Assembly: GCF_037042905.1 (NCBI RefSeq) | Contig: NC_087250.1 | Span: 24,120,001-24,184,000 of the forward strand | Length of the DNA stretch: 64,000 nt | DNA from: Lytechinus pictus | Taxonomy: Eukaryota | Direction of reading: 5' to 3' | Part shown: positions 1-64,000 of the stretch, piece by piece | Layout: every line of letters begins with the position of its first letter | Position numbering within the stretch: position 1 is the stretch's first letter | The notes under the pieces: generated by a model | What the model was told of the DNA's origin: nothing | The model's database searches: none | Seen by the model: the letters and a program-made list of their open reading frames with translations, nothing else | Translations under genes and position numbers: made by a program

Positions 1-658
1 AAATTGTCAATGAACTTTCCAAGCAAAATCTATATTTTACCCCTAAGGGACTGGGCTATATGAGATTTATTGAGGTAGGGAGGGGGAATCATATGATGGC
101 TCCCCTTCTGATCTTGGGGTTATGGGGGGGGGGGGCAACAGTATTGTCCATGATGTGAGCAACTGGAATGTAGCTTGAGTATACTGCACTACTATTGATA
201 GAAGAGCAATTCCATAAGATTTTTATGTCTGACCCTCCTATAAATGGAACCTGCCTGAATTTACTTATCTTAGTTTTCTAGCTTGGCATCCTGTCAAAAG
301 TCTTGAGCTGCGTCTTTTCTGCAGGAAAATTGCAAGCAGCTTTTCATTACTGATAACATCATGCGTAATTTAGTGGTCATGCCCCTTACTACGATGTCAT
401 TGACTTTGAGCGTTGAAAGTTGAGATCGCTTTTCATGACTGATTCTGACATTTTATCGTGGACAAAAGTATGAGGAGTATGGTAAATTGGATATGAAAAG
501 ACACATATTGCCTTTAAAGCTGACAACACTTGACAAAATGCTCTTAACTGATAGTGACTTGGGCAGTTCATGAATTGAAATAAGAATGTAGAGAAACTAG
601 GATGGGATGTTTAAGAAAATAATGATAATCACTTCCTATTATTGTTCCCTTCTTGTAG

Positions 659-792
659 ATGTTCTTCATCCATCGTGGTGTTGTTGAGGTTGTCTCTGAA
701 GACGGATCAATTGTCTTTGATACAATGCAATCTGGTAGATTCTTTGGTGAAATCAGTCTGGTCTTCAGTTGTCCAAGAACTGCCTCCATCAG
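659..792 (+). CDS. CNGK: Channel exon: CNBD beta-roll with canonical phosphate-binding cassette
   Basis: ttgtag|ATG...ATC AG|gtagga; MFFIHRGVVEVVSEDGSIVFDTMQSGRFFGEISLVFSCPRTASIR contains FGE...RTA. Confidence 0.93.
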
Positions 793-3700
793 GTAGGATG
801 AATTATCTGGGGCCCGTTTCACAAATAGTTACAACTGTTGTAACTTTGCCATTATGTCAACTACCACCATGGTTACCTTAATTATGATTGGCTTCTACGC
901 CCTGTTACCATGGTAGTTGCCATATTGGCAAAGTTACAACAGTTATAACTTTTTATGAAACCCGCCCCAGGTCTTTGCACCAAGACCAGGGTCTCTTCGC
1001 ATGAAAGAATGAACTTTTATATATAGTAACTTTACTTCTAATGTTATATGTCTCCACTTCGTGCTCCATATAAGTTTTGTATTGCTTTCAAATTCGCATT
1101 TACTATGGGGAAACTCTCTACAACGCACCACTTCCTTTAAAATTGCAAATTAAATTACAATGGAGTGTTGAGAGGCTTTTGTCAAAAGTTGGTTGACCGG
1201 GACAGCATCGGAATCTGTTGACTCTGGACAACGACATACATTTTTTAGCAATTCTTCGTCCAGTGCAAATCTTTTGATGATCTGCTGCCCCACTCCACCA
1301 ACTTTCGACAAAAGCCTTGCAGCTGTCCATTGTGATTTTGATTGCATTTTCAAAGGAATCGATGCATTATAGAGAATTTCCCTGTAGTAAATGTGAGAGC
1401 TATGGCTTGAATAATTCATTAAGTCATTTGAAATACTTTGCTTGCACATACAAAAAGGTTTATTATTACAGGATTTCCGCTACATCTCTCACATGAACAT
1501 TCAGTCTTTACATATTTGATCATTGCTCTTACTTACCAGGGCGGAGAACAATGTGGACATGTTTGTGCTCAACAAGGAAGATCTAGATGAGGTACTGACC
1601 CACTACCCATCCATCAAGGATCAGATCAACAAGGTTGCTGAGGAGAGGATCACTGCTGTACGCAAGAGAAGCGAGGCCAAAGTTGACCAGGCAGTGAGTT
1701 CTCAATCCCTCATTTTCAGAATTCACCTACTCTGTGTAAAGTTAATAAACTATTCTAGCCCCATGATTCTAGACCCCTAGGAAGCATTTCATGAAAAATT
1801 TTGTCAGCGATTTTCACCGACTCATTTTTAGGCAATCAGATGCAAGGATTCGCAGTAGCTTTTTAACAATATTCAACTAAAAATTACTGACTTATTTCAT
1901 GAAATGTTCCCCTTGTTAAAGCAATCCTGTTAGTAGCTCATAGAGGATGCTGCATGTATCCTGAGATGATAGTATAGTGAAGTTAACCATCAAAACAAAG
2001 GCCATCAATCGCACATATCCAATATTTTGCACTGCATTTTATTTTCAGAGCAACACCCCAAACAACAGCAATAACAACAGCATCAAGGGTAGTAGCTTCA
2101 ACAGCATTGAGAAGTCTGAGAACTCTACGGCCAGCGCAAGCAGCAGCAGCCACCCATCATGCTCTTCTACTGCCGACAATGCCAGCAGCCAGACCCGACC
2201 GGAGGACGGACATTCCACCGGTACCGCAGCAGCTGCCAGTGATAACAGGAGTGAGCCGGAGAGTCCCAGCGTCAGCAGCACGGCAGCCACAACGCCAACG
2301 TCTACTAGTCCACCACCACCACCCCCTGGTGAAGCACCCATGAAGCCGGCCCGTCAGATCCCACAGCCCAATGCCAATAACAATGCCAGCACTGCGGAAG
2401 GTAGTGGTAATAACAACAACCAAGGAGGAAATAATGGTAAGACATTGCTTTACCCTTCCACATCAATTGTAAAGGGATTTTAATTATTAGTCAAGTTTCA
2501 AAATAATGATGGTGGACAGTGATCTGGGTCCTGTAACACAAAGGCTAGCGATTAATTGTAGGCTTGATTTTCATGATTGATTGTGCATTGAAGTCAATGC
2601 AATCACTTGTAGAAAAATGTCTTACGATCATTGCAAACCTATGTGTTACGGGCCCCTGCTCTTCTATGCCACATATCATGTCCATGGTTGTTGGAAATGG
2701 GTAGTTTATAGTTATGTGTATTGAGTGTAGAGCTTAACAAGGATTGGTAAAGAACTCCAAAGATGCCGAGCAACCAGTGGTGTATTTTCTATTGAAGAAA
2801 AAGTTTTTATTGTCTGTTTGGTGATGAAATTTCTCATAAAAGTCCCATATTCGAATGAAATTAGAGATCCCTAAAGTATTTTTTTATCAATATCAATTAT
2901 TCATCTTTCTTTTATAGATTTATTATATTTTCATTGAAGAAGTTAGCAACACTTGATAACACTGATTTATAGTGTAGTCTGTTGAATCTTACTGTTCAAA
3001 GCCTTTACTCTTTAATCTTAACAGCCTCCAACACACAATCTGATCCATCAGCTCCTGACAGCTCCTCCTCCACGACCCACGTACCAACTCGCTACCCCAT
3101 GCCGTTCTGCTGCATCAGACGTGATAAGAACTACCTAGAGGCACTTCTCCACGCCAACCGCTTTGTTCTGAACCCCGACAGCCCTGTGGTGCGTAACCTG
3201 GCCAGACTGACATGTTGCCTAGCTGTAGCGACTTCTTGGACCATCATGTACCAGGTAGATATAATTTTATTTTTGTTTCATAGTGATCTAGATCTAGAAG
3301 TTTTTGTTGTCATGCCATACAGGGTAGGAGGGATGGTAAACAATATATTGAATTGAATAGTCGATTGTATCTCTTACGTTACAGGGCATAACAGTGATAT
3401 GTTGCTTGGCTACACAGAAAGTTATTAGAAATTTGGAGTTCAGCAAACTTTTGGAAATACTGAAAATAACTGAACACCAAAATATGTGGTTACTGCACAG
3501 GGTAGCCCTGTTTCAAAACCATAATAAAGATAAATAATGCATTTTGCTTCCTTTGTGTTTCTGCAGGCTTTCTACCAGGTCCAGAGCATGCCTTTCCTCA
3601 TCTTCAGCTATGTCTGTGAATGTGTCTTCATCTTTGAGGTCAGTTTAAAATATGGTTATATTTGTCTAATGCTCATTGGTGATTTGGTTAGATTTCATTC

Positions 3701-6700
3701 ATTTTCTGAATTTTAATCTTTTTTTAATTCTTTGAACTGGAAGAATCTCAATCTTTTTTTTCAATAGTAGTTCTCTAGGCATCATAAGGTTCTTGTAGAT
3801 ATATTTTGTACAATGAGTATCTTGCTTTTAGCCCTAAACAGCGTCTTGCTTCCTCAGGAAATGTTGTCTTGTGGATCTATTGTTATTGTAAGGGTTGTAC
3901 TAGCCAGAAATAATCATACATTCGTATTGATTTTGTATATTATTTTGAGTAGGATACAAAATATGAATTATCTATTCTTTTGTAAGGGATGAACAAGGTC
4001 AGGTATTTACCATTTTGCCCATTCCTTTAGATCTACATTAAGTTCCATGTCAGCAATGCAGACGAATACGGCGCCCTTGAGAAAGACTTCAGCAAGATAT
4101 ACAAAAGCTACTTACGCAAGTGGAGCGGTTTCGCACAGGACCTGATACCTACGCTTCCCATAGAGCTCTTTGCATTCCTGGCCCAGGGGGATAAGCACTT
4201 TGCAGTACTGTCATTCCTGAGGTTCCGACAGGTTATACGTCTGATGCGTGTGTCACAGTTCTTTGATAGATGGGAACAGGAACTTAATATCAAGTAAGTA
4301 ATGAAAGAGTCTTTGATTGTAAGATGTCTCATAAATGTAAAGTGGTCACTTATTCTGGAGTTTACGAGGAGTTCAGTGTTACCTAGACCCCTGTTACACT
4401 GGATATTCTACCCAATACCAGTCTCAGGGCGCCCCGAGACTGGTTTTCAAAAAGTTGATCTAAATTTTTGACCCCCTATTACACCGGAATCATAACGAGT
4501 CTTGGTGCCTTCCCCCCCACTGAGACAGCTTTCTGTGCGTTTACAGTGACTTACCAAAGCTGTCCGAGATTAATTTAGCAGGGCGCCAAGTGCGTGCTGT
4601 GTTTGTTTGGATAATCGTTCCAGGTGTAGCACATCAAGCGAAACTGTCTCTGACCAGACTCGGGCAGGTTTGTGTTTACACCAAATCCAAAGCAGTCTCG
4701 GAGCACACCGCGAGGTGGTCCGAGATAGGTTTGCTGAGAAGGGGTCTCGGGTAGGTTTTTGCGTTTACACCGGATGAGAAACCTGCCCAAGACTGGTTTC
4801 AGGGCGCGCCAAGACTACATAGGAAATCCGGTGTAACAGATGTCTTACAGTCGTGCACGTTCACACCAACGCGTACATGTTATTTAATGCTTAATTTTAT
4901 TGATGGATATGCAGAAGTGCCCATCCTGTGCGCATGATCTGGCCAATGCGATGATTTGTTATATACCACATGCAACTAAAAGTGAAGAGGGACTCTATGT
5001 CACACTCGAATCTTTGTGAAACACCACCCGGTTGTGTCTAGTCCCAGTAATGGATAACCCTCTAAACCGTGTCACTGTTAGTGAGTCTTCAGACATATAC
5101 ACTAATTAGAAATACAAACAAAAAGTTGGTTTTAAAACAAGTCTGACTATGCTTCAAATTGTAATGCCAACTTTAGTTTCAGTATATTGGTCAATTGAGT
5201 TGTATATAGTTGGTTATGTAATTGTTCTCTCTTGATTATCTTTTTCATTTCAGTATCCTGAAAGTGAGATTAACCAAGTTCTTTGTTTTACTGCTGATCA
5301 TCATTCATCTGTTTGCTAGCATCTGGTACACCATAGCATGTCCTCTTGGTGTTTGCAAAGAAGGCTCATGGGCTACTAAGATGGGTAAGTTGTCCATCCT
5401 CCGTTTCTTCTTTCTTGTTCTCTCTTTTTTATTGATATTCTGTTCTCTTTTCTTCACTTCTCCATTGCAACCTTTCTTCTCTGTCAATAATAATCTCTTT
5501 TCTCTTTTCTTCCATGCACTTTGTTCTTCATTTTTGTCTCGCCTGCATAGCATAGCGACTATAGGCGACGCTATCTTAAGTTTTTGAAATGTCATCATAA
5601 CTTAGAAAGTATATGGACCTAGTTCATAAAACCCAAACATAAGGGTAATGGTGTATTATTGAAGATCCTTCCTGAGTTTCAGGTCACATGACCTAGGTCA
5701 AATGTCAGTTAGTGTCAACGAACTTTGACCATGTTGGGGGTTTAGTGGAATTGTCATCATAACTTAAATTTTTTTTGGATCTAGTTCATGAAACTTGAAC
5801 ATAAGAGCAATTAAGTATTCCTAAATACCCTGTGCGAGTTTCAGGTCACATGACCAAGGTCAAAGGTCATTTAGGGTAAACAAACTTTGATAATGTTGGG
5901 GGTATTTATGGAATCGGCATCATAAGTGTATGGATCTACACATGTAATTCATGAAACATAGACATAAGGGTAATCTGCAAGTATGTTTTGCACCCGTCTT
6001 AGGTAACATGATTGTGGTCAAAGGTCATTTTGGCTCAATGGACATACTTATTTCATTATCAAATGAGTGTTCTCTTTTGTGAATGATCATTCAATAGCTG
6101 TTTTCAAAGTCTGCACTACTGCTATATCGAATCACGTAATGCAGGCGAGACTGCAGAGGTGTTCCACTTGTTCTTTTCTTGTCATTTTACTCATTCCTAT
6201 TCGCTTACCCAATTCACTTATTTCATGCATTTGCTTTCTCTTGTCAAACATTCCTTGCAGTGCTTTGCCTTTTCACCCTTTCTCAGAGTGTTTTCTTTAT
6301 GTCCCCTATCTTCTCATCCTTTTCTTTCACATGGGTTAAGGTTGAGGATCCATAACATTTTCTCAGGCGGCAATTGCTCTGCTGTAAAATCGACACTCTG
6401 TATGGAATGACCAAATTCAACCCTGGATTTAACACTATATACTATCCTAAACCTAACCCCTTAACCTTGCTAACATACAACCCTATTGCAACCCTTATTC
6501 TAATCCTATATCTTAGATGAAATAAAGCAAGGAGCAATTGTTGCCAGAGCAAATGTTGTGTCACCAAGGCTGACATACCATTGTTGATTTTTGCCTTTGT
6601 TTATACATGTATAGGGAGCATTTATTTAGAAAATGTTGCCAGTCTTTTGTGAAAGTAGTAAATATAGTGACTGAACACTAGTGAATCTGAAATATACTGT

Positions 6701-9700
6701 TTTCATTTCCACTTAAACGATTTTGTTACGTTGGGATGGGATCGGTGATTATTGAAGGGAAGCGTAAGAAGGAAACTTTGGAGAAAGTTATACAGTTCAA
6801 ATCACTAGGTATTTAATCATCAATATTCAGCTACAGTTCGAAGTACATGAAGATTCAGAGTATATCAGGAGACGATGAATATAAAATAATTTAGAAGTAT
6901 CGGGTTGAGATTCGAAGTGCAGTTAAATTAATACTGGATGGACATCTAAGTCTTGAAGTCAGTCAGTCAGGATTAGTGTGGGTCTAGTATTCTATCGTTG
7001 GTATTCTCTAACCTCTAATAATCAAGAAGTCTTATTTATATCTTTTGTTTTGGGGGTGTAACAATTTAAGGTGGGAGTGATCTAAACTTGATCTGATTGG
7101 TCTACAGGTAACTGTCTCTCAAACTTTCTTTGGTATAAGGGGTGTGGTGATGCTCTGTGCAAGTGACTGGGGCTGGAAGTGTGAGTCATACTTCTTCCTT
7201 GAAGTTAGCTGACGTCACTGAGTGTTGGTCTTTTTATGGTCAAGGTTTAGGAGTTAAATGGTATTGGGGGTTTAGGAATTCTTAGATGACATTCGGGGAG
7301 TTTGTAAACAAGTGAAGGTGAATGACTGAAAGGATAACAGAAAGTTAAATACATACATAACAATTTAAAGACCCACATCGTGCTGAACTCAGCCAAGGTG
7401 AGGTGAATGGGTAGCCAGTAGACAGAAATTCCTTCATGCTCAAGCACCCGATCAAGGTGGCTGTGCTAAAGCCAAAGTGATAATAACACCATGTTAAGCA
7501 GGGCCCGCTGGGGGAAACAGTTTTCAGAACTGAAGTAGCTACCCTGGGTAAAATATGGTATTAGTAGTAGTACATGTAGAAGTAGTCCAAGTGCTGTAAG
7601 AATCCTTACAAACAAATGACAAGAAAACAGTTGTCCAACATTTGCTATGGAGCTCACAACTTCCATTTATTGTCAATATCTCCATTTTATTCAATCTTTG
7701 ACAGGTTACAGAGGGAATGAACCATACATCTTCTATCGTTACTGTGATACTATCTACTGGGCTGTGGCTACTTTGACATCAACGGGGTATGGTGATATAC
7801 ATGCGTACAGTGTTCCTGAGCTAAGTAAGTTTAGATTTCAACAATGTCAAATGTAGAGCGAGTAGTCTTGTTCCCATACATGATACTAATTTCATTTGGT
7901 TAGGTGTTATCTTTCTCAGTCCCACAAGAAAATATTTTGACTTCATTGGTTTTATACAGAATCCAGAATCCATTTGGTCAGCATACTACCCACATTTTGT
8001 AATATGAAGAGAAAGATCTTCAGGAAAGTGAAAAACGATGGCTACAATAGTGCTGTTAGATGCTTCATAGTTTCAATAAATAGCCAGAAAATTAGTCTAA
8101 AAATCAGGAGAGTGATTACCCCCCTCCCATTTGTATGTAGACGAATGTCTGAACTTCAATATGTTCTAGATTTTTAAAACCACTACATAATAGGTTTGGG
8201 ACTTATTCCATCTTTCACATTGCATCTTCTATTTCGTGTTTGTTTCTAGTATTTGCAAGTATGGTGATGGTGTTTGGAAAGCTACTCTTCGGTTGGGTGC
8301 TCGGAAACATCGCCTCCACCCTCGCAAACGAAGAGTCGGGACGAGTCAGCTATGAAGAGAGACTTGCAGCGGTGAAGGTACGTAGGGCATTCTCACAATA
8401 TTCACTGCTCTATCCTATTCTCTGTGCGTGATGAGTCTGCTTCAGGAATATTGATATTTATGGGTCTTTATCAGCGATTTTCACTGCCATATGTTATAAG
8501 CTACTCCAAATCCTTGCATCTGATTAGCTGAGATCAAATCCATCAAACTCTTCGTGAAACACTCCCTGTAAGGTCTTTGTGTGGTGAAAATTAAAGACCC
8601 AGACCGGACCCAAAAATGAAAATCACATATCACTATATACCAATCGAAAGTTTATAGACTACTAAATACAGCAATGTTAGCTTTATGCATTTTCATCGCT
8701 TAACAGCTGAGTATTTTGCTTAAGAACAGCTCCAATTATCAGGCTTAGAAAACAGGCTTTATTGTGCTTTTCACCGGCCTCGAGACCGTGACGTCACGTT
8801 GTGTGAGAAACGTTGTGATTCCATAGGTTTGTACACAGAAAAACTGGGTGATTTTTTTGCTTTCCAGATTACGCATTTCATTTTCTTCACTTCTATCACA
8901 GAGTTATATCACATATATTTTTTCCCGCATGCTTGAATTTATGAAATCTACAGTTTTGGACTAGTTTTTGCCATATTTTATTTCCTGCTTATATGGCGCA
9001 GATTTCAATTCTACCTGCATTCAGATTATGTGTAACAACTTTTCCTGACATAGCAATTTAGGCCCAATACGAGCCAAACAAAAAAAATCACAAAAAAAAG
9101 TAGTGAATAGTTGTAAGTTTCCCTCTATTTGAACACTGAATAATTGTGACTGCCATTTTCATCTGAAAATGAAAAAAAAATTGAATTCATAATCTGGAAA
9201 TCAGAAAAATCAACCAGTTTTTTTGTACACAAACCTATGGAATCACAACCCTCCATACACAACATGACGTCATCATTTTCATGCGACGTTGGGGTGCTCA
9301 ATCGAAACAAGTTCAGGAGGAGCAATTTCTTTGATTTCTATTTAATCTTTTAAGTAATGGAAGGAGATATATGTAATATTTTTGTTATATTTCTATTCTA
9401 TGAATCATTACCTTTCAGTTGATGTATGGTTGTTTTTACCCCGGTCAGGGTCTTTATTTATTTTAAAAATCTTTTATTAAAAAAACATATACTGGTACCG
9501 CATAATAAATTACTATTGTTGGTACTAAAGTGTAGAAGAATAAGCAGCAGAATTTCTTGGTTGTAGGCTGATAATGAGACTTCATTGTATCCTCTTTTGC
9601 TTTTTATCTTGTGAAATGTGATGGAACCAAAGATTTTTTAGTACTGTTTCATTATTAACAAATATCTGTGCTAATAAGTGTTCAAATTACATGTAAAAAA

Positions 9701-12700
9701 AATCTAAAATAATTCCATTTTAGAGATCTTGCCAAGCATTTCAGCACCGCAAAGTTCGCTCAACTCTCTCAAAATATTGCATTTTATATAATTCTCTCAC
9801 AGGACCAAATGAAAGACATGCGATTGAACAGCAAGTTGAGGAATCGAGTTATTAGCTATTTTGATTATCTATGGGCACGTAACAAGTAAGTCAGAGTTTG
9901 GTATTTGATTACCAGCTAAAGCGATATATATCTCTTTTTGATATATTGCTGTTTTTCCTCTCTTCATCATGTAGAGAATATGGTAATACATTTTCCTTGT
10001 AACCCTCTAGAAAATAAAATGAATTTCACCATGTAATGCTACGGTCACTATAACAAACACCTTATGAACGATTTCATACCATGTATTGGTCCCGGTATTG
10101 GTATGTATAAAAAAACGTTTGTACGGCAATATTAAAGGTATTTGTGACCATCACATTATGCTCATATTGATAACTCTTGAAATTTATTGGACCATCCTAC
10201 CAAATAATTTGTAGTTGCAGGAATTGTATTGTATCATTACAATTAAAGGACAAGACCACCTCAACAAAAAATTGATTTGATTTAAAATAGAAAAATCCAA
10301 CAAGCATAACGCTGAAAATTTTATCAAAATCGGATGTAAAATAAGAAAGTATGACATTTTAAAGTTTCGCATAATTTCATTAAACAGTTATATGCACATC
10401 CTGGTTGGTATGCAAATAAGGAGACTGATGACGTCATCCACTCACTATTTCTTTTGTATTTTATTATATGAAATATGAAATATTTCAATTTTCTCCTCTT
10501 TGTCAAGTGAAACAATGACTAATTCCTCCCTGAATATGTGGAATTAGCATTTTATGAAAACTATGGTTCAGTCAAGTTGGTCCTTATTGTCAAATCTGTA
10601 AAAATGAAATATTGTATAATTCAAACAATGAAAAACAAAAGAGATATTGAGTGAGGGACATCATCGACTGTCTTATTTATTTGCATGTCACTGAGTTGTG
10701 CATATAACTGTTTTGTCAAAACTAATCAAAACTTTAAAACTGTCATAACTTTCTTATTTTTATATCCGATTTTGATGAAATTTTCAGTGTTATGCTAGTT
10801 TGATTTTTCTCCATTTATTCAAATCAACATTTTCCTGGGGTGAACTTCACCTTTAATGTTGTATTTCATGAAACAGGTTAAAGGATAGAAAGCAGAATGT
10901 TGCTTCTTCATCTGAGTGATTCAAGGAATACAAAAAGAATTTGAACAAACCTTAGAAATACAAATCCAGCCAGTTTATAAAGCAAATAATGCACAGTTTG
11001 TACTGTCGCAGGCATCCCGGGTTTTCACTATATGTAATTTGTCGTGCATTGTATTTACCCACTAACACATACCTGTGCATTATTTGCATTATATGAGCAA
11101 AAGTTGTAAATCATACACTGAGTTTTCTCTTTTTCATTCTTCTTGTTCAGGGGTATAGATCAAAGTATCCTCTTCAGAGATGCCCCATTCTGTCTGCAGA
11201 CTGATCTAGGTCTCGATGTTGCTGGCGAACATCTACAGAAGGTCAGTAGACAGTAGTCTTTCAGTGTTTCAGTTGGGTACCTTCACAAAGAAGCCATGTC
11301 CAAAACAGAAGTTTGAGCACCTTCTTTCATGCAGCATTCTTGCAATTGTCCTTTCATCTCTAATCATCACACTTCATCACAAAGGTGCTTTGTGTGTTTT
11401 ATACTGACTTTCTCACATTTTCCTGTTGGTTTTTAGTGGTGAATGTGATAGACAATAATTCCTGCATGAAAAACTTCCGTAATTCTTTGCAGAGACTACC
11501 TGGTTCGGAAAGGACAATGGTTACCAATATCCTATCATACTCATTACTCACCCAATAAATTTAATTTCATGCTTCATTCTTCCTGGGAAGCACTTGCTAG
11601 GTGTACATGATGGTATTCACAATCTACTACTTTCTGTTTAATAATATATTTTATGATACGTCGGGATTTATTGGACTTGGTCATGTGAATATTTATATCC
11701 TTGCAGGTGGCTCTTTTCCGAGAGGCTGACGAAGCATTCCTACGTGCTCTTTCCCTCATGCTCAAACCTGTTCTCTTTATGCCTAATGATCTCATCGTAA
11801 GACAGGGAGATGTTGGAGATGAAATGTACTTCATCTGTCGAGGAGTGGTATGATTCCTTATTTATTTTATCCTCTCATTTGGAAAAAAATACACAACTCG
11901 GCATTCGAGGAAGCATGTTAACTTCACTTGTATTTGATGCCATAACGAGAAAATGTATCATGTTAGTAATATCTAAGATGGGAGTCTCATGAAATTCATA
12001 TCGCATTTCCATGGAAAAATGGATCCTTGCCCAGAACCAAACCCATACAAATATCCCTCAAAAGCAAATTATAATTGTTTATTATGTAAATATAACCCCA
12101 AATTACATCAGAAGAAAGCACATCTTAATGGACACTAAAAGCTTAACCCTATCTTAACTGGGCTATTTCGGACCGGAGGGGGGGGGGTCAATTTGACCCC
12201 CCTCAGGCCCTCAGATCTCGGTCGCTGATTGCGCAATCGCCGCAAAAATTTGCATGCGTGTAGAGCCGGGTTTAAACTACAAGAGTGTATAGTAACATTT
12301 TCAAAATTAAAAAAATATATATTTCTATTAATTAATTATGCAAATAAGCATATGAAATTTGCCATAAATTTGTTTTTTTGTGTATGTATTTGCCTTTAAC
12401 TCAATTTATATAGCTAGTAGAATGCTAATTTTTGGTATCAATTATTACATTTCTAACAAATATCTACAAAAAAATAGCAAAAATATAATTAATTTCTTAT
12501 GTATTTTATTTTAGTTTTCTAATTCTTATGCATTTCTTTGTTTTTTCAAACCTTTGTTTTTTATTGTTTTTCCCGATGAACTTTGTCGAGGAACCTTTTG
12601 CGATCATAAATAGCATAAAATAGATCCATTTAAACCAAAAAAATAAAAATAATCATACATTTATGATTTTTGGTTGAGAAACACAATTTGCATTGATTTT

Positions 12701-13651
12701 TTACACGGAATCACGTTTTTGAGCAATATCTGGTCTGACATGCACTTACAAAACGTTGCGTAATTTTAGAATCGCGTACCCGGGCATTGCAAATTTGGTC
12801 TCAAAAGATGCGCAAGACTTGAAAGTAAAAAGTCAGTGAGCGGCGCAGTCAAAAAAATTCATGCAACTGCGTAGTGACAAAATTTGTTGAGGGGGGGTCA
12901 AATTGACCAGTTTAATGACGGTTAATGCATGATACATTTTTAGTGTCAACTCCCATCCCTAAGCTACATTCTTGATTTTAAATTCAGGTAGGTTTGTTTA
13001 CTCCGTAACACATGATGTTAATTTTGATCTGATTTGTAGCATTCAAGCATAATTTACCCATAAAGACCACTGCTACAAAAATTTGTTAAAGTCAAGCTAC
13101 CATAAACACTTTTATGGAATCCCCCTTGTTGGCCCGCCCACCAAAAATTAGTGTAAATATGGATTTTTAATCCATTTTGTTAGATGGTCCATTTCAGGAC
13201 AAAAAATTGCCCATGAAAGAATACATGGTGTACCGTGAAACCACTACACTCTTGTTCGTTGCCATGGAAACCTTTAAAAATTGCCCTATTTTGTTCTCTT
13301 GTCACAAAATTAAGCTTGTCCCATATCTCATGTCTTTTTTTGATCCATCTATAATTTTTTTAGGTTGAAGAGCTAGAAGTTAACAGCCATTCACGTGTTG
13401 CCCGAGTTTTAGAGTCTGGCGAATTCCTGGATGACATTAACCTCCTTTACGACGTACCACGGCGAACTTCATACAGAGGCCGAACCCACGTTGATGTTCT
13501 CTCATTGTCGGTGCACGATTTGAAATCAGTGCTGGAGCAGTATCCGCAGGTCGAAGCACAGATTCGTCGGATTGGAAAAGAGCTTTACGGTGACTACGCC
13601 AACAGTGTCAATGCCCAGGAGATCTTCCCTGCCAAGCAAACTGAAGTCTAA
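659..13651 (+). CDS. CNGK: 3' part (13 coding exons) of a multi-repeat K+-selective cyclic-nucleotide-gated channel, CNGK/TetraKCNG type; 5' end lies upstream of the window
   Basis: Exons 659-792, 1540-1693, 2049-2436, 3025-3254, 3567-3638, 4031-4293, 5254-5384, 7705-7824, 8250-8377, 9803-9885, 11151-11241, 11707-11847 and 13364-13651 all have AG/GT boundaries with compatible phases and splice into one open frame ending TAA at 13649-13651. A CNBD is followed in the same polypeptide by another S1-S6 unit, a TGYGD filter, a C-linker and a second CNBD, the concatenated architecture known for sperm CNGK. The symbol is assigned from architecture, not from a search. Confidence 0.8.
810..967. mobile_element. 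Short palindromic MITE, PIF/Harbinger-like; diverged relative at about 18417-18570
   Basis: GGGCCCGTTTCAC...TGAAACCCGCCC termini, internal inverted repeats, CTG/CAG 3-bp flanks. Confidence 0.55.
1095..1400. mobile_element. Old hairpin-type MITE
   Basis: About 1095-1210 is an imperfect reverse complement of about 1283-1400 (e.g. aggcttttgtcaaaagttggt / accaactttcgacaaaagcct). Confidence 0.6.
1540..1693 (+). CDS. CNGK: Channel exon: CNBD end and C-helix
   Basis: taccag|G...GCA|gtgagt; AENNVDMFVLNKEDLDEVLTHYPSIKDQINKVAEERITAVRKRSEAKVDQA. Confidence 0.9.
2049..2436 (+). CDS. CNGK: Channel exon: Ser/Asn/Pro/Thr-rich inter-repeat linker
   Basis: tttcag|AGC...AAT G|gtaaga; phase 0 in and phase 1 out match the neighbouring exons; lies inside ORF 1977-2483. 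Confidence 0.85.
2527..2655. mobile_element. Short MITE, Harbinger-like
   Basis: GGTCCTGTAACACA...TGTGTTACGGGCCC termini with CTG-type flanks. Confidence 0.5.
3025..3254 (+). CDS. CNGK: Channel exon: linker end and S1
   Basis: taacag|CC...CAG|gtagat; ...NRFVLNPDSPVVRNLARLTCCLAVATSWTIMYQ. Confidence 0.88.
3567..3638 (+). CDS. CNGK: Channel exon: S2
   Basis: ctgcag|GCT...GAG|gtcagt; AFYQVQSMPFLIFSYVCECVFIFE. Confidence 0.85.
4031..4293 (+). CDS. CNGK: Channel exon: S2-S3-S4
   Basis: ctttag|ATC...AA|gtaagt; IYIKFHVSNADEYGALEKDFSKIYKSYLRKWSGFAQDLIPTLPIELFAFLAQGDKHFAVLSFLRFRQVIRLMRVSQFFDRWEQELNI. Confidence 0.92.
4386..4844. mobile_element. PIF/Harbinger-like MITE; counterpart in the duplicate at about 24743-26314 with a nested insertion
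   Basis: TIR GACCCCTGTTACACTGGAT / ATCCGGTGTAACAGA(T/G)GTC, flanks CTA/TTA, internal gtttacac motifs. Confidence 0.65.
5254..5384 (+). CDS. CNGK: Channel exon: S5
   Basis: tttcag|T...ATG G|gtaagt; ILKVRLTKFFVLLLIIIHLFASIWYTIACPLGVCKEGSWATKM. Confidence 0.92.
5535..6171 (+). mobile_element. Non-autonomous Helentron/Helitron2-like element with about 128-bp internal repeats; copy at 26997-27631
   Basis: 5' TGTCTCGCCTGC pairs with subterminal GCAGGCGAGAC, ends CACTTGT, sits in T-rich flanks with no TSD, internal units containing ggtcaaaggtca. Confidence 0.65.
6346..6565. mobile_element. Small TIR element with cctaaccct-like internal repeats; copy at about 27806-28024
   Basis: Imperfect inverted termini ggatccataacattttctcaggcg / tgccagagcaaatgttgtgtcacc. 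Confidence 0.4.
6724..7362 (-). mobile_element. Probable solo LTR (Gypsy-like), 639 bp, only in gene copy 1
   Basis: TGTTA...TAACA termini; 4-bp TSD ATTT (6720-6723 / 7363-7366); empty site at about 28180 in copy 2; minus-strand TATAAATA near 7035 and ATTAAA near 6812. Confidence 0.7.
7705..7824 (+). CDS. CNGK: Channel exon: pore helix and K+ selectivity filter
   Basis: tgacag|GT...CTA A|gtaagt; YCDTIYWAVATLTSTGYGDIHAYSVPEL. Confidence 0.95.
8250..8377 (+). CDS. CNGK: Channel exon: S6 and start of C-linker
   Basis: ttctag|TA...AAG|gtacgt; FASMVMVFGKLLFGWVLGNIASTLANEESGRVSYEERLAAVK. Confidence 0.93.
8595..9453. mobile_element. TTAA-targeting non-autonomous DNA transposon (Kolobok-like); copy at about 29400-30256
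   Basis: TTAA|AGACCCAGACCGG...CCGGTCAGGGTCT|TTAT. Confidence 0.6.
9803..9885 (+). CDS. CNGK: Channel exon: C-linker
   Basis: tcacag|GAC...AA|gtaagt; DQMKDMRLNSKLRNRVISYFDYLWARN. Confidence 0.92.
10247..10852. mobile_element. Kolobok-like MITE (TTAA TSD, AGG termini); copy at about 31049-31651
   Basis: TTAA|AGGACAAGACCACCTCA...TGGGGTGAACTTCACCT|TTAA with long internal inverted repeats. Confidence 0.7.
11151..11241 (+). CDS. CNGK: Channel exon: C-linker
   Basis: gttcag|G...AAG|gtcagt; GIDQSILFRDAPFCLQTDLGLDVAGEHLQK. Confidence 0.92.
11707..11847 (+). CDS. CNGK: Channel exon: first half of last CNBD
   Basis: ttgcag|GTG...GTG|gtatga; VALFREADEAFLRALSLMLKPVLFMPNDLIVRQGDVGDEMYFICRGV. Confidence 0.93.
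12147..12921. mobile_element. piggyBac-like MITE; copy at 34210-34929
   Basis: TTAA|CCCTATCTTAACT start; the copy ends AGTTTAATAAGGG|TTAA; CCC/GGG termini with TTAA TSD. Confidence 0.7.
13364..13651 (+). CDS. CNGK: Terminal channel exon: degenerate CNBD cassette and C-terminus ending QTEV
   Basis: ttttag|GTT...GTC TAA; VEELEVNSHSRVARVLESGEFLDDINLLYDVPRRTSYRGRTHVDVLSLSVHDLKSVLEQYPQVEAQIRRIGKELYGDYANSVNAQEIFPAKQTEV*. Confidence 0.93.
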   Translation, partial: VEELEVNSHSRVARVLESGEFLDDINLLYDVPRRTSYRGRTHVDVLSLSVHDLKSVLEQYPQVEAQIRRIGKELYGDYANSVNAQEIFPAKQTEV

Positions 13652-16600
13652 TTAATGAACAGAAAAGCTATTAGCTCTGCTTCTGAAAGCAGAGCGTCCG
13701 TTTCACCCAAAGTATTAAACGATGGTGACAAGGGATAAACTGTCTACTGGCAGGTGCGAGCGAAAGAGATAATAAGAAAGAAATACTTGCATATTTATAG
13801 CCAATTGTGGCCTAAATACGATGTTTCTTGTAGACATATATTATGCAATTGTGTGCATTGTATGATGGTGTGTATTCCTAATAATTCTGTAGTGAACACA
13901 GTGAATAGATAGATAGATTAGAAAACTGATGATGCATCTCTATACCCGACTGGTGTGAATATGTATGACATATCTATCAAAACAAAGTGCTTGATGACCC
14001 CAAAATTCACATATTCATGAAATACATGTACTTATTTTCCTTGAATTCTAAACTAAAGCAAAACTTGCATACACCTATGCAAAGACAATTGGATGACTGA
14101 GTAACGAGTTGAAATGTATTCAATTACACAGTCATTTTCAAAGCCCACTTTGTGAATGTTTGTGATGCCAAGTATGACATTTTGAGTGAGCTATCAATTT
14201 TACAGTAATATTTTATGACGCATATATTCCTGTAGGTTGCGATAGCGCAGTACTAGAGTTTTCCAACTCAACAATAAGGTGTTCATGTATGTGTATGCAA
14301 TGCATACTTGTGCCAAATGATTCAAGGTTATTCATGACTAGGTTATTTTGTCGCCCAAACTGAGCAAATTTGGCAGCTCGATAAGGTTTGTCTCTTATAT
14401 CTTGTATATGATATAATGATTTGTTCATACACGTATATCACAAATAATTCTAAAGCCATCATGAAATGACTGTGCAAGACTTATTCACATATTATAACAG
14501 GGTCCTTTCTAGTATCTAAAAATATGTAGAAAGAAATCAAAATCTTGAACATGTCGAATCAATGTACATCTTGCAGAAAATTATATGAAAATCTACCATC
14601 TGGTTTCTACCTTCGTCTATTTGCTTTTTTCGCTGATCGTGGCAAAACATGATTTTTAATACGATATTCAACTGACTTTTGTTTTAGGAAATTTCTGTTT
14701 TCCTACATAAACATTTTGTTTGCCATAAATTGATGTTATTTCTTTATAATCACACTTTCTTTTAATCAGAATATTCTGTTTGGTGGATACGGTAATCAAA
14801 TCGTATATCTGGTCCATACATGATACAACTTATGTAAACACTACCTTTGGAATTCATGATTATTATGAATATCCATTAATTGGCTGAATACTTTTATTGT
14901 ATCTTACATGTATTTTAAATGATTTGCTTCAACTTGATTTAACTTAATCTAAATACTCTATTCATTGTTGTTACCATGCATTGCAGCAGAAATTAAATTT
15001 CTTTGAATTCCTTCCTCTAAGTAAAAAAAACACAAAAAAGTCTATCAAATGTATGAATTTAACTTATAAATCTTATCTATAACTTGATGTATTTGAATGC
15101 TTAACTAGAAGATGATTGCGTGTGTATATATATATGAATATTTCAAACCTGTATATAACTTTTTTCATACTGTTTTTTCAGAGTTGTTGCTTTTTAATTT
15201 TGATTTTATCAAGCAGTTTCATGTTCTGTCGTTCTACTTTATTTCAAGCTATGCGTATTGGGTTATGGTGAATGATGAGTATATTAAATTGTATTTTATC
15301 CATTTATTTTCTTCCTCCAAGAACCTCACATCATATGATGTTAATTTCTCTAGAGATCTAAATCGTTAAACGTCAATGATCTTCATTAAATGGACAGTGA
15401 AATAGGTTTAAAAAAATTTGATTCATTTAGACAATTAATGTGTTGAGAAATGTTATTAAATCTACTTTCTTTGGGGCGTGTTTATACTTGTCCAAAGAAA
15501 TTCTGAATTATTTTATCTTCTTGAAATTTAGAGATTAAATTTAGTTTGTGTATTATGCCAGAGAAGATTTGTTATTGATATTGTTACAACAAAAAGTTGC
15601 TTTTGGAGAGGGATCTTCATTAGAAATGCCAGTTAAAGTATTTCATTCTTTCAGTCTGCAAAGGTGTATTTATCTTCCTAAAGTTATATTTCATTAAACT
15701 GCAATTGCTTCTTGTCAATGTATTGTTTTCTCGATTCAAATTGTAATACCAGCAATAATGTTTCATTTTTGTGTGTTCTCATGTTTCAGTTTCTATGTGT
15801 TATTATTGTAATTTCTTCTGCATAATTATGTTTGAACCAGTACTGCTTTACTTGTCATACTTCAAAATTATACATAGGACATACAGTATCATAGATGTAG
15901 ATTTTCTTGCCAACTCCTGGAAATGGGGAACATTATATTCATCATTGTAGATATTTGTCATTTTGAAGAAATATGAATTGTATAAACATGTAGCATCATT
16001 CATTACTATTCCAAATCGCCCGAGGCTGTAGTCTAATACCTCTTGTGAGTATAATCACCACCCCCTCAAACTATATTTCTCCCTTTGTCAATATCACTGA
16101 TATGATTTTATTTCTTTACACACATATTTTTCTTATCACTCTTGAAGCCAAATCGTTGGGCAAAGTTTGATAATAAATATATTAAAGTAAATATTTGAGT
16201 AGACAGCTGAAAAACAATATCCTAGGTCATTTACAGAACTGTCATGCATATAACATACATATGTAGTTGATAGTAAAGATCTAAATGGTCCAAATTTCAC
16301 AGAGGAGTTTTATTTTGAACCATTATTTGGTTTAAAGAATACAAGGACATTAAATAATGTCTATCATACACTTTCTTTCAATCATTGCCTATATGAAGCA
16401 CATGGTCCCTGTAAAAAGTCAATGGGATTTTGAGAATTCTGTATCTAATGGCTCAAGCTAGTGCATTGATAATGAGAGCTTTTCACTCCTGTTTTAGTGT
16501 GTGTATGGAGAGGAATTCATCCTTTGTCAATAATTTGGACCAATTAGTCTTCAGTTACCCAAAATTATATTATACATCTTTTATTTTTTGTGTAATATAT

Positions 16601-19600
16601 TGCTGGAATATTTGGGCCAGAGAAAATTGGTTTTAAGGATTTTTTTTCCTGTACTGTTTCATAAAATATACTCCCTTTTCTACCATTTTATATTTCATTA
16701 GCATTGTACTATTTTTTTAACTGGTACATAATACGTTATCTGCCTTGCGTTGAGAAAACGAATATGGTGTGCACAAGAACATGACAAATATCTCCTAAGA
16801 ATTTTCCCTTCAAAAAAATAATTCAATTCCCTTTTCCTCCTTTTTGTCTTTATTCCTTTGTTTTTCTTCATTTCTCCCTTATAGCTAATTCTAGCCAAGC
16901 CCTTTTTTCACCTTCATGCATAATGTATTCATATATTTCATTCATTCATTTTCATCAGGGTGAGAACTGGGGCTTTTAGTGTATTCATTATCTATTCACA
17001 ATAACTATTATAGAAAAAAGCCAAAAACATCAAGCCAGTGTATTAGTCTATTTCACCAGTTGTTTCCTTTTCTCAAAGTTAGGCAGATACTTCTCAGACA
17101 AAAAATGGTAGTCTTATCATCAAAGACCTTAAAACAGGGTGTTCTTTTCTCTCATTCGTGTGTATAACATATCCTTCCCTCTTCGAATGTGCTTATTCTT
17201 GATATATTTATCTTCTGCTTGTATAATGATCTTGTCTATATCAACTGTCCATAGAGTTTTTACCTTGTATATATTAGTGTATAAAGGAAATCAATTTGTT
17301 AATCATATATCAGTTGTGCTAAGTTGTGGACTTTCAAAGAGAGTAGTTCAAAATAAAGAGATCTTATCTTTAGTGTTGCCAATCTTATATATGCAAGCAT
17401 TTCTGATGGTTTTTCATGTTTAGATGATAATCAAATTTAATATATCGGAACTTACCAGGGACATTATAGTTATCGAAATTGGGCAAGAGAAGCCAAGTCG
17501 CATTTCCTGTAGTAAATGGCAGTATTGATTGCCTGACATGTCTTCTTGCAGGATAAATGGTCAGGAAATCTGGCCCTGTCTTACAAAGAGTAGTGATTGA
17601 TCCAATTGAGTTTAACTATGGAAAGCCAGCGACCCCAACATCTAGAATGCATATACTTATTGCTTTTCTAAGTAGGATGAATTCTTATGCTAGATTAAAT
17701 TTGTATGCATGTGTCTTGCTTCTCAGGCTATGAAGTAGAAATTTATTATGCCAAAGAGACCTAATTATCATCATATAATTATCCCTATTGCTCATGTAGA
17801 GTAACAATTTTGTTTCTTGCAGACATCTATTATGCAGTGAAAATAAGTTTAAGGCAGTAGGCATTAAGACTCTTGCAATTCATGTTATCCTTTATATGTG
17901 TGTATGAAATGACTAGGTGGTTTTATCCCCCCTGATCTAATTTTGGCAAGGCAGCTCAACCTATCTAATGCCCTTGACCTGAAATTGTTTCATAATGCAT
18001 GAATTAAGGAAAAATCTACATAAAGATACTGTATCTTTCCTTTAACTGTACTTTGTAATCAAGATGAAATATACCCAGTTGTATGACTTGACTCATAAGC
18101 ATTAATCTGTGGGAAGCAATTTGAAGTAGTTTATAAATAATATTTCATAAATTACTAAGTAATGACAAAGATCAAATTTCCACATTCATCTGATCTGTGC
18201 TATTTGATCTTCTTCAAGTAGCTTGGTCTCTGTCCTATTGTAGACCATTGATTTATTCAATAAGAAGCCAGTGATAGTTAGGCACACTTACATGTGCATT
18301 GTAACCAAATAAATTTGTCATAAGCTCTCAATACATTTTAATTGTTAAGTATAAAATTGCCTAACTGTAGAGTTAATTTGTATTCTAACATATTGTTGAA
18401 TTTATTGTAATTGATAGGGGCACAGTTTATAAAGTGTTACAATGTTAACTTTCTTATAATGGCAACTACCATGGTAACAGGGCACAACCTCCAATCAAAA
18501 TGAAGGTTTCGATGGAAGTTTCAGTAATGGCAAAGTTAAAATAGTAGTAAGCCTTTATGAAATGGGGCCCAGAATTATATGAAAACCATTTGATATGCTT
18601 CTCTCTTATTAATTCTTGTTCTGTAGTTGGTTGAGGAGTATCTATTTCATGAATCTTTCTCTCTTTTTTTGCCTATTCTTTCGTCATCGGTGATGTAACC
18701 GGGAAATGCTGTTGATATATTCTGTTTTTGCCCAGTACCATTATGGTTTCTCATATTGGACATTGTATTTTCACACTGCAATAAAAGTTTCCAGTGTGTT
18801 TTAAGAATATATAACAATGTTTGTATGGTTTCCCTTTTGTCGTGTAAGGTACAACTAAGGTTTCTTTTTTGTGGTATTATAGTGTGAGAGTTTGGGCCCT
18901 CATCTTTCTGTATTGAATCTTTTTAATCTATTTTTTATTTTATCTATGATTTTTTTTCGGGTCCCTTTTCTCTTCCCTGTTCACCATGTGGGACTATTTA
19001 AAAAAACAGAAGACTTGCTTTAAAATGAACGCAATTTTGATGATAATAATAATACTACTAATAATAACAAAGCTCTCCCTCTTAGTTGAGCTTGAGTTTT
19101 GGAGTTGCGTCTGATAACCATTTTTCCCCAGCAAGGGCCTCCAGTTCTCATAAAAAATTTCTGGTGTATTAATCCATCAACCTTTCTTCTTTATCCTTGT
19201 GCATTACTATTGCTTTTTCTCATTGTTCAGTCGAATTTCAAGTAAAAATAAAAAAAAAAACATAATATACAAATAGCGTATATACATAAGTGCGAACGTC
19301 CGAAAGTTTGTGTGATGTGAAAGACACTAAAGTGACCCCACTATCAATATGGATTGAAGATCACAAGTCATGAGAAAAGAGATTCTCTACTCACAGGATG
19401 AAAAAAAAGGTTACTTGTCATAAGCGGGAATATGAAGAAGATGATCGTTATTCGGAAAGTTGTTTTATTGTTTGTTTTCACGTAATCTGTTCCTTGCAGT
19501 TTATTCTTAGATCATCATTGGTACTTATACAAAGACTTTGAGGATATATGGGAAAGATAATCATCACAAAATAACATGTGAATTAGAACAGCAACAAGGA

Positions 19601-22000
19601 GAAAATTTGTTGCTACATAACAATGGTATTTTTGCCATAATTATAACTAATTATGAAAAAGGTTCAAGCTTTCCTGTCTATTTTGATGTCTTATTCGTAA
19701 CCATAGGGTTCTCGATCATATGAGAGCAGAAAATGACCAGATCCACACTTATTAAAGTGATATTAGGATGTGAGGGTTATAACTAAATGACAGAATGAAG
19801 CTTTTCAACACACACCCCCATGTAGTTTGCTAAGGACTTCGTAATGGCAAAATTAATTTAGTTATCATTGACACACACACCCTTACACACAGACACACAC
19901 ACACAAAAGAGGTCAGTTGCCCGAAGTCATACGTGATATTGAGAGACATTAACCAGATAAATAGGGTAGTTTCTAAATAATGCAATGAGTAATTAGCAGT
20001 ATGAGTTGTTTATTCTTTAATTAAGCATGTTGATTAGTAGGAGAATATCAAAGAGCAAATTTATTTTGAAAATGCATGCTATATTTGAATGGTATATCAA
20101 TACCACAAATAATGAGCAGATCAGATAAATAAGATCCTGAAATCTCTTGTTCTGTTTTAATGACGGTGGTTTTCTTGAAGATGAACAATCTTTCATCCTT
20201 ATCATATCACGTTTTTGAAGATTATAGAATCAAACTACTTGACCGATATCAATTACCTGCTATCATCTCTGAGTGATAGGATATGATGTGTAAATGCCAA
20301 TATTCGATGAACGAGATCTCTACTTTTCTCTTCCTTTTCTTCTGTCCCCCCCCCCTTTTCCTCGCTTTTCTATTTTCTCCATTTACTTCCTTACACCTCC
20401 ATGACTTCCATTTTCATTGGTCTAGTTTCCTTCTTTCTTTTCACTCACCTACCACACATTCTTCTTTTTCTCCACGGAAGATTGCTCTAATCATCACTAA
20501 TTAGAACGATGTGTTTTTATAAGTAATAATAGGAAGAAAAAAAAACATTGAGGGATTTTAATTTTTTCAGATTGTTATTTCTGTATTGATTTCATTATTT
20601 TTTTAGCATAACATATCTATCGCGTTAAATTTCAATTTCGCAAAGTAACACAATCAAGAAGTTACACAAAAAAAAAAACAACAACAAACAAACAGATACG
20701 TGTAAGTGAGCCAGGACTTGCTTGTGTTTGAGGCTCTAAATGTCAATTACAAAATGCAATGAAAATATTAATGTTAAATTACGTTTATTTGTAAAAGCAT
20801 TAGCATGAGATAAAGGTCTACATAATAAAACCTAATTAAAAAAGCACATACACGCACACGCCCTCAATCACTTATTCAATGTTTTTTTTTTTCGTTTAGA
20901 ACAAAATATATAATATACTTTGTATATTATTGCGAAATACAGTCGTGTATCTGTTCATTTTCAAAGCAGTTTCAGGCAATGTGTGAAATATTACAATTAT
21001 GTTGTTTATGATGGGATATGGCATATATTATTTTGTATCATACTTTTATTGAAAATCTGAATTATAGTAAAAGACCCTTGTTGATGTTTGGAATGAAAAA
21101 TAATAAATGCAATGAAAAAAATGAATGCAAAAAAAAAAAAAAATAATAATACAAAGGCTTCATATAACACACGTATACTAGACCTATTGTTCTCTTTCTA
21201 CTATAATCGTCTATTTTGCTTGTATTTCCTTTCTCTTTTCATTTTTTTTTCAATCTTGTTCTCGTTATTACCTGCGCTTTTCCCTCTTCCTTGTTTCCAT
21301 GAAATATTTTTCTGCTTTTTATCATGAATGCCACTCGGCATTCAAGCTTTCACCTTTCACCTCATGCTCATCATAATTTAAATAGTTTTTGTTTTTATAT
21401 TATTCAATTTTTCCCTTTTTTCTTCACAGTATTCTCAATTTAATTTTCCTTCTATCCTTCCCTACAGTTCTTTGCATTTCTCTGATCTTAATATAGCACA
21501 AGAGACAAATAAGCAACACTAATTATCGTAGCATTATTAACATCATGTTGGTAATATCAGATTTTCTGAAATAAACTTTATTTTCTCTTCAACCTATGGT
21601 TGCTTGTCCAGGAAAGATTTCTTTGTTTCTTTCATTTTCATTAACTATATTCTAACCTAAGAGATCATTTCAATGACAAACAAATGAAGTTTAACGAACT
21701 TTTGTCATATTTGTTTAACATAGATGGCGCTAGTCATTCCCAATTTTCAATAGCTTCCAAGCACCCACACAAAAGAGGCCTTTATCTCAACAAAGTCACA
21801 AACAATGAAAAGATAAGATTGTTATGAAATAAATAATTTATATGGCCTCGATTATCTTGAAAATGAATATCTCTCATATACGTATCATATCATTTCTAGA
21901 CTTTGACAAATAAATGAAACCGCACTTGAGCGATATCAATGCTGATAAAGTTGAAAAACACAGTTTCATTATTAAAAGGTTGATGATGTCGCAAAGTAAA

Positions 22001-22500
22001 CACTCTAAAAAAAGGTTTACCCAATATTGGGTAAATGGCATAGGCGGCGGAAGCGGCGGGAGACGGGGGGGGGGGGGGTGGGGGGACCTGTCCACCCAAA
22101 TTTGAGGTGGGGGGCGATTCCCCCTTAATTCTTTGTTGATAACTTTTTTTTTTGCTTGTCAATTTTGTTTCCTGCGTCCCCTCTAAATTCAGATGGACCC
22201 CCCCTAAAATTTTGGTTGATAACCTTTTTTTTCTTTTTTTTCTTTGCTTGTCCAATTTTTTACCTGTGTCCATCCCCCAAAATTTCAGGTGGACCCCCCC
22301 ACCTAAATTTTTTGGCTTCCGCCGCCAATGGTAAATGGAAACACGCATGTTGGTCGGGTAAACAGATACCGAATATTTTGTAAATTTTACGCGATGTTGC
22401 GTTGAGCTAGCCCAATATGGGGTAAAAAAAACCCCAGCAAACATGCATGTTCCCCATGTACCCAATATTGGGTAAAATTTTACTCAGTGTTTTTAGAGTG
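22001..22500. mobile_element. CACTA/EnSpm-like MITE containing a nested hAT-like MITE
   Basis: TIR CACTCTAAAAA / TTTTTAGAGTG; internal tacccaatattgggta palindromes. Confidence 0.65.
22039..22330. mobile_element. hAT-like MITE, 292 bp
   Basis: TIR CATAGGCGGCGGAAGC / GCTTCCGCCGCCAATG; perfect 8-bp TSD GTAAATGG (22031-22038 / 22331-22338). Confidence 0.8.
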
Positions 22501-23239
22501 TAGGGGACCAACTATTGAATATGATTTATTTCTATAAAATTTGTATGATTATAAATTGTCATATATATATGAACAAAACAATTTGGTAAATTGCCAATTC
22601 GTCCACTCACCACATGGCCTACACGTGAATGTGAGATCTTTGAAATGCAATTTTGAAATATTGAAAGAAGTATATATCTTTTAAAAATTGAATGTGACTT
22701 TATTAACAACAACAACAACATAATACAAATTTACACCTAATTCATGACATTGTAAAAATGCAAACACCGAGCATATTAAAACATTATTAACAAAGTACGT
22801 TCTGTACAAAATTTCAATAACAAATTAATAATTCCCTATCATATTAACTGTACATGTATCTATTGTACATTGAACAGTGATTTTTTTTTACAATGGACAC
22901 AAAAAACAATGGAAATAAATTCAAATTAACGAATGTAAATATTGGTAAGATATTGAAATAAATTGCATTATTACCAGTAGACAAAAAAAGGGGAAAACAA
23001 GTGTTGTTAAAAGGAAAACCAACAGTTAGCACGAGTGCTAGTCGAGATTGGTTCTTCAAGATTCTTTAACTGTATTCTGAATCCAAAGTCAAAGTCTAAG
23101 GCTCTGGGTTCACAATATTATAAACGTAAAAAGAAAAAAATATCAGGACTTAATATGATATCATTAAATCTTAATGATTAATCACAACTCAAGAGTTTAA
23201 TTCTTAGATTTCTGCGAAACGATGATCTTGTTGGTTCTT

Positions 23240-24403
23240 CCCTTGTATTTTTGGGTATTTATTCTATAACCTTGCACCAATGAAATTTTTTTTAAAAGTA
23301 CCATGTTTCGTATTACATTTGGGTAATCGTAGCATTAAATGCTCTCTCCGTCTAGTACTATACTTATGGTTCATTGACTTAAAGTAATCCACGAACGAGT
23401 GTGGTAAATGTCCCACTTGAAGGTCGTATACAAAATGTTGAAACTGAATGCTCAAACAACTTATGAACGTCTAACACATGTAAACTTAGTAGTCTGGAGC
23501 TTGTTCGAAATGGGTAAAATGTTATTACACGCATGGCCATTTTTTATATGCCAGTAGTGTGCAGTTTAAATTAGCTTTATAGCAACTTCCCAAGACTACT
23601 ATTTCATACAATATGTGTGGCTGGATAAAGGATTTATACCAGCGTATGAGAATGTGAGTACTAGACACACAGTGTCTCAACTTACACAGTAACCCAATTT
23701 TCCTTCGTATACATTTATGAACTTTTTGAATGTGCTCCTTCCAAATAAAATTTTCATCAATTTGGATTCCTACAAAAGATGCTTCACTGACTCTGCCTAT
23801 AGCTATGTTACTATGTTCACATGATTGTCTTGGTCCCTAAATGATTATATAAATTTTTCTTTAAATTTATTGTCAACTTGTTAACAAAACCTTTATTCAT
23901 ATCTCTTTAATCTCTTCGTCTTTTTATCAAAAGTCTGAAAGATAAGCAAATAATCTGATTTAAAAATGGTAGATCATTTATATACAACAGAAATAACGTG
24001 GGCCCAAGGGACTGAACCTTGAAGAACACCATATGTTATCATTCTCTGCCTAGATATTATTTCCTTGTAGCATAAGACTTGTGATCGATTTGAGAGGTAA
24101 CTGTAAAACCAATTCAATACAATACCACGTGTACCATAATTTTTCAACTTTTCTAAATGATTTCATGATCAGTAGTAACTAATGCTTTCTTAAAATCAAT
24201 AAAAATACAAGGCGTTTGCCTTTATCAATTGATTGCAAAATATTGCATCTACAAGGTTTATCAATGATAATTCAGTAGGCCTACTATATTGTCTGCGAAA
24301 ACCATACTTATGTTTATACAATATTTTGTGAGTTTCCAGAAAATTCATTAGTCGACCATTAATGATTTTCTCAAACACCTTTTTGCAATGACGGGAATAA
24401 CGA
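23240..24403 (-). mobile_element. Degenerate LINE (CR1/L2-group) reverse-transcriptase remnant, cut at the duplication breakpoint
   Basis: Minus-strand motifs VFEKIINGRL...YGFR, VLNWFYSYLSNRSQ, YGVLQGSV.LGP, LIQPHILY and C-terminal HKYSTR...LRLPKCNT, with frameshifts and stops; 3' UTR may reach about 22690. Confidence 0.85.
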
Positions 24404-25009
24404 CAGCAATGCAGACGAATATGGCGCCCTTGAGAAAGACTTCAGCAAGATATACAAAAGCTACTTACGCAAGTGGAGTGGTTTCGCACAGGACCTGATA
24501 CCTACGCTTCCCATAGAGCTCTTTGCATTCCTGGCCCACAGGGATAAGCACTTTGCAGTACTGTCATTTCTGAGATTCCGACAGGTTATACGTCTGATGC
24601 GTGTGTCACAATTTTTTGATAGATGGGAACAGGAACTTAATATCAAGTAAGTAATGAAAGATTCTGATTGTAAGATGTCTCATAAATGTAAAGTGGTCAC
24701 TTATTCTGGGTGGTGTTTTACGAGGAGTTAAATGTTACCTAGACCCCTGTTACACTGGATATCCTACCCAATACCAGTCTCAGGGCGCCCCGAGACTCGT
24801 TTTCAAAAAGTTGATCTAAATGTTTGACCCCCTATTACACCGGAATCATAACGAGTCTCGATGCCTCCCCCCCACTGAGACAGCTTTCTGTGCGTTTACA
24901 GTGACTTACCAAAGCTGTCCGAGATTAGTTGAGCAGGGCGCCAAGTGCGCGCTGTGTTTGTTTGGATAATCGTTCCAGGTGTAGCACATCAAGCGAAACT
25001 GTCTCTGAC

Positions 25010-26100
25010 CCTGTCAGACCGCAGGTCCCTATGCTAATGAGCAAAAAGGCCAGATTCATCCAAATCATCTCGTGGCTGAATCCTCCTCCTTGCAAAATCT
25101 CGTGATTCGTGAGATTTTCTTTCTCTAAGAATTTACCTGTTTTAACCTCAAGTTAAATGAAATATTATTGCACCATCAGATAGAGTAAAAGTTACTCTTT
25201 CATATTGGTCATTTATTTTGTATACAATATTTTGTTAAATTAGTAAAATTTTTGGCCTGAAATTGTGCCTCAAAACTGAATTTTCTTCCTCTGTTTTCTT
25301 TTGCAAATTGTGCAAAACTTTTTATTTTGAGCCGCAATGATATCTATATCACCATAAAGCTGAACTTCTGTACTTTCTCACAATGCCACTCTTGATATGC
25401 AGCACCTTTTAATCGCGTCAAGATCACACTTTTCCCACCAAGGTACAAGACGAGATTTCTGAAATTTTGTACTTGCATGAAATCCAGAGTTCTGATTGGC
25501 TGGATAAGGTTCACAGAACAACAGGCGCGGGGTATTTGAGGAGATTACCACATGGGAAGTGTGACCTTCCCACGAACCCAAACACTGGAACCGTTGGAAT
25601 TTGCCATTGTGTGGTCTTTTTTAATTACCAATCAGAGTGCAGTATACTTGTTTTCAAGCTGCTTTATGTACTTGGCAAATGAAAAGTGTGATCTTGACCC
25701 GATTAAACCAATTCTTATTTTGAAACCTATATCATTTCAAAGCATACATATTCAGCTTTATCATGATATAAAAATCATTTGGGCTCAAACAAAAATAAAG
25801 TGTGAAAATAGCAGCTTTTGTCAGGTGAGAATATTTATTTTGTAGCATATTTTAGATCAAAATTTTAACCTATATTACAAAATCCTTGAATAAATCCAAA
25901 CACATGACCTGAAAGAATGATTCTTCTTCTTTACAATGGTACCAAATTCATGAAATTCGATGCATAATTAGAGCAGCAATGACCGAATGAAAAGAGGTGT
26001 TTTGGTCCGCATCAAGCTCATTAAATATGCAAAACATATAAAGTCATGAATATCACTTGGATGAAAGAAGCCACTTTATTGGGACCTGCAGTCTGACTGG
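25010..26100. mobile_element. About 1.09-kb foldback-type non-autonomous DNA transposon, only in copy 2
   Basis: TIR (C)CTGTCAGACCGCAGGTCCC / GGGACCTGCAGTCTGACTG(G). The empty site tctgaccagact near 4650 gives a TSD of AC (2 bp, CACTA/EnSpm-like) or GACC (4 bp). Long internal inverted repeats. Confidence 0.8.
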
Positions 26101-29100
26101 ACCAGGCTCGGGCAGGTTTGTGTTTACACCAAATCAAAAGCAGTCTTGGGGCGCCCCGAGACCGGTCTCGGAACACACCGCAAGGTGGTCCGAGATAGGT
26201 TTGCTGAGAAGGGGTCTTGGGTAGGTTTTTGCGTTTACACCGGATGAGAAACCTGCCCAAGACTGGTCTCAGGGCACGCCAAGACTACATAGGAAATCCG
26301 GTGTAACAGAGGTCTTACAGTCGTACACGTTCACACCAACGCGTACATGCTATTTAATGCTTAATTTTATTGATGGATATGCAGAAGTGACCATCCTGTG
26401 CGCATGATCTGGCCAATGCGATGATGTTATATACCACATGCAACTAAAAGTAAAGAGGGACTCTAATCTTGAATCTTTTTGAAACACCACCCGGTTGTGT
26501 CTAGTCCCAGTAATGGATAACCCTCTTAACCGTCACTGTTAGTGAGTCTTCAGACCTATACACTAATTAGAAATACAAACAAAAAGTTGGTTTTAAAACA
26601 AGTCTGACATATGCTCCAAATTGTAATGCCAACTTTAGTTTCAGTATATTGGTCGATTGAGTTGTATATAGTTGGTTATGTAATTGTTGTCTCTTGATTA
26701 TCTTTTTCATTTCAGTATCCTGAAAGTGAGATTAACCAAGTTCTTTGTTTTACTGCTGATCATCATTCATCTGTTTGCTAGCATCTGGTACACCATAGCA
26801 TGTCCTCTTGGTGTTTGCAAAGAAGGCTCATGGGCTACTAAGATGGGTAAGTTGTCCATCCTCCGTTTCTTCTTTCTTGTTCTCTCTTTTTTATTGATAT
26901 TCTGTTATCTTTTCTTCACTTTTCTATTGCAACCTTTCTTCTCTGTCAATAATAATCTCTTTTCTATTTTCTTCCATGCACTTTGTTCTTCATTTTTGTC
27001 TCGCCTGCATAGCGTAGCGACTATAGGCGCCGTTATCTTAAGTTTTTGAAATGTCAACATTACTTAGAAAGTATATGGACCTAGTTCATAAAACCCAAAC
27101 AAGGGTAATGGTGTATTATTGAAGATCCTTCCTGAGTTTCAGGTCACATGACCAAGGTCAAATGTCAGTTAGTGTCAACAAACTTTGACCATGTTGGGGG
27201 TTTAGTGGAATTGTCATCATAACTTTAAAAAATTTTGGATCTAGTTCATGAAACTTGAACATAAGAGCAATTAAGTATTCCTGAATACCCTGTGCGAGTT
27301 TCAGGTTACATGACCAAGGTCAAAGGTCATTTAAGGTAAACAAACTTTGATAATGTTGGGGGTATTTATGGAATCGGCATCATAAGCGTATGGATCTACA
27401 CATGTAATTCATGAAACATAGACATAAGGGTAATCTGCAAGTATGTTTTGCACCCGTCTTAGGTAACATGATCGTGGTCAAAGGTCATTTTGGCTCAATG
27501 GACATACTTATCTCATTATCAAATGAGTGTTCTCTTTTGTGAATGATCGTTCAATAGCCGTTTTCAAAGTCTGCACTACTGCTATATCGAATCACGTAAT
27601 GCAGGCGAGACTGCAGAGGCGTTCCACTTGTTCTCTTTCTCGTCATTCCACTCATTCCTATTCGCTTACCCAATTCACTTATTTCATGCATTTGCTTTCT
27701 CTCGTCAAACATTCCTTGCAGTGCTTCGCCTTTTCTCCCTTTTCAGAGTGTTTTCTTTATGTCCCCTATCTTCTCATCTATTTCTTTCACATGGGTTAAG
27801 GTTGAGGATCCATGACATTTGCTTAGGCGGCAATGCTCTGCTGTAAATTGCACACACTATATGGAATGACCAACTTCAACCCTGGATTTAACTCTATATC
27901 CTATCCTGAACCTAACCCTTTACCTTGCTAATATAAAACTCTATTGCAACCCTTCCTCTAACCCTATATCTTAGATGAAATAAAGCAAGGAGCAATTGTC
28001 GCCAGAGCAAATGTTGTGTCACCATGGTTGACTTACCATTGTTCAGTTTTTCCTTTTTTATACATACATGTAAAGGGAGCATTTATTTATAAAATGTTGC
28101 CAGTCTTTTGTGAAAGAAGTGAATATAGTGACTTAACACTAGTGAATCTGAAATATACTGTTTCCATTTTCCTTAATTGATTTAAAGACCCACATCGTGC
28201 CGAACTCGGCCCATGTGAGGTGAATGTGTAGACAGTAGACAGAAATTCCTTCAATGCTCCAGCAACCGATCAAGGTGGTTGTGCTAAAGCCAAAGTAATA
28301 ATAACACCATGTTAAGCAGGGCCCGCTGGGGGAAACAGTTTTCAGAACTGAAGTGTCTACCCTTGGTAAAATCTGAAGTTATTAGTAGTAGTACATGTAG
28401 TAGTAGTACTAGTCCATGTTCTGTAAAGATCCTTACAAAAAATGACATGAAAACAGTTGCCCAACAGTTGCTATATAGCTCACAACTACCATTTATCGTC
28501 AATATTTGACAGGTTACAGAGGGAATGAACCATACATCTTCTATCGTTACTGCGATACTATCTACTGGGCTGTGGCTACTTTGACATCAACGGGGTATGG
28601 TGATATACATGTGTACAGTGTTCCTGAGCTAAGTAAGTTTAGATTTCAACAATGTCAAATGTAGAGCGAGCAGTCTTGTTCCCATACATGATACTAATTT
28701 CATTTGGTTAGGTGTTATCTTTCTCAGTCCCACAAGAAAATATTTTGACTTAATAGGTTTTATAAAGAATCCAGAATCCATTTGGTCAGCGTACTACCCA
28801 CATTTTGTAATATGAAGAGAAAGATCTTCAGGAAAGTGAAAAACGATGGCTACAGTAGTGCTGTTAGATGCTTCATAGTTTCAATAAATAGCCAGAAAAT
28901 TAGTCTAACAATCAGGAGAGTGATTGCCCCCCCCCCATTTGTATGTAGAAGAATGTCTGAACTTCAATATGTTCTAGATTTTTAAAACCTCTACATAATA
29001 GGTTTACGACCTTTTCCATCTTTCACATTGCATCTTCTATTTCGTGTTTGTTTCTAGTATTTGCAAGTATGGTGATGGTGTTTGGAAAGCTACTCTTCGG

Positions 29101-32100
29101 TTGGGTGCTCGGAAACATCGCCTCCACCCTCGCAAACGAAGAGTCGGGACGAGTCAGCTATGAAGAGAGACTTGCAGCGGTGAAGGTACGTAGGGCATTC
29201 TCACAATATTCACTCCTCTATCCTATTCTCTGTGCGTGATGAGTCTGCTTCAGGAATATTGATATTTATCAGCGATTTTCACTGCCATATGTTATAAGCT
29301 ACTCCAAATCCTTGCATCTGATTAGCTGAGATCAAATCCATCAAACTCTTCATGAAACACTCCCTGTATATATAAGGTCTTTTGTGTGGTGAAAATTAAA
29401 GACCCAGACCGGACCCAAAAATGAAAATCACAAATCACTATATACCAATCGAAAGTTTATAGACTACTAAATACAGCAATGTAAGCTTTATGCATTTTCG
29501 CCGCTTAACAGCTGAGTATTTTGCTTAAGAACAGCTACAATTATCAGGCTTAGAAAACAGGCTTTATTGTGCTTTTCACCGGCCTCGAGACCGTGACGTC
29601 ACGTTGTGTGAGAAGCGTTGTGATTCCATAGGTTTGTACACAGAAAAACTGGGTGATTTTTTTGCTTTCCAGATTACGCATTTCATTTTCTTCACTTCTA
29701 TCACAGAGTGATATCACATATATTTGTTCCTGCACGCTTGAATTTATGAAATCTACAGTTTTGGACTAGTTTTTGCCATATTTTATTTCCTGCTTATATG
29801 GTGCAGATTTCAATTCTATCTGCATTCACATTATGTGTAACAACTTTTCCTGACATAGCAATTTAGGCCCAATATGAGCCAAACAAAAAAATCACACAAA
29901 AAAGTAGTGAATAGTTGTAAGTTTTCCTCCATTTGAACACTGAATAATTGTGACTGCCATTTTCATCTGAAAATGGAAAAAAAATTGAATTCATAGTCTG
30001 GAAATCAGAAAAATCACCCAGTTTTTTTGTACACAAACCTATGGAATCACGACCCTCCATACACAACATGACGTCATCATTTTCATGCGACGTTGGGGTG
30101 CTCAATCGAAACAAGTTCAGGAGGAGCAATTTCTTTGATTTCTATTTAATCTTTTAAGTAATGGAAGGAGATATATGTAATATTTTTGTTATATTTCTAT
30201 TCTATGAATCATTACCTTTCAGTTGATGTATGGTTGTTTTTACCCCGGTCAGGGTCTTTATTTATTTAAAAAATCTTTTATTAAAAAAACATATACTGGT
30301 ACAGCATAATAAATTACTATTGTTGGTACTAAAGTGTAGAAGAATAAGCAGCAGAATTTCTTGGTTGTAGGCTGATAATGAGACTTCATTGTATCCTCTT
30401 TTGCTTTTTATTTTGTGAAATGGGATGGAACCAAAGATTTTTTAGTACTGTATCATTATTAACAAATATCTGTGCTAATAAGTGTTCAAATTACATGTAA
30501 TAAAAATCTAAAATAATTCCATTTTAGATTTCTTGCCAAGCATTTCAGCACCACAAAGTTCGCTCAACTCTCTCAAAATATTGCATTTTATATCATTCTG
30601 TCACAGGACCAAATGAAAGACATGCGATTGAACAGCAAGTTGAGGAATCGAGTTATTAGCTATTTTGATTATCTATGGGCACGTAACAAGTAAGTCAGAG
30701 TTTGGTATTTGATTGCCAGCTAAAGCGATATATATCTCTTTTTGATATATTGCTGTTTTCCCTCTCTTCATCATGTAGAGAATATGGTAATACATTTTCC
30801 TTGTAACCCTCTAGAAAATAAAATGAATTTCACCATGTAATGCTACGGTCACTATAACAAACACCTTATGAATGATTTCATACCATGTATCGGTCCCGGT
30901 ATTAGTATGTATAAAAAAGTTTGTACGGCAATATTAAAGGTATTTGTGACCATCACATTGTGCTCATATTGATAACTCTTGAAATTTATTGGACCATCCT
31001 ACCAAATAATTTGTAGTTGCAGGAATTGCATTGTATCATTACAGTTAAAGGACAAGACCACCTCAACAAAAAATTGATTTGATTTAAAATAGAAAAATCC
31101 AACAAGCATAACACTGAAAATTTTTTCAAAATCGGATGTAAAATAAGAAAGTTATGACATTTTGAAGTTTCGCATAATTTCATTAAACAGTTATATGCAC
31201 ATCCTGGTTGGTATGCAAATAAGGAGACTGATGACGTCATCCACTCACTATTTCTTTTGTATTTTATTATATGAAATATGAAATATTTCAATTTTCTCCT
31301 CTTTGTCAAGTGAAACAATGAATAATTCCTCCCTGAATATGTGGAATTAGCATTGTTTAAAATAAAACTATATGGTTCAGTCAAGTTGGTCCTTATTGTC
31401 AAATCTGTAAAAATGAAATATTGTATAATTCAAACAATAAAAAACAAGAGATAGTGAGTGAGGGACATCATCGACTGTCTTATTTGCATGTCACTGAGTT
31501 GTGCATATAACTGTTTTGTCAAAACTAATCAAAACTTTAAACTGTCATAACTTTCTTATTTTTATATCCGATTTTGATGAAATTTTCAGTGTTATGCTAG
31601 TTTGATTTTTCTCCATTTATTCAAATCAACATTTTCCTGGGGTGAACTTCTTTAATGTTGTATTTCATGAAACAGGTTAAAGGATAGAAAGCAGAATGTT
31701 GCTTCTTCATCTGAGTGATTCAAGGAATACAAAAAGAATTTGAACAAACCTTAGAAATACAAATCCAGCCAGTTTATAAAGCAAATAATGCACATTTTAT
31801 ATTTGTACTGTCGCAGGCATCCCGGGTTTTCACTATGTAATTTGTCGTGCATTGTATTTACCCACTAACACATACCTGTGCATTATTTGCATTATATGAG
31901 CAAAAGTTGTAAATCATACACTGAGTTTTCTCTTTTTCATTCTTCTTGTTCAGGGGTATAGATCAAAGTATCCTCTTCAGAGATGCCCCATTCTGTCTGC
32001 AGACTGATCTAGGTCTCGATGTTGCTGGCGAACATCTACAGAAGGTCAGTAGACAGTAGTCTTTCAGTGTTTCAGTTGGGTACCTTCACAAAGAAGCCAT

Positions 32101-32253
32101 GTCCAAAACAGAAGTCTGAGCACCTTCTTTCATGCAGGAATCTCGCAATTGCCCTTTCATCTCTAATCATCACACTTCATCACAAAGGTGCTTTGTGTGT
32201 TTTATACTGACTTTCTCACATTTCCTATTGTTTTTTTTTTTGTGGTGAATGTG

Positions 32254-33492
32254 CCCACTGGGCAATTTGTTACCGATTACCAATTTTACCGGTTATTACC
32301 GGTAATATCACCCGGAAATTTGAGTAACACCAAATATTACCGTTATTACCATGTTATTACCGAAATTATAATTCCTGTTGATACCTGTTACTGTTATCAC
32401 CCTGATGAAACCTACATTTACCTAGTTACAACAGGGTGATGAGGGGTAATAAGGGTAATGTTGAATGACTTTGATTGGTTATAACATTGCAAACTTTAGT
32501 AATAAGAGCAATCTTACAGCAATCCCAGCGAAATTTTCAAAGTCCAAAAAATTACTGTTATCACCCTGATGAAACCAACATTTTACCCAGTTACAAACAG
32601 GTTGATAAGGGGTAATGGGTAATGTTGAAACGCTTCCATTCCCAGACAGCAAAGTATCTGGATCACATACGGTTCTTATCTGGGATATCTGGGTCCCATA
32701 TGGGCCCACATGGAACCCAGATGAAAACATATACTTGAACCCACATGGTGCCCAGATAGGACTCAGATGGAAACGAGACCTCCAACCCATGCGGAACCCA
32801 TTAATATTGGGTAAATGGAGTAATATCAGATGGTAATATCAGGAAAATGCTGGGAATATTAGTTACTCATGAATATTCATTACTACAATAAATGGCCAAA
32901 ATTTTAGCTAATATAGCTGTAATAATTAATGTGTTTATGTTTATGCAATTATTCCACCCAGAAAATTTTCAGAAAAATGTGTAGTTTATATATCATATTA
33001 GTCATAATCATGACATTAATTTTAGAAAAATGTTTTAGGGTTGAATAATTGTTAACCATAATTTGTCAAGTGTTGTAAACTCGCTCAATATATAGAAGTA
33101 AATGACAGGGTTTGGTGGATAGGTGTAGGATAGGATTAGGATTAGGATGTAGGATTTTAGGATAGGATAAGATGATATGGCTTAGAGTATGGAGTTGTAA
33201 ACATGTGCTTCAATGACCCTAATGACACTAATTGTTTTTTTAATGAGCCGACATTAATTGGGTAATATTGGGTAAACAGAGTAATATGAGGTGGTGATAT
33301 CATTAAAATGCTGGAAATATCGGTTACATCATACTGGGTAATATTGGGTAAATGGAGTAATATCGGGTCCGGGTAATAACGGGGAAAGATTGGTCTACTA
33401 TTTCCCCGTTACTACCCACTGGTGTTACCGTGGTAATAACTACGTTATTACCTGTTACAACCCGGGTAATATCGGGTAAAATGCCCAGTGGG
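32254..33492. mobile_element. CACTA/EnSpm-like non-autonomous element, 1239 bp, only in copy 2; includes a CCCAGACAGCA-type fragment at about 32641-32800
   Basis: TIR CCCACTGGGCA / TGCCCAGTGGG; 2-bp TSD TG; empty site gaatgtgata at 11441-11450; many subterminal ttacc/ggtaa repeats. Confidence 0.82.
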
Positions 33493-35595
33493 TGATACTT
33501 AGAGATGGGAAGACAATAAGGAATTCCTGCATGAAAAACTTCAGTAATTCTTTGCAGAGACTACCTGGTTTGGAAAGGATAATGGTTACCAATATCCTAT
33601 CATCTTGGCTATCATACTCATTACTCGCCCAATATATTTAATTTCATGCTTCATTCTTCTTGCTAGGTGTTCATGATGGTATTCACAACCTTCTACTTTC
33701 TGTTAATATATTTAATGATACGTTGGGATTTATTGGACTTGGTCATGTGAATATTTATATCCTTGCAGGTGGCTCTTTTCCGAGAGGCTGACGAAGCATT
33801 CCTACGTGCTCTTTCCCTCATGCTCAAACCTGTTCTCTTTATGCCTAATGATCTCATCGTAAGACAGGGAGATGTTGGAGATGAAATGTACTTCATCTGT
33901 CGAGGAGTGGTATGATTCCTTATTTCTTTTATCCTCTCATTTGGAAAAAAATACACAACTTGGCATTCGAGGAAGCATGTTAACTTCACTTGTATTTGAT
34001 GCCATAACGAGAAAATGTATCATGTTAGTAATATCTGAGATGGGAGTCTCATTAAAATTTATATCAAATTTCCATGGAAAAAGGGATCCTTGCCCCGAAC
34101 CAAACCCATACAAATATCCCTCAAAAGCAAATTATAATTGTTTATTATGTAAATACAACCACAAATTACATCAGAAGAAAGCACATGATAATGGACACTA
34201 AAAGCTTAACCCTATCTTAACTGGGCTATATTCGGACCAGGGGGGGGGGGGGGGGTCAATTTGACCCCCCCTCAGATCTCGGTTGCTGATTGCGCAATCC
34301 CCGCGAAAATTTGCATGCGCGTAGAGCCGGGTTTAAACTACAAGAGTGTATAGAAAAATGTTCCAAAAAAAAATTTATTAATTAATTATTCAAATAAGCA
34401 TATGAAATTTGCCATGAATTTGTTTTTTTGTGTATGTATTTGCCTTTAACTCAATTTATATAGCTAGCAGAATGCTAATTTTTGGTGGGAGTATCAACTA
34501 TTACATTTCTAACAAATATCTACAAAAAAATAGCAAAAATATAATTAATTTCTTATGTATTTTATTTTAATTTTAATTCTTATGTATTTCTTTGTTTTTT
34601 CAAACCTTTGTTTTATATTGTTTTTCCCGATGAACTTTGTCGAGGAACCTTTTGCGATCATAAATAACATAAAATAGATCCATTTAAACCAACAAAACTA
34701 AAAATAATCATACATTTATGATTTTTGGTAACACAATTTGCATTGACTTTTTACATGGAATCATGTTTTTGAGCAATATCTGGTCTGACATGCACTTACA
34801 AAACGTTGCATAATTTTGGAACCGCATACCCGGGCATCGAAAATTTGGTCTCAAAAGATGCGCAAGACGGCGTAGTGACAAAATTTGTTGAGGATGGGGG
34901 GTCAAATTGACCCCCAAGTTTAATAAGGGTTAATGCATGATACATTTTTAGTGTCAACTCCCATCCCTAAGCTACATTCTTGATTTTAAATTCAGGTAGG
35001 TTTGTTTAATTCGTAGCACATGATGTTAATTTTGATCTGATTTGTAGCATTCAAGCATAATTTACCCATAAAGACCACTGCTACAAAAATTTGTTAAAGT
35101 CAAACTACCATAAACACTTTTATGGAATCCCCCTTGTTGGCCCTCCCACCAAAATTAGTGTAAATATGGATTTTTAATCCATTTTGTTAGATGGTCCATT
35201 TCAGGACAAAAAATTGCCCATGAAAAAATACATGGTGTACCGTGAAACCACTACACTCTTGTTCTTTGCCATGGAAACCTTCAAAAATTGCCCTATTTTG
35301 TTCTCTTGTCACAAAATTAAGCTTGTCCCATATCTCATGTCTTTTTTTTATCCATCTATAATTGTTTTAGGTTGAAGAGCTAGAAGTTAACAGCCATTCA
35401 CGTGTTGCCCGAGTTTTAGAGTCTGGCGAATTCCTGGATGACATTAACCTCCTTTACGACGTACCACGGCGAACTTCATACAGAGGCCGAACCCACGTTG
35501 ATGTTCTCTCATTGTCGGTGCACGATTTGAAATCAGTGCTGGAGCAGTATCCGCAGGTCGAAGCACAGATTCGTCGGATTGGAAAAGAGCTTTAC

Positions 35596-36270
35596 TATGG
35601 GGCGCCAAGTGTCCGCCAGTGAATTAGGTCCAAATCACGGCATTCCGTACACAAAATGTGTTTTTATTCAGACGAAAATCATTTCGTCATGACGCTTTTT
35701 TATTTCGTACACAAAATTTATTTTTTGTCACACAAAATCAATTTCGTCTCGAAATGCACGAAATCAATTTCGTCTAGACGAAATGTAATTGCGTCCACAA
35801 AGTTTATTTGGCGTGCCATACGAAATGAATTTTTTTCAAACGAAATGGCGCACCAAATGTCCGATGGTAAATTCCGTCCAATTCACGCCATTCCGTACAC
35901 AAAATGTGTTTTTGTTCATATGAAAATCATTTCGTCATGACGCAGTTTTATTTCGTATACGAAATTATTTTTTGTCACACAAAATCAATTTTCGTCGAGA
36001 CTAAATGTAATTGCGTCCACAAAATTTATTTCGTTGCGATGCGAAAATCTATTCCGTCGACGAAATCATTTTGTGTCAAAACCACAAAAAAATTTCGTTG
36101 ACGAAATGATTTTGTGTCAAAACACAAAAAAATTTCGTCGACGAAATGATTTTGTGTCAAAACACAAAAAAATTTCGTCGACGAAATGATTTTGTGTCAA
36201 AAGACAAAAAAATTTCGTCGACGAAATGATTTTGTGTTTTGAGTCTTTTTGACATAAAATCATTTCGTCT
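35596..36270 (+). repeat. Subterminal repeat block: about 248-bp direct duplication of the terminus plus 40-bp tandem repeats; mirror at about 58525-59160
   Basis: cattccgtacacaaaatgtg at 35641 and 35889; acgaaatgat at 36101, 36141, 36181 and 36221; palindromic core TTTCGTCGACGAAA. Confidence 0.9.
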
Positions 36271-37388
36271 CCTCTGTCTCGAAGGGGACATAAGAAGGTC
36301 GCTGATTGGCTGCACCTTGCTCAAGCTGTTTTCGCTCCGGGACGATCACACTTTTTCACAGCTCAGATTGGCATGTTGGTGAACTTATTAGCTTAGATTT
36401 CACGTTATTCATGCCTACATGAGCTGCATACAACTGCTCTAATCGGTAGGATGTGGACGGACATTGCATTCGTAAGTTCAGCTATGTTTTCGACTTCAAA
36501 ATTACGTTGAAAAAAAAATGGGAATTCGTTAGTCGTTACCAAACTTGCATTTGCAAAAAGCTGTGTAACAATACTAGTCCCGTGTATTTAAGTTTATGTA
36601 CTGTAGTCAGCAGACCATTGGGGGGGGGGGGGTTTGTCTTTTCTGCACACCTAAAAAGTAAAATGGTTATGAATTATACAGGTTGAAGATATTTAGGCCT
36701 TGATCTTAATAAATAATGTAAAATTCATTCCGAGCAAAATGCTGAAAATTTCATTGAAATTGGATGACAACAAAAGTTATTGATGCCTGGCCGTACATGC
36801 CGTATGAAACTCTAACGTTAGGCTACTCCACTCAGTGACTCACGCGTATTGCGAGGTTAGTATTAGTATACTAACCTCGCACCATTAACCACGTTTGGCA
36901 ATGGATTTCTAACTAGTGGGTCACGCGTGCTGTGATCCCACTTCTGGTGTCCACAACACACAACCATCGCCTGCTGTACTAGTATAGTTGTGGTAGCCCT
37001 GGCCCCACTCATTACTAGTTCGAGGTTAGTGGCTACATATAGTTGCTACAGTACATGTATAGATCTATAGTACTAACCTCGTACACCGAACTGCATTTGG
37101 CCCTGGATTTCTGTGAAGTTGGCAAACATCGCTTCATTACAATACAGAATTAATATTTGCCGAAACTCCTCGCTACTCACCGGGGCGCTTTGCGGTGAGT
37201 AGCCATAATACAAAAAGTCAATAGTATATTTTTAATTAAATCAAAATCATATTTAAAAAAAAAGCAAATTTGATTACTTTGGAGTTTGGACTAGAAAGTG
37301 ACTTCGCGTGTCTCTTCTTTTTACGCAAATAAAAGGAAGCCAGATGGTGGCGCTAATAAATTTCACAGCCTTGATTCAGGCTCGCTTC

Positions 37389-39649
37389 AAATGCAGCTCC
37401 TCGGTAATTATGCCCCCGCAGACAAAGTCCGGAGGGGGCATTAAGCGTTGCCCCTGTCCGTTGATTCGCCCGCCCCCCCCACTTGGTTTCCGCGCAATAA
37501 ATCGAAATATATTTCGATTTATATATATTGATTAAAAAAATTTTGGTGTGTAGGTATGTGACACCATAGTACAGGCTAACTTTGAATTCGGAGTCTGCAG
37601 GTCCAAGGTCACAGCTCATGAAATATCCGAGTTGGTTTCCACATGATGACTTATGAAATATTCTACATATTTAAACGAATTTGAGTGTGTAGGTAGATGA
37701 CACCAAAATACAGGTTAAGTTCGAATTCGTAGTCGGCAGGTCAAAGGTCACGGCTCATTAAATATGCAATTTAGTTTCCACATGATTACTTTAAAAATAT
37801 TCTACATATTTAAACAAATTTGAGTGTGTAGGTAGATGATACCAATACAGGCTAAGTTCGAATTCGGAGTATGCAGGTCAAAGATCACAGCTCCTTAAAG
37901 ATATCTTATGAAATATGCAACAGATTTTTAAAAAATTTGGGTGTGTAGGTAGATGATGATGATGATGCACAGCATTTTTACAGCGGCGTAACAGGGTTCG
38001 GTGGCCAGGGGGGGGGGGGGGGCAAGAGCCAAAAATTTCCCGGTCATATCATGGTATGAAGAGGCGTAATGGTGTAATAAGGCGACTATTTTGAGAAATG
38101 CAGCTCCTTGGTAATTATGCCCCCGCAGACAAAGCCTGGAGGGGGCATTAAGCGTTGCCCCTGTCCGTTGATTCGCCCGCCCCCCCCACTTGGTTTCCGT
38201 GCAATAAATCGAAATATATTTTGATTTATATATATTGATTAAAAAAAATTTTGGTGTGTAGGTATGTGACACCATAGTACAGGCTAACTTTGAATTCGGA
38301 GTCTGCAGGTCCAAGGTCACAGCTCATGAAATATCCGACTTGGTTTCCACATGATGACTTATGAAATATTCTACATATTTAAACGAATTTGAGTGTGTAG
38401 GTAGATGACACCAAAATACAGGTTAAGTTCGAATTCGTAGTCGGCAGGTCAAAGGTCACGGCTCATTAAATATGCAATTTAGTTTCCACATGATTACTTT
38501 AAAAATATTCTACATATTTAAACAAATTTGAGTGTGTAGGTAGATGATACCAATACAGGCTAAGTTCGAATTCGGAGTATGCAGGTCAAAGATCACAGCT
38601 CCTTAAAGATATCTTATGAAATATGCAACAGATTTTAAAAAAATGTGGGTGTGTAGGTAGATGATGATGATGATGCACTGCATTTTTACAGCGGCGTAAC
38701 AGGGTTCGGTGGCCAGGGGGGGGGGGGGGGGGCAAGAGCCTAAAATTTCCCGGTCATATCATGGTATGAATAGGCGTAATGGTGTAATAAGGCGACTATT
38801 TTGAGAAATGCAGCTCCTTGGTAATTATGCCCCCGCAGACAAAGTCCGGAGGGGGCATTAAGCGTTGCCCCTGTCCGTTGATTCGCCCGCCCCCCCACTT
38901 GGTTTTCGCGCAATAAATCGAAATATATTTCGATTTATATATATTGATTAAAAAAAAAATTGGTGTGTAGGTACATGACACCATAGTACAGGCTAACTTT
39001 GAATTTGGAGTCTGCAGGTCCAAGGTCACAGCTCATGAAATATCCGAGTTGGTTTTCGCATGATGACTTATGAAATATTCAACAGATTTATAAAAATTAT
39101 GGTGTGTAGGTAGATGACACCAAATACAGGCTAAGTTCGGAGTCGGCAGGTCAAAGGTCACGGCTCATTAAATATGCAATTTAGTTTCCGCATGATTACT
39201 TATGAAATATTCTAAATATTTAAACGAATTTGAGTGTGTAGGTAGATGACACCAAAATACAGGTTAAGTTCGAATTCGTAGTCGGTAGGTCAAAGGTCAC
39301 GGCTCATTAAATATGCGATTTAGTTTCCGCATGATTACTTTAAAAATATTCTACATATCTAAACAAATTTGAGTGTGTAGGTAGATGATACCAATACAGG
39401 CTAAGTTCGAATTCGGAGTATGCAGGTCAAAGATCACAGCTCCTTAAAGATATCTTATGAAATATTCAACAGATTTTTAAAAAATTTGGGTGTGTAGGTA
39501 GATGATGATGTTGATGATGCACAGCATTTTTACAGCGGCGTAACAGGGTTCGGTGGCCAGGGGGGGGGGGAGGGCAAGAGCCAAAAATTTCCCGGTCATA
39601 TCATGGTATGAATAGGCGTAATGGTGTAGTAAGGCGACTATTTTGAGAA
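37389..39649 (+). repeat. Three tandem copies of a 707-844-bp unit with about 120-bp subrepeats; single copy in the right arm at about 56402-57244
   Basis: Unit start aaatgcagctcc at 37389, 38096 and 38806. Confidence 0.9.
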
Positions 39650-42599
39650 GGCCAGAACTTATCTTTAAAAAAAGTTGCGAGCGAGCGAAGCGAGCGAGCA
39701 ATTTTTTTTACCTTTTTAATACAAAAATCCAATTTTGTGATAGATTTTGACATGATATCCAGATAATAAATTTATTTAATTCTTCTCTCTTTAGATTCCT
39801 TTTTTGTCACGGTGGTCTGTACGCGCCACTGTGAAGAGGATTATTTGCGGCAGTAGCGTGAAGAGTAAAAAACAAAACAAAAAAACAACGAGGGGCGCAG
39901 TATAGAACATGTGCCAAAAGGCTGCTTTATATATATATATATATATATATAAGTCCTGAGCGAGCGAAGCGAGCGAGAAAAAAAATCAACTTTTCATGAG
40001 AATATAACTTTGAGCTATTTTTTAACATATTCAGTAATTAAAATCATATCCTACAATACTTTTCCAACAAAAAAGGAGGTAATTCCTCCTTTTTTTTTAA
40101 ATATTCCATTTTCAGTATCCAAATAGAGATGAAAATTATCCTATTTGGGAGGGTAACCATGGACCTGGGCCTTTACTGTGTATTTACAGTAAACTCTTAC
40201 TAAATGAACAAATATATAAAAAATTTGGTTTACCCTACATAATAATCCTGGGCTACTTTTAGATTGCATAGCCCGGGGGGGGGGGGAGGCTTTTTGGTCC
40301 CCCTCTTCAGATCTCCGTCGATCGCAACGAAAACCAATACACACGTCACCATCAATGTAATCTGCAAGCATGGAGCTAAGGGTGTATCGCTGATTTTACA
40401 GAATTTAAATTTATTTTTAATAAATTAATAATGCTAATTTATGCCTAAATATAGAATTCTCTGCTTTAAAGGTAAATCTCTAAATAATTCCCCAAATTCT
40501 ATGATTTCTAAACAAATGTGCTCCTGAAAAAAATGGTAAATCAAATTTCTAATCTTATGTATTTTATTGGTTTTATAATTCCATACGTATTTCTTAGTTT
40601 TGGGGCCTTATGTATTTTATTGGTTTTTTTCAATGGGATCACTTCGTGGTACTATTCCAATTATAAAAAGCAAAGATTTGATTATTTTCAACCAATCAGT
40701 GCAAGAATAATGATGCATTTGTCAATTATGACTGAAAACAGAATTTCCATTGGATTAAATATGTATACAAAATAAAATTTTTAGCAATTTTTGGTCCAAC
40801 ATAAGCTCATAAAATGTTGGGTAACTGCGTATCCGGGCGTCTCGAATTTGGTCTCAAAAGCTCTGCGAGAATTGAACGGGAAAAAAAATTGTGGTACCTC
40901 GTTTCTCATTGTGGACTTATCGTGAAAAATGTGGATAGGGGGGCTTATTAAGCCCCCCCCCCAGGGGCTAGATAGGGTTAATATATCATCATGAATATAC
41001 AAAAAAAATACATTTATTTTGTTGCAAGTCACTGGAAAAGGTTTGATTCCTAAATAAATATTATTCTTCATGTATTATCAAATATTTAATTGAAAAATTT
41101 TAAGCTATCTTTTCATTCGATGTATTAAGCGCTATATAAAAGCGGATTATTATTATTATTATTAGGTTTTATCATAATTTTACTTTTTGAAAATTATGCT
41201 ATTTTGTGACTAAGGCTACGTTTCATGTACTTTCCACCAATAGTATACGATATCAATGGATTCTAGTTAATCCTTTTGGGTAAGATTGGAACTAACTCTG
41301 TGTTTGGTAGATAAAGTTATATGACTAACTTGTCCAAGTGTTGAGAAACGGGCCCCTGCTGAGTACATGTAGGCCTAGAGTTTTTATGCCCCCACAGACG
41401 AAGCCCAGAGGGGGCATTAAGCATTGCCCCTGTCCGTCCCCCCCCCCCCACTTGGGTTTCCGCGCAATAACTCGAAAAATATTTAATGGATTTAAAAAAA
41501 ATTTTGGTGTGTAGGTAGATGACCACAAAATACAGGCTAAGTTCGAATTCGGAGTCCGCAGGTCAAAGGTCACATCTCATTATATATGCAAGTCGGTTCA
41601 AAGGTCTGAATTTGTTAATTATATATATATGCATATTGGTTTCTGTATGATATTAAGTTCAATCATATTGAATGGATTTCTGATCGCGTTAAGCAGGGGC
41701 ATCTGTGTCCTTTGGACACGTCAAATTTTCTTAATTATGTGTAATTGATTTTATGACATGTGTTTACATTTGCTGCAGATTCCCATTCAGCCGTTGGACT
41801 GAACCGGTACTGTAACACAGTATGGATGGTCAATATGAAGCGAGCTTCATTGAATTCTTCCAAGAGCTTTGTACTCCGTTTTGCTCATTTTGAAGATGGT
41901 AGCTTTGACAGGACTGGGCAAGTGACACGTCTTAGACAGGATGCTGTCCCAACCATATTTGATTTCCTGCCTCGTCTTCAGAAGGTAGAGTAGATCTATA
42001 TCATACATGTGTTCTAAAGAAATATTTTCTCTGTATTATCTACCTTTGGTTTGATAGAACATTGCTTTAAATATTCCATTTTCAGTAGCCAAATAGAGAT
42101 GAAAATTATCCTATTTGGGAGGCTAACCATGGACCTGGGCCTTTACTGTGTATTTACAGTAAACTCTTACTAAATGAACAAATATATTAAAAATTTGGTT
42201 TACCCTACATAATAATCCTGGGCTACTTTTAGATTGCATAGCCCGGGGGGGGGGGGGGGGGGGAGGCTTTTTGGTCCCCCTCTTCAGATCTCCGTCGATC
42301 GCAACGAAAACCAATACACACGTCACCATCAATGTAATCTGCAAGCATGGAGCTAAGGGTGTATCGCTGATTTTACAGAATTTAAATTTATTTTTAATAA
42401 ATTAATAATGCTAATTTATGCCTAAATATAGAATTCTCTGCTTTAAAGGTAAATCTCTAAATAATTCCCCAAATTCTATGATTTCTAAACAAATGTGCTC
42501 CTGAAAAAAATGGTAAATCAAATTTCTAATCTTATGTATTGGTTCTATAATTCCATACGTATTTCTTAGTTTTGGGGCCTTATGTATTTTATTGGTTTT

Positions 42600-43582
42600 T
42601 GTCTCGCCTGCATAGCAGAGCGAGACTATAGGCGCCGCTTTTCCGACGGCGGCGGCGGCGTCAACATCAAATCTTAACCTAAGGTTAAGTTTTTGAAATG
42701 ACATCATAACTTAGAAAGTGTATGGATCTAGTCCATGAAACTTGGACATAAGGTTAATCAAGTATTAGTGAACATCCTGCCTGAGTTTCAGGTCACATGA
42801 CCAAGGTCAAAGGTCATTTAGGGTCAATGAACTTTTGCCAAGTTGGGGGTATTTGTTGAATTACCATCATAACTTTGAAAATTTATGGATTTAGTTCATG
42901 AAACTTGGACATTAGGTTAATCAAGTACCACTGAATATCCTGTGCGAGTTTCAGGTCACATGACCATGGTGAATGGTCATTTAAGGTCAATGAACTTTGG
43001 CCGTGTTGGGGGTATATGTTAAATTACCATCCTAGCTCTGAAAGTTTATGGATCTAGTTCATAAAACTTGGACATAAGAGTAATCAAGTATCACTGAACA
43101 TCCTGTACGAGTTTCAGGTCACATGACCATGGTCAAAGGTCATTAAAGGTCAATGAACTTTGGCCGTGTTGGGGGTATTTGTTGAATTACCATCCTAACT
43201 ATGAAAGTTTATGGATCTAGTTCATAACACTTGGGATATAAGAGTAATCAAGCATCACTGAACATCCCCTGTGAGTTTCAGGTCACAAAACCAAGTCAAA
43301 GGTCAGTTAAGGTCAATAAACTTAGGCCATGTTGGGGTAATTGTTGAAGTGCCATCATAACTTTGAAAGTTTATGGATAGAGTGAATGAAATGTGGACAT
43401 GGGTGTAGTTGACAGTCTTAAGTCTCCGTTCAAATGTCATTTATGGTCAATGAACGTGGTATTATGTCATTATATGAATGATGTTTTTGTGAATGATTAT
43501 TTTATAGTAGTTTTCAAAGTTAGCACTGCTGCTATATTAAATTGCGTAATGCAGGCGAGACTGCCAGAGGCGTTCCACTTGT
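42600..43582 (+). mobile_element. Helentron/Helitron2-like element, same family as 5535-6171, left arm only
   Basis: TGTCTCGCCTGC...GCAGGCGAGAC...CACTTGT inserted in a T-run with no TSD; empty site tggtttttttcaatg at 40621; about 5 internal 128-bp repeats. Confidence 0.75.
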
Positions 43583-46500
43583 TTTTCAATGAGATCACTT
43601 CGTGGTACTATTCCAATTATAAAAAGCAAAGATTTTATTATTTTCAACCAATCAGTGCAAGAATAATGATGCCTCTGTCAATTATGACTGAAAATAGAAT
43701 TTCCATTGGATTAAATATGTATACAAAATAATATTTTTGAGCAGATATTATGGTATTGTAGATAATGCCATGGGTAACGCGCGTGCCAATTTTCGTCGCG
43801 ATTGCGAGATCAACGGCCGAGATCATAAGGGGGGCTGAATCAGCCCCCCCCCCCGTCTTCTTAGGCGTCGAAATAGCCCAGTCTATTTAGGGTTAAAGAT
43901 AAATCCCTAAATAATTCCCCAAATTCTATGATTTCTAAACAAATGTGCTCCTGAAGAAATGGTAAATCAAATTTCTACTTTTATGTATTTTATTGGTTCT
44001 ATAATTCCATACGTATTTCTTTGTTTTGGGGCCTTATGTATTTTATAGTTTTTTTTCAATGGGATCACTTCGTGGCACTATTCCAATTACAAAAAGCAAG
44101 ATTTGATTATTTCCAACCAATTAGTGCAAGAATAATGATGCATTTGTCAATTATGACTGAAAATAGAATTTCCATTGGATTAAATATGTATACAAAATAA
44201 TATTTTTGAGCAATTTTCGGTCCAACATGAACTCATAAAATGTTGCGTAACTGCGTATCTGGGCGTCTCGAATTTTGTCTAAAAGCTCTGCGAGAATTGA
44301 ACGAAAAAAAAAATTGTGGTACCTCGTTTCTCATTGTGGACTTATCGTGAAAAATGTGGATGGGGGGGGGGGGGGCTTATTAAGCTTATTAAGCCCCCCC
44401 CCCCGGGGCTAGATAGGGTTAATATATCATCATGAATATTAAAAAAAAAACATTTATTTTGTTGCAAGTCAATGGAAAAGGTTTGATTCCTAAATAAATA
44501 TTATTCTTCATGTATTATCGAATATTTAATTGAAAAATTTAAAGCTATCTTTTCATTCTTCTATCTGTTTTTGTTCAATATTTCTTATATGTTTCTTTTT
44601 TTTAATTCATTCATCTCGTACAGAGTTCATCCAAGCCAAGGAATTCCCCGAAAGAAAGACGTTTTGATTCAGCAAACAACCTCCCAGATACTGCAAAGTC
44701 TTCAGCACCTTCATTTCTCGAGGACCACTCCTACTCAATATCAGAAAGTCCAAGAGGGGTAAAGTGGAAGATAACAGCAATAATGGACTATTAAAAACTT
44801 GGAGAAGAGGCTGAAACCACACAGCAGAAGTCCCGCCGTGTACATTACTTGCTCTTAAGTTTGGACAAACATGACTCGCAAAACTTTACAACAAATAATT
44901 TACGCTATGTGCATTCTGATTATTTAAAATAGCTCAATGAAAAAGTTTACCACTGGGCATGTAACAAAAGTGCATTCATTAAATTTGAACGTGTTGCAAA
45001 AATGATGTCTTACAGTATATTCATTCTGACTTAGAATGTCAGAAGAGAAAAAAGTTTGTGAAAAGTAGGAATGACAGCAAGCTGACAGAAGAATAGAACA
45101 GGATAGAACAAGGCGATAGTTATGAATGAGCTGTTGGATAGAGACAAAAAGATGAATTAAGAATGGGGGTGATAGAGAAAGAGAGACGGGTGTTGGGGGA
45201 GCCTGTGATCAATGCCTGAGAAAGCGAAGATTACCATAATTTTTTTAAGGATTTGAACAGTCAGGAAAAATCTGGGTTTTTTTTTCTGTTGGTATTTCTC
45301 AAAATACTTGTATGTTTTATGTAACGAAACGGGTATAATCCTTCGGAAGTTTCACTCACACAGAAAATATTAACTAAACAAAAGAAAAAAAGCCAAATAA
45401 TTCACTGATTTTCAATTGTTCAGTAACTCTCATATCCAAAGTGCCCCCCCCATCATTTCAATGTATTGGAGAGAGAGTATGAACGGGACATGGCTGTCTG
45501 CAGAAAAAAAAAATACGGGGGGGGGGCAAAAATTTTTGGGGATATGTGCAAGGGAGCGAAGCGACAGCAGAAAATTATTTTGCAATATATGCGAGAGAGC
45601 GAAATGACAGAGAAGAAAAATGCAAGAGACAAGAGATTTGGGGAATATGTGAGAGGGAGCGAAGTGACCAAGCAGAAGAAATGTAGAGGACATAAAATTG
45701 TTGGGGTATGTGAGGGAGCAAAGCAACCGATAAAAAAAGCAGGTCAAAATATTTTTTGTGAATGATTATTTTATAGTAGTTTTCAAAGTTAGCACTGCTG
45801 CTATATTAAATTGCGTAATGCAGGCGAGACTGCCAGAGGCGTTCCACTTGTTTTTCAATGAGATCACTTCGTGGTACTATTCCAATTATAAAAAGCAAAG
45901 ATTTGATTATTTTCAACCAATCAGTGCAAGAATAATGATGCCTCTGTCAATTATGACTGAAAATAGAATTTCCATTGGATTAAATATGTATACAAAATAA
46001 TATTTTGGAGCAGATTTTGATATTATGGTATTGTAGATAATGCCATGGGTAACGCGCGTGCCAATTTTCGTCTCGATTGCGAGATCAACGGCCGAGATCA
46101 TAAGGGGGGCTGAATCAGCCCCCCCCCCCCCGAAATGAGCGAAATGACAGAGAAGAAAAATGCAAGGGACAAGAGATTTGGGGAATATGTGAAAGGGAGC
46201 GAAGTGACCAAGCAGAAGAAATGTAGAGGACATAAAATTGTTGGGGTATGTGAGGGAGCAAAGCAACCGATAAAAAAAGCAGGTCAAAATATTTTCGAAT
46301 ATGTGTGAGGAAGCGACTCGTTCACTCTTGAGCAGTAGGGACTTGTTTAAAAATAGCTTAAGAAATATGCGTTTTCTAAGCATGGTAAACACATATTGTA
46401 GGCCTACGGTAGAATTTAGGTGCTCTAAGAGTTAGATTCTGAATGAGCTGCATTTGCTGGTAAGACATGCGCAGAGGATCTTTGTCTTTCATCCATTTTC

Positions 46501-47080
46501 CACACTTTTCTTTTGATTTCAGTTTCCAGGCAGAAAGGCCCACCCTCCTGTGGAAGCCAATGGGGCAGGGGATTATATGCTTAAAATGCCAATTTTTCTG
46601 GTTGGAATATCAAACATTATCCTGAGCTTCGCGCTCATTTTAAAAATTATGTATAAACTATTAATGCTGATAAATACATTTAGATGTGCAGTGCTCTCTT
46701 GTAAAGCAGTTTTGTACTGAAGAGGCTACCCTGGGTAAATAAAACAGAATAAATGAATAAAGAAATAAATAAAAATGATGTTTCTAATCTCAGACTTTCT
46801 TATGCCCCTCGAAAGCTCACCCCTTCTTTGTTTCTCTTTTGATATCTAAAGTTCCGGTTTTTCCCTTTCTATCGTGCACTATTCTAAGCCCCAGCCCCAC
46901 TGGCTTCCACAGGAAGGGGGGGGGGGGGGGCTTCCCCTGAAAACTGAAATCCAACAAAAGAAATTTGAAAAATAAAAATGGATAAGAGACACAGATCCTT
47001 GCCGCATGTCTTACCAGCCAATACAGTTCATTCAGAATTTGACTCGTAAAACACCTAAATTCTACCGTAGGCCTATAATA

Positions 47081-48491
47081 GGTTTATTGCCATTTCGTCT
47101 ACTGCCATTTTGTCCACTCACCAAATGGTATGTCATTTCATCTACCATCAGTTGTTCCTTTTCCACATCTTCCAATTACCATTTTGTCCAATAGCTAGTT
47201 CGTCTAATAACCAATTTGTCTACTTTCATTTGGTCTAATTGTATTTTTGGCCAATTTGTCCAATAGCCACTTTGTCCATTTTCATTATGTCTATTACCAT
47301 TTAGTCCAATAGCCAATTGGTCTAAGGGCAAATGGCCACTGACCACTTAGTCTACTTACATTTTGTCTATGTTCCATTTTGTCCAACTGCAGTTGATCCA
47401 CTGTCACTTAGTCTAAACCCATTTCATCTAACAATCATTTGGTCTAATCATCAATGGGTCCAATTGCCATCCCGGTCAATATTCGTTTCGTCTACAATCA
47501 AATAGGAATAGTCTCCTACTAGCAGTCCTTCTAGTTTGGTGCCTGTGTATTGCTACCTCGACTCCTGTTGCTCTTGTGATTTGTTATTAATTTACACCTG
47601 TCGTTTGATTAATCTTTTATTAGTGTTTTTTTAAGCTCCATTGTAATACATTTTATGTTTTTATGTAATGTTCTCCCCATCCTTTCCCACTTTTCTCTCT
47701 TTTTAATTTTTTTTGTACCGTCCAAGGCTGTTATCGTTATTATTATAGTACATTTCTTGTTTATTAGTACTATCATTAATTACTATTATTACAATTATTA
47801 TCATTGTTATATGATGAGTGATGATTATCATTTTTAGGTGTGCATTTGTAAAAAAAAAGAAATGAGGGTAAATTCCAAATCAAAGGACCCTATTTCAATT
47901 TTATCAATTTTAACCACTCCAATTCCCCCTTTTGTGTGCGTGATGTGGTAGAGAGAGCGGGGGGGGGGGGGGGGGGGGTAGGAGGCTGCATGCTGTACCG
48001 CATCATTCCATTCCTGATAGCAGGCCTAGTTATATATTTTTTTATCTTCATGAATTTCAAGGTATATTTAAGAAGTCATTTCGTCCCCCCCCGGATGATG
48101 CATTATATTTGTATTAGACAACATGGCTATTGGACCAATTGGCTATTAGACTAAATGACTATTGGACGATTTGAGAATTGGACGAACTGGGCGATTTGGT
48201 TGTTAGACAAACTGATTATTGGACCTAATGGGTGGTGGACGAAATGATAGACGAAATGACAATTATCCGGTAGATAATTTGGATATTGGACCAACTGATA
48301 TTAGCCAACATGGCTTGGACTAAATGAACATTGGACGAACTGATTAATGGAGATGGCATTAGCCTTAATAGAATTAGACTAAATGGGTGGTAAACGAAAT
48401 TGCTATTGGACGAAATGGCATTTATAGACAAAATGAAGGTAGACCATGTGGTGAGTGGACTGTATGGCAGTAGACGAATTGGCAATTTACC
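47081..48491. mobile_element. About 1.4-kb long-TIR element (MULE/foldback-like) near the palindrome centre; terminus fragment also at about 22585-22617
   Basis: GGTTTATTGCCATTTCGTCTACTGCCAT / ATGGCAGTAGACGAATTGGCAATTTACC; arrays of short ttggtctaat-like repeats in mirror orientation; degenerate flanks ctataata/ttaaaata. Confidence 0.7.
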
Positions 48492-49758
48492 TTAAAATAT
48501 GGGTTTACCATTCTTAGAAAACGCATGTTTCCTAAAACAAGTCCCTACCGCTCGGGAGTGAATGTGTCGCTCCCTCGCACATATTCCAAAATATTTTGAC
48601 TGACCCTGGGTAAATAAAATAAACAATTACAAAAACGAAAATGTTGTTTTTAATCTGAGACTTTTTAATGCCCCTCGAAAGTTCACCTGCTTTCTCACTC
48701 TCCCCCTCTCTATCTTTGTTTTTATTCATTTTCATTTTACAATTCTTTCTTTCTCTTTTGATATCTATAAAGTTCAGATTCACCCTCTCTAACTTGCACT
48801 ATTCCAAGCCCCCGCCCCATTGGTATCCACAGGAATGGGGGGAGGAGGGGCTTACCCCCTGGAAAATAAATTCAAACAAAAGAAAAATGTGAAAATAAAA
48901 ATGGATAAAGACAAATAATCCTCTGCGCATGTCTAACCAGCCAATACAGTTCATTCAGAATTTAACTCTTACAACACCTAAATTCTACCATATTATCAGT
49001 TTACCATGATTATAGAAAACGCATATTTCCTATGCCATTTTTAAACAAGTCCCTATCGCTCGGGAGTGAACGTGTCGCGCACCAGCACAAATTCGAAAAA
49101 TATTTTGATTGACCTGCTTTCTGGTTTTTTTTATCGGATGCTTTGCTCCCTCACACATACCACAATTTTTGTCCCTCTTTCCTTTTACTTCTGCTTGGTC
49201 ACTTTGCTCCCTCTCACATATTCTCGAAATATTTTGGCCCCTGCATTTGTTCTTCTCGTCACTTTGCTCTCTCACATATATCCCCAGAATAATTTTTCTG
49301 CTCGGTCGCTTCGCTCCCTTGAACATATCCTAAAAATGTTTTGCTCCCCCTGCATTTTTTTCTGCAGACAGCCAATCCATTTCTCATCCAACCTCTCTCT
49401 CTCTCCAATACCTTGAAATGAGGGGGGGGGGGGGTACTTTTGATATGAGAGTGTCTGAACAGTTGAAAATAAGTAAAATATAATTTGGCTTTTTTGTTTG
49501 TTTAGTTAATATTTTCTGAATGAGTGTATCTTACAAAAGAATTATACCCATTTCATTACATACAACATACACATATTTTGAGAAATACCAACAGAAAAAA
49601 CATGTACTATTCATTACTGTCCAAATCCTCAAAAAAAAATTATGGTAATGTTCGCTTTCTCAGGCATTCATCAAAGGCTCCCCCACACCTGTCTCTCTTT
49701 CTCTATCACCCTCAATCTCAATTCATCTTTTTGTCTCTATCCAACAGCTCATTAGTAA

Positions 49759-50358
49759 AGGTCAAGTTTACCCAAGAAAATTGTTGGTTCAGTTAAATTG
49801 AGAAAAATCAAACTAGCATAACGCTGAAAATTTCATCAAAATGGGATGTAAACTAAGAAAGTTATGGCATTTTAAATTTTCACTTATTTTTCACAAAACA
49901 AAAATATTTACAACTCAGTGACATGCAAATGAGACAGTCGATAATGTCCCTCACTCACTGTTTATTTTGTTTTTTATTGTTTGAATTATACAATATTTCA
50001 TTTTTTACAGATTTTACCATAAGGACAAACTTTACTGAACCAAAAAAGTATTGAATAATGCTAATTCCACATGATCAGGGAGGAATAAAATTTTGTTTAA
50101 CATGACAAGGAGAAAATTAGAATATACCTTATTCTATATATCAAATGAAATAGTGAGTGGATGACGTCATCAGTCTCCTCATTTGCATACTGACTGTGTA
50201 CAGAATGTGCATATAACTCTTTTGTAAAATTTAGCAAAATTTTTAAATGTCATAACTTTCTTATTTTACATCCGATTTTTTATCAAATTTTCAGTGTTAT
50301 GCTTGTTGGATTTTTCTCTTTTTATTCATATCAACAATTTTTGGGGTGGACTTGTCCT
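49759..50358. mobile_element. Kolobok-like MITE, same family as 10247-10852, right arm only
   Basis: AGGTCAAGTTTACCC...GGGGTGGACTTGTCCT termini; absent at the mirror site near 45120. Confidence 0.7.
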
Positions 50359-51069
50359 TTATCTGTCCCCCTTGCTCTATCCTGTTCTATTCTTCTGTCA
50401 TCTTGCCGTCATTCCTACTTTTCACAAACTTTTTTCTCTTCTGACATTCTAAGTCAGAATGAATATACTGTAAGACATCATTTTTGCAACACGTTCAAAT
50501 TTAATGAATTCACTTTTGTTACATGCCCACTGATAAACTATTTCATTGAGCTATTTTAAATAATCAGAATGCACATTGGGGTAATTATTTGTTGTAAAGT
50601 TTTGCAAGTTATGTTTGTCCAAACTTAAGAGCAAGTAATGTACACGGCGGGACTTCTCGTGTGTGGTTTTCAGCCTCTTCTCCAAGTTCTTAATACAGTC
50701 CATTATTGCTGTTATCTTCCACTTTACCTCTCTTGGACTTTGTGATATTGAGTAGGAGTGGTCCTCGAGAAATGAAGGTGCTGAAGACTTTGCAGTATCT
50801 GGGAGGTTGTTTGCTGAATCAAAACGTCTTTCTTTCGGGGAATTCCTTGGCTTGGGTGAATTCTGTACGAGATGAATGAATTAAAAAAAAGAAACATATA
50901 AGAAATATTGAACAAAAACAGATAGAAGAATGAAAAGATAGCTTTAAATTTTTCAATTAAATATTTGATAATACATGAAGAATAATATTTATTTAGGAAT
51001 CAAAACCTTTTCCAGTGACTTGCAACAAAATAAATGTTTTTTTTTTTAATATTCATGATGATATATTAA

Positions 51070-52425
51070 CCCTATCTAGCCCCGGGGGGGGGGGGCTTAA
51101 TAAGCCCCCCCCCCATCCACATTTTTCACGATAAGTCCACAATGAGAAACGAGGTACCACAATTTTCTTTTTCGTTCAATTCTCGCAGAGCTTTTAGACA
51201 AAATTCGAGACGCCCAGATACGCAGTTACGCAACATTTTATGAGTTCATGTTGGACCGAAAATTGCTCAAAAATATTATTTTGTATACATATTTAATCCA
51301 ATGGAAATTCTATTTTCAGTCATAATTGACAAATGCATCATTATTCTTGCACTAATTGGTTGGAAATAATCAAATCTTGCTTTTTATAATTGGAATAGTG
51401 CCACGAAGTGATCCCATTAAAAAAAAACTATAAAATACATAAGGCCCCAAAACAAAGAAATACGTATGGAATTATAGAACCAATAAAATACATAAAAGTA
51501 GCAATTTGATTTACCATTTCTTCAGGAGCACATTTGTTTAGAAATCATAGAATTTGGGGAATTATTAAGGGATTTATCTTTAACCCTAAATAGACTGGGC
51601 TATTTCGACGCCTAAGAAGACGGGGGGGGGGGGGGGGGCTGATTCAGCCCCCCTTATGATCTTGGCCGTTGATCTCGCAATCGCGACGAAAATTGGCACG
51701 CGCGTTACCCATGGCATTATCTACAATACCATAATATCAAAATCTGCGAAAAATCTCATTGCTCATTATGTTAATTAATGCGTAAAATCATAAGTTTGCT
51801 CTAATTAACAAAATAATGCCCCTAAAATGCTCATTTTTGTTTCACTTACTCTTTATAGGCATCTGATTAAATTAATTTTTAAAAAAGTTGTCAACATCAC
51901 ATTCATTTTTTATGTATTTTATTGTTTTCTAAATTTCTTATGTATTTCCGTGTTTTTCGACTTTTTGTTTTTTATTGTTTTTTCAATGGAAATTGTCGGA
52001 GACGTTTTTTTTTACCATAAACAAGATAAAATTAATTGATTTTGAGCAGTAAAAGGAAAAATATGATACATTTTATAAATTTTGGCTAAAAACACTACTT
52101 GCATTGGATTTGTACACAAATACACGTTTTTGAGCAATTTTGGTTCTGCATGCAGTTACGAAATGTTGCGTAATTTCGGAACCCTGTACCTGGGGGTCAC
52201 AATTTTGGTCTCAAAAGTTGCGCAAGACTTGAAAGTAAAAAGTCAACGAGTGACGCGGTCAAAAAAATGTCGAGCTCCATGCTTGCAGATTACATTGATG
52301 GTGACGTGTGCATCGGTTTTCGTTGCGATCGACAGTGCATGGAGATCTGAAGAGGGGGACCAAAAAGGCCCCCCCCCCCGGGCTATGCAATCTCAAAGTA
52401 GCCCAGGATTATTATGTAGGGTAAA
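51070..52425. mobile_element. Two nested/fused piggyBac-like MITEs (A from 51070, B from 51584); rearranged mirror pieces in the left arm at 40230-40977 and 42200-44418
   Basis: TTAA|CCCTATCTAGCCC at 51066 and TTAA|CCCTAAATAGACTGGGC at 51580; similar to 12147-12921. Confidence 0.65.
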
Positions 52426-52939
52426 CCAAATTTTTAATATATTTGTTTATTTAGTAAGAGTTTACTGTAAATACACAGTATAGGCCCAGGTCCATGGTTA
52501 CCCTCCCAAATAGGATAATTTTAATCTCTATTTGGCTACTGAAAATGGAATATTTAAAGCAATGTTCTATCAAACCAAAGGTAGATAATACAGAGAAAAT
52601 ATTTCTTTAGAACACATGTATGATATAGATCTACTGTACCTTCTGAAGACGAGGCAGGAAATCAAACATGGTTGGGACAGCATCCTGTCTAAGACGAGTC
52701 ACTTGCCCAGTCCTGTCAAAGCAACCATCTTCAAAATGGTCAGAACGGAGTACAGAGCTCTTGGAGGAATTCAATGAAGCTCGCTTCATATTGACCATCC
52801 ATACTGTGTTACAGACAGTACAGGTTCAGTCCAACGGCTGAATGGGAATCTGCAGCAAATGTAAACACATGTCATAAAATCAATTACACATAATTAAGAA
52901 AATTTGACTTGTCCAAAGGACACAGATGCCCCCGCTTAA

Positions 52940-53536
52940 AGGGGAATCCAACCCAAATAAAAAATTGTTTTTATAAGGAAAAGAAAAATCAGACAAGTTG
53001 ATAGGTGAAAGTTTGAACAATATTGGACAAACAACAAGAAAGTTATGAATTTTTAAAAGTTGTAAATATTGGTAATCACTGTACCCATGGAGACCTCAAA
53101 TTGGCTGCATATGGGATGTCATAGTGATGTAAGGCAAGGACTACTCTTCCATGTACTCCAATTCATATTATGGCGAAAATGTGATTTTTTCCCAAAAGTT
53201 TTATTTCAAATTAATATTTTTCTTTCATGAGGACATAAAACAATATACTACCTGGGTTATATTTAGATTACTGCCCCAGGGGAATGGGTACTTAGGAGAA
53301 AACCACTAATCCCTGATAATAAAGTACATGGCCTATGGGAAAGTTGTCCTTGCCCCTTGTCATAATTTACTTATCCAGTTGCCAATTTGAAATCTACATA
53401 GTATTAGTGATCTCAATTTTAAAGCAGCTATAACTTTCTTATTGCTTGTCTGATTTCTTTCAAACTTTCACCATTCTGTTTAATTTATTTTTCTCCTTCC
53501 CAACACAGCATTTAATGGCCAAGGCTGGATTCCCCT
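52940..53536. mobile_element. Kolobok-like MITE, 597 bp, right arm only
   Basis: TTAA|AGGGGAATCCA...TGGATTCCCCT|TTAA; empty site cgcgTTAAgcag at about 41689 in the left arm. Confidence 0.85.
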
Positions 53537-54889
53537 TTAACGCGATCAGAAATCCATTCAATATGATTGAACTTAATATCATGCAGAAACCAATATGCAT
53601 ATATATAATTAATTAACAAATTTAGACCTTTGAACCGACTTGCATATATAATGAGATGTGACCTTTGACCTGCGTACACCGAATTCGAACTTAGCCTGTA
53701 TTTTGTGGTCATCTACCTACACACCAAAATTTTTTAAAATCCATTAAATATTTTTCGAGTTATTGCGCAGAAACCAAGTGGGGGGACGGACAGGGGCAAC
53801 GCTTACTGCCCCTTCCGGGCTTCGTCTGCTGGGGCATAAAAACTCTAGGCCTACTCAGCAGGGGCCCATTTCTCATTACCTGGACAAGTTAGTCATATAT
53901 CTTTATCTATTAAACACAGAGTTAGTTCCAATCTTACCCAAAAGGATTAACTAGAATCCATTGATATCGTCATATTGATACTATTGGTGGAACAAAAATA
54001 GCATAATTTTCAAAAAGTAAAATTATGATAAAACTTACAATTATTGTGATGAATTTGGAAATACATACTATCAAAATAATAGCAGAGGCGAAATATGCAT
54101 AAAACATACTCAAACATGCAGACATGGGCATTAAATTGCTGATAAAATGAAATTATCAGTAATTCATTTCATGACAAAAAAAAATCACATGTATGTGGAC
54201 ATTGAGATGGGTATCCCCAGATATAAAATTTGAATAGTTTAAGTAAACCATACAGGCTTTCTTCCTAAAATGATGATAATTATACAGGTTTTTAGGATTC
54301 CAAACACCATCAAAATATTATCATCATGAATAAACTCTTTAGATACCGAAACACACGATTTTATAAATTCTATGCGTATATTAGAGAGAGAAGGGTCTGA
54401 AAGCGACGAGTACGAGTCCAATTATGGATGGCCTGAAGTGGTAGAATCTTTGTCAATTCAATTATTTTACTACTTTAAAATGAATGGTTTTGTGATGTTT
54501 TACCAACACTTGTTATAATTCTGTGCATTACAATTACTATTGAATGATTTATCCCACTTGTGTACAATATAATTCATTTTCTATGAATTATTATGTAATA
54601 TTATAATTTTCGAATTTCGAGGCTCATTTGCATGTATTATGGTGTCATCTATCTAAACACCCAATTTTTAAAAAATCTGTTGAAATTTTATAAGTTATTA
54701 TGAGGATACCAACTCGCATATTTAATGACCCTGTGTAGTGGTCCACCTGCATTCCCCCAACCAGTTATCGGGAGGAGAGACCTGCGGGTCACAGTTCTGT
54801 GTGCGCGCCCTTGTAGGCGACCCAGATTGGCTGGCTCCTCCAATATGCCTTTGAATGTCTTTGACAGATATATGGTGCTATAAAAATGC

Positions 54890-55780
54890 AGTGGCGTAAC
54901 AGGCGGGGGGCAGGGGGGGGGGGGCAAGTTACCCCCCCTGGCGGATTTCACCGGGAAAATTAAAAAACAACGGGAAAAAGAAAAAAAGGAGGGAGAAAGA
55001 AAGGGAAAGGGGAAGGAAAGGGGAAAGAAAAGGAGGAAAGGGAAATGGAAAGAGAAAAGGAAAAAGACAACGAAGAAAAAACTGTTTTTAGTAAAAAAGG
55101 GAGGAAAGCGGGAAAATGTACGATAGAATTAACATTTGAAAAAGAACAAATCATTGAGAAAAGGGCCTATGTAATGCAATAGCACGGTGGGAAATAAATT
55201 AAAAGATGACAAAATGGCAAACAATAGCGGGAAACGAAGGTAGAATGTAATTAGTCAAGAGCTAAATTAGAAAACAAAGAAAAGGAACAAGAAAAAAAAT
55301 AACACGACCGGGCTGCTGATGATTGAAATTAAAGAGCGGGAAGAAAGATGGACTGCATACAACATTGTGCTATAAGTTTTCTAAATTTTATGCAAATAAG
55401 CTACCGGGGCTTTGCCCCAGACCCCACAAAGTAGGGGCTCTTCATTTATAATCTTCAAATGGCTCTATAACGCCCCCGTTCAATCACGTTCAATCACTGC
55501 CATACAGGCGGGGGGGGGGGGGGGGGGGGTCGTGGTTCCACACCCAAGAGGATATAAAAGAAATTTTATAGGAGACAACGTACATGACGTATAATGAAAT
55601 GAATAAAAACAAGGAAATGTGTTATTTGCTGATAATAATGGAAAAATCTATCACATAATTAGATTTTAATTTCAATAGGCAATTTTTTCCAGCTCGCTTT
55701 GCACACTGGCGACTTTTTACAAATTTTTCCCACATTTCTATGTTTTGCCCCCTCAAAATATTTGGTTCATTACGCAACTG
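54890..55780. mobile_element. hAT-like MITE remnant(s) with a purine-rich tract
   Basis: CAGTGGCGTAA...TTACGCAACTG termini; no matching TSD seen. Confidence 0.4.
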
Positions 55781-58700
55781 GGTTGAATAAATGTGTTGTG
55801 TAAAAGCTATATTATGCCCGCGATTTGATTAAAATTGGGGAAATCTGCAAGGTTTAAATGGCTTTGATATCAAGAAGTTCCTGGGGCTCTGCCCTGGACC
55901 CCAAACACACAGCACTGCGTATGGAAGGGTTGGGCCATGGCCCCAAAAAGTTCTACAGCCAAGAACAAAAAAAAAGGAGGAATTACCTCCTTTTTTGTTG
56001 GAAAAGTATTGTAGGATATGATTTTAATTACTGAATATGTTAAAAAATAGCTCAAAGTTAGATTCTCATGACAAGTTGATTTTTTTTCTCGCTTGCTTCG
56101 CTCGCTCAGGACTTATATATATAAAGCAGCCTTTTGGCACATGTTCTATACTGCGCTCCTCGTTGTTTTTTTGTTTTGTTTTTTACTCTTCACGCTACTG
56201 CCGCAAAGAATCCTCTTCACAGTGGCGTACAGACCACCGTGACAAAAAAGGAATCTAAAGAGAGAAGAATTAAATAAATTTATTATCTGGATATCATGTC
56301 AAAATCTATCACAAAATTGGATTTTTGTATTAAAAAGGTATTAAAAAAATTGCTCGCTCGCTTCGCTCGCTCGCAACTTTTTTTAAAGGTAAGTTCTGGC
56401 CTTCTCAAAATAGTCGCCTTACTACACCATTACGCCTATATTCATACCATGATATGACCGGGAAATTTTTGGCTCTTGCCCCCCCCCCCCTGGCCACCGA
56501 ACCCTGTTACGCCGCTGTAAAAATGCTGTGCATCATCATCATCTACCTACACACCCAAATTTTTTAAAAATCTGTTGAATATTTCATAAGATATCTTTAA
56601 GGAGCTGTGATCTTTGACCTGCATACTCCGAATTCGAACTTAGCCTGTATTGGTATCATCTACCTACACACTCAAATTTGTTTAAATATGTAGAATATTT
56701 TATAAGTAATCATGCGGAAACTAAATTGCATATTTAATGAGCCGTGAACTTTGACCTGCCGACTACGAATTCGAACTTGACCTGTATTTTGGTGTCGTCT
56801 ACCTACACACTCAAATTCGTTTAAATATGTAGAATATTTCATAAGTAATCATGCGGAAACTAAATTGCATATTTAATGAGCCGTGACCTTTGACCTGCCG
56901 ACTCCGAACTTAGCCTGTATATGGTGTCATCTACCTACACACCCTAATTTTTATAAATCTGTTGAATATTTCATAAGTCATCATGCGGAAACCAACTCGG
57001 ATATTTCATGAGCTGTGACCTTGGACCTGCAGACTCCGAATTCAAAGTTAGCCTGTACTATGGTGTCATGTACCTACACACCAATTTTTTTTAAAATCAA
57101 TATATATAAATCGAAATATATTTCGATTTATTGCGCGGAAACCAATTGGGGGGGGGGGGGCGGGCGAATCAACGGACAGGGGCAACGCTTAATGCCCCCT
57201 CCGGACTTTGTCTGCGGGGGCATAATTACCGAGGAGCTGCATTTGAAGCGAGCCTGAATCAAGGCTGTGAAATTTATTAGCGCCACCATCAGGCTTCCTT
57301 TTATTTGCGTAAAAAGAAGAGACACGCAAAGTCACTTTCTAGTCCAAACTCCAAAGTAATCAAATTTGCTTTTTTTTAAATATGATTTTGATTTAGGCCT
57401 AATTAAAAATATACTATTGACTTTTTGTATTATGGCTACTCACCGCAAAGCGCCCCGGTGAGTAGCGAGGAGTTTCGGCAAATATTAATTCTGTATTGTA
57501 ATGAAGCGATGTTTGCCAACTTCACAGAAATCCAGGGCCAAATGCAGTTCGGTGTACGAGGTTAGTACTATAGATCCATACATGTACTGTAGCAACTATA
57601 TGTAGCCACTAACCTCGAACTAGTAATGAGTGGGGCCAGGGCTACGACAACTATACTAGTACAGCAGGCGATGGTTCGTGTAAGCTCCACTACACTTCAC
57701 TACTGCTAACCTCTGCTTCACCTATACTGATTAATGGCTGGCTATACGAACCATTGCCTGAGTTTTTTAGGCCTAGTCACTCAAGGGTTCATTACATGCC
57801 GCCGCGCACAGAAAAATCAAGCAATAGAAGTTGTGTGTTGTGGACACCAGAAGTGGGATCACAGCACGCGTGACCCACTAGTTAGAAATCCATTGCCAAA
57901 CGTGGTTAATGGTGCGAGGTTATTATACTAATACTAACCTCGCAATACGCGTGAGTCACTGAGTGGAGTAGCCTAACGTTAGAGTTTCATACGGCATGTA
58001 CGGCCAGGCATCAATAACTTTTGTTGTCATCCAATTTCAATGAAATTTTCAGCATTTTGCTCGGAATGAATTTTACATTATTTATTAAGATCAAGGCCTA
58101 AATATCTTCAACCTGTATAATTCATAACCATTTTACTTTTTAGGTGTGCAGAAAAGACAAACCCCCCCCCCCCAATGGTCTGCTGACTACAGTACATAAA
58201 CTTAAATACACGGGACTAGTATTGTTACACAGCTTTTTGCAAATGCAAGTTTGGTAACGACTAACGAATTCCCATTTTTTTTTCAACGTAATTTTGAAGT
58301 CGAAAACATAGCTGAACTTACGAATGCAATGTCCGTCCACATCCTACCGATTAGAGCAGTTGTATGCAGCTCATGTAGGCATGAATAACGTGAAATCTAA
58401 GCTAATAAGTTCACCAACATGCCAATCTGAGCTGTGAAAAAGTGTGATCGTCCCGGAGCGAAAACAGCTTGAGCAAGGTGCAGCCAATCAGCGACCTTCT
58501 TATGTCCCCTTCGAGACAGAGGAGACGAAATGATTTTATGTCAAAAAGACTCAAAACACAAAATCATTTCGTCGACGAAATTTTTTTGTCTTTTGACACA
58601 AAATCATTTCGTCGACGAAATTTTTTTGTGTTTTGACACAAAATCATTTCGTCAACGAAATTTTTTTGTGGTTTTGACACAAAATGATTTCGTCGACGGA

Positions 58701-59166
58701 ATAGATTTTCGCATCGCAACGAAATAAATTTTGTGGACGCAATTACATTTAGTCTCGACGAAAATTGATTTTGTGTGACAAAAAATAATTTCGTATACGA
58801 AATAAAACTGCGTCATGACGAAATGATTTTCATATGAACAAAAACACATTTTGTGTACGGAATGGCGTGAATTGGACGGAATTTACCATCGGACATTTGG
58901 TGTGCCATTTCGTTTGATAACAATTCATTTCGTATGGCACGCCAAATAAACTTTGTGGACGCAATTACATTTCGTATAGACGAAATTGATTTCGTGCATT
59001 TCGTCGAGACGAAATTGATTTTGTGAGACAAAAAATAAATTTTGTGTACGAAATAAAAAAGCGTCATGACGAAATGATTTTCGTCTGAATAAAAACACAT
59101 TTTGTGTACGGAATGCCGTGATTTGGACGGAATTCACTGGCGGACACTTGGCGCCCCATACTTTAC

Positions 59167-59229
59167 GGTGACTACGCCAACAGTGTCAATGCCCAGGAGA
59201 TCTTCCCTGCCAAGCAAACTGAAGTCTAA
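59167..59229 (+). pseudogene. CNGK: Displaced remainder of the duplicate terminal exon (GDYANSVNAQEIFPAKQTEV*)
   Basis: Identical to 13589-13651; resumes immediately after the right TSD. Confidence 0.92.
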
Positions 59230-62200
59230 TTAATGAACAGAAAAGCTATTAGCTCTGCTTCTGAAAGCAGAGCGTCCGTTTCACCCAAAGTATTAAACGA
59301 TGGTGACAAGGGATAAACTGTCTACTGGCAGGTGCGAGCGAAAGAGATAATAAGAAAGAAATACTTGCATATTTATAGCCAATTGTGGCCTAAATACGAT
59401 GTTTCTTGTAGACATATATTATGCAATTGTGTGCATTGTATGATGGTGTGTATTCCTAATAATTCTGTAGTGAACACAGTGAATAGATAGATAGATTAGA
59501 AAACTGATGATGCATCTCTATACCCGACTGGTGTGAATATGTATGACATATCTATCAAAACAAAGTGCTTGATGACCCCAAAATTCACATATTCATGGAA
59601 TACATGTACTTATTTTCCTTGAATTCTAAACTAAAGCGAAACTTGCATACACCTATGCAAAGACAATTGGATGACTGAGTAACGAGTTGAAATGTATTCA
59701 ATTACACAGTCATTTTCAAAGCCCACTTTGTGAATGTTTGTGATGCCAAGTGTGAAATTATGAGTGAGCTATCAATTTACAGTAATATTTTATGACGCAT
59801 ATATTCCTGTAGGTTGCGATAGCGCAGTACTAGAGTTTTCCAACTCAACAATTAGGTGTTCATGTATGTGTATGCAATGCATACTTGTGCCAAATGATTC
59901 AAGGTTATTTATGACTAGGCTATTTTGTCGCCCAAACTGAGCAAATTTGGCAGCTCGATAAGGTTTGTCTCTTATATCTTGTATATGATATAATGATTTG
60001 TTCATACACGTATATCACAAATAATTCTAAAGCCATCATGAAATGACTGTGGAAGACTTATTCACATATAACAGGGTCCTTTCTAGTATCTAAAAATATG
60101 TAGAAAGAAATCAAAATATTGAACATGTCGAGTCAATGTACATCTTGCAGAAAATTATATGAAAATCGACCATCTGGTTTCTACCTTCGTCTATTTGCTT
60201 TTTTCGCTGATCGTGGCAAAACATGAATTTTAATACTATATTCAACTGACTTTTCTTTTAGGAAATTACTGTTTTCCTACATAAACATTTTGGTTGCCAA
60301 AAATTGATGTTATTACTTTATAATCACATTTTCTTTTAATCAGAATATTCTGTTTGGTGGATACGGTAATCAAATCATATATCTGGTCCATACATGATAC
60401 AACTTATGTAAACACTACCTTTGGAATTCATGATTATTATGAATATCCATTAGTTGGCTGAATATTTTTATTGTATCTTACATGTATTTTAAATGATTTG
60501 CTTCAACTTGATTTAACTTAATCTAAATACTCTATTCATTGTTGTTACCATGCATTGCAGCAGAAATGAGATTTCTTTTAATTCCTTCCTCTAAGTAAAA
60601 AAAACACAAAAAAGTCTATCAAATGTATGAATTTAACTTATAAATCTTATCTATAACCTGATGTATTTGAATGCTTAACTAGAAGATGATTGCGTGTGTA
60701 TATATATATGAATATTTCAAACCTGTAACTTTTTTCATACTGTTTTTTCAGAGTTGTTGCTTTTTAATTTTGATTTTATCAAGCAGTTTCATGTTCTGTC
60801 GTTCTACTTTATTTCAAGCTATGCGTATTGGGTTATGGTGAATGATGAGTATATTAAATTGTATTTTATCCATTTATTTTCTTCCTCCAAGAACCTCACA
60901 TCATATGATGTTAATTTCTCTAGAGATCTAAATCGTTAAACGTCAATGATCTTCATTAAATGGACAGTGAAATAGGTTTTAAAGAATTTGATTCATTTGG
61001 ACAATTAATGTATTGAGAAATGATATTAAATCTACTTTCTTTGGGGCGTGTTTATACTTGTCCAAAGAAATTCTGAATTATTTTATCTTCTTGAAATTTA
61101 GAGATTAAATTTAGTTTGTGTATTATGCCAGAGAAGATTTGTTATTTATATTGTTACAACAAAAAGTTGCTTTTGGAGAGGGATCTTCATTAGAAATGCC
61201 AGTTAAAGTATTTCATTCTTTCAGTCTGCAAAGGTGTATTTATCTTCCTAAAGTTATATTTCATTAAACTGCAATTGCTTCTTGTCAATGTATTGTTTTC
61301 TCGATTCAAATTGTAATACCAGCAATAATGTTTCATTTTTGTGTGTTCTCATGTTTCAGTTTCTATGTGTTATTATTGTAATTTCTTCTGCATAATTATG
61401 TTTGAACCAGTACTGCTTTACTTGTCATACTTCAAAATTATACATAGGACATACAGTATCATAGGTGTAGATTTTCTTGCCAACTCCTGGAAATGGGGAA
61501 CATTATATTCATCATTGTAGATATTTGTCATTTTGAAGAAATATGAATTGTATAAACATGTAGCATCATTCATTACTATTCCAAATCGCCCGAGGCTGTA
61601 GTCTAATACCTCTTGTGAAATAGAGTATAATCACCACCTCCTCAAACTATATTTCTCCCTTTGTCAATATCACTGATATGATTTTCTCTCTTTACACACA
61701 TACTTTTCTTATCACTCTTGAAGCCAAATCGTTGGGCAAAGTTTGATAATAAATATATTAAAGTAAATATTTGAGTAGACAGCTGAAAAACAATATCCTA
61801 GGTCATTTACAGAACTGTCATGCATATAACATACATATGTAGTTGATAGTAAAGATCTAAATGGTCCAAATTTCACAGAGGAGTTTTATTTTGAACCATT
61901 ATTTGGTTTAAAGAATACAAGGACATTAAATAATGTCTATCATACACTTTCTTTCAATCATTGCCTATAGGAAGCACATGGTCCCTGTAAAAAGTCAATG
62001 GGATTTTGAGAATTCTGTATCTAATGGCTCAAGCTAGTGCATTGATAATGAGAGCTTTTCACTCCTGTTTTAGTGTGTGTATTGAGAGGAATTCATCCTT
62101 TGTCAATAATTTGGACCAATTAGTCTTCAGTTACCCAAAATTATATTATACATCTTTTATTTTTTGTTTAATATATTGCTGGAATATTTGGGCCAGAGAA

Positions 62201-64000
62201 AATTGGTTTTAAGGATTTTTTTCCTGTACTGTTTCATAAAATATACTCCCTTTTCTACCATTTTATATTTCATTAGCATTGTACTATTTTTTTAACTGGT
62301 ACATAATACGTTATCTGCCTTGCGTTGAGTAAAGGAATATGGTGTTCACAAGAACATGACAAATATCTCCTAAGAATATTCCCTTCAAAAAATAATTCAA
62401 TTCCCTTTTCCTCCTTTTTGTCTCTATTCCTTTGTTTTTCTTCATTTCTCCTTTATAGCTAATTCTAGCCAAGCCCTTTTTCACCTTCATGCATAATGTA
62501 TTCATATATTTCATTCATTCATTTTCATCAGGGTGAGAACTGGGGCTTTTAGTGTATTCATTATCTATTCACAATAACTAATATAGAAAAAAGCCAAAAA
62601 CATCAAGCCAGTGTATTAGCCTATTTCACCAGTTGTTTCCTTTTCTCAAAGTTAGGCAGATACTTCTCAGACAAAAAATGGTAGTCTTATCATCAAAGAC
62701 CTTAAAACAGGGTGTTCTTTTCTCTCATTCGTGTGTATAACCTATCCTTCCCTCTTGGAATGTGCTTATTCTTGATATATTTATCTTCTGCTTGTATAAT
62801 GATATTGTCTATATCAACTGTTCATAGAGTTTTTACCTTGTATATATTAGTGTATAAAGGAAATCAATTTGTTAATCATATATCAGTTGTGCTAAGTTGT
62901 GGACTTTCAAAGAGAGTAGTTCAAAATAAAGAGATCTTATCTTATTTGTGTTGCCAATCTTATATATGCAAGCATTTCTGATGGTTTTTCATGTTTAGAT
63001 GATGATAATCAAATTTGATATATCGGAACTTACCAGGGACATTATAGTTATCGAAATTGGGCAAGAGAAGCCAAGTCGCATTTCCTGTAGTAAATGGCAG
63101 TATTGATTGCCTGACATGTCTTCTTGCAGGATAAATGGTCAGGAAATCTGGCCCTGTCTTACAAAGAGTAGTGATTGATCCACTTGAGTTTAACTATGGA
63201 AAGCCAGCGACCCCAACATCTAGAATGCATATGCTTATTGCTTTTCTAAGTAGGATGAATTCTTATGCTAGATTAAATTTGTATGCATGTGTCTTGCTTC
63301 TCAGGCTATGAAGTAGAAATTTATTATGCCAAAGAAACCTAATTATCATCATATAATTATCCCTATTGCTCACGTAGAGTAACAATCTTGTTTCTTGCAG
63401 ACATCTATTATGCAGTGAAAATAGGTTTAAGGCAGTAGGCATTAAGACTCTTGCAATTCATGTTATCCTTTATATGTGTGTATGAAATGACTAGGTGGTT
63501 TTATCCCCCCTGATCTAATTTTGGCAAGGCAGCTCAACCTATCTAATGCCCTTGACCTGAAATTGTTTCATAATGCATGAATTAAGGAAAAATCTACATA
63601 AAGATACTGTATCTTTCCTTTAACTGTACTTTGTAATCAAGATGAAATATACCCAGTTGTATGACTTGACTCATAAGCATTAATCTGTGGGAAGCAATTT
63701 GAAGTAGTTTATAAATAATATTTCATAAATTACTAAGTAACGACAAAGATCAAATTTCCACATTCATCTGATCTGTGCTATTTGATCTTCTTCAAGTAGC
63801 TTGGTCTCTGTCCTATTGTAGACCATTGATTTATTCAATAAGAAGCCAGTGATAGTTAGGCACACTTACATGTGCATTGTAACCAAATAAATTTGTCATA
63901 AGCTCTCAATACATTTTAATTGTAAAGTATAAAATTGCCTAACTGTAGAGTTAATTTGTATTCTAACATATTGTTGAATTTATTATAATTGATAGGGGCA

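Follow-up and report, generated by a model that had tools for sequence, protein, structure and literature searches.

The stretch of DNA analyzed here (64,000 bp of Lytechinus pictus contig NC_087250.1, positions 24,120,001 to 24,184,000; hereafter, the window) contained, at positions 35596..59160 (23,565 bp), a non-autonomous DNA transposon that forms a palindrome (foldback) and is bounded by TATGG...CCATA. The element interrupted a host exon (35371..35595, + strand) encoding part of a cyclic-nucleotide-binding domain (domain match below the Pfam cut-off), which was disrupted 20 codons upstream of its stop. A near-palindrome of 23.6 kb was inserted as a single unit into a coding exon. In both arms of the element, sequences related to the THAP-containing transposases of P/THAP9-type transposons were found. 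An earlier note on this DNA had seen in such ends and such cargo a disagreement, and had proposed that either an IS3EU-type element captured a THAP gene or a THAP-transposase lineage with novel end chemistry exists.

Boundaries and architecture of the element

The element was flanked by two copies of the 6-bp sequence CTTTAC (35590..35595 and 59161..59166), whereas the empty paralogous exon (13364-13648) had no insertion and carried CTTTAC once (13583-13588). Since this sequence is present only once in the empty exon, a target site duplication (TSD) longer than 6 bp is impossible, and the claim that the flanks allow no symmetric 7-8-bp reading is borne out. Twenty-eight boundary pairs were compatible with the empty site, none of them with a TSD of more than 6 bp, and matching ends (20/20 bases) were found only for the pair 35596/59160. 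The element began with TATGGGGCGCC and ended with its reverse complement. The terminal inverted repeat (TIR) was perfect over 30 nt, after which the arms were 98-100% alike across the outer 1.6 kb, so that the repeat exceeds the 30 bp expected of IS3EU/GingerRoot elements. The termini and TSD length reported earlier were thus reproduced in full. In contigs X3 and X12, obtained from other runs, the alignment began exactly at 59161 and 247 further letters lay off the compared stretch, as expected from an empty site. When up to two mismatches were allowed, the window contained just two copies of the 14-nt end motif (chance mean 0.29; two occurrences were reached in 4 of 100 shuffles). No match to the terminus was found in the viral and metagenome contig collections, and no loose read ends at the terminus were present among the rows listed, from which no further insertion sites were recovered (read depths are not copy numbers here).

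The terminal TATGG (35596) and CCATA (59160) correspond to the TA..TA (TAYGG..CCRTA) termini of IS3EU/GingerRoot elements, and CTTTAC on both flanks of the one insertion examined corresponds to their 6-bp TSD. Complete IS3EU families are described as having TA..TA termini and usually 6-bp TSDs and as forming one lineage with GingerRoot (PMC10045372), and fungal members are described as having TAYGG..CCRTA ends (PMC12730594); the IS3EU signature given in the earlier note (TAY...RTA ends, 6-bp TSD) agrees with these descriptions. The element as a whole had neither the CA..TG termini (its ends being TA..TA) nor the 7-9-bp TSD (the longest possible being 6 bp) of the P superfamily, for which TSDs of 8 bp in P, 7 bp in 1360 and Galileo and 8-9 bp in BuT5 have been published (PMC3698922, PMC4168063), in keeping with the TSD sizes given for P/Galileo in the earlier note.

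The palindrome comprised the whole element. The left terminus and its subterminal repeat block (35596..36269, + strand) included the perfect 30-nt TIR, TTTCGTC/GACGAAA motifs and 40-bp tandem units (36051-36237), and the corresponding right block was located at 58460..59160 (- strand). The tandem units were repeated 4.7 and 3.7 times, and 30 of the 40 copies of TTTCGTC/GACGAAA in the window were located within the two terminal 700-nt stretches; the subterminal repeat block is probably the transposase-binding region. Inward of the outer 1.6 kb, identity between the arms was mostly 92-99% in the aligned parts, reaching 45113/50370, the alignment being interrupted by arm-specific insertions and one replaced stretch. 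A nested element of 601 bp with TTAA on both sides (52940..53540) was present in the right arm only. The centre (45125..49753) consisted of older inverted and direct repeats, 65-83% alike, in which no transposase was found.

The THAP-containing fragment and its origin

In the left arm (+ strand), exon 1 (36411..36471), of P/THAP9 type, had stops at codons 4 and 13; exon 2 (41779..41984) encoded the second half of the THAP domain, with a frameshift near its start and the third zinc-binding Cys replaced by Arg; and exon 3 (44624..44870) encoded a linker, the DHxY motif and a coiled coil and carried further frameshifts. In the right arm (- strand), exon 1 (58322..58382) did not differ from its left counterpart, the same two stops being present; exon 2 (52640..52849) was likewise frameshifted, with Arg for the third Cys; and exon 3 (50614..50862) had an open frame until the stop at 50553-50551. 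Pfam THAP matches were obtained for exon 2 of both arms. In both arms, homology to P transposases ceased past the coiled coil and before the helix-turn-helix (HTH) domain (44870 and ~50614, respectively). The stop at codon 4 of exon 1 occupies the position of the first zinc-binding Cys of intact relatives (locus L019), and the C2CH zinc ligands are therefore not intact in either arm: the first Cys is replaced by a stop and the third by Arg, i.e., two of the three zinc-binding Cys are lost. The frameshift in exon 2 was shared by an L. variegatus copy (protein P0003 aligned in one frame over 41778-41984). Thus, what remains of the THAP gene in either arm is a broken, truncated 5′ fragment; it is dead and is not the transposase of the element.

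The relatives of this fragment were sought with phmmer among 1.84 billion representatives, which gave 353 matches, 147 of them new among the best 150. The closest proteins came from L. variegatus and from L. pictus, with identities of up to 100% in the latter. Among 148 proteins (the query and the 147 relatives from the best 150 matches), THAP was found in 141, the P-element HTH in 20, the N-terminal part of the P RNase H in 6, the GTP-binding insertion in 4 and HTH_Tnp_4 in 1, and no integrase family was found in the domain scan of the same proteins. The P HTH was present in 16 of the 27 relatives, from the matches listed, whose sequence continued for 120 residues or more beyond the DHxY motif. 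In a tree of 53 selected rows, the sea urchin sequences grouped with 12 P-HTH proteins (SH-aLRT 92; the tree was poorly resolved). Among metagenome DNA loci (80 kept from 98 confirmed), 10 encoded all five P domains; in the comparison with these full-length loci, exons 1, 2 and 3 of the window were collinear with P element L038, and the second intron was located at the same codon in L019, L033, L038 and L042. In its THAP domain, DHxY motif and coiled coil, the sequence is thus a collinear homologue of the 5′ portion of P transposases, and the fragment originates from a P/THAP9-type transposon and not from a host THAP gene. The label "P/THAP9-like" was correct, given the collinear exons, the shared position of the second intron and the relatives with a P HTH.

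Many annotated loci of two Lytechinus species contained the fragment. In L. pictus, one of two consecutive accessions carried the left-arm variant and the other the right-arm variant, so that a further palindromic copy may exist; the run of "THAP domain-containing" Lytechinus gene models may accordingly represent transposon-borne pseudogene copies. Among 249 candidates, none matched as a closely related, full-length parent of the fragment, which is weak evidence of absence, and the fragment's own ends are therefore known only via distant relatives. The THAP alignment found nothing among viral contigs. The different C-terminus of many L. variegatus THAP models resembled, by eye, an IS3-type helix-turn-helix; this candidate was rejected, having no Pfam, homologue or Atlas match and being absent from the window.

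Ends of intact P relatives and the search for a transposase

According to the earlier note, the THAP gene starts about 815 bp inside each end, right after the subterminal repeats, where an element's own gene would sit. The distance from the ATG to the element end was indeed 815 bp on the left, but it was 778 bp on the right, and the two copies are mirror images; owing to the palindromic structure, the THAP genes near both ends are one fragment mirrored and not two observations. The location directly after the subterminal repeats was confirmed by the position of the 40-bp units. As a sign of the element's own gene, this location carries little weight, since the ATG of intact P relatives was found 109-144 nt inside their own CA end (eight loci with both the motif and the start codon located). 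A P element landing just inside the subterminal repeats would place its ATG about where it is found here.

The ends of intact relatives were assessed in the same 80 loci. In L019, CA...TG inverted repeats of 26 bp surrounded a full P gene, with no readable TSD; this was the one locus of the 10 full-length ones in which both ends were seen. A CA-starting 5′ motif, derived from the same loci, was located upstream of the gene in 14 of the 80. In one family (L035-L038), the same 24-mer followed four different flanks and is thereby marked as the boundary. In none of the 80 loci was the gene enclosed by TAYGG...CCRTA ends and a 6-bp TSD; the power of this comparison is limited by the shortness of most loci and by the distant relationship. 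The sole TAYGG...CCRTA pair with a 6-bp repeat did not enclose the gene and had no longer inverted repeat. The P gene of L001 was surrounded by long inverted repeats; as these also existed as direct copies, they resemble a dispersed host repeat and were rejected as element ends.

In the window, a CA start was located at 36289, 122 nt before the ATG and 20 nt beyond the subterminal repeats, which is the expected place for a nested P end. The segment 36289..36410 (+ strand) may be a remnant of a P 5′ end and leader; that a nested P end explains the position of the THAP gene is suggestive only. A profile of the 5′ leaders of six relatives and one doubtful leader did not pick out the window leader, and the leader motif matched at -41 in the window only with a relaxation made after the data had been seen. 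No P 3′ end or inner TSD of 7-9 bp was found within the element. A stretch near 46790 that seemed to pair, in inverted orientation, with the 36289 region was rejected: it scored 30, and the highest-scoring of 399 background windows scored the same.

The search for a transposase inside the element covered several approaches. A Pfam scan of the longest 150 of 272 stop-free frames (at least 40 residues) gave only the two THAP matches; a complete transposase with THAP, HTH, RNase H and GTP-binding domains was absent, the homology ending after the coiled coil; and the stretch between the exon 3 copies had no tblastx match to the 10 full-length P loci. When the 147 relatives were used in tblastn, only the known exons were found within the element, with one marginal match outside it. 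The search for IS3EU core catalytic motifs gave a single match with one mismatch, mirrored in both arms and at chance level. As no integrase-type DDE transposase was found in these 150 frames or by the core-motif search, the element is not an autonomous member and is placed as a non-autonomous IS3EU-type element by its ends.

Interpretation and comparison with known systems

The exonic flanks of the element did not differ from the empty paralogue (0/225 and 0/300 differences), whereas exons 2 and 3 of the THAP fragment had diverged by several percent between the arms. Judging from these sequence comparisons, the insertion looks younger than the decay of the fragment. Most likely, the element moved after the fragment had died, and the transposase used for this move was most likely made elsewhere; gene conversion between the paralogues could be an alternative source of the flank identity.

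The evidence is best explained by a non-autonomous giant palindrome of IS3EU/GingerRoot type that carries a nested or captured dead 5′ piece of a P (THAP9-type) element and was moved in trans (probability of roughly 0.8). The putative assignment to IS3EU is based on five terminal bases and on the TSD from one insertion. Under this scenario, a P element would have been inserted or copied into an IS3EU-type element, approximately 0.7 kb inside one terminus. The P element would then have lost its 3′ portion (HTH, catalytic core and 3′ end), and the remainder would have decayed. The half carrying the fragment would have been duplicated in inverted orientation, bringing the fragment to both ends, and recent duplication or conversion would have kept the outer parts near-identical. 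Continued mobility in trans would most likely depend on an integrase-type IS3EU transposase, which would bind the subterminal repeats and make a 6-bp staggered cut. On the best explanation, the THAP fragment is a passenger that does not set the end chemistry. The disagreement of ends and cargo would then most likely stem from a piece of one transposon carried within another and not from a new mechanism. Of the two proposals of the earlier note, the capture by an IS3EU-type element is supported as regards the uptake of THAP sequence, but the cargo is a dead P 5′ piece and not a host gene. In this case, IS3EU would be spreading a dead piece of another transposon, and cargo such as the P fragment can mislead transposon classification.

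Alternatively, the P-derived THAP/coiled-coil piece may be a former accessory gene of the IS3EU lineage, i.e., a DNA-binding helper or repressor, that has now decayed while the IS3EU transposase still mobilises the element; such a gene would resemble the truncated P repressors of Drosophila. A possibly preserved leader, the preserved exon order and both introns, the end of the fragment just past the coiled coil and the large number of annotated loci that carry it in two Lytechinus species are consistent with this possibility, as is the description of accessory genes (TET/JBP and alpha-kinase) in fungal IS3EU families (PMC12730594). However, an intact N-terminal Cys-x-Cys zinc pair was found in none of the 37 Lytechinus proteins retrieved, both arms are broken here, RNA reads covered exons 1 and 3 at a depth below 1 and exon 2 not at all (depth 0; weak evidence, from one run of which about 6% was read), and a high copy number is expected of any sequence riding a mobile element. 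A former accessory gene is therefore considered unlikely.

The second proposal of the earlier note, in which a P/THAP9-type lineage switched to, or took over, IS3EU-like TATGG...CCATA ends and a 6-bp cut, the element being an internal-deletion derivative, received no positive support. Compatible with it, the sole coding remnant is of P type and points inward near each end, no remnant of an IS3EU transposase was found, long and internally repetitive arms are known within the P superfamily from Galileo, and TSDs vary from 7 to 9 bp within the superfamily (PMC3698922). However, the ends match IS3EU at all five published bases and in the TSD; the CA ends of intact relatives lie 109-144 nt from the ATG and not 815 nt; among the 80 related loci, a TAYGG...CCRTA pair with a 6-bp repeat occurred once and did not enclose the gene; and the fragment was most likely dead before the present insertion, which together make this switch very improbable. 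Such a switch, if real, would uncouple transposase type from end sequence and TSD length, whose linkage underlies the classification of DNA transposons, and would offer a natural setting in which to examine how a P transposase alters its cut spacing. It is just as improbable that the ends, classified here from their sequence and one TSD with no transposase linked to them, belong to another or undescribed 6-bp-TSD group with TA..TA termini that carries the P fragment as a passenger, since the ends of the other groups with 6-bp TSDs differ (AG in Polinton and TG..CA in Ginger; PMC6839031) and IS3EU is annotated in another sea urchin (PMC11316814).

IS3EU is described as little studied (PMC11934779), and no description of THAP within IS3EU or GingerRoot was found in the literature searched, which consisted mostly of papers other than subscription papers and Repbase Reports. 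The favoured IS3EU/GingerRoot-type element resembles the known members in its TA..TA termini (here TAYGG..CCRTA) and 6-bp TSD. Gene fragments with introns are reported in 22 of 77 GingerRoot elements, of which 6 kept the DDE motif and 16 had no identifiable DDE (PMC6839031); similarly, the present copy carries an intron-containing gene fragment and lacks a DDE region. Unlike the cargo described for GingerRoot, this fragment comes from another transposon superfamily and not from a host gene. The GingerRoot elements of Selaginella are 3.9-12.9 kb in size with TIRs of 100-150 bp (PMC6839031), whereas the element studied here has 23.6 kb, kilobase-scale mirrored arms and no transposase.

The fragment resembles the P elements L019 and L038 in having THAP, DHxY and coiled coil in three collinear exons with the same position of the second intron. 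Unlike members of the P superfamily, such as zebrafish Pdre2 with its CA-starting TIRs and 8-bp TSD (PMC10983969), the element has no HTH, RNase H or GTP-binding domain, its ends are TA and not CA, and its TSD is 6 and not 7-9 bp. In its very long, internally repetitive inverted arms, it is similar to Galileo, whose arms are reported to extend by inverted duplication of internal sequence (PMC3573991); in Galileo and other foldback elements, the longest arms are found in non-autonomous copies (PMC4168063, PMC3573991). Meanwhile, Galileo has TIRs of up to about 1.25 kb, a 7-bp TSD and its own P-type transposase, whereas approximately 9.5 kb is mirrored per arm in the present element and the TSD is 6 bp.

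Relatives of the dead THAP fragment

Among the retrieved proteins related to the dead THAP fragment of the window, P0003, P0004, and P0011–P0034 were near-identical L. variegatus gene models, numbering dozens, in which the same dead fragment was combined with other first exons. The C-terminus of these models differed from that of the fragment in the window, and no domain was found in it using Pfam and a homologue search. These models suggest that the dead THAP fragment has a second carrier family, one that would have been amplified recently. The 1052-aa protein P0038, containing an intact THAP domain followed by many tandem linker–DHxY–coiled-coil repeats, was the top phmmer match because of these repeats. 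Seemingly complete P elements were identified in the metagenome contigs of loci L019 (7–6641), L038 (1171–5948), and L033 (467–4908); they belong to one lineage and have in common a terminus that starts with CA and includes an inner ACTGGAT, as well as a GCCATnTTG leader motif.

Differences between the arms and the palindrome centre

The unit of approximately 709 bp with a 139-bp tandem array was present in three copies in the left arm of the palindromic element (37389–39649) and in a single copy in the right arm (56402–57244). A 163-bp array (42702–43400) had relatives outside the element. The left-arm segment 40096–41118 contained a copy of more internal sequence (42066–42603 and 43893–44558), whereas the right arm contained approximately 1.9 kb of unlike sequence opposite it (54037–55967); this difference is an internal rearrangement. 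The palindrome centre was occupied by an old inverted-repeat unit (47080–48492) with arms 65–75% alike and an internal repeat of 16 bp.

Paralogous surroundings and a nested element

The window contained tandem paralogous segments (4051–18422, 24404–35595, and 59161–64000), 91–98% alike and spaced approximately 21–22 kb apart. They included the cyclic-nucleotide-binding-domain exon, whose copies at 13364 and 35371 were identical. The segments are the product of recent duplication or else haplotypes that were left uncollapsed.

A 601-bp inverted-repeat element flanked by TTAA on both sides (52940–53540) was found in the right arm only, with relatives at 10244–10855, 31046–31649, and 49756–50361; the empty (joined) form of its site was present in all four runs compared. 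Its TTAA and purine ends are reminiscent of Kolobok or piggyBac MITEs.

Follow-up and report, generated by a model that had tools for sequence, protein, structure and literature searches.

A young insertion of a 23.6-kb Lytechinus transposon with IS3EU/GingerRoot-type ends and two long inverted arms

INTRODUCTION

FB elements and the TU elements of sea urchins consist of long modular arms around a small non-coding middle and lack a transposase, and foldbacks of the FB/TU/Mutator type produce target site duplications (TSDs) of 8-10 bp. P elements end in CA..TG and have a TSD of 8 bp. In published accounts, most foldbacks are placed with Mutator. Galileo is described with a 7-bp TSD and long repetitive terminal inverted repeats (TIRs), the longest being 1,260 bp, and TIR extension is proposed to proceed via repair on the opposite end (PMC3573991). 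The TIRs of Tetris reach 1,735 bp and are built on tandem repeats (PMC4079207), and long internal inverted repeats in Teratorn as well as FB-bounded composites have been described (PMC6431247).

According to the excerpted reports, IS3EU elements have 'always TA..TA termini' and TSDs of usually 6 bp (PMC10045372), and fungal IS3EU elements have TAYGG..CCRTA ends with a 6-bp TSD (PMC12730594). GingerRoot is described with TA..TA in 72 of 77 cases, often with gene fragments, TIRs of 100-150 bp and element lengths of 3.9-12.9 kb; Polinton ends begin with AG (PMC6839031).

Here, we describe a locus of Lytechinus pictus in a window of 64,000 nucleotides (assembly GCF_037042905.1, contig NC_087250.1, positions 24,120,001 to 24,184,000; positions below count from the first base of the window). 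We conclude, with a probability of about 0.7, that a multi-copy DNA transposon of Lytechinus inserted here recently, with ends of the IS3EU/GingerRoot type, two inverted arms of 11-12 kb and no transposase that could be detected; that it was likely mobilised in one piece by an IS3EU transposase in trans; and that arm-to-arm gene conversion, proceeding inward from the tips, has likely kept its arms alike. In the open literature, covered mostly by titles and abstracts and without supplements or Repbase, we found neither a description of this family nor an element of this kind with TIRs >2 kb; the IS3EU supplement tables may hold long-TIR members.

RESULTS

Insertion into a truncated gene copy

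The element is flanked by exact copies of CTTTAC (Table 1), and with the local composition the second flank would repeat the 6-mer by chance with a probability of ~3×10−4. Because the upstream CNGK copy has retained the empty site, the length of the duplication is fixed at exactly 6 bp. The perfect TIR extends beyond its 30 bp as 1.37 kb with 0.6% substitutions, and the target exon is identical to the uninterrupted copy in 225 of 225 bases. TSD, perfect TIR, empty site and element length are exactly those given in a preliminary description of this DNA, and the data support its view that the element entered the host gene recently and as one unit. The insertion is young; the palindrome itself is old and heavily edited.

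The element had also been reported as caught inserting into a coding exon, which is true of the sequence, but the exon belongs to a duplicate without about four fifths of CNGK, an ion-channel gene (sperm channel), and only the last 20 codons of this copy are displaced. Since the target is a 5'-truncated duplicate, the insertion is probably harmless. Transposon-derived residues form the end of the 408-aa 'CNG channel-like' model.

Table 1. Positions of the element, its components and its host gene in the window
Feature	Position	Strand	Remarks
Left TSD	35590-35595	+	CTTTAC
Right TSD	59161-59166	+	CTTTAC
Empty site, upstream CNGK copy	13583-13588	+	single CTTTAC
Host gene copy	24404-64000	+	5'-truncated direct duplicate of 4051-18422 (+; fourth repeat of CNGK); last exon split 35595/59167
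Whole element	35596-59160	.	23,565 bp; TATGG..CCATA
Left perfect TIR	35596-35625	+	30 bp
Right perfect TIR	59131-59160	-	30 bp
Left subterminal zone	35596-36300	+	decayed second terminus copy at 35844; 40-bp tandem array
Right subterminal zone	58500-59160	-	mirror image of left
Left arm	35596-46575	+	10,980 bp
Central spacer	46576-46884	.	309 bp; no inner terminus
Right arm	46885-59160	-	12,276 bp
THAP pseudogene exon 1, left arm	36411-36471	+	in-frame stops; splice sites by eye; like P0037 N-terminus
THAP exon 2, left arm	41779-41984	+	Pfam THAP 1.4×10−5, above cut-off
THAP exon 3, left arm	44624-44794	+	DHSY motif; frame ends early
THAP exon 1, right arm	58322-58382	-	stops identical to left-arm exon 1
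THAP exon 2, right arm	52640-52849	-	Pfam THAP 4×10−7
THAP exon 3, right arm	50551-50862	-	DHSY and coiled-coil-like stretch
Left-only	37389-38805	+	two extra copies of 708-bp unit with 139-bp repeats
Left-only	40096-41162	+	copy of sequence from further in (42066-42603, 43893-44558)
Left-only	42596-43580	+	very high-copy repeat, 163-bp tandem units; presumably Helitron/Helentron-like
Right-only	47080-48492	.	nested 1.4-kb element, own inverted ends AGG..CCT
Right-only	48603-49114	+	old tandem copy (78-84%) of innermost right-arm unit and part of spacer
Right-only	49757-50361	.	high-copy MITE, 81% like 10242-10857
Right-only	51739-52272	.	534-bp segment
Right-only	52940-53536	.	MITE, TTAA duplication, AGGGG..CCCCT ends
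Right-only	54038-55966	.	1.9-kb segment
Right-only	57682-57829	.	148-bp segment
Outer stratum	35596-37388		12/1,751 aligned bases differ (0.7%)
Middle stratum	38806-45113		91/3,765 differ (2.4%)
Inner stratum	45125-46575		109/1,024 differ (10.6%); 129/1,190 including second right-arm copy

Termini and subterminal motifs

The 6-bp TSD, the TA..TA termini and a TIR of at least 30 bp match the IS3EU/GingerRoot type, not FB or Galileo, an assignment that draws on five terminal bases and the length of the TSD. In the left subterminal zone, the 8-mer GACGAAAT-like motif occurs at 41 per kb, compared with 1.9 per kb inside the element; these motifs are likely transposase-binding sites. A search with the 20-nt terminal motif, allowing ≤5 mismatches, gave four sites, all ≤260 bp from the element ends, and none at the centre or spacer.

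A patchwork palindrome

The arms were aligned in several ways. The best colinear BLAST chain comprised 12,864 of the 23,565 bases, hand-set blocks paired in register 13,609 (58%), and any inverted match 18,510 (79%); the spacer together with arm-specific insertions and duplications makes up ~10.1 kb. The element is a patchwork palindrome rather than a clean one. The preliminary description had correctly traced inverted homology inward to a spacer of about 300 bp, but 'almost entirely one palindrome' was an overstatement. It mentioned neither the THAP pseudogenes of the two arms nor the gradient in divergence, nor that the host duplicate is 5'-truncated. An axis near 47,700, suggested by the colinear chain, was rejected: it reflects the inverted ends of the nested right-arm element, and the true axis is the spacer.

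Divergence between the arms

Block by block, the substitution divergence between the arms ranges from 0.6 to 12% and falls into three strata. The steps between the strata, which differ by 0.69, 2.42 and 10.84% from the tips inward, had Fisher p values of 3×10−6 and then 3×10−29, and the step from 2% to 10% falls exactly at the right-only MITE 49757-50361. In the outermost block, seven of eight mismatches lie within the first 400 bp, and the ~840 bp of 35996-36836, which hold the dead exon 1, have none. Because of this distribution, selection is unlikely to be the cause of the gradient. The divergence of the middle stratum matches that of the two host gene copies (1.3-4.0%), so the exchange recorded in this stratum may have taken place between dispersed copies rather than between the arms of a single element.

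Among six L. pictus protein models, three were right-type and three left-type or part left-type. A two-residue marker in exon 3 was found on both backgrounds, P0008, P0002, P0001 and P0009 representing all four combinations in this test of predicted proteins rather than DNA. The mosaic P0006 was not counted as evidence for conversion, since L. variegatus shares its right-type residues and these may represent the ancestral state. The strata and the mixing of markers suggest that this is likely an old palindrome with arms held alike by conversion.

Exchange among dispersed copies, or the fusion of two copies in opposite orientation into a composite with deleted inner ends, could also generate a gradient and would leave the ends and the element as described. 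Many copies are available as recombination partners, the lineages of left and right type have stayed separate in different copies, and the middle stratum shows the ordinary within-species divergence found here. We nevertheless consider this origin unlikely: there is no inner terminus, both halves are the same half meeting at the spacer, the ~840-bp stretch is free of mismatches, and the inner arms greatly exceed the outer ones in age, a pattern that a single late fusion would not give.

Coding content of the arms

Both arms contain a defective THAP gene of three exons, oriented towards the centre. We tested all 137 stop-to-stop ORFs of ≥55 aa against Pfam; none matched a transposase or integrase, which bears out the reported absence of a transposase ORF. 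THAP alone passed the cut-off, in two of the 137 ORFs; weak matches to DruA and DUF2659 were below it and were dismissed. Rfam gave no matches over the element. With exon 3, a word-index search yielded 0 of 22 candidates and a full HMMER search five matches. Exon 3 weakly matched P0040, which carries Pfam Tnp_P_element (E 5×10−4); the other cargo matches were THAP-only proteins of host type. In the annotations of Lytechinus, at least about twenty models named 'THAP domain protein' are likely to represent transposon cargo.

The weak likeness to the start of P-type transposases (E 5×10−4) runs counter to our preferred reading. It would fit a derivative of Galileo or the P superfamily, in which the THAP gene would be what remains of the element's transposase and the long TIRs would have formed in the manner of Galileo; THAP, DHSY and coiled-coil are ordered as in P/THAP9-type proteins. 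We consider this very improbable, given termini of TA..TA instead of CA..TG, a TSD outside the 7-8 bp of the P superfamily and Galileo, the THAP-only character of the remaining matches, and, among the ORFs of ≥55 aa, no P helix-turn-helix (HTH) or catalytic remnant 3' of exon 3. Galileo shares long repetitive TIRs, but its TSD is 7 bp and not exactly 6 bp (PMC3573991).

Still more remote is a gutted Polinton/Maverick, whose ends would be homogenised by single-strand fold-back replication. The 6-bp TSD and long TIRs agree with this, and the tip-inward gradient may suit panhandle copying; the termini, however, do not begin with AG as in Polintons (PMC6839031), and polymerase (polymerase B in Polintons), integrase and capsid had no Pfam match among the 137 ORFs.

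Further copies and independent data

The family is multi-copy. It was found in seven L. pictus accessions, including a consecutively numbered left/right pair (XP_054775545.1/546.1), and, in L. variegatus, under at least 21 distinct LOC ids located on sequences of 11 different lengths (30 of 39 members listed). Left-only, right-only and central pieces matched contigs from three samples of two studies with 0-3 differences (e.g. X1 records 5-8, X12 record 15 and X13 records 21 and 23). No contig among the 32 listed of ~144,800 covered the left outer junction or the whole spacer; the right junction lay outside the compared stretch. Contig depth, which is not copy number and is suggestive only, was 86-90 at the terminus (X12/X13) versus 2-3 in the host flank, and ~1,300-2,200 over the THAP exons (X3) versus ~19; the comparison covered four of the 15 runs (X1, X3, X12 and X13). 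The best-supported rows listed contained no loose contig ends at 35596, which has no bearing either way. An exact scan of metagenome contigs with the terminal 20-mer gave no matches.

Assemblies are known to be error-prone at palindromes and at adjacent near-duplicates, and no spanning long read was seen. A fold-back chimera of the assembly, or a one-off rearrangement, is nonetheless scarcely credible with arms separated by as much as 12% divergence and by entire insertions, an exact TSD, arm-specific pieces recovered in independent samples, and genes of both left and right type present at other loci.

DISCUSSION

We propose the following course of events for an element with IS3EU-type ends. 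First, such an end would have landed upstream of a THAP/DHSY/coiled-coil gene with introns, which probably represented the 5' portion of a P/THAP9-type gene. Second, an ancient inverted duplication of this half may have taken the place of the other half and of any transposase, through repair templated by the opposite side, as has been suggested for Galileo; the age of this duplication would be given by the inner 1.4 kb (~11% diverged). Third, each arm then gathered its own nested repeats and duplications, as seen in the present arms. Under the Galileo model, sequence should become newer and more alike towards the centre, and the opposite is observed, so that a fourth step is needed: the outer arms were presumably re-copied repeatedly from each other or from sister copies, and re-copying would stop at large arm-specific insertions. 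Fifth, the whole 23.6 kb still inserts with a 6-bp duplication because both ends and the subterminal motif arrays stay intact; the product is present at this locus, and an IS3EU-type enzyme likely mobilised it in trans.

A bolder version is possible but doubtful. The locus might represent a mobile family of IS3EU-ended giant palindromes, whose 11-12-kb arms predate the split of the two Lytechinus species and are corrected tip-inward, one arm by the other, in each cycle of transposition or repair, leaving dated strata as in sex-chromosome palindromes, in dozens of independent movable replicates; two inward promoters could give multi-kilobase hairpin RNA.

If our preferred reading is confirmed, a 23.6-kb palindrome can still move intact by cut and paste in the germline of an animal, the little-studied IS3EU superfamily is able to yield foldbacks, and many replicate palindromes become available for measuring the rate, direction and barriers of arm-to-arm conversion.

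Structurally, the element is a foldback, with long modular inverted arms, a short non-coding middle and no transposase, and its TSD of 6 bp differs from the 8-10 bp of FB/TU/Mutator-type foldbacks. The preliminary view of a very large non-autonomous foldback element is supported, but the likeness to FB and Galileo is one of shape only, the ends and TSD being of IS3EU/GingerRoot type. As in Tetris (PMC4079207), long modular arms enclose a small non-coding middle without transposase; the arms here are mostly non-tandem, gene-derived DNA and ~7 times longer than the TIRs of Galileo (1.3 kb) and Tetris (1.7 kb) as described. Galileo copies with two TIRs are likewise non-autonomous, nearly all TIR and lengthened by unique internal sequence, with recombination and conversion proposed; they differ in their longest TIR (1,260 bp), 7-bp TSD and superfamily, and the excerpted account describes no tip-to-centre strata (PMC3573991). 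Animal Pack-TIRs such as Ssk-FB4 are also described as TIR elements amplifying an intron-containing gene (PMC8277862), whereas the cargo here is present twice, inverted, within the TIR and broken. With IS3EU/GingerRoot, as far as the sources describe them, the element shares the 6-bp TSD, TATGG..CCATA ends fitting TAYGG..CCRTA, and non-autonomous copies with gene fragments; the DDE transposase of autonomous members was found in 0 of 137 ORFs. Compared with GingerRoot as described, it stands apart by its 11-12-kb arms, its length of 23.6 kb and a 309-bp middle without transposase.

Insertion into the host gene

The preliminary description claimed a 6-bp target site duplication (TSD), a 30-bp perfect terminal inverted repeat (TIR) and an empty site in the upstream gene copy, and all three were borne out. 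CTTTAC is present at 35590–35595 and 59161–59166, and the outermost 30 bases of the two ends match perfectly in inverted orientation. The upstream copy carries a single CTTTAC with identical neighbours at 13583–13588. We conclude that the 23,565 bp inserted as a single unit, duplicating exactly 6 bp. The left end departs from the right end at 35626–35628; this variant seems private to this copy, because all contigs of sequencing runs X12 and X13 carry the right-end letters at 35626–35627.

Judged by its last exon, which matches residues 2148–2242 of an Arbacia protein at 81%, the host gene is CNGK, a tetrameric cNMP-gated potassium channel. Across 79% of its length, the host exon is 100% identical to the Lytechinus pictus model P0043; together with the identity of an element exon to another model of this species (below), this marks the window as sea-urchin DNA. 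The interrupted copy, a direct duplicate of the sequence from 4051 on, starts mid-exon at 24404 and spans only residues ~1835–2242 of CNGK. A decayed LINE-like stretch (23528–24441; labelled by eye, without Pfam match) lies just before this start. The two copies may reflect either a true tandem (segmental) duplication or the serial assembly of two alleles. The coding parts of the truncated copy (24404–35595) are nearly intact; among its changes are QG to HR (first exon) and, directly after the GYGD pore motif, A to V.

An insertion into a coding exon had been proposed; the exon is indeed interrupted, but only 20 codons before the stop and in the truncated copy, where the insertion was probably without cost. 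The element contributes 8 codons and a stop to the reading frame, and the C-terminus of P0043 consists of exactly these residues (the model probably derives from the same assembly and is thus not independent). As the 225 exon bases upstream of the insertion are identical between both gene copies, whose flanks diverge by 1.3–4.0%, the insertion is, by this comparison, young.

Palindrome structure and THAP gene cargo

Inverted homology extends inward up to a central spacer of 309 bp (46576–46884), as had been described, but 'almost entirely one palindrome' overstates its regularity: hand-set paired blocks comprise 13,609 bases (58%). The best colinear chain of inverted matches covers 12,864 bases of the element and inverted matches of any kind 18,510, while spacer and arm-specific sequence amount to ~10.1 kb. 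The palindromic MITEs of the window are, we presume, Kolobok- or piggyBac-like.

Features of the window
Feature	Position	Remarks
Left-arm-specific sequence		triplicated 708-bp unit; copied internal segments; high-copy element with 163-bp repeats
Right-arm-specific sequence		two MITEs; nested 1.4-kb element (own inverted ends); tandem copy; three unique segments
Nested 1.4-kb element, right arm	47080–48492	non-coding; AGG..CCT ends, inverted 16-bp repeat arrays, TAAT/TAAA flanks
High-copy palindromic MITEs	1094–1396, 10242–10857, 31045–31656, 49757–50361, 52940–53536	some with TTAA duplications
Duplicated 3' fifth of CNGK	4051–18422, 24404–64000	direct orientation
THAP gene exon 1	36411 (left arm), 58382 (right arm)	identical in-frame stops in both arms
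THAP gene exon 2	both arms	THAP core
THAP gene exon 3	both arms	DHSY motif, coiled-coil-like stretch
Example contig matches, X1/X12/X13	45046–45375, 47423–47831, 48507–48822, 49413–49749	

Each arm carries a three-exon gene pointing inward, so that much of the arm consists of introns filled with repeats. The gene is broken in both arms; one exon is 100% identical to an L. pictus model. THAP-only proteins from hagfish and pipefish are distantly related to this gene, which also weakly matches an unnamed protein with a P-transposase HTH (E 5e-4). The cargo looks as though the 5' part of a P/THAP9-type gene had been captured. The hagfish THAP protein P0037 (1052 aa; source name 'neuroblastoma breakpoint family-like') has ~11 tandem DHSY/coiled-coil modules.

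Divergence between the arms

Substitution divergence in nine blocks from tip to centre was 0.6, 0.9, 1.9, 4.1, 2.9, 2.1, 9.8, 11.9 and 12.0%. Pooled mismatches in the outer, middle and inner strata were 12/1,751, 91/3,765 and 129/1,190 (p 3e-6 and 3e-29), the inner count comparing one left stretch with two right copies (109/1,024 without the second). The inner blocks stay in register across a right-only MITE, and the run data do not show them as high-copy repeats; they are therefore part of the palindrome. Divergence steps up at the left-only triplication (from <1 to 2%) and at this MITE (from 2 to 10%). The gradient is not explained by function: of the eight outermost mismatches, seven fall within the first 400 bp, and none occurs in the 840 bp that follow, which include the dead exon.

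Among the six L. pictus models, a two-residue marker at the beginning of exon 3 is found on left and right backgrounds, in all four combinations. Taken together, the strata, the step positions and the marker combinations point to an old inverted duplication from which the arms would have originated, the outer arms having been copied anew by conversion, for which heterologies acted as barriers. The middle stratum could instead stem from exchange among dispersed copies: its divergence is that ordinarily found within the species. A further limit of the conversion reading is that the marker test is based on predicted proteins.

Termini and superfamily

The element ends in TATGG..CCATA. According to Kojima and Bao, complete IS3EU families always have TA..TA ends and usually 6-bp TSDs, as does GingerRoot (PMC10045372), and TAYGG..CCRTA ends are those of fungal IS3EU (PMC12730594). 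GingerRoot elements measure 3.9–12.9 kb, have TIRs of 100–150 bp and frequently include fragments of genes; Polinton ends start with AG (PMC6839031).

Each outer 700 bp contains a decayed second terminus and an 8-mer motif at more than 40 per kb, versus fewer than 2 inside the element, and is the likely transposase-binding zone. We found no inner terminus in the element. Among its 137 ORFs of ≥55 aa, none matched a transposase above the Pfam cut-off; only two passed it, both THAP. Since THAP is the only match, the proposed IS3EU membership rests on the end signature, and the partner enzyme is putative.

Other copies

The L. pictus cargo comprises six distinct models under seven accessions. P0008 (two accessions) is the translation of the window's left arm. 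P0002 (left-type) and P0001 (right-type) have consecutive numbers and differ from the arms of this window, suggestive of a second left/right pair that would be adjacent, to judge by the numbering. In Lytechinus variegatus, at least 21 LOC ids lie on sequences of 11 lengths (30 of 39 cluster members listed); these 'THAP domain' or uncharacterised loci (clusters P0003–P0005) are likely cargo of the element family. Many have several isoforms, and they are possibly transcribed. Where neighbouring runs of accessions hold identical proteins (XP_041454058/065), these may represent the two arms of a single copy.

Run contigs were compared for 4 of 15 runs over 33600–50400. In X1, X12 and X13 (three samples, two studies), contigs align to left-only, central and right-only pieces at 0–3 differences. 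In X1, all element bins were covered and the first host bin was nearly empty (0.15). A contig of X3, from another organism (~90% identity), joins the inner right arm to the nested element (46863–47213), indicating that this junction is old. Among the matches listed for these runs and this interval, none crossed an outer junction, nor did any reach across the entire spacer.

Comparison with known systems

We found no description of this family in the literature covered, Repbase, most subscription journals and supplements being outside its scope. The element is real, and its main significance lies in the arm length and the tip-to-centre strata. It works like foldback elements, among which the TIRs of Tetris reach 1,735 bp (PMC4079207) and those of Galileo 1,260 bp, the latter being extended by repair on the other end (PMC3573991), and like animal Pack-TIR elements (PMC8277862). 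In TSD and termini, the element agreed with IS3EU, whereas the foldback, Galileo (7-bp TSD; PMC3573991) and Pack-TIR comparison families differed from it.

Follow-up and report, generated by a model that had tools for sequence, protein, structure and literature searches.

The palindrome at positions 35596–59160 of the window, the 64,000-nucleotide stretch of Lytechinus pictus DNA analysed here, is a single discrete mobile element with TA..TA ends (TATGGGGCGCC...) and a 6-bp target-site duplication. We think it quite probable that this is a full copy of a non-autonomous foldback transposon of the IS3EU/GingerRoot kind, which depends on a transposase supplied in trans and carries, in each of its arms, a decayed THAP gene as a passenger.

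Extent and architecture of the element

The element is 23,565 bp long and its ends are identical to the base in five other genomic copies; when the six foldback copies are aligned they share their first and last bases and differ in their flanks. The hexamer CTTTAC lies immediately to the left (35590–35595) and recurs immediately to the right (59161–59166). Clear 6-bp duplications are seen in eight of nine elements checked (CTTTAC, GGGGGC, AACGTG, CTGGGA, GATCTT, GATTAC, GTTACC and ATCTAA), the duplication of the ninth, the C2 copy, being ambiguous within a poly-G run. TA..TA ends are present in all nine: TATG(G/A)GGCGCC opens each element and the reverse complement, ...GGCGCC(C/T)CATA, closes it. 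The terminal 22 nt (TATGGGGCGCCAAGTGTCCGCC; 35596–35617, forward strand) are repeated in inverted form at 59139–59160. Allowing up to three mismatches, this terminus has 116 matches in the genome (65 forward and 51 reverse), about 30 pairs of which are spaced 22–49 kb apart, and the reversed control pattern has none. The multi-copy transposon nature of the palindrome had escaped a sequence-only reading of this DNA.

Two inverted arms, 35596–45113 and 50370–59160, each of ∼9.5 kb, 94–99% identical and carrying the 22-nt terminus, make up most of the element. Each begins with a subterminal repeat module (35596–36250, mirrored at ∼58500–59160) that contains a ∼250-bp direct repeat (35596–35750 against 35845–35996, 87% identical) and a 40-bp tandem array (36051–36237), and that is 74–90% identical to the corresponding regions of a 16.65-kb transposase-bearing sibling and of a 5.2-kb relative, L041. 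Beyond it, the inverted CCAAT sequence gattggc, already noted near 36304 in the sequence-only reading, is found on the forward strand at 36304–36310 and again at 36366–36372; it may be a promoter element, and the stretch around the first copy (36290–36326) is 89% conserved in L041. Intron 1 of the THAP gene holds 139-bp tandem arrays within ∼0.7-kb higher-order repeats (37532–39448), with a single such array in the right arm (56596–57095), and intron 2 a 163-bp tandem array (42702–43400) that the sibling has as well, about as far from its terminus. The centre between the arms (45114–50369) contains other dispersed repeats, for example at 49756–50361, and no recognisable coding domain. A Pfam scan of 125 of the 176 element ORFs of at least 50 residues matched only two THAP ORFs and no transposase domain. 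Dominant inverted arms, internal tandem arrays and the lack of a transposase domain among the ORFs scanned give the element the form of a foldback.

The THAP gene and its lesions

Three exon-like segments read inward in each arm, as had been proposed. Exon 1 survives as a relic at 36411–36472 on the forward strand, followed by a gtaagt donor, and at 58321–58382 on the reverse strand as an identical copy, ∼815 bp from each terminus and directly behind the subterminal repeats. Its codons give M P T TGA A A Y N C S N R TAG ..., and TLH follows in a different frame; the first exon of L042, a paralog that is intact and spliced (MPSCAAINCTNRLVKGSGKTFHK), can be aligned with it and has the donor in the same position. 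Exon 2 lies at 41779–41984 (forward) in the left arm and 52640–52849 (reverse) in the right. Its matches to the Pfam THAP profile (PF05485), at 26.2 bits (E 1.4e-5) and 31.8 bits (E 2.5e-7) respectively, exceed the cut-off of 23.9 bits and cover profile positions 32–87 only. A ctgcag acceptor stands directly before (A)TTCCCA, which encodes FP, the same layout as in L042; the exon starts with FPFSRW, shifts frame, and continues as ...VLR(F/S)(A/D)HFEDG(S/C)FDRTGQVTRLRQDAVPT(I/M)FDF. The intron before FP and the AVPTIF ending that had been taken as marks of a THAP gene are thus both seen, although in the right arm the finger ends in AVPTMF.

Exon 3 of the left arm (44624–44932, forward) has its frame broken by an internal TAA after ...IMDY. 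That of the right arm (50551–50862, reverse), with its 5′ boundary set by an RNA splice joint, is an open frame of 103 codons that contains DHSY and CIKNLEKRLKTTHEKSRR. Both arms encode EDHSY, which conforms to the predicted D/E-H-x-Y pattern and may be an HCF-type motif; the exon has no Pfam match. For the proposed coiled coil, which stays putative, helices are predicted at residues 96–146 of the NCBI protein model P0001 by a single-sequence AlphaFold model whose pLDDT is only ∼50. Since the gene stops within exon 3, its product would be small, near 200 residues and THAP1/2-like, and it does not continue into the P-element RNase H-like domain that had been sought. The proteins that most resemble the encoded one are small and of the THAP1/THAP2 type (atlas score 0.93), which we take as a lead only. 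These share with it the intron before FP, AVPT(I/M)F, DHSY followed by a helical tail, and a length of ∼200 residues; unlike them, the gene here has lost the first and third zinc ligands, has stops in exon 1 and is found only inside transposon copies.

The gene had been described as hidden, but exons 2 and 3 are joined in P0001, annotated by NCBI as "THAP domain-containing protein 2-like" of Lytechinus pictus. The splice joint 50862→52640, with CT..AC ends that correspond to GT..AG on the minus strand, occurs in two contigs of an oligo-dT RNA run and one contig of a second run. In two raw rRNA-depleted RNA runs, of which ∼6% each was read, depth is essentially zero on exons 2 and 3. The THAP gene continues to be expressed as spliced RNA, though little of it. 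This joint and the NCBI model for exons 2 and 3, and the match to L042 for exon 1, bear out the proposal that the segments are consecutive exons of one gene. In the right arm, a frame of 156 codons starts at an internal Met of exon 2 and continues without interruption through the splice to exon 3.

Each of the 12 arms in the six copies has TGA in place of the first Cys codon and CGT (Cys to Arg) in place of the third, as had been reported for the two arms of the present element; the second Cys and the His are retained, so that the C2CH set is not intact. Exon 1 of the left arm has TGA at codon 4, TAG at codon 13 and a frameshift before TLH, and the TGA, TAG, frameshifts and Cys-to-Arg change are common to all 12. 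The third Cys is still present in relatives from L. variegatus, where the family has the same THAP gene with the same frameshifted exon-2 reading. The right-arm versions of the gene are better preserved than the left-arm ones. Because the same lesions recur in every arm, the earlier proposal that decay predates arm duplication, put forward beside homogenisation, stands; comparison of the copies supports the view that the gene was disabled before the arms were duplicated and before the family was amplified.

The transposase-bearing sibling and known systems

The sibling (C15:3400071-3416721) has the same terminus, the duplication ATCTAA and a terminal 150 bp that is 90.5% identical to that of the window element. 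It carries a helix-turn-helix (HTH) and rve/rva_4 DDE gene, similar to IS481 and IS3 transposases, with rva_4 ORFs scoring 59.9 and 151.4 bits and with the motifs WHLDG, TDHGGEN and NERIERLW. One frameshift, located in a run of T, splits the gene. The assembly has no other close copy of it, only 63–77% identical fragments with stops as the next matches, and no enzyme that is demonstrably intact was found. All 23 relatives of the DDE protein match rva_4, most also match rve and seven have an HTH domain. The N-terminal ORF of the sibling and two intact relatives match IS481 models with E values from 3.5e-8 to 2.4e-20 and IS3 models with E values from 1.8e-5 to 5.4e-12, at scores below the curated cut-offs; the C-terminal ORF matches neither. 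Relatives are also present in Acropora, one of the genera for which GingerRoot homologues have been named.

Kojima (2023, PMC10045372) describes IS3EU families as having TA..TA termini always and 6-bp duplications usually, and Cerbin et al. (2019, PMC6839031) describe GingerRoot elements with 6-bp duplications, TA..TA ends and acquired gene fragments. Both the duplication length and the ends are found here, and an IS3/IS481/integrase-type DDE enzyme without an HHCC finger is present in the sibling and absent from the window element. Judged by these sequence features, the element and its sibling appear to fit IS3EU/GingerRoot, a Repbase superfamily, and not P/THAP9; lacking a transposase of its own, the window element is assigned to a superfamily by its termini, the length of its duplication and a single sibling. 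The autonomous forms reported in these papers likewise have an integrase/IS3/IS481-like DDE enzyme with HTH, and non-autonomous copies carry gene fragments (PMC6839031, PMC10045372); for GingerRoot, limits on size as large as 30 kb were applied (PMC6839031). The reported inverted repeats are 100–150 bp, against arms of ∼9.5 kb here, and the cargo here is, unlike theirs, a complete THAP gene of three exons that is present twice, in opposite orientations. A Polinton/Maverick origin, which would call for 6-bp duplications, AG..TC termini (PMC6839031) and genes for a protein-primed polymerase and a capsid, was rejected on the TA..TA ends, the lack of a long ORF and the lack of such domains among the 125 of 176 ORFs scanned.

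Foldback elements such as Drosophila FB, Tetris and the sea-urchin TU elements (Liebermann 1983, as cited in PMC4079207) are described as having very long arms, internal tandem repeats and no transposase, and as being mobilised in trans with only terminal sequences in common with a coding relative (PMC4079207). The foldback of the window shares with the sibling only ∼1.2 kb of termini and one tandem array. Foldback denotes a shape, not a lineage, and the likeness to TU is one of shape; the arms here are mostly unique sequence with a gene and do not consist of simple arrays. In our proposal, the 22-nt terminus and the subterminal module (∼0.7–1.2 kb) would be binding sites for a transposase acting in trans, for which the HTH and rve/rva_4 DDE enzyme of the sibling is the candidate source; in a presumed cut-and-paste mechanism, 6-bp staggered cuts at integration would yield the 6-bp duplication.

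Origin of the THAP gene and age of the family

The THAP gene, with its finger, DHSY motif and helical tail just inside each end of the element, is most likely a passenger and probably no part of the transposase, since all 12 arms share its lesions and none of the 23 transposase relatives carries a THAP domain. It may have been acquired by, or resident in, the ancestral element. The genome search returned no parent above 70% identity outside the element family, and for that reason capture from a host gene is something we infer. Pack-MULEs and other gene-carrying DNA transposons are likewise non-autonomous and multiply and express a host-like gene with introns, although their cargo is not in inverted duplicate and no parental gene of that identity was found for ours. 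A counter-point to the passenger view is the position of exon 1 directly after the conserved terminal module, as expected of an element's own gene. We consider it unlikely, but the gene could be what is left of a second gene native to the family, or of a DNA-binding module at the N-terminus of its transposase. An accessory THAP protein would once have bound the subterminal repeats, and the foldback would have formed when the 5′ half of an autonomous element was duplicated in inverted orientation. Consistent with this are the CCAAT stretch conserved in the 5.2-kb relative, between the repeats and exon 1; the inward direction of the gene, like that of transposase genes; the missing parent; the same gene with the same frameshift in L. 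variegatus; and a THAP match at C8:3404278, 5.2 kb upstream of an rva_4 ORF (C8:3409794) on the same strand. However, no THAP neighbour is listed for either of the other two copies of this C8-type ORF, tblastn found no THAP exon between terminus and DDE ORF in the sibling, where other searches found no THAP either, and the domain is absent from all 30 atlas clusters as from the 23 relatives, whose listed N-terminal domain is the HTH (7 of 23). Broader, and in our view improbable, is the idea that one IS3EU/GingerRoot lineage of echinoids was once a two-gene system, with an integrase-type DDE enzyme and a small THAP/HCF-motif protein inside the element end, which might parallel the Myb-like partner of Harbinger elements. 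If true, the foldback family would be a runaway derivative in which the accessory gene and its promoter were retained in duplicate, and accessory genes of this sort, instead of P elements, could be the source of some small animal THAP1/2-like genes.

P-element and THAP9 transposases begin with a THAP domain followed by a helical region, P elements make target-site duplications of 7–8 bp, and in Galileo, a Drosophila member of the P superfamily with a 7-bp duplication, the THAP domain is the N-terminus of a P-type transposase. The sequence-only reading had linked the gene to such enzymes. We give almost no credence to the arms being remains of a P-element/THAP9-like, Galileo-like foldback in which the THAP, HBM and coiled-coil segments were the transposase N-terminus. 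The order of THAP and helical region agrees, and Galileo is similarly a foldback-like transposon, one whose THAP domain is described as binding its long inverted repeats (PMC4079207); but neither a P-element nor an RNase-H-like domain turned up in the 125 of 176 ORFs scanned, eight of nine elements have a 6-bp duplication, the sibling, whose termini are the same, codes for an rve-type DDE enzyme and no THAP domain, and the THAP gene is a separate, small and broken one that stops in exon 3. Nor does it seem at all probable that the 156-codon spliced frame of the right arm yields a functional product, such as a regulator that binds HCF or dimerises and is supplied by many transposon copies. The frame stays open through the splice, is present in the oligo-dT contigs, has an NCBI gene model and belongs to the better preserved arm, yet it lacks two of four zinc ligands, exon 1 and the first half of the THAP fold, the two deep RNA runs show almost no depth and the left-arm copy is broken; the copies are moreover so young (at least 99.5% identical) that open frames are uninformative on selection.

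Beside the decayed THAP gene, the copies that carry it record recent activity of the family. Exon-2 DNA gave 40 scored matches among 86 candidates, at 96–100% identity. Among the six copies, left arms are 99.7–100% identical to one another and right arms 99.5–99.9%, compared with 95.8–96.4% between left and right. One sibling was found nested within a foldback copy. The window copy is inserted in a gene that resembles those for cyclic-nucleotide-gated channels, within its final coding exon; it splits the exon for the cyclic-nucleotide-binding domain (35371–35595, forward strand), whose frame resumes at 59161–59229. From the same-side arm identities of 99.5–100%, the insertion in a coding exon and the nested sibling, we conclude that the family has been active in a recent burst.

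THAP exons, their transcripts and their decay

Both arms of the palindromic foldback element (23,565 bp, 35596-59160; left arm on the plus strand, right arm on the minus strand) contain the exon-like segments that the sequence-only reading had described as a spliced gene with a THAP domain, an HCF-binding motif and a coiled coil. The relic of exon 1 (36411-36472, mirrored at 58382-58321) translates as MPT-TGA-AAYNCSNR-TAG; TLH is found in an adjacent frame, and a gtaagt donor follows directly. That of exon 2 (41779-41984, mirrored at 52849-52640) follows a ctgcag acceptor, opens with FPFSRW and continues after a frame shift to DAVPT(I/M)FDFLPRLQK, while exon 3 (44624-44932, mirrored at 50862-50551) has EDHSY in both arms and, in the right arm, also CIKNLEKRLKTTHEKSRR.

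The Pfam THAP profile bears out the domain claim for exon 2 in both arms: against a cut-off of 23.9 bits the left copy scores 26.2 bits and the right copy 31.8 bits, with the match confined to the second half of the profile. The exon 3 ORFs matched no Pfam family. Exon 1 has its counterpart in an intact spliced THAP paralog (L042), where a 2.5-kb intron separates an undamaged exon 1, MPSCAAINCTNRLVKGSGKTFHK, from an exon 2 that begins with FP. Because the donor of the paralog lies at the same position, we conclude that exon 1 of the arms is the genuine remnant of a THAP exon 1.

The right arm has an open frame of 156 codons that starts at an internal Met, in the same frame as the NCBI model "THAP domain-containing protein 2-like" (P0001, 156 aa), whereas exon 3 of the left arm is broken. 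P0001 is 100% identical to the right-arm exon 2 frame and joins ...LPRLQK to NSPKPRNSPKERR...DHSY...LEKRLKTTHEKSRR...HSDYLK, which are exactly the proposed exons 2 and 3. A single-sequence AlphaFold model of this protein (mean pLDDT 41.7) was too poor for a fold search; look-alikes of the encoded protein are small THAP1/2-type proteins, which we take as a lead only.

That exons 2 and 3 belong to one gene is also evident from an RNA joint, 50862 to 52640, which skips 1,777 bases and has CT..AC ends, equivalent to GT..AG on the minus strand. The joint occurs in two contigs of the oligo-dT RNA run X5 and in one contig of X1, a run only guessed to be RNA, in which exon bins have a depth of 237-245 and several intron bins 0-20. 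In one X5 contig the match stops exactly at the exon 2 acceptor (52849) and 26 further letters map elsewhere; the sole X5 signal near exon 1 consists of 26 letters at the depth of this contig. From this overhang and the matching depth, in one contig of 109 nt, we infer that exons 1 and 2 are also joined. On exons 2 and 3, depth was approximately zero in the raw rRNA-depleted RNA runs X12 and X13, of which about 6% each was sampled. At two short G-rich sites (51622-51639 and 55507-55530) poly-G-tailed RNA reads are stacked in their thousands, a sequencing artefact, and the many apparent X12 and X13 joints there were rejected as splicing.

Exon 1, with its TGA and TAG lesions, is identical in 12 of 12 arms from six copies, and each of these arms also has the third Cys changed to CGT. 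Same-side arms are 99.5-100% identical across copies; divergence between left and right arms is about 4% in the vicinity of exons 2 and 3 and 0.2% in that of exon 1. Together these comparisons place decay first, followed by arm duplication, divergence of about 4% and, last, a very recent burst. Gene models of L. variegatus have the same frameshifted exon 2 reading but keep the third Cys, and the family and part of its decay thus predate the split between L. pictus and L. variegatus. Older, diverged copies of the THAP exons, 64-96% identical to P0001, are found at C30:387464-412696, C4:25185396-25220588, C8:27757537-27771156 and C5:56920717-56922060, and could be used to date the decay; some of them score slightly higher for THAP (39.8 bits at C8:27771022). 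A 335-aa frame beside the diverged exon 3 on C30 was considered as a transposase and proved to be a translated tandem repeat.

A young family of foldback transposons

Searched with the THAP profile, the 812-Mb assembly gave about two dozen matches that score the same as exon 2 of the window. For the 311 bases around this exon, intron flanks included, 40 of 86 candidates were scored, with identities of 96-100%; the genome search scores the best candidates only, and these copy counts are lower bounds. Five other loci aligned to the window all start at base 35596 and stop at 59160, beginning with TATGGGGCGCCAAGTGTCCGCC and ending with its reverse complement. The flanking 6-bp direct repeats differ from copy to copy (CTTTAC in the window, then GGGGGC, AACGTG, CTGGGA and GATCTT), the sixth copy lying in an uninformative G-run. 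At up to three mismatches the 22-nt terminus has 116 matches in the genome (65 forward, 51 reverse) and the reversed control pattern has none. When neighbouring forward and reverse matches are paired by eye, about 30 elements of 22-49 kb result, which would total roughly 0.8 Mb of the genome; duplications were checked in the six aligned copies, a 5.2-kb relative (L041) and two elements on C15. What had appeared as a hidden gene in a palindrome is thus part of a well-delimited transposon family that is very young.

The same terminus, or one with two mismatches, also bounds short derivatives (164 bp, 758 bp, 1.2 kb and 5.2 kb) at C3:35918275-35919032, C3:75227283-75228456, C7:35015847-35016010, C15:6878179-6883425 (L041) and C6:20209686-20214955. 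L041 is flanked by GATTAC and has no long ORF, which excludes it as an autonomous copy. The window element is likewise non-autonomous: among 125 of its 176 ORFs of at least 50 aa, the two THAP ORFs gave the only credible Pfam matches, the same scan returning three sub-threshold matches at chance level (cNMP_binding, in a host exon, DruA and DUF2659). A dispersed repeat of about 600 bp, 78-84% identical between copies, occurs outside the element at 10244-10855 and 31041-31649, in its centre at 49756-50361 and in L041 at 1373-1913.

The element interrupts the final coding exon of a cyclic-nucleotide-gated (CNG) cation-channel-like gene, 20 codons before the stop (35371-35595 / 59161-59229). The NCBI protein P0029 ends ...IGKELY-YGAPSVRQ, its last eight residues (YGAPSVRQ) coming from the transposon terminus; the relative P0028 and the window beyond the element both run on through ...LYGDYA...TEV/TVV for about 20 more residues to the stop. 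Both the C-terminus of this channel model and the "THAP domain-containing protein 2-like" model are transposon products, and both annotations need correction.

A transposase-bearing sibling

Of 89 genome matches to Pfam rva_4 (PF24764, "Integrase core domain"), one, at C15:3405591-3406134, sits between two matches to the terminus. It belongs to a complete sibling element of 16,651 bp (C15:3400071-3416721) with ATCTAA on both flanks, nested in a 49-kb foldback copy whose own flanks are GTTACC. Identity between the sibling and the window element is 90.5% over the terminal 150 bp and 74-85% over about 1.2 kb of subterminal repeats. The sequence read covers everything beyond the left 3.4 kb and holds adjoining ORFs of 141 and 228 aa, which score 59.9 and 151.4 bits against rva_4, contain the motifs WHLDG, TDHGGEN and NERIERLW and are split by one frameshift in a T-run.

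The assembly has no other close copy of the sibling gene; its best remaining matches are degenerate tandem fragments on C4, which are 63-77% identical to it and contain stops, and a single fragment on C11. The C4 fragments number dozens, many with TAG or TGA stops, in a tandem array of about 35 kb (C4:22364448-22399466) that looks like a satellite built from a transposase gene. The 23 database relatives of the protein (400-606 aa), from corals, a nemertean, a fungus and S. purpuratus, carry rva_4, mostly with rve as well, and seven have an HTH. Against the bacterial transposase models, the N-terminal ORF of the sibling and two intact relatives reach E values of 3.5e-8 to 2.4e-20 (IS481) and 1.8e-5 to 5.4e-12 (IS3), with scores below the curated cut-off in both cases; the C-terminal ORF matched neither model.

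Complete IS3EU families are described as always having TA..TA termini and usually 6-bp duplications (Kojima 2023, PMC10045372), and GingerRoot elements as having a 6-bp duplication, mostly TA..TA termini, inverted repeats of 100-150 bp and acquired gene fragments (Cerbin et al. 2019, PMC6839031). Polintons end in AG..TC and Ginger elements in TG..CA, according to the latter study. Judged by sequence features, the termini, duplication length and enzyme type here fit an IS3EU/GingerRoot affiliation, although the arms, at about 9.5 kb, far exceed the GingerRoot inverted repeats. This little-studied group would thereby be extended to foldback forms with arms of about 9.5 kb. Our literature searches found no publication linking IS3EU with THAP and, for foldback transposable elements of sea urchins, no description of this family.

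Mobility and the origin of the THAP gene

What is seen directly in the family are sharply bounded elements, duplications of 6 bp, a large number of near-identical copies, a DDE gene in the sibling, and insertions that are nested or exonic. The enzyme of the sibling, or of an intact copy that is lost or unassembled, may bind the common terminal module at both identical ends, and the element would then have moved by DDE-catalysed cut-and-paste with target cuts staggered by 6 bp. The foldback form could have arisen by inverted duplication of one end-proximal half, leaving two perfect ends and two dead copies of the THAP gene whose promoter and splice sites would still be active. The sibling provides a candidate transposase source for an endogenous, seemingly recently mobile DNA transposon in a laboratory-model sea urchin, which is relevant to the stability of lines and possibly to the development of tools.

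The suggestion that the THAP segment is the N-terminus of the transposase, as in P-element/THAP9 enzymes, finds no support. The gene closes at a stop codon in exon 3, and THAP is absent from all 23 relatives and all 30 atlas clusters of the sibling enzyme. Neither tblastn, the genome THAP profile search nor DNA matching detected THAP exons in the sibling, and sensitive blastn of the sibling against the left arm matched only the termini and a 163-bp array block. GingerRoot elements are known to carry acquired gene fragments (PMC6839031). Descent of the THAP gene from an accessory gene of the element family itself is improbable; we nevertheless retain it at this low weight because no parent gene of more than 70% identity was found outside the family and the gene lies directly behind the conserved terminal module. 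L042 is excluded as a direct parent, having no DNA similarity to the element.

Three identically scoring matches, at C12:260486, C14:23383315 and C16:26545598 (L042), contain an intact spliced THAP exon 2 (FRFPKAGSAHLKEW...LCSDHF...AIPTIFNF) and may represent another repeated THAP-bearing unit. On C8 an intronless THAP ORF (C8:3404278-3404556, in a 179-aa frame) lies 5.2 kb upstream, on the same strand, of a 438-aa frame with an rva_4 of a different subfamily (C8:3409794-3410327), a pairing that could be due to chance or could mark an element combining THAP with an integrase-type enzyme.
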